A DNA stretch of 17,454 nucleotides from a virus. Its lineage: Duplodnaviria > Heunggongvirae > Uroviricota > Caudoviricetes. The notes beneath the pieces were generated by a model, which was not told the origin of the DNA, made no database searches, and saw only the letters and a list, made by a program, of their open reading frames with translations. Positions within the stretch are counted from its first letter, which is position 1, and every line of letters starts with the position of its first letter. Shown in pieces: positions 1-17,454 of the stretch. A program made the translations under genes and the position numbers. The stretch lies in the IMG/VR virus record IMGVR_UViG_2579778773_000004, positions 1 to 17,454 of that record; one strand, 5' to 3'.

Positions 1-148
1 GTTATTACCCGATCTCGATGGAAGTTATTGAGTGATCTCCTTTCATGAAAATACGCATTAATAAACAGTTTCTCAATTATTAGTCAGCATCATCAGAAGA
101 AACCCCTCTCCAAAGATAATTTTATAAAATAATATAAATGTCCACGCC

Positions 149-210
149 TGGCACGGAGTAGACTGGCTATCTAAGCTAAAGGTCTGCTGTGAGCGAAAAC
201 CGGACATGTA
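149..210. repeat. Junction element copy A (core TGGCACGGAGTAGAC at 149-163, plus a GCGAAAAC box at about 193-200)
   Basis: Read directly: TGGCACGGAGTAGAC...GTGAGCGAAAACCGGACA. Aligns by eye at roughly 70% identity over about 55 bp with copy B at 2794-2866 (TGGCACGGAGCGGAC...GTGCGAAAACAGACA). Lies downstream of the 211-aa cargo gene on the - strand. Confidence 0.6.
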
Positions 211-516
211 CATATCTGTCAAAAAAGCAATTTTTAGCTGCCACTTCCAGTGGATGGCGGTCGGTCAGGAGATAATAGAAACAAAACATAATCATTAAAT
301 GACTGAAAAATGAAAATTGTATAAACATTCATCTTAGATGACAATTTCAAATGCATCTCTATAATTTCCCCTAGTTCAAACCAGACAGAATCTAACCACT
401 GCAAGTAGTTTTAAAATCATAGGAAAATAACGTGCATCAGCAGAAGCATATGGAAAATACACAACACATTTCAAAAATACATACTTTTAAAATTTTCATT
501 GACTGATATTTTTAAT

Positions 517-1152
517 TTATTTTCGTAAAAAAATCGACGCCCTATCCGGGTTTACTTTACATAGATGAGAAAGATATAGCGCCCTTCGATTAAATTTGCC
601 TTCAGTAAGGTCATCAATGTTTTTCCTGAATGGGTACTTAATCCGTGCAGCTATGTCAAAGTCACTAATGCTTGCATGAGCTTTGGTAAGTTTAGCTATC
701 CCATAAGTGCCATAGCCAAAGTAGCAACAGGATATATATGCTATGCAGATATCATCTGCTGTTGTTGCTTTCCTGATAAGAATGGCTAATATTTGCTCTC
801 TTATTTTTCTTCGAACTGTTTTCTCATATCTCTTAGTTATTGTTCTAACAAACTGTTGGTCTATAGTACTTGCGCCTTGATGAATGTTTTTAAATAATCT
901 CAGATATATAGTTCTTAAAATAGCAACTGGATCAACTCCCCTGTGTAATAGTTGCCGATGATCCTCAGCCACTCTTAATATATCAATTAAAGATAAAGAT
1001 ATAGATCTTTCACTTATCGAACTAAGCCTTATATAATCAATACATTTATAATAATCTTCCATAATACTTTTAACCCTGAATTTAAAAACCATTTCTGCCA
1101 ATAGCAAGTATGGCAATGACAGTAAGGTAATCAAAAAGCGCTTCGCTGCCAT
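517..1152 (-). CDS. Hypothetical membrane-anchored protein (cargo gene, 211 aa from the internal start MAAKRFLITLL...); second gene of a two-gene operon
   Basis: ORF track gives 517..1188 (223 aa). I prefer the ATG at 1152 because AGGAG sits 7 nt upstream (minus-strand reading CAGGAGACGTGAA-ATG). N-terminal hydrophobic stretch FLITLLSLPYLLLAEMVF suggests a TM helix or signal anchor. A 200+ codon ORF in very AT-rich DNA is unlikely by chance. No family recognised. Confidence 0.55.
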   Translation of the reverse strand: MAAKRFLITLLSLPYLLLAEMVFKFRVKSIMEDYYKCIDYIRLSSISERSISLSLIDILRVAEDHRQLLHRGVDPVAILRTIYLRLFKNIHQGASTIDQQFVRTITKRYEKTVRRKIREQILAILIRKATTADDICIAYISCCYFGYGTYGIAKLTKAHASISDFDIAARIKYPFRKNIDDLTEGKFNRRALYLSHLCKVNPDRASIFLRK

Positions 1153-1679
1153 TTCACGTCTCCTGATGTATCTGCAGCGGTGGACCAAAATTTGCCATGC
1201 ATAGCATCTGCATTCACCTTTTGGAAATACAGCAAAATGGTATAACTCCTTAACTCACCTTCCATTTTTATATTCAATGAGGCATGATTTTTCCTTAAGT
1301 AATTTCTCTTAATCACCCCTCGAACCTCTCCAATACTTCTATGCTTACCAGTGTATGGTCTTATATTATTATTGTTTTCAACGTCTTTTGTTTTCTCAAT
1401 AAACCCTTCAATATTATTGTTGTCACATATTAAAGTCAGTGTATAAAACGTTTTTAAATTCAAGTAAGGATTATACGCAGATTTTAGTGTTTTACATTCA
1501 ACTTCAAAGACGCCCGAAAAATTTGGTGGCGGTTTAATATATTCTTTGAATATAAAAATCAATACAGCCGCAATAAGAGTAGCAACAGCACCACTTAAGA
1601 TTTGATTTGTGGAAATAAAGGTTAGAGATGGCTCAAGCCATTCCCAAAATATGTTGAAAAAATCAGTAAATTTATTCAT
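1131..1679 (-). CDS. Hypothetical single-TM membrane protein (cargo gene, 182 aa); first gene of a two-gene operon
   Basis: ORF track entry. Hydrophobic segment ILSGAVATLIAAVLIFIF (residues about 27-45). Its 3' end overlaps the start of the downstream gene by 22 nt, suggesting translational coupling. Very AT-rich. RBS is weak (AAAGAAA). No family recognised. Confidence 0.5.
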   Translation of the reverse strand: MNKFTDFFNIFWEWLEPSLTFISTNQILSGAVATLIAAVLIFIFKEYIKPPPNFSGVFEVECKTLKSAYNPYLNLKTFYTLTLICDNNNIEGFIEKTKDVENNNNIRPYTGKHRSIGEVRGVIKRNYLRKNHASLNIKMEGELRSYTILLYFQKVNADAMHGKFWSTAADTSGDVKWQRSAF

Positions 1680-2076
1680 AAATTTCTTTTGATAGTATGT
1701 TTTTTATATGATGTTACATTTTTGAGAAAAAAGCAACTTCGCCGATTAAAAACTATCTCGCTGGAATTTATGGGCATCATGTTATGAATACATTCTTATC
1801 CCATAGGGAATAAAACCCTATCTATAGAATAAAAATCCAAATTTTATCTTAATAAATCAGATAAAAGATACTTATACTACAAAGGTACTTGTGTAAGATC
1901 AAACTTTTAATCCTATAAGTTATAGATTGAAGCAACTGTGACTTATAGTGCGCACACTTAAGAATCTCCGATGACGATGGTAGCAGGAGACAACTTTTGA
2001 CAACTCACTCCTATTACCAACTTACTGACTTGCTCCGCGTTGAGAGATTTATAGTTATGCCAGCACTGTCCGCTTC

Positions 2077-2116
2077 TGGCACATTGCGGAAGGGCTAACG
2101 GCCCGGAGTAAGTGAG
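2077..2116. repeat. Junction element copy D (TGGCACATTGCGGAAGG, with flanking inverted repeat TCCGC/GCGGA)
   Basis: Read directly: GTCCGCTTCTGGCACATTGCGGAAGGGCTAACGGCCCGGAGTAAGTGAG. Shares TGGCAC-N3-GCGGA with copies B and C. TCCGC (2069-2073) pairs with GCGGA (2086-2090). Lies downstream of the 171-aa gene. Confidence 0.45.
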
Positions 2117-2180
2117 TAACGGATGTTTGCAAGCACTCTTACTGCTGACAATGATCGCATCCAAGATAAAATAGGTGGTG

Positions 2181-2696
2181 TCAAGGTACAGGTTCACCAA
2201 TATAAGTGTGTGTGCAGCAACGACATGTCACCTTAACGTCATCTCTTGTGATTGAAAGGTTTACCTGTTGCAGAATTCCATTCTCATCAACAAACAGACC
2301 TGGGTAAAAACTGCTTTCACCAATGCAGACTAAATCCCTTCGCTGATGCTCATGTAGCGCGACCAACCAGAATACCGGCTCGGTGGTATCAAGACGTCCA
2401 CATACTTCGCTGAATATTTCATTCCACGGCTTGCCAATCTCTTTGATCAGAAAATAAAACAACGGTGTGTAGTCTCGGCCACGCTTCTGTCTGCTATGCA
2501 TTGTCTCGCGCTTTACCAGTAGCTCATCTCCGACTTTTTTGCGATTTCGTTCCCACCGATACTCAGCACCCGGATTATTAGAATGGTGCCGCGTCGTCGT
2601 GTTGACGCTGCGATATAGTTTACGGGACTTATTCTGCTGATGAATACGCATAGCTCGATCTCGTACATCCTTTCTTTTGTGGGCCAGTAGCCCCAT
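2181..2696 (-). CDS. Hypothetical highly basic protein (171 aa), cargo gene of unknown function
   Basis: ORF track entry. AAGG lies 8 nt upstream of the ATG at 2696. Local GC (near 47% by eye) is higher than the flanking AT-rich cargo. Arg/Lys/His-rich N-terminal half. No motif recognised; could be a nucleic-acid-binding protein or a decayed gene. Confidence 0.4.
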   Translation of the reverse strand: MGLLAHKRKDVRDRAMRIHQQNKSRKLYRSVNTTTRHHSNNPGAEYRWERNRKKVGDELLVKRETMHSRQKRGRDYTPLFYFLIKEIGKPWNEIFSEVCGRLDTTEPVFWLVALHEHQRRDLVCIGESSFYPGLFVDENGILQQVNLSITRDDVKVTCRCCTHTYIGEPVP

Positions 2697-2793
2697 TCAG
2701 ACCTTGTGTTACTGTATAAAAAATGAACACCCTTAAAGGCTGTATCATTCTGCTCAAATACCATCCTACTGACAACTACCAAAGGTCGGATTC

Positions 2794-2866
2794 TGGCACG
2801 GAGCGGACAATCAAGTAGAACTGAAGGCCCGCTATGTGCGAAAACAGACAGACACAGATTGATCAC
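2794..2866. repeat. Junction element copy B (core TGGCACGGAGCGGAC, plus GCGAAAAC box)
   Basis: Read directly. Begins 17 bp downstream of the stop of the HExxH gene (2883). Homologous by eye to copy A. Contains a weak inverted repeat AGCGG...CCGCT. Confidence 0.6.
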
Positions 2867-2882
2867 AAACATACCTGAACCA

Positions 2883-3812
2883 TCAGGATTTTATATCCTT
2901 GTGTGGCTCTAATCCTTCAGAAAGGACTTTATCAAATGCAGCATATTGCCTTTGTAATTTACTTTCACATTCATACAGACTCTTTAAACTAACATCATCC
3001 ATAGATTGAAAGAGTCTTTTGTTATCAACTAAATAGGAGTATGCATTAAAAATAGAAACATCCATTATATCTTTCAGTTCTTCATCAGATAGTTTAGTCT
3101 TTTTACTTAAATGCTTAATCACATGTGACTGCAATGCATTTGCGCGAACCATGGCGGGAGGATATTTGCTATTCTTCCCTTCCAATTTACATAGAAAATT
3201 AAAGAAAAAAAATATTGATGTTAAAGATAAACTAACAAGTGTTTTCTCTTCTATTTTTTTCTCCGGGGCCTTTTTTATTGTATTTAAGACGACATCTGCA
3301 ACAAAGTATGCTGAGAATACATCTGCATCATACTCCATTAATGTTTTAATCTGATCTTCACTAAAATCTTCATCGACTACATTGTACCCCATTGAATAAA
3401 CTTGGTAATCACCAATCAGGTTTATTTCTTTACTTTTGGCTAATGATAAGTGTCCACGAGCGACATGTCCAAGTTCATGACCGAAAATATGGTGCCAAAT
3501 AAAGACACACCCTAACGCAACTGGAGCTTCCTTTTCTTTCAAGTCAGGGTATTCTCTCATGAAGAATTCTATATTTTCAGAAAGAATGTCAAACGTTATT
3601 GGTATCAACCCACTCAATAAAATAATATGGAAATTATTGTCTTTTTTTTGTGCGTGAGCATTAAGGTTAAAATCGTCCTTAATGTGCAGAGCTATTTTTT
3701 TACCATCCTCTTCAATAGCGGAGTTTATCTCTATCAATCCTTTTTTGAAGGTATCGTAAACAGGCAAGAAAAAACCACTTTCTATTTTCGAAATTTCATC
3801 ACGGGTCATCAT
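2883..3812 (-). CDS. Putative HExxH zinc metallopeptidase (309 aa; motif HIFGHELGHVARGH), possibly ImmA/IrrE-like; standalone cargo gene
   Basis: ORF track entry. Tandem ATG ATG start with strong RBS (minus-strand TTAAAGGTGGAAAT-ATGATG). HELGH is a zincin-type HExxH motif in a hydrophobic context. A 309-codon ORF in very AT-rich DNA is unlikely by chance. The family assignment is from motif recall only. Confidence 0.7.
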   Translation of the reverse strand: MMTRDEISKIESGFFLPVYDTFKKGLIEINSAIEEDGKKIALHIKDDFNLNAHAQKKDNNFHIILLSGLIPITFDILSENIEFFMREYPDLKEKEAPVALGCVFIWHHIFGHELGHVARGHLSLAKSKEINLIGDYQVYSMGYNVVDEDFSEDQIKTLMEYDADVFSAYFVADVVLNTIKKAPEKKIEEKTLVSLSLTSIFFFFNFLCKLEGKNSKYPPAMVRANALQSHVIKHLSKKTKLSDEELKDIMDVSIFNAYSYLVDNKRLFQSMDDVSLKSLYECESKLQRQYAAFDKVLSEGLEPHKDIKS

Positions 3813-3869
3813 ATTTCCACCTTTAACATGAAATCTAATTCTAATTGATAGGTCTACTTAGTTTCGCTC

Positions 3870-3898
3870 ATTGTACTATTTTATTAAAGTGGGTTGAA
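3870..3898 (-). promoter_or_regulatory. Candidate sigma70 promoter for the HExxH gene (-35 TTCAAC at 3893-3898, 17-nt spacer, -10 TACAAT at 3870-3875, minus-strand reading)
   Basis: Read directly from the reverse complement of 3841-3935. An AT-rich UP-like stretch (CTATATAAAAATGTAA) lies immediately upstream. Implied 5' UTR is about 50 nt. Confidence 0.3.
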
Positions 3899-3935
3899 GG
3901 TTACATTTTTATATAGCATGTCTACTGTCCCTTTG

Positions 3936-3981
3936 TGGCACAGAGCGGACTGTCAGATTAGTTTTTACTCTGTGCCATAGA
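3936..3981. repeat. Junction element copy C: perfect 10-bp inverted repeat TGGCACAGAG / CTCTGTGCCA around a 22-nt loop; putative end-of-operon hairpin after G
   Basis: Read directly: TGGCACAGAG-CGGACTGTCAGATTAGTTTTTA-CTCTGTGCCA. Shares the core TGGCAC(R)GAGCGGAC with copies A and B. Lies 30 bp downstream of the G stop. No U-tract follows on either strand, so it is not a canonical intrinsic terminator. Confidence 0.55.
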
Positions 3982-4011
3982 TGAGTAATCTCACACCAGA
4001 TCTAATACGAT

Positions 4012-4590
4012 TTATTGTGGCATTTCAGGCCATTCTATATCCGGAGCATCTTCCGGCTGAACGCGATTCAGTAGCACACGGTATTTTTTCCAGTGTGTCA
4101 GACTTAACTTTTCTTCCTCGGTAGCCATATCTAAATCGACAGCATCCTGCAGCGTGGCAATAATTTCACCTGCATATGCAATCAGCTCTTTCTTCTGAGA
4201 GTCAGCCGCTCTGACAAGCGCATCACGCTCTGCATTCTCATCATTCACCCACGCATTTCCGTTCCATTTCTGATAATCCCCATCCGGGGAAATGGCTGTC
4301 ACGTCTGGAGGTAATGCGCCAAGTTCAGAAATATAAATGGCTGCTCCTGTTTTTGTTTCATAGACAGTCTTTCCACGATGGTCTTCCACCAGATCCCATT
4401 TCATTTCATCTGCATTGAAAACGGCGGCAAAACCCACCGGAATATCTGGAGGTGCAATGTCTGTACTGTTTGCAGGAAGACCTGTATGCGGCGGAATATA
4501 TGCGTCACTTTCGCCAATAAATTCATTGGTTCCATCAAGTAAATTGAAAACGCGGATAGTTTGTGTCTCTGCACTCATTCTGAAAGTCAT
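4012..4590 (-). CDS. G: Tail fiber assembly protein (chaperone), gpG-like
   Basis: Position immediately after H with a TAATG stop/start overlap. C-terminus ...[10 protein letters not shown] matches the conserved gpG C-terminus as I recall it. The N-terminal part is variable, as expected for the partner of the fiber tip. Start at 4590 is preferred (GAGG upstream); alternative ATG at 4578. Confidence 0.85.
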
Positions 4591-6365
4591 TATGCCAGCC
4601 TCACAATATAGTTATACGCAACGTTTTTTACGGTGTTCTCTGAATTACCTGTGGCACTTACAGTGACGGTATGACTATGCGCGCCAATCGCAATGGAATG
4701 GCTGTGAGCACCAATGCCAACCGTGTGATTATGCTGACCAATGTCGACTGTATGGGCGTGTGCTCCCGCAGAGCTTGACACCTGGTTGGTTCCTGATACC
4801 TGTACGCGTTGTTTACCCCCGATGGAGTCACCACCGTAACGACCACCGACAGTGTGTGTATGCGCTCCCGTATTGTTTGTCGTTTTTGTGCCGTGGTTAA
4901 ACGTGCTGACCGTTTTTGTCCCGTAATCAAACGAACTGGTTGTTTTCGTCCCTAAATCCGTACTGGATGCACTGGCACTGTGGGTATGTGATTTAATTCC
5001 GTCCTGTTCCTGTGATAATACGGCGCGACCACTGGCGGGTTTGCCCTTGATTGTCCAGCCGCGCATATCTGGAATCACCCCTGACGGATAAGCTACTGCA
5101 AGCAGGGGATAGGCTGCTTTATCAAAAGTCTGCCCCTGCATCAGGGCATAGCCTGTAGGTACTGAATCAGAAGGCCACGGGATTGGAGCACCTACCGGAA
5201 AGTTGTTGTACCCGTCATGATGAATCAACTTCCAGCCTTTAAAAACACCTGCGCAAACTGCCGCAAAACCGATTACATCTCCATTAAAATCAATGCCAAT
5301 AACAGTATTGTATCCCTGAGTATTGCTGTGTGCAGAGTTGATGTAGTGCTTCCAGGTGTGTCCTCCAGGCATTCCATTCTTTGCTGAGGAAGCATTAAAA
5401 AAGCCACCACGCGTACGTAAATCAGTAGCAATATCACTTATATTTTCGGCGTACTCATTTAATCCCGCTCCTTTAGGTACTCGCTTGTTTGCATTGTCAT
5501 TAGCAGCTTTCACTGCTTTCGGAGTCGCGGCAAGCGTTTCAGAATCGCTGTTGGTGGCACTACTTAGCTGGACAAGCCCTTTTCGTGCCGTGGTGGCGTC
5601 CTGTGCGGTGTATTTGCCATTAGCAAGGTCATATGCTGTCTTAACCGCCTTTGGCGTTGCTGCGAGCGTCTCAGATTCGCTGTTGGTGGCACTACTTAGC
5701 TGAACAAGACCTTTTCGCCCCGTGCTGGCGTCCTGAGCGGTATATTTTCCGTTAGCAAGGTCATACGCTGCCTTAACCGCCTTCGGCGTTGCGGCCAGCG
5801 TTTCAGATTCACTATTGGTCGCGCTGCTTAACTGAGTAAAACCTTTTGCAGTCAGTGAGGCGTCCGGATGGCGTCGTGACTGTTCGTGCTCTGCAATTTT
5901 GTCATCAACGTAATCCTGCGTCGCCATCACCGTTGTGGTGTCGATGGTCAGATCCACTGAGGCCACACTGCTGACGATAATGACCATGCGGCAGGTCTGC
6001 GAACGTCCTGAGCCTTCGGCAAGGGCAGGCTTATAACTTTCGGCCATGTTCGCCACGGCAATTAACGCACCGGTATCATCGTACAGACCAAGTTCACGCA
6101 TCCAGAAACCGCCCACCTCCGGCGGGATGACCAGCTCTGCGATAATATAATTACTGTGTCGATTGTCCTGACTGATTTTATTCAGGGCATGTCGCCAGAC
6201 CTCATTAACAAGTTTTGTCTGTCCGGCATCCGGCACCGGCAATTGACCGCCACCGTCCCCGACGGCCATCGTGGTAATGTTGACCTTCCTGCCTCCCGGT
6301 GCAGTCGCCGCTGCCAGCTTTGCTGCACCGGCGGTAGTGATAACGGTTTGGAACTTTACGCTCAT
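4590..6365 (-). CDS. H: Tail fiber protein gpH-like (591 aa); P2-like N-terminal region, divergent His-rich C-terminal receptor-binding region
   Basis: N-terminal [40 protein letters not shown]... matches P2 gpH by recall. Internal tandem repeats [20 protein letters not shown] (phage tail fiber repeat). C-terminal GAHxHTV / HSH repeats. Confidence 0.93.
5496..5843. repeat. Tandem repeats of about 132 bp (2.6 copies) inside H, encoding the tail-fiber repeat G(F/L)[42 protein letters not shown]
   Basis: Visible at both protein level (residues about 175-290) and DNA level (three near-identical blocks between about 5490 and 5845). Confidence 0.85.
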
Positions 6366-6375
6366 TATTCCTCAC

Positions 6376-6906
6376 TTATCCTGGGTAAACCGTAATAACA
6401 TCGCCGTCATAAGCCACACCACCGGCAAACAGATAACCGGGGATGTCCTGGGTAATATTCAGACCAATAAGGTGACGACTTGCAGGTTTGGCATCGGCAA
6501 TCAGCCGTTCCATTTCCAGATACATCTCCTCCGTGATGCCGCTTTCCAGTACGCCGATATCAAGCCGGAAGGTGCCGGGCGGGTCGCTGTTTTCCCACCA
6601 CTCCGTCACGTTGATGAGATAGCCGAGCGGCTCCACCACACGGCGAATCGCACCAATAGTGCCCTTATGGCAGTGAATGAAATACGCATCGCGGATAACG
6701 GCGCGTTTTGTCGCTTCCGGCCACTTTTCATCCCAGCGGTCAACCGAAAATGACCACGCCAGCCACGGCAGCAGATTTGCCGGACAGGTGTCCGGGTTCC
6801 ACAGCTCACGAATACTGACCGGCGTTTTTTCAATTTCCGCACAGGCTTTTGCGGCGGCAACTTCAAGCGGTGATGAGCCTGTCGGCAGCAGTCGCGAATC
6901 ATTCAT
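6376..6906 (-). CDS. I: Baseplate protein gpI-like (176 aa)
   Basis: Length and position (between J and H) match P2 gpI. Overlaps the J stop by 8 nt. Confidence 0.9.
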   Translation of the reverse strand: MNDSRLLPTGSSPLEVAAAKACAEIEKTPVSIRELWNPDTCPANLLPWLAWSFSVDRWDEKWPEATKRAVIRDAYFIHCHKGTIGAIRRVVEPLGYLINVTEWWENSDPPGTFRLDIGVLESGITEEMYLEMERLIADAKPASRHLIGLNITQDIPGYLFAGGVAYDGDVITVYPG

Positions 6907-7807
6907 CCGAGCCTCCGGTCACGACGCTGTATTCGGTACAGAAAGACGCCTGCGTACTGTTGAGCACGATGTCGGCCAGTGGTGCAGCCAGTTCGACACG
7001 CTGCACGCCTTCCACATGCAAAGCGGCATAAATGGCAGACAGACGGATGTCGCGCCCCAGCCGGTGCTGTGCCGTGATATACGCTTCCAGTTCTTTCACG
7101 GCGGCCGCGCGAATGGGTTCTCTTTCAGGACCAGGGTAAAGGTAAAGCGTGGCGTTTATCTGGTATTCAACGATGGCAGCAGACTGCACGTTCACACGAT
7201 CGGCCACCGGTCTGACGTCCTCGCCATTAAGGGCGTTACGCACCACAGCCAGCAGGTCTTCGGATGCGACACCGTTATTTTCACGTGACAGCACAGAGAT
7301 GGTGACACAGGCCGGAGACGGACTGGTGACAGAGATATCCGCGACACGCCCGTCGGCACTGCGACCATGATACTGATAGGCGCCCACCGACCCGGCGACG
7401 CTTAAACCTTCAAACGCCTGCTGAATACGCAGACGATAATCCGTGTCAGATTCCATCACTGCCGGTGTCGGCGGGATGGTCGAATCATCTGCCGGGGTGA
7501 TAATCAGGCGCGCGGTGTTGTAATTGGCACCAATCACATCAAGGTCATTACCAGCGGCACAGGCCAGCATCACCGCCCGTGCGGCCTCATTCACACGCTG
7601 ACGCCAGATAAGCTCACGATAAGCATTTTCCTCCAGCAGTTTGACGAGAGGCTCGGATTCCAGCGTCAGGGTACGGGCAACCGCCTCCTGCTGGTCTTCC
7701 GGGTAAAGGGAAATCAGTGTCGCCTTGCGTTCGGCAAGAATGGTTTCAAAGTCCAGCTCCTCGACCACATCCGGTGCGGGTAGCTGGTTCAGGTCGATAA
7801 TCGGCAT
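6899..7807 (-). CDS. J: Baseplate wedge protein gpJ-like (302 aa)
   Basis: Length (302 aa) and synteny W-J-I match P2 gpJ. Sequence MPIIDLNQLPAPDVVEELDFETIL... recognised as gpJ-like. Confidence 0.93.
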   Translation of the reverse strand: MPIIDLNQLPAPDVVEELDFETILAERKATLISLYPEDQQEAVARTLTLESEPLVKLLEENAYRELIWRQRVNEAARAVMLACAAGNDLDVIGANYNTARLIITPADDSTIPPTPAVMESDTDYRLRIQQAFEGLSVAGSVGAYQYHGRSADGRVADISVTSPSPACVTISVLSRENNGVASEDLLAVVRNALNGEDVRPVADRVNVQSAAIVEYQINATLYLYPGPEREPIRAAAVKELEAYITAQHRLGRDIRLSAIYAALHVEGVQRVELAAPLADIVLNSTQASFCTEYSVVTGGSDE

Positions 7808-7811
7808 GGTT

Positions 7812-8159
7812 TCAACTCACAGGGATGGTTAACGAAAGTTGCTGGCCGGTGTCGTTGTGCTGGCCGTTTAACGTAACTGTCATTCGCCCGTCAAAACTGC
7901 GCTCAGTGGTGACGGATGACAGGGTGACGCGGGGTTCCCATTTCAGCACCGCCATGTAACAGGCGACCTTAATCTGCAACTCAAGCGCCGGGGTCTGCGG
8001 CTGGTCAATCATTGACGCCAGCAACGAGCCGTAATCACGACGCATCACCCGTGAGCCGACCGGTGTGCGCAGGATATCGCCGATACTCTGGCTGATATGC
8101 TCAAGGTCAGTGACAGTCAGGCCATCACTGCAATTCATTCCGAGATAACGCGCTGTCAT
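7812..8159 (-). CDS. W: Baseplate wedge protein gpW-like (115 aa, gp25-like)
   Basis: Length (115 aa) and synteny V-W-J match P2 gpW. Start overlaps the V stop. Confidence 0.93.
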   Translation of the reverse strand: MTARYLGMNCSDGLTVTDLEHISQSIGDILRTPVGSRVMRRDYGSLLASMIDQPQTPALELQIKVACYMAVLKWEPRVTLSSVTTERSFDGRMTVTLNGQHNDTGQQLSLTIPVS

Positions 8160-8791
8160 AGAGGACTCCCGGTTGTGCCGCCGCTGTCGCCGGGGTGTTT
8201 ATGGGTATGCAGCACCTTACCGTTTGATGAGAGTTCACCACCGGTGTGTTCAATGTTGCCGCGCATCGTCCCACCCTTCTGCACTTCCAGCGTGCCGGTA
8301 GTCAGTTTGTTAGTGCAGACCACCTCCGGTGTGTCCAGGGTGACGCGGGTTGATGCTTTCACCATGACCACCGGCACCGTGGCAGTAACAGAATCAGAAG
8401 CCGTCACGCTGGCCGTTTTAATTCCGCTTACCGTGAGTGCACTGGTTTCGGGTTCATACTCAATCACCGCCCCGTCAGGGAAACGGATATGCAGGGCATC
8501 CGCCGACGCAGACGGCGCGGGGTTATCGCCGGAATAAATCCCCGGCAGAACGAACGCCGTGTCGAGTTCACCGCCCACAGCCAGAATCAGCACCTGTTCC
8601 CCCACGGAAGGTGCCCACCATGTGCGCGAACGTCCGGCACGATGGGTCAGCCACTGAAGCCAGTCGGTGCACATGCCGCCGGTCTGCACACGGCAGCGAC
8701 CGGCGTTAAGGTCGGTTTCGACGATAATGCCGGTGCGGATCATGTTGCGCAGTGCGCGCGCGAGTTCCTGAATATTTGCGAGAGTGTTCAT
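8156..8791 (-). CDS. V: Baseplate spike / assembly protein gpV-like (211 aa)
   Basis: Length (211 aa) and synteny match P2 gpV. A 66-bp gap from S contains a GC-rich hairpin; this is the expected site of the V late promoter. Confidence 0.93.
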   Translation of the reverse strand: MNTLANIQELARALRNMIRTGIIVETDLNAGRCRVQTGGMCTDWLQWLTHRAGRSRTWWAPSVGEQVLILAVGGELDTAFVLPGIYSGDNPAPSASADALHIRFPDGAVIEYEPETSALTVSGIKTASVTASDSVTATVPVVMVKASTRVTLDTPEVVCTNKLTTGTLEVQKGGTMRGNIEHTGGELSSNGKVLHTHKHPGDSGGTTGSPL

Positions 8792-8803
8792 AACGGGAAG
8801 GAT

Positions 8804-8826
8804 GCCGCCGGGTCATACCGGCGGCA
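8804..8826 (-). other. GC-rich hairpin (GCCGCCGG-N7-CCGGCGGC) in the S-V intergenic gap; possible terminator or attenuator between late operons
   Basis: Perfect 8-bp inverted repeat read directly at 8804-8811 and 8819-8826. Not followed by a clean U-tract. Confidence 0.3.
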
Positions 8827-8857
8827 ATGTGACGATGAGGTGTCAGGAATGGCACAA

Positions 8858-9310
8858 CTAACGGTCGAGGTGAGCCAGAATAATCTCTTCAATCATCTGC
8901 ACATCCTCACCGGTAAAGCCGAGCAGAGGACGCGCCGGATAATCAATTTTCTTACCGTCTTTCCGGGTTTCTTCCGACAGACCGAACTGATGCACGCTGG
9001 CGATTTTCGGTGACTTCCCGCCGTAAAACTCCATTGATGCCTGTTCCGGGCTGGCGTGGATATGCAAAAAACGACTGGTGATAAGTTTCGCAAACATTTT
9101 TCGCTTAACACGACCAGTCTTTTTTCTGGCGCTCTGCTGCTGGCGTGGCGCGTAGGGTGTGCCGTCCGGGGCTTTCTGAGCCATCACCCGACGCTGCTGA
9201 CTCTGCCGCAGACGCTTCGCCAGCTCTGCACTCAGCCGCCGACGCCCTGACGGTGACAGCGACTCAATAAGTCCGGTCAGCCGGTCTTCAAAACGCTTAA
9301 ACTCATTCAT
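8858..9310 (-). CDS. S: Tail completion protein gpS-like (150 aa)
   Basis: Length (150 aa) and synteny R-S-V match P2 gpS. Start overlaps the R stop. Confidence 0.93.
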   Translation of the reverse strand: MNEFKRFEDRLTGLIESLSPSGRRRLSAELAKRLRQSQQRRVMAQKAPDGTPYAPRQQQSARKKTGRVKRKMFAKLITSRFLHIHASPEQASMEFYGGKSPKIASVHQFGLSEETRKDGKKIDYPARPLLGFTGEDVQMIEEIILAHLDR

Positions 9311-9770
9311 CCCACTTGCTCACCAGTTCGCCATTGATATAAAGCTCCATCGGGCGGGTGACCGGCTCCGGCGGCGTGGGTTCCGGGATATTCTTCACAT
9401 GCAGCGCGCCGTCCACCTCACTGACCAGCGTGCGCTCGGTCAGCATCAGGCTGATGCTGATATCAAAGCTGCTGTCATTGTTGATGTCTGCATAAAACGT
9501 GAAGCCCTTTTTCTGGCCTTCGTCGGTGGTCATGATGTCGGGCTGATTTTCCCGCAGCCACGCCAGCACCGGCACGATGAGCAGGTCAAAATCACCGGTA
9601 AAGTCGGTCACAATGACATTGAGCGTGTAACGCTTTTCGAATGACAACGACGCCGCCAGTGTGGAGGCAATACTCCCGTTATCCACGAATATCCGCAGCA
9701 TATCGGGGTTAGTTTTCAGCACCGTGACGGCATCAGTCAGCGCCCTGCGCAGGCTGTCGGGTTTGAGCAT
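9303..9770 (-). CDS. R: Tail completion protein gpR-like (155 aa)
   Basis: Length (155 aa) and synteny lysB-R-S match P2 gpR. Confidence 0.93.
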   Translation of the reverse strand: MLKPDSLRRALTDAVTVLKTNPDMLRIFVDNGSIASTLAASLSFEKRYTLNVIVTDFTGDFDLLIVPVLAWLRENQPDIMTTDEGQKKGFTFYADINNDSSFDISISLMLTERTLVSEVDGALHVKNIPEPTPPEPVTRPMELYINGELVSKWDE

Positions 9771-10023
9771 CGTTTTCGTCCTGACAGTGTTTAATCATTT
9801 TTACCTGGCTGGCACAACGTGCCAGCGCGTTCTCGAGCTGCCGGATATCGGCACTTAAATCGCCGTTCGTCTCCGGGTCACTGCCCGGCATCGGGCAAAG
9901 GCTCACTTTCGGGCAGGCGTTGGCGACAATCACTGGCGTCGGTGCAGGCGGGGCGCTGGTGCAACCGGCGCACAGCATCAGGCAGGTCAGCACCGTACCA
10001 GCGGCGAAAATCTTCGTTTTCAT
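9733..10023 (-). CDS. lysC: LysC, Rz1-like outer-membrane lipoprotein spanin (96 aa), nested out-of-frame in the 3' part of lysB and extending into the 5' end of R
   Basis: Internal start MKTKIFAAGTVLTCLMLCAGCTSAPPAPTP... at 10023 (ATG read at 10021-10023 on the minus strand). Lipobox LCAGC followed by a Pro-rich region. The track ORF (135 aa) is an upstream extension; 96 aa matches P2 lysC. Confidence 0.8.
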   Translation of the reverse strand: MKTKIFAAGTVLTCLMLCAGCTSAPPAPTPVIVANACPKVSLCPMPGSDPETNGDLSADIRQLENALARCASQVKMIKHCQDENDAQTRQPAQGAD

Positions 10024-10303
10024 TAAGTAACCTCGTGATGGTTTTCTCGCGCTGTGCTTCACGCTTCGCGGCGTTCTCCAGTTCCTGACGCAGTGCCACC
10101 TGCGCCAACTCGTTTTTGTCTGCCCTGGTGAGGGCAGCATGAAGCTGATTTTTCAGCATGATGATGGTCGTCTGCTGTTCACTGGCGACGTTGTTCACCC
10201 TGTCCAGCGAGGCGCGCAGGCTGGCGTTTTCATGCTTCGCCAGAAACAGTCCCGCCACCGCCAGCGATAACAACACAACCAGCACAATCATCAGCTTTGA
10301 CAT
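9878..10303 (-). CDS. lysB: LysB, Rz-like inner-membrane spanin (141 aa)
   Basis: N-terminal TM MSKLMIVLVVLLSLAVAGLFLA followed by a charged, coiled-coil-like region. Length and position match P2 lysB. Confidence 0.9.
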   Translation of the reverse strand: MSKLMIVLVVLLSLAVAGLFLAKHENASLRASLDRVNNVASEQQTTIIMLKNQLHAALTRADKNELAQVALRQELENAAKREAQREKTITRLLNENEDFRRWYGADLPDAVRRLHQRPACTDASDCRQRLPESEPLPDAGQ

Positions 10304-10716
10304 GGTTCCCGCCCCTCAAGACGCTGACGGCAGGCCGTGCGTATCAGCCGGAAAAACAGCGACGCCACGAGATAAATCAGCGCAGTAAAAATCCACCCGG
10401 TGGCAACCAGCGAGATAAACGTCGCCACCATCACTACCAGAGCCGCCGCCCGTCTGCACCACGGCACCGGCTGCAAAAACAGCGACGTGACAATCTTCAC
10501 GGCCAGCGATTCCGGTGGCAACTCCCGCCCGTAGCGTTCCAGCACATACTCCGTGGCATACACGCCAACACCACCGGCAACCACACAGATAACCGTCACC
10601 AGAATCGCCCAGGCAGCGACAAAATTGACGGCCACGCTCTGCGGGTAAATCAGGGACAGTGCCAGCATCAGCGCCAGCGACACATTCAGCATCAGTGAAA
10701 GGGATAATTTCTTCAT
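10291..10716 (-). CDS. lysA: LysA, multi-TM lysis-timing protein (141 aa)
   Basis: Several hydrophobic segments. Length and position after K match P2 lysA. Confidence 0.88.
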   Translation of the reverse strand: MKKLSLSLMLNVSLALMLALSLIYPQSVAVNFVAAWAILVTVICVVAGGVGVYATEYVLERYGRELPPESLAVKIVTSLFLQPVPWCRRAAALVVMVATFISLVATGWIFTALIYLVASLFFRLIRTACRQRLEGREPCQS

Positions 10717-10730
10717 GGTGTTTACTCCGT

Positions 10731-11228
10731 TTAAGCCAGTACGCCGCCAGCGGTACGCCAGACGGTGACCAGTTTTTCCAGTGAATGCTCACGCTGACCG
10801 TAACCGGCACCCGGCAGGGACGCCCAGATATTTCGACAGCGTGAAATGGCGCGCTCAATACGTCCCGCCCGGATGTCATCCAGCGCACCGCGTTCGCGGA
10901 TCAACTGAATGGCGAGTCTGTCCTGTGACAGCGGACTGAAATCCGGCAGGGCAAGCTGTTTGCGGTAATGCGGCCAGAACAGGTAAAGCTGCTGATAGCG
11001 ACCGGAGGCCGTGGATTTTTCACCGCGACGGTTAAACACCTTCGCCGGTCGGCCATGTGCGAACGGGTGGTCACTGTAGTCGGTGAAGATTTCCGGCTTC
11101 CCGTCCAGTCCGGTGACTATCACGTCATAGCCACGGTTTTTCGTCAGCGGATGATTCGCCGTCCCTTCGGACACCGCCAGCATGTCGAGAAAGGCGGCGA
11201 TATTCTGGTGCGTGTTAATTACCGGCAT
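10731..11228 (-). CDS. K: Endolysin gpK-like (165 aa)
   Basis: Length (165 aa) and position after the holin match P2 gpK. Sequence MPVINTHQNIAAFLDMLAVSEGT... recognised as the P2-type endolysin. Confidence 0.93.
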   Translation of the reverse strand: MPVINTHQNIAAFLDMLAVSEGTANHPLTKNRGYDVIVTGLDGKPEIFTDYSDHPFAHGRPAKVFNRRGEKSTASGRYQQLYLFWPHYRKQLALPDFSPLSQDRLAIQLIRERGALDDIRAGRIERAISRCRNIWASLPGAGYGQREHSLEKLVTVWRTAGGVLA

Positions 11229-11509
11229 TACGGTTTCCCCCTGCCCTTAAAGCGGCGCTGAATGGCAATCTCAATCACCTGATAACCGGCGATACCCAGC
11301 ATGGAGCCGATGCCGCACACCGCAGGCAGTGACAGGTCAGGAAACTGCACCAGAACAACACCGGCAACCATCGAGACAAAACCACCGAGCAACATGCGCC
11401 CGATAAACAGACGCGGGGTGATGGGTTCACCACCGGCAAGCACCTTGCCGACAACAATCAGCACCCCAATCATGAAAAGCGACAGGACGCTTTTTTCTTC
11501 TGCTGTCAT
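11228..11509 (-). CDS. Y: Holin gpY-like (93 aa)
   Basis: Small protein with hydrophobic TM segments and a basic C-terminus (RRFKGRGKP). Length and position match P2 gpY. Confidence 0.92.
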   Translation of the reverse strand: MTAEEKSVLSLFMIGVLIVVGKVLAGGEPITPRLFIGRMLLGGFVSMVAGVVLVQFPDLSLPAVCGIGSMLGIAGYQVIEIAIQRRFKGRGKP

Positions 11510-11512
11510 GCG

Positions 11513-11716
11513 TTACTCCCACAGATTGACAGTTTCAGCCACGGGCGCGGTCTGAACGTCGGGCAGTTCGACGGCGGTGCCGTGTGGCAGCACCGCACCC
11601 AGTTCAGCCAGTCCCGGATTTGCGGCGAGCACGGTCTCAACCACGCCCTCAGTGCGCCCGTAATACCGGACACAAATGGCGTCGAGCGTGTCGCCCTGTA
11701 GCGCAAAGGTCTTCAT
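11513..11716 (-). CDS. X: Tail protein X-like (67 aa from internal start MKTFALQGDTL...)
   Basis: The track ORF (90 aa) is an upstream extension through L. The ATG at 11716 overlaps the L stop (ATGA). 67 aa matches P2 gpX. Confidence 0.88.
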   Translation of the reverse strand: MKTFALQGDTLDAICVRYYGRTEGVVETVLAANPGLAELGAVLPHGTAVELPDVQTAPVAETVNLWE

Positions 11717-12225
11717 CAGATTTGACTCACGATGCAGCGCGGCTTGTCCTGGATGCGCGCCACTGCCCAGCGCATATCCCGCCACAACTCATCAATGGTG
11801 CTGTCAATGCTGTCGGCCTTCTTGTCGCCTTTCGCACTGGCATCCACGCCGCGGTAACGCTCATAAAGCGACGCGGTCGCCATCGCACACACGGCGCGCT
11901 CGTAGTAAAATACTTTGATGCTTTCACCGTCGATGTCGTCCGCCGGGACGTCCGCCAGACGCGTAAAACCGGCGGCAATTTTCTGTTCGCGGTACTCGTA
12001 CAGCTCCGCATTCGTCTCCGCCATACCTGACTTGATGGCCTCACGCAGACGGGCGGGGGCGACGGTCTGCTCAAGGCGCATACGTTCCCGGACGCGCTTC
12101 GGGTCGATATCGGGAAAAAAGAACGTGTTTTTAATCACCGGCTCGTCGCCTGCCGGTTGCGGGATGACCACCGTACCCTCACCGGATACAGGAGCCTCCT
12201 TTCGCGGAATAATCAGCGTCATCAT
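11716..12225 (-). CDS. L: Head completion / stabilisation protein gpL-like (169 aa from internal start MMTLIIPRKEAP...)
   Basis: The track ORF (189 aa) is an upstream extension. Tandem ATG ATG at 12225-12220 on the minus strand. 169 aa matches P2 gpL. Confidence 0.92.
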   Translation of the reverse strand: MMTLIIPRKEAPVSGEGTVVIPQPAGDEPVIKNTFFFPDIDPKRVRERMRLEQTVAPARLREAIKSGMAETNAELYEYREQKIAAGFTRLADVPADDIDGESIKVFYYERAVCAMATASLYERYRGVDASAKGDKKADSIDSTIDELWRDMRWAVARIQDKPRCIVSQI

Positions 12226-12324
12226 GACTACCTCTGAAAAGTCGGGCGGTGGACGCCGGTGCAGTGTCAGATGATTCACCCTCACTGACCGGCGTGCCGC
12301 CCTGGCGCGGGGCGCATTCGGTTG

Positions 12325-13068
12325 TTAACTGGCTTTCTTTTTCGGGCGTCCACGTTTTGCCGGGGTCACGCTCCGGGTCTTACGCGGGGTGCGGGTGACC
12401 GCTTTGGGCTGCGGCTCCGGCTTCGGTTTCAGCTCCCGCTCCAGTCGTTCAATCTCTTTTTTAACGCCTGCCTGACAGTCGAGCTGTGTCGCACGTTGCA
12501 GGTGCGCCAGCGCACCGGCGGCATCACCAGCGTCACGCAGAAACAGACCGGTGATTTTGTGCAGATTTGCGCGCACTTCATCAGGCATGTCAGCCGTGGC
12601 GGTCAGTTCAAGGGTGTCCGTCAGCAGGCGGGTATCCACGGATTCACCGGCAGCGTGGGCGCGCATGGCCGCGAGCGCGACCTCCTCGGTGAACATGTAC
12701 GGCGGGGTGCGGCGGTGTTTACCCGGCATGGTCAGACCGTACTTCAGGGCATAACGGGCAATCTCCAGCGCACCGGCAATATCGCCGGTATCCAGACGCC
12801 ACAGCATGACCGTCATCAGAATGTCATCCTGTGCACCTTTGCCCTGCTCCAGCACGCCGTTCACCCACGGCAACCAGAACGGCAGCAGTTCGCGTTTTTT
12901 CGCGGCCTTCAGCTCTTTTGAATAAATCGCTTTCAGTGTGCGCTGGTCTGCGGCGAGCTTAACCAGCATCTGCTCATAGACAGTTGCATGTCGCAGCGGG
13001 GCGGCTTCCCGCTGCGCGGTCATCGCTGCCGAGACCCGCATCATGTGGCGCTGTGCGGGACTCGTCAT
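12325..13068 (-). CDS. M: Terminase small (endonuclease) subunit gpM-like (247 aa)
   Basis: Length (247 aa) and synteny N-M-L match P2 gpM. Basic C-terminal tail. Confidence 0.93.
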   Translation of the reverse strand: MTSPAQRHMMRVSAAMTAQREAAPLRHATVYEQMLVKLAADQRTLKAIYSKELKAAKKRELLPFWLPWVNGVLEQGKGAQDDILMTVMLWRLDTGDIAGALEIARYALKYGLTMPGKHRRTPPYMFTEEVALAAMRAHAAGESVDTRLLTDTLELTATADMPDEVRANLHKITGLFLRDAGDAAGALAHLQRATQLDCQAGVKKEIERLERELKPKPEPQPKAVTRTPRKTRSVTPAKRGRPKKKAS

Positions 13069-13071
13069 CGG

Positions 13072-14145
13072 TTACGCTCCCGGCTCTGCGGTCGCTTTAG
13101 CCGGTGTGGAGAAGTCACCGACCTTGATTTTTTCCACCAGACAACCGGCGGCGTAGTCTTCCACCACGTAATCAATGTTCATTGACTCGTAGTTCTCCAC
13201 GCGGTCGAGTTTCGGGTTTTCCTCAATCACGCGGCGATGGCTGTCATCCATGTAGTAGATGGACAGGTTTTCCAGCTTCGTGATGAGCATCGCATCCGCC
13301 GGGAAGTACGGGACGCGTACCGCTGGCAGGTTGCCGATGCGTTTCTGGCTGATGATGACGTCAGCGGCCAGCATTTCGCTGTTGTCCTGCTCCTTGTTGA
13401 CGATGGGAAAATACTTGTCCGCCAGTAGCTGACGTCCCACAATCACCACAAGGTCAGGTTCTTCCTGATACCACGGCTCAATCAGGTTGTTGGTCGCATC
13501 CATCACCAGTGCATCAAGGCTGGCATAATCACCGCCCTTACCCACGCGGATGACCTCAGAGGTGGTGCGGCCTTCCTCGTCAGTGACCTTGCTCATCACG
13601 CGCGCCGGGGCTTCATTGCGGTATTTCTGCAGCCAGCCGACCGCCACATCCTGCAGCATCGGATTACTGTTGCGGTCAGAGGTTTCGGCACGCTTCACGC
13701 CGTTAAAACCGGCCATGATGAAATCAAGGGACTGGCGTTTGATAATGGCGTTACGGATACGGAGCTGGAAATCCTGATAACGCGCCCACAGGTCCAGCGT
13801 TTTGTAGCGGATATAAAAATCGAAGTTAACCTGGTCGCATTCGTACTTGTTTGACGCCAGCTTCGAGAAGTCCTTCGGCTGACGCTCGGTGCCACCGGCG
13901 GTGTCGGTGGTGCTGGCAATGGGGCCGGTGACACCGATACCAATTTTTTCCCCTTTCATTTCGCTGACCGGCACAATGTTGATGCGGGTCAGAAAGTCAG
14001 AGGACTCCTGCATGGTGTTCATCAGGGTCTGGGTGACCGACGGTTCAACGGTGAATTTTTTCGACACATCACCGGCGTCGATGCCGTTCAGTTCGGCAAC
14101 ACGGGACAGGTAGGCATTAAATTTAAAACGGGTTTCCTGGCGCAT
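13072..14145 (-). CDS. N: Major capsid protein gpN-like (357 aa)
   Basis: Length (357 aa) and synteny O-N-M match P2 gpN. RBS AGGAAC lies 5 nt upstream of the ATG. Confidence 0.96.
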   Translation of the reverse strand: MRQETRFKFNAYLSRVAELNGIDAGDVSKKFTVEPSVTQTLMNTMQESSDFLTRINIVPVSEMKGEKIGIGVTGPIASTTDTAGGTERQPKDFSKLASNKYECDQVNFDFYIRYKTLDLWARYQDFQLRIRNAIIKRQSLDFIMAGFNGVKRAETSDRNSNPMLQDVAVGWLQKYRNEAPARVMSKVTDEEGRTTSEVIRVGKGGDYASLDALVMDATNNLIEPWYQEEPDLVVIVGRQLLADKYFPIVNKEQDNSEMLAADVIISQKRIGNLPAVRVPYFPADAMLITKLENLSIYYMDDSHRRVIEENPKLDRVENYESMNIDYVVEDYAAGCLVEKIKVGDFSTPAKATAEPGA

Positions 14146-14203
14146 ATTTGTTCCTGAAATTAAGGGTTAATCGTGAAGGTTTTCCCGGACTGACTGACGC
14201 CGG

Positions 14204-15058
14204 TCAGCAGTTCGTCATCAGGGCGTCTCCGCCACCGCCGGTGGCCTTGCTGCGGCGCTGCTGGGTCAGACTTTCGGTGTTGTCGAGACTGTTTTTCAGG
14301 CGGGTGAATGCCTGGCTGGTTTCATCCGCCCTGTCAGTCACCTCCTGCTTAAGTGCGGAAAAGGCGTTTTCCATCTCAGCGAGGCGCTGCTCAGTGGCGC
14401 TCAGTTTTTCCTGCACATGTTCAGCAACAGCGGTCACCGCTTCATGCACGTCATTCAGACGGGCGTCATCGCTGGCCTGTTTGCGGCCAAAAATGGATTT
14501 CACCTTTTCGGTCAGGGCGGTGAACACGGTTTCAGGCAGGTCTTCAAATTCCAGCTCAACGGGCGTTGCCACTGAAATCAGGTTTTCAGGGCTTAATTTG
14601 AAGCGGTTCAGGGGGTTGTGTTTTGCCGTGCGGCAGAATTCCAGGTATTCCGTGCCGAGGCTTGCCGGGTCATCGGTGACGGCCAGACCCACCAGATAAC
14701 ATTTGCCGGTATTGGCAAAGTTCGGCTGAATTTCCATTGAGGTGTAGACCTTCTGCGCGGCCTTGTTCATCGCGATAAGGTCATCGGTCGGGGTGATTTT
14801 CGCAAACAGCGCCCATTTGCCTTTCAGCGCCGAATCATCGTCAATCTTTTCGGCCTTCAGTTCGACCACATCGCCATAACGCTTAAAAATACCGTCAGGC
14901 AGGATGCCGCGCAGATGTTCCAGGTTAATGCGGCAACCATAGACTCGCGGGTCAAAGGTTTCGGCCATTTCCTGAATATCCTGCGCACTGATGACACGCC
15001 CGTCACAGGTGTCACCCTCAACGCCGATACGAAAGAATTTTGAGACTTTTTTTGCCAT
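14204..15058 (-). CDS. O: Capsid scaffolding protein gpO-like (284 aa from internal start MAKKVSKFFRIGVEGDTCDGR...)
   Basis: The track ORF (306 aa) is an upstream extension. ATG at 15058 (CAT read at 15056-15058). 284 aa matches P2 gpO. Confidence 0.93.
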   Translation of the reverse strand: MAKKVSKFFRIGVEGDTCDGRVISAQDIQEMAETFDPRVYGCRINLEHLRGILPDGIFKRYGDVVELKAEKIDDDSALKGKWALFAKITPTDDLIAMNKAAQKVYTSMEIQPNFANTGKCYLVGLAVTDDPASLGTEYLEFCRTAKHNPLNRFKLSPENLISVATPVELEFEDLPETVFTALTEKVKSIFGRKQASDDARLNDVHEAVTAVAEHVQEKLSATEQRLAEMENAFSALKQEVTDRADETSQAFTRLKNSLDNTESLTQQRRSKATGGGGDALMTNC

Positions 15059-15231
15059 TGTCAGGAGTCCTGAATAGTGATTAGAGGAGTCACATGTCGG
15101 CATCAGTTTCCCGACGATGCGCATCCTCTGCCATCAGTCCCGGATGGCTTATCACTGACACAACAGCACCTTAGCGAATCGCGGGGCGCGACTCAGTAGC
15201 CTTGCCGTGTATTCATCACGGCGAGGTATTC
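15059..15231. promoter_or_regulatory. Divergent late-promoter region between O (-) and P (+); expected site of Ogr-dependent late promoters
   Basis: Established P2 biology: the P-Q and O-to-S operons diverge from this intergenic region under Ogr-activated promoters with a TGT-N12-ACA element near -55. Partial dyads seen: TGG-N12-ACA at 15145-15162 and GTCGG-N10-CCGAC at 15096-15115. No exact TGT-N12-ACA found by eye. Confidence 0.5.
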
Positions 15232-17004
15232 ATGACCATCACCACAGACACCACTCTTTTACACGACCCGCGTCGTCAGGCGGCGCTGCTGTACTGGCAG
15301 GGGTTTTCCGTGCCGCAGATTGCCGCCATGTTGCAGATGAAACGCCCGACGGTGCAGAGCTGGAAACAGCGCGACGGCTGGGACAGCGTTGCCCCCATCA
15401 GCCGTGTCGAAATGAGTCTGGAAGCGCGGCTGACCCAGCTCATCATCAAACCGCAGAAAACCGGCGGTGACTTCAAGGAAATTGACCTGCTGGGACGCCA
15501 GATTGAACGACTGGCACGGGTCAACCGCTACAGTCAGACCGGCAACGAGGCAGACCTTAATCCGAACGTCGCTAACCGCAACAAAGGCGGGCGCCGCAAA
15601 CCGAAAAAGAATTTTTTCAGTGACGAGGCCATCGAAAAGCTGGAGCAGATTTTCTTTGAGCAGTCTTTCGACTATCAGTTGCACTGGTATCGCGCCGGGC
15701 TTGAGCACCGCATCCGCGATATCCTGAAATCCCGCCAGATTGGCGCGACGTTTTATTTTTCCCGCGAGGCGCTGCTGCGCGCCCTGAAAACCGGTCATAA
15801 CCAGATTTTTCTGTCGGCCAGTAAAACGCAGGCGTATGTGTTCCGCGAATACATCATCGCCTTTGCCCGGCTGGTTGACGTTGACCTGACCGGTGACCCG
15901 ATTGTCCTGGGCAATAACGGCGCAAAACTGATTTTTCTCGGCACCAACTCCAACACCGCACAGAGCCATAACGGCGACCTGTACGTCGATGAGATTTTCT
16001 GGATCCCGAATTTTCAGGTACTGCGTAAGGTGGCATCAGGTATGGCCTCACAGAGTCACCTGCGCTCGACCTATTTCTCCACCCCGTCCACGCTGGCGCA
16101 CGACGCCTACCCGTTCTGGTCGGGTGAACTGTTCAACCGGGGACGCGCCAGCGCCGCCGAACGCGTGGAAATCGACGTCAGTCATAACGCCCTTGCCGGT
16201 GGGCTTCTCTGTGCGGACGGCCAGTGGCGGCAGATTGTCACCATTGAGGACGCGCTGAAAGGCGGCTGCACGCTGTTCGACATTGAGCAGCTCAAACGTG
16301 AAAACAGCGCCGACGATTTTAAAAACCTGTTCATGTGTGAATTTGTTGACGACAAAGCGTCGGTGTTCCCGTTCGAGGAGCTGCAACGCTGCATGGTCGA
16401 TACGCTGGAAGAATGGGAAGACTATGCACCGTTTGCCGCAAATCCGTTCGGCTCCCGCCCGGTATGGATTGGTTACGACCCGTCACACCGTGGCGACAGC
16501 GCCGGATGCGTGGTGCTGGCACCGCCGGTGGTGGCCGGTGGCAAATTCAGGATCCTTGAGCGTCACCAGTGGAAAGGCATGGACTTTGCCACCCAGGCAG
16601 AATCCATCCGCAAACTCACCGAAAAATATAACGTTGAATACATCGGGATTGATGCCACCGGCCTCGGTGTCGGTGTGTTCCAGCTCGTGCGCTCGTTCTA
16701 TCCCGCCGCGCGCGATATCCGCTACACGCCGGAAATGAAAACCGCAATGGTGCTCAAGGCAAAAGACGTTATCCGCCGTGGCTGTCTGGAATATGACGTC
16801 AGCGCCACCGACATCACCAGCTCGTTTATGGCTATCCGCAAGACCATGACCAGCAGCGGACGCAGCGCCACCTATGAGGCCAGCCGCAGCGAGGAAGCCA
16901 GCCACGCCGACCTCGCCTGGGCGACCATGCACGCCCTGTTAAATGAGCCACTCACCGCCGGTATCAGCACTCCGCTGACATCCACCATTCTGGAGTTTTA
17001 CTGA
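15232..17004 (+). CDS. P: Terminase large (ATPase) subunit gpP-like (590 aa from start MTITTDTTLLHDPRR...)
   Basis: The track ORF (600 aa) begins at an upstream non-ATG codon (TTG at 15202). ATG at 15232 has GAGG 5 nt upstream. 590 aa matches P2 gpP. Stop overlaps the Q start (ATGA). Confidence 0.96.
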   Translation: MTITTDTTLLHDPRRQAALLYWQGFSVPQIAAMLQMKRPTVQSWKQRDGWDSVAPISRVEMSLEARLTQLIIKPQKTGGDFKEIDLLGRQIERLARVNRYSQTGNEADLNPNVANRNKGGRRKPKKNFFSDEAIEKLEQIFFEQSFDYQLHWYRAGLEHRIRDILKSRQIGATFYFSREALLRALKTGHNQIFLSASKTQAYVFREYIIAFARLVDVDLTGDPIVLGNNGAKLIFLGTNSNTAQSHNGDLYVDEIFWIPNFQVLRKVASGMASQSHLRSTYFSTPSTLAHDAYPFWSGELFNRGRASAAERVEIDVSHNALAGGLLCADGQWRQIVTIEDALKGGCTLFDIEQLKRENSADDFKNLFMCEFVDDKASVFPFEELQRCMVDTLEEWEDYAPFAANPFGSRPVWIGYDPSHRGDSAGCVVLAPPVVAGGKFRILERHQWKGMDFATQAESIRKLTEKYNVEYIGIDATGLGVGVFQLVRSFYPAARDIRYTPEMKTAMVLKAKDVIRRGCLEYDVSATDITSSFMAIRKTMTSSGRSATYEASRSEEASHADLAWATMHALLNEPLTAGISTPLTSTILEFY

Positions 17005-17454
17005 TGAGCAAGAAAAAAGGGAAAACACCGCAACCTGCGGCAAAAACAATGACCGCCAGCGCCCCGAAAATGGAGGCATTCACCTTTGGCGAGCCGGTGC
17101 CGGTACTCGACCGCCGTGATATTCTGGATTACGTCGAGTGCATCAGTAACGGCAGATGGTATGAGCCGCCGGTCAGCTTTACCGGTCTGGCGAAAAGCCT
17201 GCGTGCTGCCGTGCATCACAGCTCGCCGATTTACGTTAAACGCAATATTCTGGCTTCAACGTTTATTCCGCATCCGTGGCTTTCTCAGCAGGATTTCAGC
17301 CGCTTTGTGCTGGATTTTCTGGTGTTCGGCAATGCGTTTCTGGAAAAGCGTTACAGCACCACCGGCAAGGTCATCAGACTGGAAACCTCACCGGCAAAAT
17401 ATACCCGCCGTGGCGTGGAGGAGGATGTTTACTGGTGGGTGCCTTCCTTCAACG
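17004..17454 (+). CDS. Q: Portal (capsid vertex) protein gpQ-like, 5' partial (first 150 codons; continues past window end)
   Basis: Open frame from the ATG at 17004 to the window end (MSKKKGKTPQPAAKTMTASAPKMEAFTFGEPVPVLDRRDILDYVE...). Not in the ORF track because no stop lies in the window. The P-then-Q order matches P2. Confidence 0.92.
   Translation, partial: MSKKKGKTPQPAAKTMTASAPKMEAFTFGEPVPVLDRRDILDYVECISNGRWYEPPVSFTGLAKSLRAAVHHSSPIYVKRNILASTFIPHPWLSQQDFSRFVLDFLVFGNAFLEKRYSTTGKVIRLETSPAKYTRRGVEEDVYWWVPSFN

Follow-up and report, generated by a model that had tools for sequence, protein, structure and literature searches.

The locus considered here raises the question of what the AT-rich sequence beside the tail genes of a P2-like Escherichia coli prophage is, how it is built and what its genes may do. 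The window analysed was the whole 17,454-nt stretch of IMG/VR virus record IMGVR_UViG_2579778773_000004. Its GC content was 0.30-0.35 at 1-2000 and 3000-4000, 0.43-0.46 at 2000-3000 and 0.53-0.64 from about 5500 on. The initial annotation of an AT-rich foreign island agreed with this profile: the island spans 57-3950 (GC 30-35%, against 55-60% in the P2-like backbone), and the intermediate values (about 45% at 2000-2800) belong to one cassette, at about 2062-2809. The island begins about 60 nt past the stop of the tail-fibre assembly gene G, the conserved upstream flank (92-94% nucleotide identity to G of Peduovirus P24A7b and Salmonella phage STYP1), and the backbone from G to terminase is intact. 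The P2-like sequence, said earlier to end at the G stop, continues about 85 nt further, to about 3927, and this stretch contains a conserved hairpin and a palindromic unit (B), both also present in P2. The features of the window are given in Table 1.

Table 1. Features in and beside the island (window coordinates; minus is the late-gene strand, on which all four cargo ORFs lie)
Feature	Position	Strand	Evidence or remark
Terminal 56 nt of ISEc12 (IS21-family)	1-56		100% matches to multicopy sequence
Remaining part of the region upstream of the following cassette (in CE0011b, ORF259)	57-139	minus	cut by the IS
Junction 4: A4 (182-205), 18-nt spacer, B4 (140-163)	140-205	minus	
GT51 monofunctional peptidoglycan glycosyltransferase-like protein, 211 aa	517-1152	minus	Pfam Transgly 1.8e-22, 80 bits (cut-off 27)
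ORF182, N-terminal transmembrane (TM) helix and beta-rich domain, 182 aa	1131-1679	minus	KD19 maximum 2.38, residues 26-44
Unit B3, boundary of ORF171 and TM+GT51 cassettes	2068-2091	minus	
ORF171, small basic protein, 156-171 aa	2181-2651/2696	minus	
Junction 2: A2 (2827-2849), spacer, B2 (2785-2808)	2785-2849	minus	A2 degenerate, one base shorter
ORF309, soluble zinc metallopeptidase, gluzincin / M48-like type, 309 aa	2883-3812	minus	invariant HELGH..RGH and MEYDAD motifs
Outer left boundary: unit B1 (3927-3950) and upstream inverted partner TGGCACAGAG (3968-3977)	3927-3985	minus	
Gene G, P2 tail fibre assembly protein	4012-4590	minus	Pfam Caudo_TAP 3.4e-40
Gene H	4590-6365	minus	

FI is absent from the window. 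The prophage of E. coli CE0011b is 99.97% identical over 57-10700 and carries, beyond the window edge, one more 259-aa cargo gene followed by FI, FII, E, E' and T. Because this near-identical prophage has one extra cargo gene and then FI, the locus is very probably the G-FI (Z/fun) hotspot for accessory genes in a P2-like E. coli prophage. A cassette-array architecture is likewise very probable. In P2 itself the G-FI interval is occupied by fun(Z), as the initial annotation had stated. Empty P2-like sites have the layout G-TAA, 4 nt, terminator hairpin AGGCGGGCTGATTGCCCGCC with a T run, and pF, and occupied sites have the same terminator distal to a second palindromic unit (A). Comparison with the empty phages shows the whole array to have been inserted downstream of the G stop codon and ahead of the V-operon terminator, after which comes the FI late promoter. 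This puts the cargo at the 3' end of the V-W-J-I-H-G late transcription unit, with which it shares its strand. The placement of all cargo on the late-gene strand was confirmed for the four real ORFs; the ORFs at 1958-2200 and 2513-2872 are probably no genes and overlap junction repeats or other genes.

At the left edge, window 1-56 was matched at 100% in 1,703 of 5,426 E. coli genomes (median 3 copies per genome), and in strain M217 the match sits 137 nt from istA of ISEc12. Homology of CE0011b and of strain NB4833 to the window begins exactly at 57, and 1-56 is an ISEc12 end outside the island proper. The sequence at 57-139 is continuous with locus L001 from 6001, where the 259-aa gene WP_029396804 comes next, and 57-206 shows 97% identity to the sequence upstream of ORF259 in strain EC11. 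In terms of the CE0011b array, the element breaks the island upstream of the ORF259 cassette. At the left edge the island is therefore broken by ISEc12 and does not simply run off the window, as the initial annotation had it; further cargo (ORF259) follows in CE0011b. The window holds three cassettes, and the fourth lies beyond the insertion; the CE0011b array, with all four, measures about 5.1 kb.

Palindromic units of 24 nt flank each cassette, B upstream (GTCCGCTCYGTGCCAGAAGCGGAC) and the related A downstream (GTCCGCTCCTCGCTCAAAGCAGAC); by inspection, both seem to have a 6-bp centre, different in A and B, flanked by 9-bp inverted arms. At internal junctions A is followed after about 18 nt by B. 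In seven sequences (the window and six loci) 16 A-like and 29 B-like matches were found, compared with 0.1-0.15 expected in shuffles, and the window alone gave 6 unit matches against 0.94 expected. The outer left boundary (3927-3985) forms the G-proximal arm of an imperfect inverted repeat of about 90 nt that brackets the hotspot, is kept in P2 (L004, 300-359) and in other occupied P2-like phages, and folds as RNA with z = -3.7. Junction 2 forms a long A:B hairpin (RNA fold -25.2 kcal/mol, z = -4.1); only 2 of the 6 junctions fold better than shuffles. Junction 4 departs from the consensus by 4 mismatches in A4 and 5 in B4 and recurs in L001, L002 and L006, and the A3 partner upstream of B3 (about 2101-2133) is degenerate and uncertain.

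Where the same cassettes occur in other mobile elements, homology stops inside the A/B units. The breakpoints of NB4833, which carries the whole island in a non-P2 context, fall inside B1 at 3950 relative to the window and in A5 relative to CE0011b, and the shared ORF171 cassette spans exactly 2062-2809, from B2 to B3. Each cassette was found alone elsewhere. The ORF171 cassette was present in 85 E. coli genomes, with the rest of the island absent in 83 of them (one such locus is an integrase island adjoining ychF-pth). The TM+GT51 pair was located in a lambdoid prophage, where it lies between Q and holin and adjoins iss, and in Enterobacter and other chromosomal islets, and ORF259, off the window, adjoins a P4-type integrase beside an e14-like prophage. 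The proposal of at least three independent modules accordingly holds, the ORF171 cassette, the pair and ORF259 each lying in separate contexts. Conserved positions of the same genes in non-prophage chromosomal contexts had been named as evidence against the annotation, and this was seen in part: NB4833 has the whole island in its non-P2 context, and Serratia ORF171 homologues occupy a fixed, non-mobile-looking chromosomal position. These contexts show cassette sharing and give no sign of a locus other than G-FI.

A survey of 66 P2-like viral contigs that carry G as well as FI showed variable content between conserved flanks, in line with what the initial annotation expected of this comparison. 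Empty sites (11 of 66) measured 128-356 nt from the G stop to the FI ATG, 8 of the 11 at 128-132 nt, and occupied sites (55 of 66) had intervals of 1.1-4.4 kb, so that no sampled interval reached the length of the CE0011b array. Among the 55, unit B lay 50-65 nt after the G stop in 38 and unit A about 216 nt before the FI ATG in 38; both, in a B...A layout, were seen in 34, and B-A-B-A in 5. At the thresholds used, 17 had no detectable B near the G stop, 17 had no detectable A near the FI ATG, and 13 had neither unit anywhere in the interval. None of the 66 contigs carried the cargo of the window, nor did any of the 80 P2-like viral contigs sampled.

The locus agrees with the P2 hotspot in its flanks, with G upstream and, as the sister prophage shows, FI downstream. 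It also has AT-rich foreign cargo, inserted at the same place with respect to the V-operon terminator and pF, and the outer units B and A found in P2 itself (P2 15335-15358 and 17432-17455). It differs in that the cargo is unrelated to fun(Z), that the array is longer, with internal A-B junctions making the cassettes explicit, and that P2 fun lies on the opposite strand whereas all cargo here is on the late strand. The hotspot of phage P2 was reportedly described by Calendar in 1998, and Nilsson et al. are said to have described it in 2004 with inverted repeats around fun, which they reportedly took for site-specific recombination sites. It has been re-surveyed with iLund4u (bioRxiv 10.1101/2024.10.15.618418) and by Moura de Sousa et al. 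2026 (PMC13586616), and both report defence and other cargo. The cargo described here is new, in an already known hotspot.

The A/B units may be crossover points for cassette swapping, which would proceed either site-specifically, through the inverted arms and centre, or by short-homology recombination. It is a real possibility, if short of probable, that they are instead extragenic palindromes of a REP/BIME-like type, acting as mRNA 3' ends or as terminator/insulator elements and spreading as repeats, with exchange incidental via RecA, Red or RecET and no dedicated recombinase or site. A genome scan with the B pattern (20 specified bases) gave at least 120 loci, most in Alphaproteobacteria among the matches listed, where several per genome (Pseudolabrys, Xanthobacteraceae, Methyloceanibacter) show the same two-hairpin layout, usually directly 3' of paralogous ABC substrate-binding genes. 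The units resemble REP/BIME (REPIN-like) elements in this multicopy state, in having two short palindromic units and a short spacer, and in being strictly intergenic. No recombinase is encoded in or adjoining the P2 hotspot, and the exchange mechanism has been called unknown, with homology-based routes considered (PMC13586616). Against the REP/BIME-like reading, a 24-nt stretch containing mismatches offers little length for RecA-dependent exchange, the units keep remarkably constant places (B at +62 relative to the G stop, A at -216 relative to the FI ATG) and a constant A-B spacing (about 42 nt start to start), the arm-centre-arm geometry is that of a tyrosine-recombinase core site, and the repeats were reportedly read as recombination sites in 2004. 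Enterobacterales A/B units mark accessory-cassette boundaries, whereas REP is dispersed through core operons, and to our knowledge the units are unrelated in sequence to the E. coli REP consensus. The arrays also recall those of integron attC sites in their mostly single-gene, same-strand cassettes, in imperfect palindromes of about 60-70 nt with pairable halves, and in the recurrence of identical cassettes in different arrays. They differ from them in having no IntI integrase or attI nearby and no R''/R' GTTRRRY boxes, in a gene orientation that varies among other arrays (P2 fun; Phytobacter L145), and in being scattered over prophages, integrase islands and chromosomal islets.

In fold and in its distant relatives, ORF309 points to gluzincins of the M48/M13 type. 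It is similar to Lit (peptidase U49), the abortive-infection protease of prophage e14, in being a prophage-borne, soluble protein of about 300 aa with a central HExxH in a single-gene module, and in E. coli K-12 e14 an A-like unit lies 8 nt past the lit stop. The two differ in sequence, with no detectable relationship (hhalign probability 1.5%) and no PADLOC Lit match for ORF309. ORF171, whose start is placed at 2651 by RefSeq and most homologues (156-160 aa), combines an N-terminus that is basic and disordered with a folded C-terminal domain in which a C.CC motif is conserved, and matches no known fold. ORF182, with homologues in 21 clusters (all Enterobacterales where the source names the organism), received no function from Pfam, PHROG or PADLOC. 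The GT51 protein also matches NCBIfam PBP1A, PBP1b and MGT models, and alignment to PBP1a 5u2g shows intact catalytic motifs (ED..H.G.DP, GASTI.QQ, RK.RE). It shares with MtgA and the class A PBP GT51 domain an N-terminal anchor (hydrophobic segment, residues 6-24), motifs 1-3 including both catalytic Glu, and an MGT-like size; unlike these it has diverged strongly (about 30 bits against solved MGTs), is mobile prophage cargo, and is always coupled to its TM/beta-rich partner. The two genes overlap by 22 nt, with the same overlap and GT51 follower in 9 of 9 loci, and are, judging by sequence, a translationally coupled pair.

The cargo proteins are conserved and real. Two IS elements in the island lineage (ISEc12 at window 57 and IS2 in G of CE0011b) would suit a reading of the island as decaying junk, pseudogenised remnants in a defective prophage. 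This is highly improbable and effectively refuted: the four ORFs are full length, with 40-95% amino-acid identity across genera and invariant catalytic motifs, the overlap of the pair is conserved, and the backbone is intact.

PADLOC was run on the cargo proteins, as had been proposed, and none matched any defence model, while the Lit positive control was found at 8.5e-124. The anti-phage role implied by the initial annotation thus gained no direct support, and such a role, judged from location, is tentative. P2's own occupant, fun(Z), blocks T5, Lit is a precedent for a single soluble HExxH protease on a prophage, and in the ychF island L003 the ORF171 cassette has large AAA-ATPase and DEAD/DEAH-helicase genes nearby, possible defence candidates. 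About 16% of P2-encoded defence systems lie at the tail-gene hotspot, described as downstream of GpL (PMC13586616). These points stand against the view, possible though somewhat doubtful, that the cargo is not anti-phage and consists of lysogenic-conversion or envelope-fitness genes (the GT51 pair, for example, remodelling peptidoglycan for stress, bacteriocin or antibiotic tolerance) or of selfish passengers without host benefit. Consistent with that view are the PADLOC result, the classic 'moron' position of the pair in the lambdoid prophage, its Enterobacter islets beside housekeeping operons, the Salmonella ORF171 homologues, placed within arrays of small hypothetical genes that recall islands of orphan immunity or toxin genes, and the term 'mixed purpose' given to the hotspot (bioRxiv 10.1101/2024.10.15.618418).

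The overall reading, a G-FI hotspot holding a cassette array whose cargo would serve conflict or lysogenic-conversion functions, is considered likely. The cargo would act in the lysogen. Its expression may come from late-operon read-through and from the AT-rich region upstream of each cassette; a sigma-70 promoter scan was at chance (16 found, 16 expected) and so does not show independent promoters. ORF309, as a cytoplasmic M48-like zinc protease with a Lit-like logic, would cleave a host or phage protein upon infection, and the inner-membrane TM/beta-rich and GT51 pair may act at the envelope, in superinfection exclusion or membrane-targeted abortive infection.

Annotation of the window showed a P2-like prophage whose late genes lie on the minus strand. 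Genes for capsid, lysis, baseplate and tail fibres extend leftward as far as H and G, and a cargo island started about 60-85 nt past the G stop. The prophage of E. coli CE0011b is the same (99.97% identity over window 57-10700), and there the GT51 gene was followed by a 259-aa hypothetical gene (WP_029396804, here ORF259) and then by FI, FII, E, E' and T, with the terminator, the pF region and FI coming after this one additional cassette. The initial annotation had placed the island at the G-FI interval, and with the G flank in the window and the FI flank in CE0011b this placement was borne out. The locus is the P2-type Z/fun (G-FI) hotspot, which in P2 contains fun(Z), the V-operon terminator and the pF activator site; it is a known hotspot with new cargo within it. 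The hotspot is textbook P2 biology, and its confirmation alone contributes little.

FI lies outside the view of the window because ISEc12 begins at 56/57. The island begins just past G, as had been proposed, but window 1-56, which had been counted with it, is the end of this insertion sequence; the 1-56 sequence was present in 1,703 of 5,426 complete E. coli genomes (median three copies), and the full island in just 2 of the 5,426. The CE0011b copy of the prophage is probably defective because an IS2 lies within the 3' end of G (L001, the CE0011b locus, 10010-11339; equivalent to window 4060-4065) and H is annotated as fragments, while H and G are intact in the window. In the H protein of the window, a segment of ~45 aa occurs three times in tandem, and the C-terminus has a His-rich repeat region with HTH/HSH motifs. 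A sub-threshold Rfam match to IS009 (52.9 bits vs gathering 117, E = 2.3e-10) lay within the G coding region, at window 4049-4247 on the minus strand.

Features of the window and consensus of the cassette boundary units
Feature	Position (window)	Strand or orientation	Remark
Large terminase subunit	15202-17004	plus	
H (tail fibre)	4590-6365	minus (late strand)	
G (tail fibre assembly)	4012-4590	late strand	Caudo_TAP 3.4e-40
ORF309	2883-3812	late strand	
ORF171	2181-2696	late strand	RefSeq and most homologues: start at 2651
ORF182	1131-1679	late strand	
GT51 protein, 211 aa	517-1152	late strand	
ISEc12 (IS21 family) end	1-56		inserted at 56/57, just upstream of the place where ORF259 starts in CE0011b
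Unit B		gene orientation	GTCCGCTCCGTGCCAGAAGCGGAC
Unit A		gene orientation	GTCCGCTCCTCGCTCAAAGCAGAC

The GC content of the backbone was 0.53-0.64. The description of the region left of G as very AT-rich held for 1-2000 and 3000-4000 (0.30-0.35) but not for 2000-3000, which was intermediate (0.43-0.46). All credible ORFs left of G were on the late-gene strand, as first described; the ORFs at 1958-2200 and 2513-2872 had no support as genes and overlapped junction repeats or other genes.

For the variability of the slot, 80 P2-like viral contigs were fetched with the FI protein, and both G and FI were located in 66. Variable content between conserved flanks, which had been expected across P2-like prophages, was seen in this comparison: 11 of the 66 sites were empty, eight with 128-132 nt from the G stop to the FI ATG and three with 164, 279 and 356 nt, and 55 were occupied, with G-FI intervals of 1.1-4.4 kb. 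The cargo of the window was absent from all 66 contigs, and its array (~5.1 kb in CE0011b coordinates, IS2 excluded) was larger than any in the sample. The empty sites read as G-TAA, 4 nt, a terminator hairpin (AGGCGGGCTGATTGCCCGCC) with a T run, and then pF. In the occupied sites, the same terminator was retained at the FI-proximal end; therefore, the point of insertion of the cargo is after the G stop and before the V-operon terminator. Cargo on the same strand should be reached by late transcription from pV.

Searches on the cargo proteins showed that ORF309, a candidate M48-like gluzincin with an HExxH motif, belongs to a small family (15 clusters among 5.8 billion proteins; where a source is named, it is Enterobacterales or Vibrio) with the invariant residues H112-E113-x-x-H116, R119-G120-H121 and M159-E160-x-D162-A163-D164. 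Searching 1.84 billion representatives with a profile gave 109 relatives of 300-450 aa, and 3 of 10 distant relatives were above the Pfam Peptidase_M48 cut-off. ORF309 itself showed neither a clear signal peptide nor a clear transmembrane segment. Its identification as Lit (peptidase U49) was rejected, as hhalign of its profile (A1) against K-12 Lit gave a probability of 1.5% and there was no Pfam or PADLOC Lit match. ORF171 had 88 clusters across Enterobacterales and no match in Pfam, PHROG, NCBIfam or PADLOC.

In ORF182, a single strong transmembrane helix at the N-terminus is combined with a beta-rich domain, and the GT51 gene follows ORF182 with an identical 22-nt overlap in 9 of 9 loci examined. 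One ORF182 homologue (P0109) is named SMODS-associating 2TM beta-strand-rich effector (S-2TMbeta) in UniRef; Pfam did not reproduce this name, as scanning 17 members of the family at E <= 1 gave no such match. The GT51 protein scored 80 bits for Pfam Transgly (cut-off 27), and its motif 1 (AEDHRQLLHRGVDP, for EDxxFxxHxG), motif 2 (GASTIDQQ, for GxSTITQQ) and motif 3 (RKIRE, for RKxxE) aligned to PBP1a 5u2g. With motifs 1-3 and both catalytic glutamates kept, it is predicted to be an intact peptidoglycan glycosyltransferase. Searches of PADLOC and of the open-access literature gave no GT51 protein strictly coupled to a membrane partner among reported phage-borne defence or conversion functions. 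The N-terminus of ORF259 (L001 5108-5887) reads C-I-Y-C-G ... T-R-E-H-I-L-P ... C-F-H-C-N-N, which is HNH-like by eye (CxxC...EH...CxxCN); no Pfam, PADLOC or PDB sequence match bore out an HNH nuclease.

Neither ORF259 nor any of the cargo ORFs matched a PADLOC-DB v2 model at E <= 0.1, and the positive control Lit was matched at 8.5e-124. The anti-phage case comes from location alone: the P2 occupant fun blocks T5, and ~16% of P2 defence systems are located at this hotspot within the tail genes (PMC13586616). An anti-phage role of the cargo is a tentative reading with rather less than an even chance, and non-defence conversion functions carry a similar weight. As a best guess, ORF309 would be a triggered cytoplasmic protease with a Lit-like logic, and the ORF182-GT51 membrane pair would act on the envelope by superinfection exclusion or by membrane- or lipid-II-directed abortive infection. 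A scan for sigma-70 promoters was at chance level. The island offers three or four compact, conserved, uncharacterised prophage cargo modules as candidates for phage-challenge screens.

A repeat search of the window gave a 23-24-nt motif at 2068-2090, 2785-2807 and 3927-3949, and a fuzzy search added a copy at 140-163. Comparison with related loci resolved these into two related palindromic units, B upstream and A downstream of a cassette, numbered from G towards FI. In seven sequences (the window and six loci), 29 B-like and 16 A-like matches were found at <=6 mismatches, with 0.15 and 0.1 expected from shuffles. The layout was G - B1 - ORF309 - A2/B2 - ORF171 - (A3)/B3 - ORF182+GT51 - A4/B4 - [ORF259 - A5 - terminator - pF - FI], that is, three cassettes in the window, matching the initial count of at least three cargo modules. 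The internal junctions consist of A, a variable spacer of ~18 nt and B; A2 is degenerate and shorter by one base, and A3 is doubtful. A 310-nt AT-rich stretch without annotated gene (window 206-516) separates the GT51 stop from A4; this stretch includes a 56-aa ORF with a hydrophobic segment (234-404, minus strand) and is not kept where the ORF182-GT51 pair occurs in Enterobacter or in a lambdoid prophage.

P2 itself has B just past G (P2 15335-15358) and A just ahead of pF (17432-17455). Among the 55 occupied P2-like sites, B lay 50-65 nt past the G stop in 38 and A lay ~216 nt ahead of the FI ATG in 38; both positioned units were present in 34, and B-A-B-A in 5. The outer sequences flanking B1 and A5 are mutually inverted (AATCTGACA-B ... 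A-TGTCAGATT), and these arms extend to an imperfect inverted repeat of ~90 nt in the window/CE0011b and in P2. The outer arm (TCTGAC...GCTC.GTG) bears a possible resemblance to the Tn3 inverted repeat; the internal junctions lack this arm. Flanking of the Z/fun cargo by inverted repeats is attributed to earlier work (Nilsson 2004, as cited in PMC8987985). The outer repeats are probably already known, and the structure of the internal A-B junctions could be either known or new.

Where homology between P2 prophages, integrase islands and chromosomal islets broke off, the breakpoints coincided with the units. The complete island (57-3950 plus ORF259) recurs in E. coli NB4833 within a different array, not of P2 type, which adjoins a DUF2254 and BCCT gene pair and HTH genes; the homology of this copy stops inside B1 against the window and inside A5 against CE0011b. 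Over exactly 2062-2809 (B2 to B3), the ORF171 cassette was shared at ~96% identity by 83 further E. coli genomes; the one examined has an island adjoining ychF-pth, with a P4-type integrase at its head and more A-B junctions between adjacent genes. ORF259 with an A-B junction adjoined another P4-type integrase, beside an e14-like prophage. In Enterobacter (L100-L103, 5220-7163), the ORF182-GT51 pair is immediately preceded by an ORF171 homologue (87% amino-acid identity), in the order of the window, and B-like and A-like units flank the pair, beside the paa operon. The ORF171 and ORF182-GT51 cassettes may travel or work together, though each was found alone too.

Further units were observed in NB4833 and in E. 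coli K-12. In the NB4833 array (L002 4986-13567), the DUF2254 and BCCT-transporter pair is itself placed between B-like units at 9871-9894 and 13544-13567. In E. coli K-12 e14, the lit stop is followed after 8 nt by an A-like unit (L105 4597-4620; GTCCGCCGCTCGCTTAAAGTGGAC, 5 mismatches), which lies between lit and intE; thus, the classical e14 Abi protease gene bears the same boundary element.

By inspection, each unit can be read as inverted arms of 9-10 bp around a centre of 6-8 bp, and the centres differ (GTGCCA in B, TCGCTC in A). The arm-centre-arm geometry is shared with tyrosine-recombinase core sites, and A and B as dedicated recombination sites is a rather doubtful reading. No recombinase was found in the P2 hotspot, and no integrase between G and FI. 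Integrons differ in that their IntI-type integrase and attI are absent here, with none between G and FI; the integrases beside related arrays are P4-type phage integrases, and the attC R''/R' boxes (RYYYAAC/GTTRRRY) are absent from both units by inspection. Two promoter assignments were rejected: for the repeat as the Ogr/delta activator site of a P2 late promoter, the annotated pF activator of P2 (17555-17583) has a different sequence and lies ~100 nt downstream of A, and for a sigma-54 promoter (TGGCAC, opposite strand) the spacing to any GC element was wrong by inspection. No Rfam family matched the junction elements, just 2 of 6 junctions folded more stably than shuffles, and stem covariation was scored by a noisy regex-based count. 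A literature search for the unit motif strings gave nothing relevant.

A scan of the unit B pattern GTCCGCTNNGTGCCANNAGCGGAC against 185,579 species-representative genomes gave at least 120 loci. Among the matches listed, most were in Alphaproteobacteria, several per genome, with a two-unit layout (ATGTCCGCTTTACCCCCGAAAGCGGACAT - ~20 nt - ATGTCCGCTAAGTGCCAATAGCGGACAT) often just 3' of paralogous ABC substrate-binding genes. This multicopy, two-unit behaviour 3' of paralogous genes is like that of REP/BIME elements, and the A and B units are likewise paired and extragenic, the multicopy feature being seen in the Alphaproteobacterial genomes. That A and B are REP-like elements supplying short homology is accordingly a real possibility, a little short of an even chance. 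Among the scan loci L106-L225, the multicopy element of Xanthobacteraceae, Pseudolabrys and Methyloceanibacter has a unit A', a ~20-nt spacer and a unit B with the GTGCCA centre, and the proteins of the ABC paralogues that it often follows terminate ...ADEVIE. The matches listed in Pantoea, Phytobacter, Klebsiella, Citrobacter, Leclercia, Mixta and Shimwellia were A-B composites 0.7-3.6 kb apart, enclosing one to three ORFs in either orientation. When the 120 scan loci listed were searched by tblastn for the cargo, G, FI and P4-type integrases, nothing was found; therefore, those B sites are not P2 hotspots.

An unlikely but more far-reaching reading is that A and B are heterospecific recombination sites of an unrecognised cassette-exchange system, integron-like or a 'natural RMCE'. 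The two sites would then have the same inverted arms of ~9-10 bp around different centres of 6-8 bp, and the system would move single-gene conflict cassettes among the P2 Z/fun slot, P4-type-integrase islands, e14 and chromosomal islets, Enterobacterales-wide. Given how abundant the two-unit layout is in Alphaproteobacteria, the element family behind such an exchange system would be ancient.

Of the by-products of this analysis, the cassette-boundary element holds the most interest. Recent surveys give the mechanism by which defence genes are exchanged at such hotspots as unknown (PMC13586616, PMC9122126), and a searchable boundary motif makes the question testable by computation and at the bench. 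If such an exchange system exists, it would be the missing mechanism for the rapid swapping of defence genes at P2 and P4 hotspots.

Follow-up and report, generated by a model that had tools for sequence, protein, structure and literature searches.

According to a review (PMC8987985), Nilsson et al. 2004 found the fun gene to lie between inverted repeats through which site-specific recombination can occur. These Z/fun repeats (Nilsson, Karlsson & Haggard-Ljungquist 2004, Mol Biol Evol 21:1) bracket the variable DNA between G and FI of P2-like phages, the locus studied here, and reportedly occur in enterobacterial chromosomes too. In recent hotspot papers, the exchange mechanism is still called unknown. 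Several other systems share traits with this locus. Integrons are likewise co-oriented arrays of mostly single-gene cassettes with imperfectly palindromic sites between them; a tyrosine recombinase gene stands beside a 'simple' site, of which one arm is good, cassettes may carry anti-phage genes, and composite junctions may fold into a long hairpin. Acinetobacter pdif modules, which are XerC/XerD-dependent, resemble it as discrete modules with short core sites that move between replicons. In laboratory recombinase-mediated cassette exchange with heterospecific lox or FRT sites, two incompatible spacers swap a segment without deletion. FimB and FimE are minimal tyrosine recombinases of about 200 aa that consist of a catalytic domain and a short N-terminal extension and act on ~9-bp inverted repeats.

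The window, by which we mean the whole stretch of viral DNA that was analysed (17,454 nt; IMGVR_UViG_2579778773_000004:1-17454), contains a family of short repeats downstream of G. A preliminary description had reported four TGGCAC copies in a single orientation, and both an independent repeat search and motif counts recovered them at those places, the TGGCAC family ranking top (137-162, 2065-2090, 2782-2807 and 3924-3949, 26 nt each); the element itself begins 9-12 nt further upstream than had been described. TGGCACRGAGYRGAC gave three exact matches and one partial match in the window against 0.19 expected, and the whole 24-mer GTCYGCTNNTGGCACNNAGYRGAC, when 3 mismatches were allowed, gave five matches against 0.01 expected. 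The 13 kb of late genes in the window held no match to the 24-mer at this threshold. A computed alignment of the four copies extends past TGGCAC, with GTC, TGGCAC, G and GA as invariant columns.

We found that each TGGCAC copy is one Box1, a 24-bp dyad GTCYGCTnn-TGGCAC-nnAGYGGAC of 9-6-9 arrangement in which the left arm GTCYGCT stands 5' of TGGCAC. The element is bipartite (Table 1): a second 24-bp dyad, Box2, has arms as in Box1 around the spacer GAGCGA and follows Box1 after 18 nt at internal junctions. The GCGAAAAC box, previously assigned to the first two copies, belongs to Box2 and is common to the first and third (193 and 2838). Aligned without gaps over 66 nt, these two copies are 62% identical. 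Position counts from 226 Box1 and 201 Box2 sequences gave the arms as GTCYGCT/AGYRGAC, the spacers TGGCAC and GAGCGA as invariant, and positions 8-9 and 16-17 as variable. The arms are so nearly invariant that they yield no covariation signal either way. Of 52 distinct composites, 40 had a linker of 18 nt; linkers end in ..CTGAAG or CTAAAG, and all boxes were co-oriented in 166 of the 171 loci with at least two boxes. Inverted 9-bp arms around an asymmetric 6-bp spacer are the architecture of tyrosine-recombinase core-type sites (~9-13-bp arms, 6-8-bp overlap region).

Table 1. Boxes, cargo and flanking features of the array, in window coordinates
Feature	Position	Strand	Remarks
End of IS2 copy	1..57		matches at 100% in thousands of E. 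coli locations that carry the annotation IS3-like element IS2
Box1 copy A	140..163	+	GTCCACGCC TGGCAC GGAGTAGAC; 9-6-9 dyad, junction after cassette 1
Linker of composite junction A	164..181	+	18 nt, ..aagctaaag
Box2 copy A	182..205	+	GTCTGCTGT GAGCGA AAACCGGAC; includes GCGAAAAC box
Cassette 1 cargo	517..1679	-	two ORFs
Cassette 1, 211-aa protein	517-1152	-	transglycosylase domain, PF00912, E=1.6e-22
Cassette 1, 182-aa protein	1131-1679	-	ORF; predicted membrane protein
Box1 copy B	2068..2091	+	GTCCGCTTC TGGCAC ATTGCGGAA
Degenerate linker and Box2 remnant after Box1 B	2092-~2125
Cassette 2 cargo	2181..2696	-	171-aa basic protein, function unassigned
Box1 copy C	2785..2808	+	GTCGGATTC TGGCAC GGAGCGGAC
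Linker and degenerate Box2 copy C	2809..2850	+	18 nt, ..gaactgaag, then GCCCGCTAT GTGCGA AAACAGACA (2827-2850)
Cassette 3 cargo	2883..3812	-	309-aa protein, HELGH (HExxH) motif
Terminal Box1 copy D	3927..3950	+	GTCCCTTTG TGGCAC AGAGCGGAC; without Box2 (G-proximal)
Backbone hairpin overlapping Box1 D	3936..3981		TGGCACAGAG-N26-CTCTGTGCCA; CTCTGTGCCA at 3972-3981
Tail fibre assembly gene G	4012..4590	-	conserved backbone flank of hotspot

At least three cassettes lie downstream of G in the window. The copies had been described as lying 3' of a gene or operon, which is correct, but they sit between modules and are equally 5' of the next one. The IS2 copy interrupts the cassette array and stands outside the box system: CE0011b, an uninterrupted relative with four cassettes, continues at this position into the fourth cassette, then Box2, then FI. 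The cargo of cassette 1, for which the RefSeq annotation of identical DNA was also used, gave no PADLOC match, and the 309-aa protein of cassette 3 gave no family match. Many E. coli genomes carry cassette 2 by itself (window 2062-2809, 95.9% identity), the match starting at Box1 B and stopping at the C boxes. A transposon with terminal inverted repeats was ruled out, as cassette 2 has Box1 at both ends.

Comparison with P2-like loci upheld the placement of the element downstream of G and revealed a common layout: FI <- 193 nt - Box2 - cargo - (Box1-18nt-Box2 - cargo)n - Box1 - 62 nt - G. The distances from Box2 to FI and from the G stop codon to Box1 are constant across 23 P2-like loci, of which one is without recognisable boxes and several are without a scoring Box2. 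One- or two-cassette arrays occur, and near-empty hotspots retain both boxes, 41-53 nt apart. In phage P2, Box1 stands right after G, and a Box2 precedes the pF activator site by 100 nt; the two bracket orf30 and Z/fun. Cargo genes may have either orientation relative to the boxes, Z/fun of P2 being opposite to the cargo of the window. In location and behaviour, the boxes match the Z/fun-flanking repeats of 2004 and are probably the same sequences. Papers citing that work, and the 2022 and 2026 hotspot studies, make no mention of heterospecific spacers, spacer-confined breakpoints, multi-cassette arrays, lambdoid use or an embedded recombinase.

Breakpoints were located by comparing replicons with unrelated flanks. 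A four-cassette block of 4,849 bp is shared with 0 mismatches between the P2-like prophage of CE0011b, which is identical to the window, and an island in the chromosome of NB4833. The block opens with the first base of GAGCGA and closes with the final base of TGGCAC. Outside this block the identity between the two is random (0.26-0.35), and at Box1 D identity with the island stops exactly after TGGCAC; the right half of Box1 D is phage backbone sequence. A 1,014-bp segment, again bounded by GAGCGA and TGGCAC, is 99.9-100% identical between one P2-like phage and three lambdoid prophages, with flanks that are 22-24% identical. Among Box1 pairs sharing the left flank only, left half-sites are identical in 80% and right ones in 7%; among those sharing the right flank only, the values are 8% and 73%, against a baseline of 11-15%. 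Box2 pairs sharing the left (backbone) flank only have identical left half-sites in 92% and right ones in 9%, and the small class sharing the right flank only (31 pairs) gives a weaker 3% left and 26% right. In another locus (L002), the unusual left half of Box1 C (GTCGGCTTC) recurs, but past TGGCAC both the right half and the flank differ. Because half-sites co-segregate with their own flank, crossovers are placed inside the 6-bp spacers. The co-segregation and the two exact blocks show that recombinant junctions switch parentage inside the overlap region, as at core sites.

As one of two readings, the preliminary description had suggested that modules came in by recombination at a conserved sequence 3' of G and that every module brought a copy of it along. 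This was essentially right: homology between unrelated replicons begins and ends inside boxes, and one-, two- and four-cassette arrays have the same end sites. It needs sharpening, since the sites are of two kinds, related but distinct, with breakpoints in their spacers, and it reaches beyond the G-FI gap of P2, the same sites being used by lambdoid prophages, islands and plasmids.

We then consider the enzyme. A gene for a ~200-aa tyrosine recombinase is present in 904 of 5,426 complete E. coli genomes (17%), and its genomic linkage and catalytic residues make the product a candidate for the swapping enzyme. For close homologues, the gene was located exactly where the linker would be, with the Box1 spacer on one side and the Box2 spacer on the other, in all 11 distinct contexts. 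GTGCCA with an outer arm lies 28-30 nt 3' of the stop codon (11/11 distinct contexts), and an outer arm with TCGCTC lies 48-51 nt 5' of the start codon (11/12). Sequence beyond these boxes is variable, and the half-sites adjoining the gene are degenerate. The catalytic residues R-K-H-R-H-Y are invariant down to 52% identity, alphaproteobacterial-type homologues adjoin alphaproteobacterial-type boxes, and in one locus (L354) the gene lies inside a lambdoid hotspot. The candidate (200 aa) matches PF00589 only: NCBIfam integron and Xer models scored far below their cut-offs, the NCBIfam 'tyrosine-type DNA invertase' model gave a weak match below its cut-off (E=8e-6), and a family search returned no curated family and no solved relative. 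The gene is absent from the window and from the arrays of the window's two closest relatives; because of its absence from the window, the recombinase would act in trans.

The four elements are probably site-specific recombination sites bounding exchangeable cassettes, with two heterospecific sites and an integron-like exchange, the recombination chemistry of which we infer from sequence. Box1 would recombine with Box1 and Box2 with Box2, and no Box1 x Box2 reaction would occur; the two are expected to be mutually incompatible because their spacers differ. Because like would pair with like, the hotspot would form a landing pad, Box2...Box1. The cargo segment, spanning GAGCGA to TGGCAC, would be swapped singly or as a whole array in the manner of recombinase-mediated cassette exchange. 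Cassettes could also enter as circles, leaving a Box1-18nt-Box2 junction between neighbours. The enzyme would be the ~200-aa tyrosine recombinase encoded, where present, between the two spacers. Counting against this explanation, 17% of E. coli genomes have the recombinase gene but 45% have a composite junction, the gene is absent in cis, and the half-sites beside it are degenerate. The abundance of the boxes next to ordinary chromosomal genes in Xanthobacteraceae also counts against it. More tentatively, the boxes may belong to an uncharacterised, integron-like but mechanistically distinct system, run by junction-encoded ~200-aa tyrosine recombinases, that shuttles defence and accessory cassettes. 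If so, the traffic would connect P2-like phages with lambdoid prophages and with the genomic islands and plasmids of Enterobacterales, relatives of the system whose spacers differ would have expanded in Alphaproteobacteria, and the missing mechanism for rapid defence-system swapping at phage hotspots would be supplied.

Unlike integron sites, the box consensus lacks R' GTTRRRY and R'' RYYYAAC, and breakpoints fall in TGGCAC or GAGCGA, not at G|TT. The boxes are 24-bp double-strand-type 9-6-9 dyads of two heterospecific kinds, the platforms are phage and island hotspots in place of intI-Pc-attI, and cargo stands in either orientation. IntI has ~320-340 aa with an integron-specific insertion, whereas the candidate has ~200 aa and lies between two sites at a junction. 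Assignment to attC/attI with an IntI-type integrase was rejected by the box consensus, the breakpoints and the 200-aa, PF00589-only candidate. The pdif modules have inverted pairs and use host Xer, in contrast to direct orientation and a dedicated small recombinase candidate here. The XerC/XerD binding-site consensus is GGTGCGCATAA / TTATGTTAAAT, in an 11-6-11 dif site; set against this consensus, the arms GTCYGCTnn / nnAGYRGAC are unlike XerC/XerD arms, and a Xer/dif-type site was rejected. In contrast to FimB/FimE, the box sites are direct repeats giving exchange and not inversion.

It is unlikely that the boxes are conserved for another role, as protein-binding or structural punctuation, and that cassettes move by RecA-, Red- or illegitimate recombination with no dedicated recombinase. 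The boxes are the sole sequence common to otherwise unrelated flanks, the window has no recombinase in cis, and published work prefers homologous or illegitimate recombination or cos-end-driven exchange, with no site named (PMC9122126; PMC13586616). However, if crossovers were driven by homology, identity of 7+6+7 bp with polymorphic nn predicts them at equal frequency in arms and spacer, which the half-site comparisons do not bear out; two distinct spacers with strict co-orientation are typical of site-specific systems, and a recombinase gene is embedded precisely between both spacers. RecA recombination over 24-bp homologies is very inefficient, which also counts against homology. Still less probable is a selfish REP/REPIN- or MITE-type repeat spread by transposition, which would happen to gather between accessory genes and coincide with cassette boundaries in a secondary way. 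Like REP/BIME and RAYT (REPINs), the boxes are short palindromes with conserved arms, variable loops and fixed-linker clusters; an enzyme gene stands between units of its own kind, and the composite has an imperfect long hairpin as its fold. Units are also abundant in Xanthobacteraceae MAGs, where identical arms adjoin ordinary chromosomal genes at ~0.5 units per kb, counted on recovered 8-kb stretches selected for containing a box. These abundant copies look more like REP elements, and they would pose a hazard if all of them were active sites. In E. coli, by contrast, the element is low-copy (median 1, maximum 5 places per genome) and found only at accessory-gene junctions; split half-elements (Box2...cargo...Box1) at fixed backbone positions are not expected if a 66-bp unit inserts. 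The GTAG tetranucleotide is absent, and the associated enzyme is a tyrosine recombinase and not an HUH/Y1 or DDE transposase; on copy number, tetranucleotide and enzyme, the REP/RAYT (REPIN) class was rejected.

A role in RNA, as intercistronic hairpins that terminate, stabilise or process cassette transcripts, is very improbable, and the terminator or regulatory reading of the preliminary description is left unsupported. A 7-9-bp stem is possible in each box, copy D has a 10-bp hairpin just after G, and one weak terminator-like match overlaps Box1 A, but the stems are without a U-tract, the following sequence is not T-rich, and terminator-like sites are not enriched (5 versus 2.1 +/- 1.6, one of the five at a box). 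A rho-independent terminator, a GC-rich stem-loop with a U-tract behind it, was rejected. Rfam covariance models gave no match at gathering scores or at E<=1, Watson-Crick pairs equal the expectation from independence with T4/A21 uncoupled, and gene orientation relative to the boxes varies; nor would RNA function explain spacer-precise mosaic boundaries. Duplicated promoters, either Ogr/Delta-activated P2 late (TGT-N12-ACA) or sigma-54 with TGGCAC as the -24 hexamer, are suggested by that hexamer and by the minus-strand core YGTGCCA-N-GGACA, and are extremely improbable. The dyad spacing is N11, not N12, and the annotated pF activator site (17555-17583), 100 nt downstream of P2's Box2 at 17432, differs from it in sequence and position, by which a P2 late promoter, with an activator site centred near -55 ahead of a late operon, was rejected. 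A sigma-54 promoter (TGGCAC-N5-TTGC, directed at a gene) was rejected on GGAC/GGAA after TGGCAC-N5, with no GC at -12, and on the orientation of the motif, antisense to the cargo. No enrichment of promoter-like sites was seen in the window, and the boxes are also present in islands unrelated to P2, on plasmids and in the chromosomes of Alphaproteobacteria.

Alphaproteobacterial genes end, and do not start, at Box1. At the G-proximal end of the array, the inverted repeat overlapping Box1 D (z = -2.9) has its counterpart in phage P2, where the TGGCACAGAG/CTCTGTGCCA hairpin also directly follows G. Lambdoid prophages carry an analogous CTGTGCCA 18 nt after their backbone Box1.

A blind repeat search of the window returned the four TGGCAC elements (copies A to D, with D nearest the tail gene G) as its largest family, confirming that they exist. 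The core pattern proposed in the preliminary description gave 3 exact matches in the window against 0.19 expected, and the full 24-mer with up to three mismatches gave 5 against 0.01 expected; the other 13 kb contained no sequence comparable to these boxes. Similarity also reached well past the 6-bp TGGCAC in a computed alignment. The element is real, non-random and biologically meaningful.

Its anatomy was derived by comparing the window with related loci (L-numbers) from E. coli genomes, viral contigs and species genomes. The element is bipartite and consists of a Box1 (consensus GTCYGCTnn-TGGCAC-nnAGYGGAC), a linker and a Box2 (consensus GTCYGCTnn-GAGCGA-nnAGYRGAC), with a linker length of 18 nt in 40 of 52 such composites. 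Both boxes are 9-6-9 dyads with an asymmetric and invariant spacer. Co-orientation was strict in 166 of 171 multi-box loci, and cargo genes lie either way relative to the boxes. The preliminary description is corrected as follows: 1) the element starts earlier, its arm GTCYGCT beginning 9 nt upstream of TGGCAC; 2) the GCGAAAAC box, attributed to copies A and B, is part of the second dyad and is common to the first and third copies; 3) these two copies agree at 62% of positions across 66 nt; and 4) the copy next to G has one dyad only, and its core pairs in addition with an inverted CTCTGTGCCA.

The late genes of this P2-like prophage lie on the minus strand, H being followed by the baseplate, lysis and capsid genes up to a terminase on the plus strand. 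AT-rich cargo, arranged as cassettes 1 to 3, fills positions 58-3926, downstream of G (36% G+C versus 55.6% in the late genes). A prophage in strain CE0011b is identical to the window, except that its IS2 is located between G and cassette 3. The CE0011b array has four cassettes between a terminal Box2 and a terminal Box1, with the fourth cassette, terminal Box2 and FI in sequence, and the IS2 of the window therefore separates cassette 1 from this fourth cassette. The cargo products in the window are a membrane protein with an adjoining peptidoglycan transglycosylase-domain protein (PF00912), a 171-aa basic protein and a 309-aa protein with an HELGH zinc-protease-like motif. None of the four matched PADLOC or known defence families; their place among hotspot genes for defence makes them candidates for novel functions in phage exclusion.

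Locations of boxes, cargo and associated features in the window and in compared loci
Feature	Location	Strand	Remark
IS2 end	window 1-57		inserted in cassette array
Junction A	window 140-205		complete composite
Cassette cargo overall	window 517-3812	minus	four proteins in three cassettes
Junction B	window 2068-~2125		good Box1 and remnant of the rest
Junction C	window 2785-2850		composite, Box2 decayed
Copy D	window 3927-3950		Box1 alone
Backbone-side hairpin	window 3936-3981; L004 810-850; lambdoid, e.g. L018		
G	window 4012-4590	minus	
H	window 4590-6365	minus	
Near-empty hotspots	L183 ~6618-6706; L102 ~3761-3861	minus	
12-bp inverted repeat of recombinase gene	L006 9352-9390		homologous loci L123, L014, L270, L351
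Alphaproteobacterial GTCCGCT/AGCGGAC palindromes	L220-L339, e.g. L300, L256, L258		species genomes

In phage P2 (NC_001895), orf30 and Z/fun are enclosed by a Box1 directly after G, within the same hairpin as copy D, and a Box2 situated 100 nt upstream of the annotated pF activator-binding site. Nearly all of 23 P2-like viral loci containing both G and FI had Box1 62 nt after the G stop, Box2 193 nt before FI, and cargo between. The exceptions were one locus without recognisable boxes and several without a scoring Box2. Loci with two cassettes possessed an internal Box1-18nt-Box2. Near-empty hotspots kept both boxes only 41-53 nt apart; they show a cargo-free landing pad and fit a picture of two-site exchange.

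About 18-26 nt from the terminal Box1, on its backbone side, the spacer region is repeated in inverted form (CTCTGTGCCA / CTGTGCCA). This inverted copy folds into a hairpin with TGGCAC, is conserved in P2-like and lambdoid backbones, and may be an accessory site, a terminator or a protection of the end site. The arm-type sites of P2 Int (TGTGGACA; attP arms of phage P2, L128 294-321 and 471-497) resemble the box arm AGYGGAC(A). Though arm-like, they are direct repeats and were set aside as box relatives; the likeness is probably a coincidence.

We compared the points at which homology between arrays starts and stops. The full 4,849-bp array of CE0011b recurs with 0 mismatches in E. coli strain NB4833, in an island between hipA and ydeQ fimbrial genes, and since the CE0011b prophage is identical to the window, this match covers the window's array too. 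Identity starts at the first base of GAGCGA in the terminal Box2 and stops at the last base of TGGCAC in the terminal Box1; beyond this block it is random (26-35%). Many other E. coli genomes carry cassette 2 by itself (window 2062-2809; 95.9% identity) among different neighbours; its unusual left half-site GTCGG(A/C)TTC moves along with it, and the sequence past TGGCAC differs. Moreover, a P2-like phage and three lambdoid prophages with unrelated flanks have in common a 1,014-bp segment from GAGCGA to TGGCAC, at 99.9-100% identity. Thus, of the two readings in the preliminary description, a shared terminator or regulatory element and recombination at a conserved sequence, that of recombination was right and can be sharpened, as homology ends inside the box spacers.

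Half-sites were then compared pairwise among 103 distinct Box1 contexts. When only the left flank was in common, left half-sites were identical in 80% of pairs and right half-sites in 7%; when only the right flank was in common, the values were 8% and 73%, with a baseline identity of 11-15%. Among 124 distinct Box2 contexts, pairs with only the left (backbone) flank in common gave 92% and 9%, and pairs with only the right flank in common gave 3% and 26%, a weaker result from a small class of 31 pairs. The polymorphic positions abut the spacer, and crossovers are therefore confined to about 6 bp. Variable-side sequences diverge as far as the arm itself, and backbone-side sequences are of a few classes only: the P2 G end, Qin/Rac-type lambdoid prophages, another lambdoid replication module, an umuDC-like flank and a gpA-type Rep flank. 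The NB4833 island (L342, 2.50-2.53 Mb) begins with two adjacent large tyrosine integrases beside hipBA, and also contains a DUF2254 and BCCT transporter pair with boxes on either side. An HTH/186-aa module is present there in two copies, as is an ABC-three-component defence system in one locus.

From these sequence comparisons, we consider it probable that the boxes are sites of site-specific recombination at the borders of exchangeable cassettes. Inverted 9-bp arms with a 6-bp asymmetric spacer, exchange within that spacer and co-oriented arrays are the hallmarks of a tyrosine recombinase that carries out conservative site-specific recombination. With two spacer types, the hotspot would serve as a two-site landing pad, in which Box1 x Box1 plus Box2 x Box2 recombination would swap the intervening cargo. 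One event involving a circular cassette would add a unit and leave a Box1-linker-Box2 junction. Exchange driven by homology at the boxes, rather than by dedicated recombination, would be expected to put as many crossovers into the arms as into the spacer, but this was not observed.

The terminator reading is not supported, as the boxes lack a U-tract and are not enriched in terminator-like sites; promoter-like sites were not enriched either. No compensatory variation was found in the arms, which are nearly invariant and whose half-site variants are independent. Watson-Crick counts equalled the expectation under independence and therefore provide no positive evidence for a hairpin requirement. 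No known RNA family matched. An Ogr/Delta late-promoter box was ruled out, the P2 pF activator site being annotated elsewhere, and so was a sigma-54 promoter, whose -12 element and orientation would both be wrong. A transposon with 15-bp imperfect terminal inverted repeats, inserted into a palindromic target, was suggested by a match at 11 of 13 positions between GAGCGAnnAGCGGAC and the reverse complement of GTCCGCTnnTGGCAC. It was ruled out because cassette 2 has Box1 on both sides, and this cassette also carries its own degenerate Box2. The P2 gpA nick site showed no similarity as a recombination point, the DNA gyrase consensus and XerCD dif did not fit the boxes, and trkG in K-12 Rac was rejected as a boxed cassette, with no boxes at the locus.

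A candidate enzyme for the proposed site-specific recombination was found in E. coli MSB1_9I, where a 200-aa 'site-specific integrase' is encoded inside an array. A protein of this kind is also encoded in E. coli EcPF5 (WP_001305361). Read in box orientation, the MSB1_9I layout starts with variable cargo, followed by GTCCGCTyy TGGCAC and then by a perfect hairpin (CAGGGCTGC-N3-GCAGCCCTG). The recombinase gene comes next, encoded on the opposite strand; after it stand a perfect inverted repeat of 12 bp, then GTCCCTTAT GAGCGA rrAGYGGAC, and finally variable cargo again. The recombinase gene thus takes the place of the 18-nt linker. Outer half-sites at this junction are canonical and inner ones degenerate, and the same arrangement occurs in E. 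coli, Phytobacter, Providencia and Cycloclasticus. In viral-contig loci retrieved by the protein alone, distinct contexts of close homologues had GTGCCA plus the outer arm 28-30 nt past the recombinase stop (11 of 11) and the outer arm plus TCGCTC 48-51 nt ahead of its start (11 of 12), with variable sequence further out. In strain WCHEC025943, the recombinase junction lies within a lambdoid hotspot bounded by backbone Box2 and Box1. Judging from genomic position, this small tyrosine recombinase may be the enzyme of the boxes, an assignment we regard as quite possible, if tentative. The perfect 12-bp inverted repeat just upstream of its gene (ACTCAAATCTCC-N9-GGAGATTTGAGT) is conserved across genera and is likely an operator or regulatory hairpin.

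The recombinase contains a PF00589 catalytic domain only, in which R51, K79, H148, R151, H174 and Y183 do not vary down to 52% identity. The protein lacks a curated family name, no solved relative was found by sequence, and its AlphaFold model (pLDDT 56) was too poor for a fold search. Homologues with 75-95% identity are very numerous across Enterobacterales and marine Gammaproteobacteria; of 5,426 complete E. coli genomes, 904 have the gene and 2,455 a detectable composite junction. The gene is absent from the window and its closest relatives, so the enzyme would act in trans.

A passage in a review says of Nilsson et al. 2004 that fun is flanked by inverted repeats, enabling site-specific recombination (PMC8987985); neither the presence of junction repeats here nor the idea that exchange is site-specific is therefore new. 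Of the two main studies on P2/P4 hotspots, Rousset et al. 2022 speculated about cos ends (PMC9122126), and Moura de Sousa et al. 2026 wrote that the processes of recombination 'still need to be elucidated' (PMC13586616). Both studies describe the exchange mechanism as open, and neither mentions the repeats or the recombinase. The box sequences were not found printed in the literature searched, and a keyword search for such a cassette system returned classical integrons only. For the rapid, precise swapping of anti-phage systems at prophage hotspots, exchange points are now readable to within 6 bp; two sites common to unrelated phages and islands, with a named candidate enzyme, make the question open to simple experiment. 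If confirmed, this system would: 1) give a computational rule to delimit cargo cassettes, from GAGCGA to TGGCAC; 2) explain P2 cargo exchange with lambdoid phages and cryptic islands; and 3) offer a compact natural two-site cassette-exchange recombinase for genome engineering.

The exact Box1 pattern is also present in many Xanthobacteraceae and other alphaproteobacterial MAGs, one betaproteobacterium, Pseudomonas and Pseudidiomarina. In Alphaproteobacteria, a second palindrome with the same arms and another spacer (CGGGGG, TGACCC) follows about 18 nt after Box1. These boxes occur in many copies beside ordinary chromosomal genes, such as those for Bug/TctC binding proteins and adenylate cyclases. 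Their density is about 0.5 units per kb, counted in recovered loci that had been selected for a box, and all 14 multi-copy loci among the rows listed were co-oriented. They look like a REP-type family with the arms of the enterobacterial cassette sites, a behaviour that fits poorly with the idea that each copy is active in recombination. Recombinase homologues at 52-56% identity in such genomes are flanked by boxes of the alphaproteobacterial type, and for this reason the comparison supports a putative ancient partnership of enzyme and site. In Cycloclasticus and relatives (L347-L350), a recombinase homologue with a half-Box1 was seen beside a DDE transposase and clusters for resistance to arsenic and heavy metals; in marine Gammaproteobacteria, resistance genes may therefore be a further cargo of the system.

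Follow-up and report, generated by a model that had tools for sequence, protein, structure and literature searches.

To our knowledge, the only described role of Cap15-type barrels is to receive nucleotide signals, in CBASS, Panoptes and Panoptoo, and GT51 enzymes are known solely as cell-wall builders and antibiotic targets. In phage P2, Z/fun sits in the G-FI locus. In S-2TMbeta proteins (Cap15, OptE and PanE), which are effectors at the membrane, the barrel binds cyclic nucleotides (PMC12657218, PMC13640738). The variable loci of P2 and P4 are reservoirs of defence systems, many of which are still unannotated (PMC9122126, PMC13586616), and the old/tin locus of P2 has been described as a defence hotspot (PMC9122126). 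The window analysed here, a stretch of 17,454 nucleotides from a Caudoviricetes record (IMG/VR IMGVR_UViG_2579778773_000004), carries in such a locus two overlapping genes, A and B, that pair a Cap15-like barrel with a GT51 enzyme. This pairing is conserved, mobile and sometimes fused, and we consider it a good candidate for a new module of phage defence or exclusion. The pair is not mentioned in the supplementary tables of PMC9122126 or in the files of a second P2-hotspot paper, and a search of the literature on both RefSeq accessions and on transglycosylases or lipid II in defence found no description of it.

The gene pair and its place in prophage cargo

An earlier note on this DNA had proposed an overlapping operon of two genes, encoding 182 and 211 amino acids, in extremely AT-rich DNA, and had judged ORFs of this length unlikely to arise there by chance; each of these statements agrees with the sequence. 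Both genes start with ATG on the minus strand and both are present as coding sequences in RefSeq (Table 1). They overlap by 22 nt (1131-1152), and an AGGAG sequence at 1164-1160 lies 7 nt 5' of the gene B ATG (1152-1150); the list of open reading frames also holds a TTG-extended version of gene B of 223 amino acids. The DNA of the pair is AT-rich and foreign in composition, with a GC content of 0.328 in 517-1960 versus 0.558 in the prophage backbone (4000-17454), and the whole cargo stretch (1-4000) has 36% GC compared with 56% in the backbone. The longest stop-free run in the 517-1960 region is 245 codons, whereas in 2000 shuffles this length averaged 75 and never exceeded 179; as none of the 2000 shuffles of this 33%-GC region reached 182 open codons, a chance origin of the two ORFs is excluded. 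Compared with three orthologous pairs, in Enterobacter, Leclercia and Serratia, both genes have a dN/dS of about 0.1-0.27, which indicates that purifying selection acts on them. A scan for consensus promoters in the region upstream of gene A returned sites no commoner than expected by chance.

Table 1. Coordinates of the gene pair and its features within the window
Feature	Position	Strand	Basis
Gene A, membrane-anchored beta-barrel protein, 182 aa (stop TGA at 1133-1131)	1131..1679	-	ORF 1679->1131 in ORF list, and sequence; WP_029397132.1
Gene A TM helix, residues 26-44, QILSGAVATLIAAVLIFIF	1548..1604	-	Kyte-Doolittle 19-mer score 2.38
Gene A predicted eight-stranded beta-barrel domain, residues ~56-179	1143..1514	-	Conservation and fold matches
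Gene B, GT51 peptidoglycan glycosyltransferase-like, 211 aa	517..1152	-	ORF 1152->517 in ORF list, and sequence; PF00912, AF2, Foldseek; WP_029397131.1
Gene B N-terminal hydrophobic helix, residues 6-25	1078..1137	-	Kyte-Doolittle 1.73
Gene B Glu63 codon, putative catalytic Glu of GT51 motif 1 (AEDHRQLLHRGVD)	964..966	-	Conservation and PBP1a alignment
Gene B Glu119 codon, putative second catalytic Glu, GT51 motif 3 (RKIRE)	796..798	-	Conservation and PBP1a alignment
Translational coupling region: AGGAG, gene B ATG, gene A TGA	1131..1164	-	Sequence; overlap kept in relatives
AT-rich intergenic region 5' of gene A, presumed promoter site	1680..1957	-	Sequence

The window belongs to a P2-like prophage, with terminase, capsid, lysis, baseplate and tail-fibre genes, the tail-fibre assembly gene lying at 4012-4590. 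In E. coli CE0011b, the leftward continuation of the same prophage holds the sheath, tube, tape-measure, D and ogr genes. Positions 1-4000 hence make up the variable cargo locus that separates the tail-fibre assembly gene from the sheath gene, which bears out the earlier view of this region as prophage cargo. In the E. coli P2-like prophage this locus holds five cargo genes, namely the pair and three others, and in a Serratia P2-like prophage it contains nothing but the pair. The E. coli block of the pair and three other genes recurs with 100% identity at three kinds of site: the P2 prophage, a chromosomal integrase island and a conjugative IncF NDM-4 plasmid. On two lambdoid contigs in IMG/VR the pair lies between antiterminator Q and holin and between tail fibres and integrase, respectively, and other copies adjoin a P4-type primase or RES-Xre and VapBC toxin-antitoxin genes. 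The pair is thus horizontally mobile accessory cargo (a 'moron') of temperate phages and of other mobile elements. In the GenBank phage collection, neither the locus (megablast) nor the gene A protein (tblastn) found a match.

Three neighbours, namely an HExxH protein (2883-3812), a 171-aa protein (2181-2696) and a 259-aa gene just outside the window, were considered as further parts of the system and rejected, because the pair occurs without them in the Serratia P2-like prophage, on the lambdoid contigs and in several chromosomes. A homologue of the 171-aa gene does travel beside the pair in Enterobacter.

Many chromosomal copies lie amid ordinary metabolic genes, in some lineages as a small islet. 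Many assemblies of Enterobacter cloacae and of another enterobacterial lineage have the pair at a fixed site in the chromosome, surrounded by metabolic genes, and the copies in Bacteroidota are not visibly on mobile elements. These observations, together with the membership of gene B in the same domain family as housekeeping synthases, would suit an accessory envelope function that involves no conflict with phages: an auxiliary peptidoglycan polymerase with its membrane regulator, which may help the lysogen under envelope stress, as a form of lysogenic conversion, or may be neutral. We regard this explanation as distinctly unlikely. The distribution of the pair is patchy, with 2 carriers among 5426 complete E. 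coli genomes, its composition is foreign and its mobile contexts are of at least five kinds; moreover, as described below, gene B fails all equivalog cut-offs, one fusion carries an amidase in place of the GT51 enzyme, and gene A resembles an immune effector and not any known activator of penicillin-binding proteins (PBPs).

A GT51 enzyme coupled to a membrane-tethered barrel

The earlier note saw in each protein one N-terminal hydrophobic helix followed by a soluble domain with no recognisable motif. The helices were found again and both proteins appear to be membrane-anchored; the soluble domains, however, can be assigned, that of gene B to GT51 and that of gene A to a Cap15-like beta-barrel. 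Gene B matches the Pfam family PF00912 (Transgly) with E=1.6e-22 and 80.2 bits against a cut-off of 27, over profile positions 17-127 of 178, and its product is annotated by NCBI as a transglycosylase-domain protein. It aligns with the GT domains of class A PBPs and MtgA, including the motifs AED, GASTIDQQ and RKIRE, and all five GT51 motifs are present. When compared with the GT51 signatures EDxxFxxHxG, GxSTIxQQ and RKxxE, which include the two catalytic glutamates, gene B shows E63-D64, H70, G72 and D74; G93, S95, T96 and Q100; and R115, K116 and E119. Across 21 family members, with identities down to 30%, none of these residues varies, E63 and E119 included, and in PBP1a structures Glu63 aligns with the ED motif and Glu119 with RKxxE. 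The AF2 model (pLDDT 89.4, pTM 0.87) has 3nb6, 2oqo, 3vmt and 3hzs as its top Foldseek matches (probability 1.00, TM-scores 0.55-0.66), and the predicted fold, which is that of GT51 with its lysozyme-like head and its jaw, superposes on the GT domain of Aquifex PBP1a and on S. aureus MtgA. Gene B thus apparently encodes a compact, active peptidoglycan glycosyltransferase.

Confident homology to housekeeping proteins had been named in the earlier note as an argument against its own interpretation. Such homology exists at the level of the domain and does not extend to orthology: gene B scores 37.4 bits against the MtgA equivalog TIGR02070, whose cut-off is 182.65, and all PBP equivalogs in NCBIfam score far under their cut-offs. 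Because every equivalog cut-off is failed and the gene is horizontally mobile, we do not regard gene B as a housekeeping orthologue of MtgA or of a PBP. Its N-terminal segment (about residues 6-25) reaches TM grade with basic residues flanking both sides, and Pro14, central in this helix, is at least 90% conserved.

In the AF2 model of the gene A protein (pLDDT 84.8), an eight-stranded barrel follows two N-terminal helices, of which the second is the TM helix. Only residues 26-44 form a TM-grade hydrophobic segment, as the preceding helix (2-24) is amphipathic with a hydrophobicity score below 1.0. The barrel carries near-invariant residues (G56, G92, E95, K96, R114, G121, R144, G162, F164 and G173) and a STAADSSG motif. 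A profile search placed it in a family of 386 representative clusters, mostly of 160-200 aa, in which most members have one TM helix and not two; a second strong hydrophobic segment was found in 5 of 111 members, and the median N-terminal tail is 11 residues long.

Foldseek matched the gene A model with designed barrels, avidins and lipocalins. Cap15 is the best natural structural match of the barrel, at 14% identity across the structural alignment, and barrels designed de novo match the fold with equal scores; the eight-stranded meander barrel is a widespread fold. At the sequence level, the gene A protein has no match in Pfam, NCBIfam, PHROGs or PADLOC. Pfam S_2TMBeta matches neither this protein nor 18 close homologues nor 75 more distant family members, a Pfam scan of 76 barrel-family members (gene A included) assigned the barrel to no family of any kind, and profile searches of the PDB with barrel-family alignments retrieved no Cap15 chain. 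As the fold is common and homology is unconfirmed at the sequence level, we describe gene A as resembling Cap15 in architecture, with homology to Cap15 not established. An 85%-identical Leclercia orthologue bears the UniProt name 'SMODS-associating 2TM beta-strand rich effector domain-containing protein', which is the sole sequence-side pointer to S-2TMbeta membership.

The two genes are adjoining and overlapping in all enterobacterial loci examined (Leclercia, Enterobacter, Serratia and other Enterobacterales), and the 22-nt overlap is identical in the Serratia, Enterobacter, Leclercia and Cedecea loci. The overlapping pair is also kept around gene B relatives of 57%, 41% and 40% identity and in Bacteroidota relatives at 27-31% identity, distant pairs overlapping by 4-61 nt. 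The identities of barrel and transglycosylase (TG) fall in step, at 72/68, 56/57, 38/41, 30/40 and 27/29%. In addition, of the 76 barrel-family members scanned, four are fused to a GT51 domain and one to an Amidase_3 domain, the enzyme being C-terminal in every case. The kept overlap, the pairing across Enterobacterales and Bacteroidota, the co-divergence and the fusions are strong evidence from sequence comparison that the two proteins act together. The co-occurrence across genomes proposed earlier as a check, and the coupled, co-functional unit expected from it, are thus both borne out. As a whole, the earlier interpretation holds for the coupled unit, the membrane anchoring and the cargo status, and fails for the motif-free soluble domains.

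The partner in every pair examined is a GT51 enzyme, and no nucleotide synthase (CD-NTase, mCpol or DAC) is adjacent in any of the loci examined; one locus has class III cyclase genes nearby, which do not adjoin the pair. The neighbour of one barrel relative is a divergent Transgly protein of 443 aa. Another relative has no GT51 partner gene adjacent, and in two more the partner is frameshifted, both in metagenome bins where sequencing errors are possible. Frequent loss of the enzyme in Bacteroidota, as truncated TG calls might imply, was rejected: one call is a gene-calling artefact with an intact ORF, and the other two are frameshifts in metagenome bins and so carry little weight. The persistence of barrel genes whose partner is absent or possibly disrupted bears on a further explanation, a guard or decoy arrangement like that of Panoptes, in which gene A would be a membrane-disrupting toxin held inactive by a product or substrate complex of a constitutively active GT51 partner and freed when a phage disturbs the cell-wall precursor supply, or, in a simpler form, the two genes would be an addiction pair of the toxin-antitoxin kind. 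A toxin gene would not be expected to outlast its restraint, and the gene order is opposite to that of optSE; we consider both forms, taken together, to be quite improbable.

Topology and candidate functions

In the barrel family, the flanks of the TM helix carry on average 0.68 K+R on the N side versus 2.02 on the C side; the barrel side bears the positive charges in 83 of 111 members, and the opposite holds in 14. Relatives with a signal peptide ahead of the TM helix also place the barrel in the cytoplasm, and the barrel is accordingly predicted to lie on the cytoplasmic side. GT51 enzymes usually work in the periplasm, held by an N-in/C-out TM helix, yet the fusions have no TM-grade segment between barrel and enzyme, and the stand-alone TGs of Bacteroidota have no TM-grade N-terminus. 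Given a barrel that is cytoplasmic by its charges, this suggests a cytoplasm-facing GT51 domain, which would encounter lipid II before it is flipped. The hydrophobic helix of enterobacterial gene B could be an ordinary anchor or a re-entrant one.

Such a topology would allow a specific mechanism, in which the sensor barrel and a cytoplasm-facing GT51 (or amidase) form an immune effector that acts on lipid II from the wrong side of the membrane. A phage cue would cause lipid II to be polymerised or destroyed inside the cell, the undecaprenyl carrier would be trapped, wall synthesis would stop, and the infected cell would arrest or lyse before phage release. We rate this version as rather improbable.

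The N-terminus of gene B can also be read in the opposite sense. In enterobacterial copies, a TM-grade helix (Kyte-Doolittle 1.7-2.4) follows a short basic N-terminus, as in MtgA and class A PBPs, the catalytic residues are intact, and several types of phage carry the pair as prophage cargo. Exclusion proteins that act at the envelope are common among prophage morons; T4 Sp, for example, inhibits the tail lysozyme. A periplasmic GT51 with gene A as its partner or regulator might therefore thicken or repair peptidoglycan locally and block incoming phages that have to digest the wall for DNA injection, so that superinfection is excluded and the host is not killed. This would leave the Cap15-like barrel without a role, and it would place the barrel, which is predicted to be cytoplasmic (83 of 111 by charge, and signal-peptide relatives), opposite an enzyme that in the fusions and in Bacteroidota has no TM-grade segment to put it there. 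Superinfection exclusion of this kind is, in our judgement, unlikely.

The explanation that we tentatively prefer, at a probability of roughly 0.45, is the broader one that the pair is an anti-phage conflict module, composed of a sensor barrel and a killing or blocking peptidoglycan enzyme. The gene A protein would be a barrel tethered to the inner membrane, with an architecture like that of Cap15 and OptE, the CBASS and Panoptes effectors that sense cyclic nucleotides and disrupt the membrane. The two proteins would be made in coupled amounts and probably act as one complex, in which the barrel, at the membrane, may sense either a small ligand or some cue of infection. The output of the GT51 domain would be a disturbed use of the cell-wall precursor, with lipid II and the undecaprenyl carrier as the presumed target, and oligomerised gene A protein might disrupt the membrane in addition. 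Phage infection would then be aborted or excluded; that the pair has an abortive-infection or exclusion function is what we infer from its context. The fusion of the same kind of barrel to either a GT51 or an amidase domain would, by analogy, correspond to the modularity of immune effectors, in which the enzyme on a sensor is interchangeable.

This conflict-module explanation is favoured by the domain identities, the functional coupling, the fusions, the mobile cargo status and the role of P2 and P4 loci as defence reservoirs. It is weakened by the common fold of the barrel, the lack of an S_2TMBeta match and of an adjacent nucleotide synthase, the many copies among metabolic genes and the usually periplasmic location of GT51 enzymes. 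It is also weakened by the PADLOC result: searches with PADLOC v2.0.0 gave no match at E<=1 for either protein, and ten neighbouring proteins were likewise without a relevant match.

Significance and comparison with known systems

If the pair restricts phages, it would bring a new effector chemistry, the use of cell-wall precursors, into bacterial immunity, and a protein family of several hundred clusters, so far without a Pfam model, would gain a function. The pair may also bring to light unusual topology or regulation in a GT51 enzyme, which would be relevant to cell-wall biology and to moenomycin-type inhibitors. Should the enzyme indeed face the cytoplasm, this would be the first defence system with a peptidoglycan synthase as its weapon and the first GT51 enzyme acting on the inner leaflet. 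With its small size of 1.2 kb and its origin in E. coli, the module lends itself to direct tests.

Among the systems compared, the P2 accessory exclusion genes old, tin and Z/fun resemble the pair in position, as they too occupy variable cargo loci flanked by conserved P2 core genes; no sequence relation of the pair to old, tin or fun was found or expected, and the proteins and the presumed mechanism differ. The GT domains of MtgA and class A PBPs share with gene B the five GT51 motifs, both catalytic glutamates, a superposable predicted fold and an N-terminal hydrophobic helix. In contrast to MtgA, gene B is shorter (211 aa), belongs to AT-rich mobile cargo and is obligately paired or fused with a barrel, and its counterparts in the fusions and in Bacteroidota have no TM-grade segment to export the domain. 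Cap15 and the S-2TMbeta proteins share with gene A a C-terminal eight-stranded beta-barrel of about 110 residues. They have two N-terminal TM helices, whereas gene A has only one TM-grade segment, and gene A differs from the Cap15 family in having no sequence match to S_2TMBeta, PADLOC or the Cap15 entries of the PDB, the identity in the structural alignment being 14%. The partner also sets the two apart: Cap15-type barrels are paired with a nucleotide synthase, whereas the barrel described here is paired with a GT51 enzyme and, in one fusion, with an amidase.

A cargo block shared among E. coli replicons

In E. coli, the pair travels in a block with an HExxH gene, a 171/156-aa gene and a 259-aa gene, and copies of this block are 99.9-100% identical across the three contexts that hold it, namely a P2 prophage, a chromosomal integrase island and a conjugative IncFIB/FIC NDM-4 plasmid. 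Because the pair is found elsewhere without these three companions, they are probably cargo separate from it. The 171/156-aa gene has a GC content of 46% versus 33% for the pair, and has no match in Pfam, PADLOC, PHROG or NCBIfam. Its homologue in Enterobacter cloacae (80.6% identity to window 2182-2670) sits directly upstream of the pair.

Coordinates of the block, the tail fibre and related loci
Feature	Location	Strand	Remark
HExxH gene	window 2883-3812	minus	309 aa; block member
171/156-aa gene	window 2181-2696	minus	block member
259-aa gene	just left of window		block member
Tail fibre H	window 4590-6365	minus	
Block copy	L001 10765-15413		
Block copy	L027 6868-11516		
CE0011b prophage	L002 17678-21302 (IS2 and tail-fibre region)		E. 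coli
171/156-aa gene homologue	L005 7201-7689		E. cloacae
Distant pair region	L018 3880-5106, 5565-6362, 12093-14255		
Frameshifted GT51 gene	L003 8528-9170		Pseudescherichia
Frameshifted GT51 gene	L022 5545-6080		Cyclobacteriaceae
Pair insertion region in lambdoid contig	L031 6391-9780		IMG/VR

Cargo edge and the CE0011b prophage

Window 57-4065 matches the block copies of CE0011b and NB4833 at ≥99.9%. The first 56 nt (window 1-56) match neither copy, which, on sequence comparison, indicates that the source genome has a different left junction for the cargo. The prophage of CE0011b, near-identical in other respects, carries an IS2 between the HExxH and tail-fibre assembly genes. It is probably defective, since the annotation breaks its tail-fibre gene into three pseudogene fragments. 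The window's own tail fibre H contains a motif of approximately 43 aa in three tandem copies.

Relatives of the barrel protein

In one barrel-family protein (P0200, 383 aa), an N-acetylmuramoyl-L-alanine amidase (Amidase_3, E=7e-34) is fused in place of GT51, with no hydrophobic segment separating the barrel from the Amidase_3 domain. At locus L018, a DUF4145 gene stands immediately upstream of a distant pair (30% identity to the window protein for the barrel and 40% for the transglycosylase), with two genes for class III nucleotide cyclases (PF00211) in the vicinity; this neighbourhood may have arisen by chance, or it may point to a nucleotide signal. In two metagenome-assembled genomes, the GT51 gene is frameshifted beside an intact barrel gene, which could mean either that the enzyme gene is truly decaying or that the assemblies contain errors.

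The pair beside phage lysis genes

In the lambdoid contig, the pair follows antiterminator Q and is itself followed by a holin-endolysin-spanin cassette, an arrangement in which the pair and the lysis genes would be transcribed together at a late stage of infection. In Stx phages, this site between antiterminator Q and the lysis genes is where the Shiga toxin genes lie.

Follow-up and report, generated by a model that had tools for sequence, protein, structure and literature searches.

Near one end of the window analysed here (the whole 17,454-nt stretch of the Caudoviricetes record IMGVR_UViG_2579778773_000004), an open reading frame (ORF) of intermediate base composition sits between two AT-rich modules, which raises the question of whether it is a gene at all and, if so, how it arrived there and what it might do. 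An initial annotation offered three readings, namely a remnant of an ancestral Z/fun-type gene, an independent cargo gene or a decaying pseudogene. The comparisons below favour the second.

Reading frame, composition and selection

The minus-strand interval 2181..2696 is an ORF of 171 aa when counted from its first ATG, the length originally assigned. That frame exists, but its conserved start is Met16. Homologue alignments begin at this residue (window 2651; 91% query coverage, typical length 155–160 aa), an in-frame TGA lies 5' of its equivalent in the Citrobacter and Buttiauxella orthologues (loci L003 and L004), and PGAP calls a protein of 156 aa in two E. coli genomes whose copy is identical. 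The true product is therefore most likely a 156-aa protein encoded at 2181–2651, and the codons upstream are probably a non-coding 5' leader.

2181..2651, minus strand: coding sequence of the 156-aa protein, Met16 to stop codon (homologue starts, upstream TGA, PGAP, dN/dS)
2652..2696, minus strand: N-terminal extension, 15 codons of the 171-aa frame (frame closed in orthologues; missing from nearly all homologues)

The ORF has a GC content of 46.5%, compared with 34.0% and 33.3% for the AT-rich cargo to its left (517–1679) and right (2883–3812), in agreement with the earlier estimate of near 47%; the phage backbone (4012 to the end) stands at 55.8%. The description of the protein as highly basic holds for the whole chain (pI 9.5 for 171 aa, 9.2 for 156 aa) but not for its parts, the positive charge being confined to the first 56 residues (pI 11.3, net +10) and the remaining 100 residues, which form the folded C-terminal domain, being acidic (pI 5.25, net −4). 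The cysteine cluster CRCCTHTY reported near the C-terminus was found at residues 158–165 (171-aa numbering).

Relatives of the protein were detected widely. A single-sequence search returned 88 homologue clusters and a profile search 1,217, a representative-level search gave 474 clusters at 50% identity, and when one genome per species was scanned, relatives turned up in 441 species, spread over Pseudomonadota, Bacteroidota, Planctomycetota, Acidobacteriota, Deinococcota and other phyla. The family protein is also encoded on 609 plasmids, many of which are large plasmids of Klebsiella pneumoniae. Distant relatives are encoded by Prevotella Lak megaphages (27% identity over 84% of the length; e.g., MK250016 365972–366433).

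Pairwise dN/dS against 14 enterobacterial orthologues was 0.07–0.28. The homologue and dN/dS checks proposed in the initial annotation have thus returned intact frames in relatives and purifying selection, rather than the lack of intact homologues that would speak for a spurious or decayed ORF. Such an ORF could be argued from the missing annotated function, the intermediate GC content and a longest frame that overstates the length; however, since hundreds of homologues are intact and dN/dS is 0.07–0.28, both the pseudogene and the spurious-ORF readings are refuted, and the confidently predicted folded domain and the conserved motifs described below also count against them. We give a spurious or decayed ORF virtually no weight, and consider it very likely that the ORF is a real, independent and mobile cargo gene.

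Position in the P2 G-FI hotspot

E. coli CE0011b has a P2-like prophage to which the window is 99.96%–99.98% identical; its four cargo genes, the same as here, are flanked by gene G on one side and the tail sheath gene FI on the other. G lies beside the cargo in the window and FI follows the cargo in CE0011b, which places the gene in the G-FI hotspot, so that the Z/fun framing of its location in the initial annotation is right. Descent from a Z/fun-type gene did not survive comparison, as BLASTP of P2 Fun(Z) (NP_046777, 528 aa) against the protein gave a best E of 3.5 over 12 residues. The independent cargo gene is instead the reading that fits, with a mobile block of its own, many genomic contexts and purifying selection. 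The P2 hotspot is a documented reservoir of anti-phage genes (Rousset et al. 2022, PMC9122126).

4012..4590, minus strand: P2-type tail-fibre assembly gene G, phage backbone and left border of the hotspot (Pfam Caudo_TAP E = 3e-40, PHROG 105)
2883..3812, minus strand: adjoining cargo gene, 309 aa, with an HExxH motif, HELGH (sub-threshold Peptidase_M48, E = 0.08)
517..1679, minus strand: adjoining cargo module, a 182-aa protein and a 223-aa transglycosylase-domain protein (two genes, at 517–1188 and 1131–1679; Pfam Transgly E = 2e-22)

The two sibling prophages differ in their integrity. CE0011b carries an IS2 between gene G and the cargo (L083 9378–10606, corresponding to window ~4060–4065) and its tail-fibre gene is broken up; the window has no IS2 there, and its tail-fibre gene is intact at 591 aa. 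Window positions 1–56 diverge from the CE0011b prophage, from an island of E. coli NB4833 and from an IncFIB plasmid exactly at position 57. Several unrelated phage records contain this segment at 100% identity; it probably represents an insertion-sequence edge or a recombination junction of another kind.

A mobile block with its own candidate promoter

The gene lies within a block of ~750 bp that recurs in settings unrelated to P2-like prophages. Megablast found it at 95.9% identity in 83 other complete E. coli genomes, with one copy in each, located in an integrase island beside ychF/pth and accompanied by different neighbours. Copies in Citrobacter, Buttiauxella, Kluyvera, Enterobacter, Lelliottia and Erwinia are 83%–93% identical to it and likewise have unrelated neighbours. 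The entire four-gene cargo (window 57–3950) is also present in a non-phage island of E. coli NB4833 and in an NDM-4 IncFIB plasmid. The GC content of the shared block (46.7%) is close to that of the ORF.

2062..2809, minus strand: mobile ~750-bp block comprising element half, promoter, leader, gene and element (from shared-block comparisons)
2747..2775, minus strand: sigma-70-like promoter candidate, TTGTCA, 17 nt, CAGAAT (consensus scan; cross-genus conservation)

Conservation upstream of the gene reaches about 110–150 nt beyond the coding sequence and includes the promoter-like sequence, both hexamers of which are kept across genera with unrelated upstream genes. TTGTCA-17-CAGAAT would accordingly be a candidate for the gene's own promoter. 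The leader of ~90 nt matched no riboswitch or structured RNA in Rfam, and a structured leader was rejected, with an alignment fold of −4 kcal/mol and essentially no covariation. A terminator-like hairpin 3' of the promoter is present in the closest relatives only.

A palindromic element at the module junctions

The edges of the block coincide with a palindromic element of ~70 nt, the core of which, GTGCCAGAAGCGGAC, occurs in four copies in the window, all on the minus strand and all intergenic. A core motif search gave these four matches against 0.44 expected, and none of 200 shuffles reached four.

2781..2849, minus strand: upstream copy (core motif; nhmmer E = 3e-15), with the 5' edge of the block (2809) inside it
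2063..2131, minus strand: downstream copy, a variant subtype conserved with the gene (nhmmer E = 1e-11)
3923..3991, minus strand: copy just 3' of gene G, at the hotspot edge on the phage backbone (core motif and nhmmer)
135..211, minus strand: copy 3' of the 182-aa and 223-aa cargo genes (nhmmer E = 5e-16)

These copies split the cargo into three modules, namely the 309-aa gene, the gene for the 156-aa protein, and the 182-aa and 223-aa genes. The 3' edge of the block (2062) coincides with the end of the downstream copy, and in 12 loci this copy sits at a fixed 42–55 nt past the stop codon. From 45–60 distinct copies, the consensus reads GTCCGCT-N10-AGCGGAC, then ~18 variable nt, then GTCCGCT-CYGTGCCAGR-AGCGGAC. 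Of the 24 positions in each of its two 24-nt arms, 21 are complementary, and a long-hairpin model pairs 83% of cells, compared with 32%–44% for slid registers. At pair 17:70, C-G (15), U-A (12) and U-G (9) replace one another, and the covariation score was reached by none of 500 shuffles. These patterns are no more than suggestive of a folded form, which could be one long hairpin or two small ones.

Breakpoints between genomes fall at the element, a coincidence that rests on four independent comparisons. Between the window and NB4833, the shared block ends at 3950, inside the copy at 3923–3991, and at 57, near the copy at 135–211; the end at 57 also bounds the blocks common to CE0011b and the IncFIB plasmid. 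The window and the ychF island diverge at copies of the element (positions 2062 and 2809), the ychF island and EC2641 inside a copy (L002:9021), and the window and sequenced P2-like phages inside another (3931–3938). Further copies were found at loci L002, L004, L006, L009, L013, L024 and others. Among loci carrying the family gene, the element was detected in Enterobacterales only.

The element extends well beyond this gene. In phage P2 itself (NC_001895), its right half follows G (15301–15365) and its left half precedes FI (17425–17484), so flanking fun(Z), and the core pattern matched at least 120 viral contigs. About 20 P2-like contigs have one copy ~50 nt after G and another ~175 nt before FI, some of them with extra copies between cargo modules. 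In 37 other viral contigs the element lies directly 3' of a Ren-like exclusion gene of lambdoid prophages (e.g., L087 5951–5992) and is therefore not specific to P2-like phages; these lambdoid copies sit downstream of the cI-cII-O-P block. None of the 120 element-bearing viral contigs encodes the 156-aa protein, which is therefore cargo and not the mobility factor of the element. A generic genome-wide REP-type repeat was also considered and rejected, blastn (which is insensitive to diverged copies) having matched the element in only three E. coli genomes.

According to a review (PMC8987985), Nilsson et al. 2004 reported a recurring inverted repeat on either side of fun, both in P2 and in bacterial genomes. 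The window element is probably this fun-flanking repeat and hence known at least in part. In 2026, a survey of P2/P4 hotspots regarded the mechanism by which cargo is exchanged with other elements as unknown and left such repeats unmentioned (PMC13586616). Module junctions of P2-like and lambdoid prophages, of islands and of plasmids bear the element, and its re-examination could make the open question of cargo exchange testable.

Integron cassettes elsewhere in the family

Outside the Enterobacterales, other boundaries surround the gene. In Xanthomonas sp. Leaf148 (L066) it occupies (8013–8471) exactly the space that separates two canonical 60-nt attC sites, GCCTAAC...GTTAGGC, at 7943–8002 and 8504–8563; these belong to an array of six to seven such sites, and X. 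arboricola (L053) has a similar attC arrangement. Each Xanthomonas member is a cassette of ~560 bp with a single ORF. No attC site of the form RYYYAAC...GTTRRRY flanks the window copy. From the Xanthomonas attC sites and the enterobacterial element it follows that the same gene travels with two kinds of cassette boundary.

In Bacteroidota, an imperfect palindrome of ~110–125 nt starts just past the stop codon (GCACAAC...) and ends in GTT, and these copies are probably integron cassettes as well; a site resembling this palindrome was found in a Planctomycetes MAG. Pedobacter frigiditerrae carries two copies of an 818-bp two-gene unit, 94% identical to each other and with differing downstream attC-like sites. 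The relaxed attC scan used for non-enteric loci was noisy.

Genomic neighbourhood

When the ORFs around the gene were clustered, no neighbour family appeared in more than 11 of 83 loci, and a conserved operon partner was rejected. The 149 non-redundant flanking ORFs censused with Pfam and PADLOC were a mixture of regulators, transporters and enzymes with a few defence genes, TetR and LysR regulators and metabolic genes being common among them. On Klebsiella IncFIB/IncHI1B plasmids the family gene lies alone, adjoining a ter/PP2C-kinase cluster. The 156-aa protein thus most probably acts alone.

Two recurrent arrangements were nevertheless seen in particular lineages. In seven Pseudomonas species, the family gene lies 52–65 nt 3' of a gene pair for an S-type pyocin, which has a colicin E3-type rRNase domain, and a cloacin-type immunity protein (L044, L046, L060, L064, L071, L079 and L080). 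At seven Bacteroidota loci, an unannotated ORF of 98–129 aa ends 2–3 nt before the start of the family gene.

L045 7673–8489 and L047 4085–4902 (Pedobacter frigiditerrae), and L052, L054, L061, L062 and L040: Bacteroidota two-gene units

In the ychF island, the place of the 309-aa gene is taken by an unrelated gene of 295 aa; the 309-aa gene is a separate module, not a conserved partner. Its product may be a metalloprotease-like effector, judging from the HELGH motif, and matches no PADLOC model. The 182-aa/Transgly module is not associated with the family at other loci, and neither of its proteins matches a defence model. The Transgly protein consists of a peptidoglycan glycosyltransferase domain only, an unusual stand-alone form in a phage hotspot.

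Predicted structure and conserved residues

Searches with the Pfam, PHROGs, NCBIfam and PADLOC models returned zero matches to the protein even at E ≤ 1, which for the defence models of PADLOC-DB 2.0 means no family at that threshold. PDB searches by sequence and by profile turned up nothing significant, a CasX segment (E = 0.27) being the best match, and the structure matches in BFVD were uncharacterized phage proteins only (best E = 3e-3). Homologues are all named hypothetical in databases, bar one unsupported 'Transposase' label on the 171-aa form. Longer family members showed no credible fused domain, and none of the best 120 matches listed in the wider profile search has a Pfam domain. 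Six protein accessions, covering the 156-aa protein and its neighbours, were not mentioned in the literature searched.

Two AlphaFold models agree on the predicted fold, in which residues ~57–156 (156-aa numbering) form a C-terminal domain of three helices and a four-stranded sheet with the cysteine cluster at its end (pLDDT 88–96), preceded by an N-terminal arm of low to moderate model confidence. The topology of the domain is weakly winged-helix-like, with a structural match below significance. Among 102 diverse members, L12, R14, R35, D60, Y61, P63, L64, L68, G73, R86, D122 and G152 are near-invariant; of the candidate metal ligands, C143, C145 and C146 are present in 72%–76% of members and H148 in 60%, the cysteines being lost together in the rest. 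Because two invariant arginines sit in the 'disordered' arm, the arm has a specific role beyond that of a generic charged tail. The partition of charge, these arginines and the weakly winged-helix-like domain lead us to suggest tentatively, and with less than even confidence, that the protein could bind nucleic acid or a nucleoprotein target.

Proposed explanation and alternatives

The comparisons show or directly support an independently acquired, functional cargo gene, carried on its own ~750-bp block in the G-FI hotspot of a P2-like prophage. Recombination at the ~70-nt element would most likely have moved it between prophages, islands and plasmids, and in other phyla the same gene moves as an integron cassette. 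With its basic N-terminal arm and compact acidic C-terminal domain, the protein might be a lone binder of nucleic acid or nucleoprotein, and its habitats (P2 hotspot, integron cassettes, plasmids and a pyocin locus) could point to a role in exclusion, defence or counter-defence. In its entirety, that is, a mobile cargo gene, element-mediated movement and a nucleic-acid or conflict role together, we hold this account with moderate confidence.

The architecture of the block could also suggest that the protein is itself a small transposase or recombinase for the flanking palindrome, comparable to the TnpA of IS200/IS605 or to RAYT, which would make the block a tiny autonomous element. Its IS200-like build of ~750 bp, with one ORF of ~156 aa and direct-orientation palindromes at fixed distances, fits such a reading, as do the near-invariant Asp60 and Tyr61, the one 'Transposase' label and the two copies of the compact unit in Pedobacter. 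Yet the protein matches no Y1_Tnp, transposase or recombinase family in Pfam or NCBIfam at E ≤ 1, its HEH tripeptide varies across the family, E. coli genomes each carry a single copy, and the protein is abundant in phyla where attC sites are found instead of a detectable element. The absent co-occurrence in all 120 element-bearing viral contigs largely refutes a transposase of the flanking element, and we regard a mobility factor as very improbable. Somewhat less remote, if still improbable, is a toxin or regulator from a two-gene toxin-antitoxin or immunity cassette, the partner of which was lost or replaced in Enterobacterales. Chromosomal integrons commonly carry toxin-antitoxin cassettes, the ORF ending 2–3 nt upstream at the seven Bacteroidota loci suggests translational coupling, and the Pseudomonas gene comes after a pyocin-immunity pair. 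However, the upstream ORFs are mutually unrelated and match no known family, most loci are without one, and a search for the conserved adjacent partner of a type II system found no recurrent neighbour among the loci compared. Moreover, hundreds of plasmids and genomes stably carry the gene by itself under purifying selection, a situation that sits poorly with an unopposed toxin.

An ordinary transcription factor or nucleoid-associated protein, serving host or element genes and taking no part in conflict, would account for the weakly winged-helix-like topology, the basic arm and the frequent TetR, LysR and metabolic neighbours. That reading is unlikely in our estimation, since no conserved target operon or divergent partner accompanies the gene, its patchy cross-phylum transfer in cassettes is unusual for a dedicated regulator, and the structural match to a winged helix is below significance. 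Returning to the mobile cargo gene, a role in anti-phage or inter-element conflict is suggested because its habitats are documented reservoirs of anti-phage genes; zero defence-model matches and the location of most non-enteric loci outside defence islands count against it, and we see such a role as a possibility of limited weight. The more specific proposal of a compact single-gene conflict system (anti-phage defence, superinfection exclusion or counter-defence) with a previously undescribed fold and a conserved basic arm, spread among phyla by integron attC sites and the enterobacterial palindromic element, would be rather doubtful.

The family, with >1,200 clusters, 441 species and about 600 plasmids, has no library annotation and no structural relative, and it recurs where bacteria and mobile elements store small adaptive or defensive genes. 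Because it is a single 470-bp gene with an apparent promoter of its own, the window copy is a candidate that is cheap to test.

Comparison with known systems

In being a small unit with one ORF of ~150 aa, bounded on either side by directly oriented imperfect palindromes that form hairpins, the block resembles IS200/IS605 and REP/RAYT elements, but its protein is without the HUH/Y1 signature and its palindromes are abundant without the protein. Integron cassettes offer a second comparison and include small phage-resistance cassettes (BRiCs), as described by Kieffer et al. (bioRxiv 10.1101/2024.07.02.601719). The window copy is unlike gcu and BRiC cassettes in having no attC, a flanking element of another consensus and an apparent promoter of its own, whereas the family shares with them a compact, stand-alone form that occurs inside and outside integrons.

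The closest parallel in position is with the cargo ('moron') genes of the P2 hotspot. Unlike fun(Z) of P2, the window gene encodes 156 rather than 528 aa, with no sequence similarity, no defence-model match and no known phage-exclusion phenotype. Like fun(Z) and other such genes, it occupies the G-FI position and has an atypical GC content, and the fun(Z) module and the window module are flanked by the same inverted-repeat element; the window module occurs in bacterial chromosomes and plasmids as well. The gene is a previously uncharacterized example of a mobile gene, cargo or cassette, and the hotspot that it occupies is an established one.

Follow-up and report, generated by a model that had tools for sequence, protein, structure and literature searches.

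This locus raises the question of whether a single prophage gene, encoding a 309-residue metallopeptidase-like protein, is an anti-phage defense gene. The gene lies in the window, the 17,454-nt stretch of viral DNA analyzed here (IMG/VR record IMGVR_UViG_2579778773_000004), and its features are collected in Table 1. The first-pass annotation, made from the letters of the window, had described a HELGH protein of 309 residues with a strong ribosome-binding site, a tandem ATG start, and its own promoter. The open reading frame translates as described, with HIFGHELGHVARGH at residues 108-121 (numbered from the first ATG), and the product is identical to RefSeq entry WP_047668714.1, a "hypothetical protein". 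Comparison with four orthologues gives dN/dS values of 0.15-0.27, which are indicative of purifying selection and, thus, of a real gene. Both adjacent ATGs are present (3812-3810, then 3809-3807), with the AGGTGG Shine-Dalgarno sequence spaced 4 nt from the first and 7 nt from the second. The claim of a dedicated promoter stands only in part. The region of the -10-like hexamer TACAAT is kept as TAGTA(C/T)AAT in four of five loci, and this hexamer is a putative promoter element of the peptidase cassette; however, its -35 element is weak, and a consensus promoter scan upstream of the gene called no sigma-70 promoter at threshold. No signal peptide, lipobox, or membrane anchor was found in the protein. 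Its N-terminus is hydrophilic (mean KD -0.06 over 30 residues), and its sole hydrophobic 19-mer (residues 192-210, KD 1.77) is a buried core helix modeled with high confidence. The protein is best explained as soluble and cytoplasmic.

Table 1. Features of the peptidase cassette, in window coordinates
Feature	Position	Strand	Basis
CDS, 309-aa metallopeptidase-like protein	2883..3812 (stop codon included)	minus	ORF call; dN/dS; RefSeq identity
HELGHVARGH codons (H112, E113, H116, H121), zinc-binding/catalytic helix, form HExxHxxxxH	3450..3479	minus	invariance; model helix
Family-specific insert of ~37 residues (aa 122-158) between HExxH and ExxAD helices	3340..3449	minus	model; gap in Lit alignment
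ExxAD codons, E160-Y-D-A163-D164	3321..3335	minus	invariant in strict family; aligns to Lit E181/A184/D185
(H/Y)PxxxxR motif codons, Y217-P-P-A-M-V-R223	3144..3164	minus	Y and R invariant, P nearly; aligned to Lit HP...R
Shine-Dalgarno AGGTGG	3817..3822	minus	AAGG(T/C)GG invariant in 5 orthologous loci
-10-like hexamer TACAAT, putative cassette promoter with weak -35	3870..3875	minus	conservation
Whole mobile single-gene module: ORF, ~160 bp 5' region, ~40-90 bp 3' region	2791..3972	minus	DNA homology
Boundary, phage-core side: degenerate hairpin GTCCGCTCT-TGGCAC-AGAGCGGAC with conserved flank TGTCAGATTAG..ACTCTGTGCCATAG	3927..3980	.	"left inverted repeat" of P2 Z-region
Distal boundary: direct motif copy (2794-2808, exact), then inverted degenerate copy (2827-2841)	2785..2850	.	

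A structure search with the model, the check proposed in the first-pass annotation, found the zincin fold of the gluzincin metallopeptidases (clan MA). In the model, strands 39-44, 51-56, and 59-65 precede helix 94-117, which holds HELGH (residues 112-116). Across 62 divergent relatives (down to ~15% identity), the H, E, H, and H of HExxHxxxxH are invariant, as are D and R; E, A, and P are nearly so. The strict family of 24 members conserves N51, H112, E113, G115, H116, G120, H121, E160, A163, D164, Y217, and R223. E160 lies in the next long helix after the HExxH helix and aligns with the invariant E181 of Lit. By this correspondence, E160 is predicted to be the third zinc ligand, and D164 is predicted to be the His-orienting Asp. 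The (H/Y)PxxxxR motif is common to this protein, Lit (THPAAYER), and the M48 peptidases. The family-specific insert is partly a low-confidence loop, with pLDDT below 50 at model residues 129-138. The protein is best explained as a gluzincin-type metallopeptidase in which H112, H116, and E160 are predicted to be the ligands and E113 the catalytic residue, and it very probably binds zinc and acts as a protease.

The comparison with Lit, the "cell death peptidase" of prophage e14 (PF10463), bears on function. Cleavage of EF-Tu by Lit is triggered by the phage capsid Gol peptide and leads to abortive infection. The two proteins are of similar length (297 residues for Lit), and both are soluble single-domain gluzincins that carry HExxHxxxxH, ExxAD, and (H/Y)PxxxxR in the same order. 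The motifs read HELGHVARGH, EYDAD, and YPPAMVR here versus HEISHVVLQH, EREAD, and HPAAYER in Lit, the third motif starting with Y rather than H. The secondary-structure elements of an AF2 model of Lit (pLDDT 88.6) are co-linear with those of our model over the whole length, and the PDB structural neighbors of the two models are the same. Both genes are also single and partnerless, and both are prophage cargo near an element end or hotspot. However, the insert at residues 122-158 has no equivalent in Lit, in which only 16 residues separate H164 from E181. In Lit, the helices that lie between the beta-sheet and the active-site helix are longer, and the sequences of the C-terminal helices differ between the two proteins. 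Moreover, the 309-residue protein falls outside PF10463 and is no nearer to Lit than to M48.

Our best overall explanation, held at about even confidence, is that the gene is lysogenic-conversion cargo whose product keeps superinfecting phages out, much as Lit does. Its parts differ in strength. An anti-phage role, to which genomic context and the analogy with Lit both point, is slightly favored. Trigger-dependent cleavage of a host factor in the style of Lit, which is sensor and effector in one protein (PMC13228613), is a more tentative proposal. By this mechanism, the single protein would be latent in the lysogen and would be switched on by a phage-made protein or complex. Once active, it would abort the infection by cutting a phage protein or an essential host factor, which in the case of Lit is EF-Tu. 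A more specific version, which we consider rather unlikely, is that the protein is the founding member of a new family in which one protein is both phage sensor and effector; it would be a latent cytoplasmic gluzincin that arose independently of Lit in the M48 supergroup. In that case, the insert at residues 122-158 and the C-terminal helices would recognize the phage-made protein, and the enzyme would cleave an essential host factor other than, or besides, EF-Tu. By analogy with Lit, the gene is a credible candidate for single-gene anti-phage defense, as the first-pass annotation had suggested.

The gene lies directly downstream of the tail-fiber assembly gene G (Caudo_TAP, E = 3e-40), and in strain CE0011b the same block is found between G and the tail-sheath gene FI, which is the P2 Z/fun cargo site. 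The GC content is 0.33-0.35 across positions 3001-4000, as compared to 0.53-0.61 in the structural genes. An AT-rich gene in a prophage cargo hotspot had been proposed from the window, and both points hold, the hotspot being the G-FI (Z/fun) site of a P2-like prophage. The tail-gene (Z/fun) and int-att sites of P2 are defense hotspots, and when genes of no known function were tested from the corresponding P4 hotspots, most conferred protection (PMC13586616). Protection against T7 is provided by a lone DUF4238 gene (PMC9122126). Genes without a known role in a Z/fun-type hotspot are already expected to be defensive. The P2 hotspots also hold non-defense genes, including partitioning systems and a cytolethal distending toxin (PMC9122126).

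These latter genes bear on the main alternative, that the peptidase is accessory cargo with a role outside defense: a protease of counter-defense or inter-element competition, a stress or virulence factor of lysogenic conversion, or a phage protease of lytic growth. The first annotations of P2 Z-region cargo read "putative lysogenic conversion protein", which is consistent with such a role. The peptidase gene also shares its strand with the late tail operon and follows it at a distance of 200 bp; because of this arrangement and the absence of a sigma-70 promoter at threshold, it may be expressed in lytic growth instead of in the lysogen. Two contexts of the family lie amid SOS-type cargo (umuDC, SRAP, DinI). 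In addition, the one informative match in a BFVD structure search was an uncharacterized protein from an uncultured Myoviridae genome (E = 1.8e-7). Among these roles, secreted virulence is unlikely because the protein has no signal peptide. Against a non-defense role as a whole, several contexts are bona fide defense islands, and the closest functionally characterized relative that is soluble, standalone, and prophage-borne is Lit. We consider this alternative unlikely, but it is the one that deserves the most weight.

The contexts that inform this comparison number 14 and span prophages, an ICE edge, plasmids, and islands. They include the int-att end of a P2-like element in K. oxytoca, a lambdoid prophage in Vibrio, the edge of an ICE/T6SS region in Dickeya (adjoining DUF4238), an IncF plasmid, a Vibrio plasmid on which the gene adjoins AbiE and a type I R-M system, and locus L019, where it adjoins Gabija. 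At least one context looks chromosomal. The immediate neighbors of close homologues are mostly unannotated cargo, not PADLOC-recognized defense genes. Because the peptidase gene is one of three cassettes arrayed in the window, its standalone status, as claimed in the first-pass annotation, could be assessed only by comparison across genomes. Other genera carry the peptidase without its window neighbors, and no recurrent neighbor family was found across the 14 contexts, so the claim is supported.

Homology at the DNA level delimits the unit that moves. A module of ~1.1 kb is found at 80-87% DNA identity in E. coli, two Klebsiella species, Dickeya, and an unassigned contig, in contexts that are all different, and homology with the Klebsiella, Dickeya, and L013 loci stops at positions 2791-2847. 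Copies of a Z-region motif occur at 2794-2808 and 3936-3950, and positions 3927-3980 match the "left inverted repeat" annotated in GenBank entries AJ512681 and AJ512685. The hairpin repeats around the cassette are inverted repeats already known from the P2 Z-region. The known Z-region cassettes (TO, Z/fun; Nilsson, Karlsson and Haggard-Ljungquist 2004) occupy the same site downstream of G, have the same left inverted repeat (of which copies lie on both sides of the peptidase cassette), and are likewise AT-rich cargo with their own predicted promoter. Unlike in those cassettes, the repeat here also stands between the members of a run of three cassettes, and it is carried along with the peptidase cassette into contexts other than P2. 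Two other identities for the repeat, a sigma-54 promoter (TGGCAC-N5-TTGC) and an Ogr/Delta late-promoter dyad (TGT-N12-ACA), were rejected; the spacing and half-sites fit neither, and no copy occurs at the late promoters of the window. Rfam has no family for it. Positions 2791-3972 are best explained as a self-contained, horizontally mobile single-gene cassette in a P2-like prophage.

The same comparisons argue against a multigene system that would include the genes downstream of the peptidase in E. coli, which encode a 171-residue protein, a 182-residue membrane protein, a GT51 transglycosylase-domain protein, and WP_029396804. Within E. coli, the cassette is always accompanied by these four genes, and the block is at least 99.7% identical in three settings (P2-like prophage, NB4833 island, and IncF plasmid). 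Outside E. coli, however, the peptidase occurs without any of the four in all genera. The block is also a compositional mosaic (GC 0.33, 0.46, and 0.33) with copies of the Z-region repeat between its pieces, and the cassette of the 171-residue protein occurs without the peptidase in more than 1,700 E. coli genomes. A multigene system is, thus, improbable.

Still less probable is a regulatory protease of the ImmA/IrrE/CapP type (M78), which would activate an element or immune operon by cleaving an HTH repressor. Those proteins are likewise HExxH zincins, are similar in size, and occur on mobile elements and near immune operons, and PADLOC capP weakly matches five of the 62 distant relatives (best 3e-4). 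However, their defining trait is an HTH repressor partner that serves as substrate. As had been noted from the window, no such partner is adjacent here: the ORFs flanking the peptidase gene have no HTH domain, and the absence of a recurrent neighbor extends this to the other contexts, which largely refute the regulatory reading. The structural likeness to these proteins is weaker than that to M48 and M13, and the sequence signal is negligible. The earlier comparison of the protein to ImmA/IrrE is not supported: Pfam M78 (PF06114) does not match the protein itself and touches only two of the 24 family members (E = 0.04), as compared to sub-threshold Pfam M48 matches in 20 of the 24 (best 6e-4). 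These data place the protein in a branch of the M48/Lit supergroup. The likeness to M13 (neprilysin, PepO, ECE-1, Zmp1) is at the level of fold, with no detectable sequence similarity; M13 enzymes are ectoenzymes of 600-700 residues in which a second large domain encloses the active site.

The position within that supergroup was examined by profile comparison. The wide family profile matches the Lit family profile at 96.7% (E = 3.7e-10) in an alignment of 164 columns that starts at the beta-sheet and ends at (H/Y)PxxxxR. A "Lit subfamily" drawn from this hhalign match was dropped because a stricter profile and M48 controls show equidistance: the strict family scores 78.6% against Lit (over 90 columns) and 79.4% against three E. 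coli M48 proteins, and Lit scores 78.6% against M48. PF10463 matches neither the protein nor any of the 24 family members at E <= 1. The PADLOC Lit model misses the protein and matches only five of the 62 distant relatives (best 1e-4); Lit itself scores 1.7e-112. For Pfam M48 (PF01435), the protein scores 13.2 bits (E = 0.081, residues 109-138 only) against a gathering score of 20.3 bits, and alignments with single M48 proteins begin at the beta-sheet and go no further than HExxH. Searches of Pfam, NCBIfam, PHROGs, and PADLOC profiles returned nothing above threshold, PADLOC-DB v2.0.0 defense-protein models gave no match at E <= 1, and the gene was unmatched by tblastn in 50,697 phage records. 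In a PDB sequence search, the close-family profile had no match, and the wide profile gave only marginal matches to HtpX and BepA. No description of the family was found in the literature on WP_047668714.1, Lit-like/U49 proteins, or M48 in defense. These profile data place the family, which has no name, as a third lineage at about the same distance from M48 as from Lit (Peptidase_U49). The family is rare, with 15 clusters in 5.8 billion proteins, and a contig scan of 185,579 species representatives found it in seven, one locus being a full-length relative.

Characterized M48 members are located in the envelope or membrane by a signal peptide, lipobox, or TM anchors. M48 enzymes (HtpX, BepA, LoiP, Ste24) serve core envelope and membrane quality control, in contrast to the present family, a rare one confined to mobile elements. 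The M48 gene of the EPEC RRDM island was considered and set aside as a type I R-M-associated peptidase in a different setting. That the protein is a housekeeping or quality-control M48 peptidase that entered a prophage by chance is scarcely credible; the sub-threshold Pfam M48 matches and the structural neighbors BepA and 3c37 are in its favor, but the score is below the curated cutoff, the signal peptide, lipobox, and membrane anchor are lacking, only two of 5,426 complete E. coli genomes and the seven species representatives carry the gene, and it always lies in variable or mobile regions on AT-rich foreign DNA.

Abortive infection by Lit is a textbook case, and Lit is the clearest example of a single protease that both senses the phage and kills the cell. 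To our knowledge, it has stood almost alone of its kind for decades, and no solved structure was found for the Lit family. A second soluble, standalone lineage borne on mobile elements, with the same catalytic scaffold and a different insert and C-terminus, would offer a natural comparison with Lit that could show how latency is controlled and how trigger and substrate specificity evolve. The 1.1 kb cassette, with its own 5' region, is directly testable by cloning. Current defense-annotation tools are blind to the peptidase, which would extend them. The locus also affords a clean example of one cargo gene moving with P2 Z-region repeats among P2 hotspots, plasmids, ICE edges, and islands in four genera. 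If the protein does found a new sensor-effector family, it would be a second, mechanistically distinct case of abortive infection by a one-polypeptide protease.

The P2-like prophage reads on the minus strand of the window, where baseplate genes are present and the tail-fibre assembly gene is followed by AT-rich DNA containing the target ORF (see table). The GC content is 0.33-0.35 at window 3001-4000 versus 0.53-0.61 in the structural genes. E. coli CE0011b carries the identical block at the P2 Z/fun accessory site, with gene G on one side and the tail sheath gene on the other. The first-pass annotation had described AT-rich cargo in a prophage hotspot, and both composition and position agree with it. 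The ORF, HExxH motif and expression signals it described are likewise seen in the sequence: two ATGs begin the ORF, with AGGTGG 4 nt upstream of the first and 7 nt upstream of the second. The RefSeq entry for the protein is WP_047668714.1, annotated as 'hypothetical protein'. Comparison with four orthologues gives dN/dS values of 0.15-0.27, and the target is therefore a functional gene. The proposal that it has its own promoter holds in part. A -10-like TACAAT is present, and TAGTA(C/T)AAT is kept in four of five orthologous loci; the accompanying -35 is weak, and a consensus promoter scan upstream of the target detected none. The late operon shares the target's strand, and read-through into the target is possible.

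Features of the window, with the peptidase modules shared with other loci (blastn) and the boundary repeats
Feature	Window position	Strand	Remarks
Tail fibre gene	4590-6365	-	P2-like prophage structural gene
Tail-fibre assembly gene	4012-4590	-	Caudo_TAP, E = 3e-40
Rfam IS009 match	4049-4247	-	Inside tail-fibre assembly gene
Point matching IS2 insertion of CE0011b	4060-4065		3' end of tail-fibre assembly gene
-10-like TACAAT	3870-3875		
Target ORF	2883..3812	-	309 aa, contains HIFGHELGHVARGH
Module shared with K. oxytoca	2847-3972		
Module shared with K. variicola	2791-3950		
Module shared with unassigned contig	2847-3888		
Module shared with Dickeya	2802-3842		
Middle cassette	2062-2809	-	ORF 2181-2696; GC 0.46; 156-171-aa protein, no family match
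AT-rich two-gene cassette	517-1679	-	182-aa protein (one predicted membrane helix) and GT51 protein
Repeat copy at 149	149-163		
Repeat copy at 2077	2068-2091		
Repeat copy at 2794	2785-2808		
Repeat copy at 2827	2827-2841		Inverted
Repeat copy at 3936	3927-3980		
Alternative stems	3927-3975		z = -2.9

The window copy of the tail-fibre assembly gene lacks the IS2 found in CE0011b (10021-11249 of that locus), which is flanked by a short target duplication. The CE0011b prophage is probably defective, because its tail fibre gene is annotated as fragmented pseudogenes. The same assembly gene contains a sub-threshold match to Rfam IS009 (RF02111; 52.9 bits versus a gathering cut-off of 117, E = 2.3e-10). 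Sequence of prophage origin within the Rfam seed probably accounts for this match, rather than an RNA gene here.

The target belongs to a family that is new to annotation libraries. Its sole Pfam match is a sub-threshold hit to M48 (13.2 bits versus a cut-off of 20.3, aa 109-138), and NCBIfam, PHROGs and PADLOC give no meaningful match. Clustering at 90% identity yields 15 family clusters among 5.8 billion proteins, all unnamed and originating from Escherichia, Klebsiella, Dickeya, Salmonella and Vibrio. When 1.84 billion representatives were searched exhaustively with a profile, 109 proteins scored E < 1e-3 and only 12 scored E < 1e-30; relatives occur in only 2 of 5,426 complete E. coli genomes and 7 of 185,579 species representatives. 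Residue numbers here take the first ATG as position 1; alignment and model coordinates begin at the second ATG and so run one lower. Across 62 relatives, to ~15% identity, H112, E113, H116, H121, D164 and R223 are invariant and A52, G120, E160, A163 and P218 nearly so. In the strict family, which comprises 24 full-length members, the conserved positions are N51, H112, E113, G115, H116, G120, H121, E160, A163, D164, Y217 and R223, which therefore define three motifs, HExGHxxxGH, ExxAD and YPxxxxR. Their conservation bears out the zincin assignment made at first pass. Family conservation makes E160 the most likely third zinc ligand. The Asp of ExxAD orients a His in M13 and M48 enzymes, and D164 probably plays this role in the target by analogy. 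The target is predicted to be cytoplasmic and soluble, because no signal peptide was found and its sole hydrophobic 19-mer is a helix buried with confidence in the model. A structural search of predicted viral proteins (BFVD) gave one significant match, A0A8S5NTQ9, an uncharacterised 428-aa protein of an uncultured Myoviridae (Foldseek E = 1.8e-7, query TM-score 0.63); at the level of predicted models, it shows related folds in phage genomes beyond the enterobacterial family.

Two placements of this family were considered. The ImmA/IrrE-like signature proposed in the first-pass annotation is rejected, as Pfam M78 is touched by only 2 of the 24 strict-family members versus 20 that reach M48 below threshold, and the family is instead M48/Lit-like. 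The other placement was as a subfamily of Lit, the phage-exclusion protease of the e14 prophage. A strict and a wide profile of the target family were compared with the authentic E. coli K-12 Lit (b1139), a 28-sequence Lit family alignment and M48 proteins (see table). With the wide profile, the alignment to Lit begins at the beta-sheet and ends at (H/Y)PxxxxR; with the strict profile, it spans HExxH to YPxxxxR. PADLOC models of Lit and CapP weakly match a few distant relatives, none of the 24 strict members reaches Pfam Peptidase_U49, and Lit itself also matches M48 weakly (E = 0.011). The subfamily placement is rejected, since M48, Lit and the target family are about equidistant in these comparisons; the honest reading of the profiles is that they form three lineages of one supergroup.

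Profile comparisons among the target family, Lit and M48
Query	Subject	Probability	E	Columns
Wide target profile	Lit family	96.7%	3.7e-10	164
Strict target profile	Lit family	78.6%	1.7e-5	90
Wide target profile	Single Lit	91.5%	8.7e-7	127
Wide target profile	Single BepA	79%	1.6e-5	57
Wide target profile	Single HtpX	75%	2.5e-5	36
Wide target profile	Single LoiP	72%	3.5e-5	51
Strict target profile	Three-protein M48 alignment	79.4%	1.5e-5	55
Wide target profile	Three-protein M48 alignment	94.9%	4.6e-8	145
Lit family	Three-protein M48 alignment	78.6%	1.7e-5	63

Lit remains the best analogue because its overall design is alike. The elements of the Lit AF2 model (pLDDT 88.6) and of the target model come in one order over the full length. 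Two helices and three strands are followed by another pair of helices and then the HExxH and ExxAD helices; a core helix, the HP..R helix and C-terminal helices complete both models. As for the target, the PDB neighbours of the Lit model are BepA (10.9), 3c37 (8.3) and PepO/neprilysin (7.4-7.9), with CapP at only 5.3. Both proteins are soluble, ~300 aa and without partners. However, ~37 residues are inserted between the two catalytic helices of the target, the helices ahead of the active-site helix are longer in Lit, and the sequences of their C-terminal helices are unrelated.

The peptidase travels as a module of ~1.1 kb, the ORF with ~160 bp upstream and 40-90 bp downstream, which other genera share at 80-87% DNA identity. 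Its surroundings differ in every locus. It occupies the P2 G-FI site in E. coli, the interval between a P2-like prophage integrase and host dadX in K. oxytoca, a lambdoid prophage in V. parahaemolyticus and integrase/HNH islands. In Dickeya, it has a transposase on one side and a convergent DUF4238 gene on the other; a cluster of type IV secretion genes lies alongside and is taken to mark the edge of a conjugative element. Other copies adjoin DUF4917 and a Dam-type methylase, reside on an IncF NDM-4 plasmid, or adjoin AbiE and a type I R-M system on a Vibrio gigantis plasmid; a distant relative adjoins a complete Gabija system. The K. variicola island contains umuDC, a resolvase and DUF5677, with an SRAP-domain gene within a few kb. 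The contig carrying P0009 has a phage tail gene upstream, and umuDC, SRAP, HipA_2/DUF3037 and DinI within a few kb. These two independent contexts may represent a recurrent SOS-related cargo neighbourhood. All-against-all blastp of ORFs within 6 kb in 14 contexts (the P0009 contig left out) found no pair common to any two loci. The gene therefore has no obligate partner, in keeping with its initial description as standalone.

In E. coli, the peptidase cassette is accompanied by four downstream genes in three settings. This five-gene block, which encodes the peptidase, the 156-aa, 182-aa and GT51 proteins and a hypothetical protein of 259-272 aa, shows 99.7-99.9% identity across the P2-like prophage, a chromosomal island of strain NB4833 and a conjugative carbapenemase plasmid (IncF NDM-4, NZ_CP050167). 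DUF2254, betT and IS1 flank it in the latter two. The near-identity points to recent transfer between plasmid, chromosome and phage. The block is a mosaic with GC contents of 0.33, 0.46 and 0.33. Its middle cassette is bounded on both sides by the Z-region repeat and occurs alone at ~96% identity in >1,700 complete E. coli genomes; one example lies in an integrase island adjoining ychF, with DEAD/DEAH helicase, AAA ATPase and HTH genes. In the AT-rich two-gene cassette, the gene for the 182-aa protein overlaps the start of the GT51 gene. The GT51 protein (~211-223 aa) lacks a transpeptidase domain. Its peptidoglycan glycosyltransferase domain matches Pfam Transgly (E = 1.8e-22), its EDxxxxxHxG and RKxxE catalytic motifs look intact, and its N-terminus forms a hydrophobic anchor. 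Such a monofunctional transglycosylase is unusual prophage cargo. Neither protein has a PADLOC match.

The motif TGGCAC(R)GAGCGGAC occurs in six copies in the window versus 1.0 expected, a count reached in 0 of 200 shuffles; the tabulated copies lie exactly at cassette junctions. The element is widespread in IMG/VR: 120 contigs have the core as part of a perfect hairpin, GTCCGCTCT-TGGCAC-AGAGCGGAC, flanked in most by TGTCAGATTAGGCTTTACTCTGTGCCATAG on one side and unrelated sequence on the other. Two mutually exclusive stems are possible at the junction upstream of the target. The repeat region matches the 'left inverted repeat' annotated for the P2-EC48 and P2-EC67 Z-regions (AJ512681/AJ512685), and the element is therefore already known. 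What is new here is that degenerate copies separate three successive cassettes, and that non-P2 islands also contain copies alongside the peptidase cassette and other cargo, at cargo junctions in NB4833, K. variicola, the unassigned contig and locus L025.

The target is thus a real, mobile-element-borne gene for a cytoplasmic, partnerless protein with a gluzincin fold and a full catalytic motif set, situated in a described P2 defence hotspot. The named P2 hotspots are the Z/fun locus, which lies among the tail genes, and the interval between integrase and att, and six of eight randomly chosen unknown loci from equivalent P4 hotspots were phage-protective (PMC13586616). A single DUF4238 gene is anti-T7 (PMC9122126). 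Lit recognises a complex of capsid protein and EF-Tu and cleaves EF-Tu (PMC13228613). If the target followed Lit, the protease would be latent in the lysogen, a phage product would activate it, and the activated enzyme would cleave an essential host or phage protein. Proteolytic activity is predicted with high confidence. An anti-phage role, argued from context and analogy, is somewhat favored, and the Lit-style mechanism is a more tentative suggestion. Against a defence role, most genes directly next to close homologues lack annotation, the family is about as close to housekeeping M48 enzymes as it is to Lit, and the late operon could supply transcription by read-through. The central idea of the first-pass annotation stands with two amendments: the family resembles M48 and Lit instead of ImmA/IrrE, and the case for defence is circumstantial. 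Genes of P2 hotspots without known function are already expected to be defensive, and the target is probably a known kind of thing, a single-gene, prophage-borne protease for phage exclusion.

Follow-up and report, generated by a model that had tools for sequence, protein, structure and literature searches.

Organisation of the H/G locus in a P2-like prophage

The window, that is, the whole stretch of 17,454 nucleotides analysed here, holds on its minus strand the late region of a prophage of P2-like type (Peduovirus), in which a tail-fibre gene, H, and a tail-fibre assembly chaperone gene, G, form part of a V-W-J-I-H-G operon (Table 1). A tblastn search with every P2 late protein identified Q, P, O, N, M, L, X, Y, K, lysA, lysB, lysC, R, S, V, W, J and I in the P2 order and at 94-100% amino acid identity. 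All 18 of these late proteins near H/G are full-length, with Q represented by its first 150 residues where the window edge cuts it. V, W, J and I lie directly upstream of H, which sits right after I, and are 96.5-97.7% identical to their P2 counterparts. At the DNA level, positions 5507-17454 are approximately 96-97% identical to sequenced peduoviruses. The G+C content is 0.45-0.51 in the swapped block that carries the fibre tip and G, compared with 0.55-0.60 in the backbone. The stop codon of H overlaps the start codon of G (TAATG at 4590), an arrangement also found in the Stf/Tfa (orf-194) pair of lambda, and a scan for promoters and terminators around G gave nothing better than shuffled controls. 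In the S-V interval (8792-8857), the non-essential P2 gene orf30 is missing, as it is from phages fiAA91-ss and STYP1.

Table 1. Positions of H, its domains, G and the adjoining cargo genes in the window
Feature	Description	Window position	Strand	Support
H	Tail-fibre gene, intact 591-aa ORF	4590..6365	-	Pfam: Phage_tail_fib, Phage_fiber_2 x3, Collar
H residues 1-151	P2-type N-terminal (baseplate-attachment) domain	5913..6365	-	PF12571, E 6.6e-58
H residues 168-299	Three tandem 44-aa Phage_fiber_2 repeats	5469..5864	-	PF03406, 3 stretches, E 3.7e-61
H residues 298-388	91-residue orphan insert, predicted compact beta-rich knob-like fibre domain	5202..5474	-	
H residues 389-459	Collar domain, start of T4 gp37 / lambda Stf-type cassette	4989..5201	-	PF07484 at residues 392-439
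H residues 460-591	Needle, six HxH motifs (predicted Fe2+ sites), C-terminal end NYIVRLA	4593..4988	-	Aligned to 2XGF
H residues 505-535	Distal loop lying between the second and third HxH motifs, presumed receptor-contact surface	4761..4853	-	Equivalent of T4 gp37 tip subdomain 932-959
G	192-aa assembly chaperone for the tail fibre (lambda Tfa type), coupled in translation to H	4012..4590	-	PF02413 (Caudo_TAP), E 3.4e-40
Downstream junction	Return to P2-like DNA over the final 8 codons of G (EWPEMPQ and stop) and ~85 bp of intergenic sequence	3927..4035	-	blastn 82.6% to P2 15251-15358; 88% to fiAA91-ss over 3933-4035
Cargo ORF, 309 aa	HELGH (HExxH) motif	2883-3812	-	
Cargo ORF, 171 aa		2181-2696	-	
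Cargo ORF, 182 aa		1131-1679	-	
Cargo ORF, 223 aa	Partial PBP-type glycosyltransferase domain	517-1188	-	PF00912, E 1.8e-22

Domain structure of the tail fibre

The N-terminal domain of H was recognised by Pfam with a score of 195.4 bits against a cut-off of 23, and is 86-93% identical to that of P2 H in 30-residue windows. It is followed by three Phage_fiber_2 repeats, detected by TRF with a period of 132 bp and 2.5 copies (5518-5847); P2 carries two such repeats, and the third copy is common to fiAA91-ss and to STYP1, a Salmonella phage of the genus Peduovirus (fibre gp31, assembly protein gp32) whose fibre also combines a P2-type N-terminus with three repeats. H is collinear with P2 H over residues 1-251 at 91% identity. 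Beyond residue 251 no alignment with P2 H was obtained apart from repeat self-matches, and the P2-type C-terminal receptor-binding half is absent, the C-terminal 420 residues of P2 gpH being unrelated to H. Collinear DNA homology to P2 stops slightly earlier, at window position 5638 (residue 243), while relatives such as fiAA91-ss and STYP1 remain collinear to approximately residue 298. The initial annotation, which was made from the sequence alone, had let the resemblance to P2 gpH run to about residue 265; this is roughly right, because the third repeat continues after residue 243. It had also described a mosaic of two parts, of which the P2 N-terminus and the foreign tip stand. By sequence comparison, however, H is better divided into three or four modules, namely a P2 part (residues 1-297), the 91-residue insert between the two parts (298-388), a collar (389-459) and an HxH needle (460-591).

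Over residues 379-591, H matches the gp37 tip of T4 for which a crystal structure is available (2XGF, chain 19-242; E-value 1.3e-74), so that the likeness of the two tips is not due to chance. The Collar domain scored 39.3 bits (cut-off 24). Six HxH motifs, GAHSHTV among them, start at residues 460, 502, 536, 545, 554 and 563 (window 4671-4988), and 13 of the 22 histidines of H fall within the last 153 residues. The HxH repeats previously noted between 4665 and 4991 are thereby located to within a few bases, and their likening to metal-coordinating repeats of other fibre tips is borne out by the homology to the iron-binding motifs of T4 gp37. Besides these motifs, H shares with the T4 tip the collar and the NYIVRLA end; it differs from the T4 fibre in its proximal 380 residues, which are P2-type and not gp37. 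The side-tail fibre of lambda, Stf (orf-314), belongs to the same collar and needle family (collar 80-96% identical), but it has eight HxH motifs, a distal region longer by approximately 40 residues and a different N-terminus, on a siphovirus tail.

H, T4 gp37, lambda Stf and three P2-like relatives were aligned over the tip, and the alignment was mapped onto T4 numbering. Identity between H and gp37 amounts to 58/71 residues in the collar (811-881), 32/50 in the N-terminal stem, 3/28 in the tip subdomain (932-959), 26/50 in the C-terminal stem and 14/17 at the C-terminal end. Six of the seven T4 HxH motifs are kept in H, and the missing one, H929/H931, is the rung next to the tip. The relatives STYP1, P24A7b and Chuche have six motifs each. 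In T4 gp37, seven iron ions are bound octahedrally by HxH motifs from all three chains (PMC11705849, PMC6116203; octahedral HxH-Fe sites are also described in PMC6957217), and replacement of the iron-binding residues H929 and H931 by alanine abolished plaque formation (PMC6957217). From the six conserved motifs, six Fe2+ sites are predicted in the H needle.

Among the ten T4 residues at which alanine is lethal (list from PMC6957217), three are kept in H (G938, G942 and G943), and none of the three residues of the T4 OmpC patch (K945, I951 and Y953) is conserved. The scaffold is conserved in the alignment, and the presumed receptor-contact loop (approximately residues 505-535) is unlike that of T4. 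In 30-residue windows covering it, the loop is 100% identical to that of STYP1. A model of H residues 290-591 predicted by AF2 from the single sequence had a pLDDT of 33 and was discarded, so the needle fold is assigned here by homology.

The insert between the repeats and the collar

The segment of H between the P2-type part and the tip (window 5202-5474) gave no DNA match by blastn in the phage relatives compared, and STYP1 carries another segment in its place (10-26% identity over residues 301-390). No Pfam family was assigned to the insert, and a search of its profile against PDB sequences returned no relative (best E 0.76). At the protein level, tblastn among 50,697 phage records yielded three weak hits, the best of them, at 41% identity, being the distal subunit of a long tail fibre in a Vibrio phage; 5.8 billion proteins searched by word index yielded a single partial Enterobacter protein; and an exhaustive HMMER search of 1.84 billion representatives yielded 31 clusters. 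Members of these clusters carry the segment at varied positions within long fibre proteins that contain T4 gp36, T7 tail-fibre, P2 Phage_tail_fib or endosialidase-chaperone domains.

With an alignment of 18 sequences, AF2 gave a confident, compact, beta-rich domain (pLDDT 86, pTM 0.78, monomer prediction). The knobs of R-type pyocin fibres (PDB 6CL6; knob domains of these fibres are described in PMC6116203) and other fibre or receptor-binding protein knobs show 11-16% sequence identity to the insert, and the likeness, seen in a monomer prediction, is at the level of the fold only. The insert is read here as a predicted knob-like fibre domain. Its origin is separate from both the P2 part and the tip, and its role is most likely structural. 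It is rather improbable, in our estimation, that it represents an uncatalogued and sparsely distributed knob family which moves between P2-, T4 gp36-, T7- and endosialidase-chaperone-type fibres and which could bind as well, making a second site of the sort suggested for Knob2 in R-type pyocin fibres; if it did, host recognition would involve two separated sites and not the gp37-like tip alone.

The assembly chaperone G

The PF02413 domain of G spans residues 72-192 and scored 137.7 bits against a cut-off of 22.1; the Tfa protein of Mu (5YVQ_B) also matches G (E 3.2e-10), while gp38, the chaperone of T4, is weakly similar to the Tfa-type G. Identity reaches 66% with lambda Tfa (residues 1-191), 95% with G of Peduovirus P24A7b and 93% with G of STYP1, whereas P2 G can be aligned over residues 123-192 only, at 46% identity. 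Since G resembles the P24A7b, STYP1 and lambda proteins over its full length, the whole gene is of the lambda Tfa lineage, and its C-terminal likeness to P2 G reflects a conserved domain of the family at large. G had been read earlier as a conserved C-terminus joined to a new N-terminus. The WPEMPQ end is indeed there, as in P2 gpG, which ends EWPEMPQ, but the gene as a whole is lambda Tfa-like and only the last eight codons are P2-like DNA.

According to PMC9608196, citing North et al. (2019), the C-terminal domain of Mu Tfa drives trimerisation and its variable N-terminal domain binds the distal fibre. The N-terminus of G had been described earlier as variable and matching the divergent tip. 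In P24A7b and Chuche, however, residues 1-80 of G are 85-95% identical to those of the present protein and the tip loop is 36-40% identical (for P24A7b, 95% over G and approximately 36% in the loop). The N-terminal domain is therefore conserved where the tip loop diverges, and G does not co-vary with the hypervariable loop. Its N-terminus follows the conserved collar and stem, and the comparison suggests that G recognises these rather than the loop.

Recombination junctions and direction of exchange

In blastn comparisons with single relatives, P2-type homology ends at 5491 (fiAA91-ss) or 5475 (STYP1), at the end of the third repeat. DNA homology to STYP1, P24A7b (84%), Chuche and lambda has a common start at 5201-5202, at the first collar residues; with STYP1, identity is 96% over positions 4011-5201, which hold the tip and G. 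At the protein level, the collar, needle and tip of H are 97.6% identical to those of STYP1, and 100% identical over approximately residues 451-591. On the far side of G, P2-like DNA resumes as listed in Table 1. Breaks of this kind demonstrate recombination at conserved sequence.

The horizontal exchange of a receptor-binding module put forward in the initial annotation is upheld by this comparison: the backbone is 94-100% identical to P2, H has no P2 similarity after the repeats, G belongs to another lineage and the G+C content drops. Full-length collinear identity with P2 gpH and gpG, which would contradict such an exchange, was absent, H being collinear to approximately residue 251 and G over residues 123-192. 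What was exchanged is a known receptor-binding cassette, and the comparison does not polarise the direction of the exchange (import versus ancestral state). That P2, lambda, Mu, P1 and T-even phages trade tail-fibre genes with one another has been recognised from the early 1990s onwards. A precedent for a mosaic gpH is the P2-like phage L-413C (PMC7460101).

Distribution of the cassette

Cassettes of the same type are carried by phage Chuche and by Peduovirus P24A7b, and T-even and lambdoid phages have them at 55-84% identity. NCBI lists the exact H protein under the name 'phage tail protein [Escherichia]'; it is present on 35 contigs and stands alone in its cluster at 90% identity. G belongs to a cluster of 143 members, which come from E. 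coli, E. albertii and E. marmotae. Of 5,426 complete E. coli genomes, 3,597 have related sequences for collar and needle (80-90% identity), and the H/G DNA itself is in strain CE0011b only, at 100% identity. In the locus taken from that strain (its positions 8178-11802), an IS2 element is inserted inside the 3' end of G, at the equivalent of window positions 4060-4065 (approximate), and RefSeq splits the identical 1,776-bp H into three pseudogene fragments, where the window has one open frame.

Proposed assembly of the fibre and its receptor

H and G very probably constitute the receptor-binding fibre and assembly chaperone of a P2-like prophage whose fibre is recombinant and bears a T4/lambda-type tip. 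The P2-type N-terminal domain and the three repeats (residues 1-297) would anchor the trimer on the P2 baseplate and supply the proximal shaft, and the knob-like domain (298-388) would come next along the fibre. The distal 203 residues would form the collar and then the needle, in which each HxH motif, contributed by three chains, would coordinate one Fe2+ octahedrally, giving six sites where T4 has seven. Contact with the host receptor would be made by the distal-pole loop (about residues 505-535). G, translated by coupling to H, would bind the distal fibre through its N-terminal domain and drive trimerisation through its C-terminal domain; like metal binding, this mechanism is one that we infer from the homologous systems. 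The cassette was very probably exchanged at conserved sequence, with junctions where the last fibre repeat ends, where the collar starts and in the conserved 3' end of the gene for the chaperone.

The receptor may reasonably be inferred to differ from those of P2 and T4. Because STYP1, whose recorded host is Salmonella Typhi, has an identical tip, the comparison suggests a surface structure common to Escherichia and Salmonella; a literature search for the receptor of STYP1 returned nothing useful. It was also considered whether the fibre still targets the receptor class of P2 (LPS core), the host range being then not really changed. T4 gp37, the structural homologue of the tip, binds LPS glucose as well as OmpC (PMC6957217), which lends this some plausibility, but the C-terminal half of P2 H has no sequence similarity to H, the distal loop departs from that of T4 as well (the three identities in 28 given above) and the identical tip is borne by a phage whose recorded host is Salmonella Typhi, and we judge a retained LPS specificity to be unlikely.

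It is improbable, too, that H and G are what is left of a defective prophage in decay and no longer make a working fibre. The left edge of the window is an end of ISEc12, a foreign low-GC cargo follows G, and the 100%-identical copy in CE0011b has IS2 in G and an H annotated as pseudogene pieces, all of which would fit decay. In the window, on the other hand, both genes are uninterrupted and stop/start coupled, the 18 neighbouring late proteins are full-length and close to P2, and another gene call on the CE0011b chromosome gives an identical intact 591-aa H. Since IS2 cuts G in CE0011b, activity of this prophage lineage is nevertheless not guaranteed. That the variable C-terminus belongs to a host-range segment that can be inverted or switched, as with Mu G or P1 C, was rejected as extremely improbable. 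The Phage_fiber_2 motif ahead of the junction does resemble the border between constant and variable parts in Mu S, but no inverted repeats flank the tip or G (the sole pair within 1-6500 is AT-rich, 18 nt long and located at 1077/1445), a second tip/tfa set in opposite orientation is absent, and the downstream ORFs lack recombinase domains.

A recombinant fibre of this composition is a new combination of known modules, a case of textbook phage mosaicism and no new kind of system. Its value is mostly one of annotation, in that a precise domain map and exact junctions are provided for a natural P2-backbone fibre with a T4/lambda-type tip and Tfa, and a small fibre domain that lacks a Pfam family is flagged. 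Maps of this kind, with natural splice points where the collar starts and at the 3' end of tfa, help in the design of chimeric P2, pyocin or lambda fibres with a new host range.

The cargo region downstream of G

Positions 57-3930 of the window, between G and the tail-sheath gene, at the site occupied by fun(Z) in P2, hold a low-GC (30-35%) cargo with four minus-strand ORFs (Table 1); STYP1 has no cargo between G and FI. A PADLOC search with the cargo ORFs returned 0 hits, and NCBIfam gave no names for the 309-, 171- and 182-aa proteins. The cargo may be an uncharacterised defence or lysogenic-conversion cassette. All four genes are 100% identical in E. coli NB4833, where they lie outside any P2 context. 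The piece at 2062-2809 (46% GC), which holds the 171-aa ORF, is also present by itself in many E. coli chromosomes (approximately 96% identity), where its annotation is hypothetical protein, and because it is found separately elsewhere the cargo island is itself mosaic. The first 56 positions or so do not belong to the cargo and match a multicopy element; 1,703 E. coli genomes carry it, with a median of 3 copies and on plasmids as well as chromosomes. The match in strain SFE8 lies just upstream of istA of ISEc12, a member of the IS21 family, and the window therefore begins within the end of an insertion sequence.
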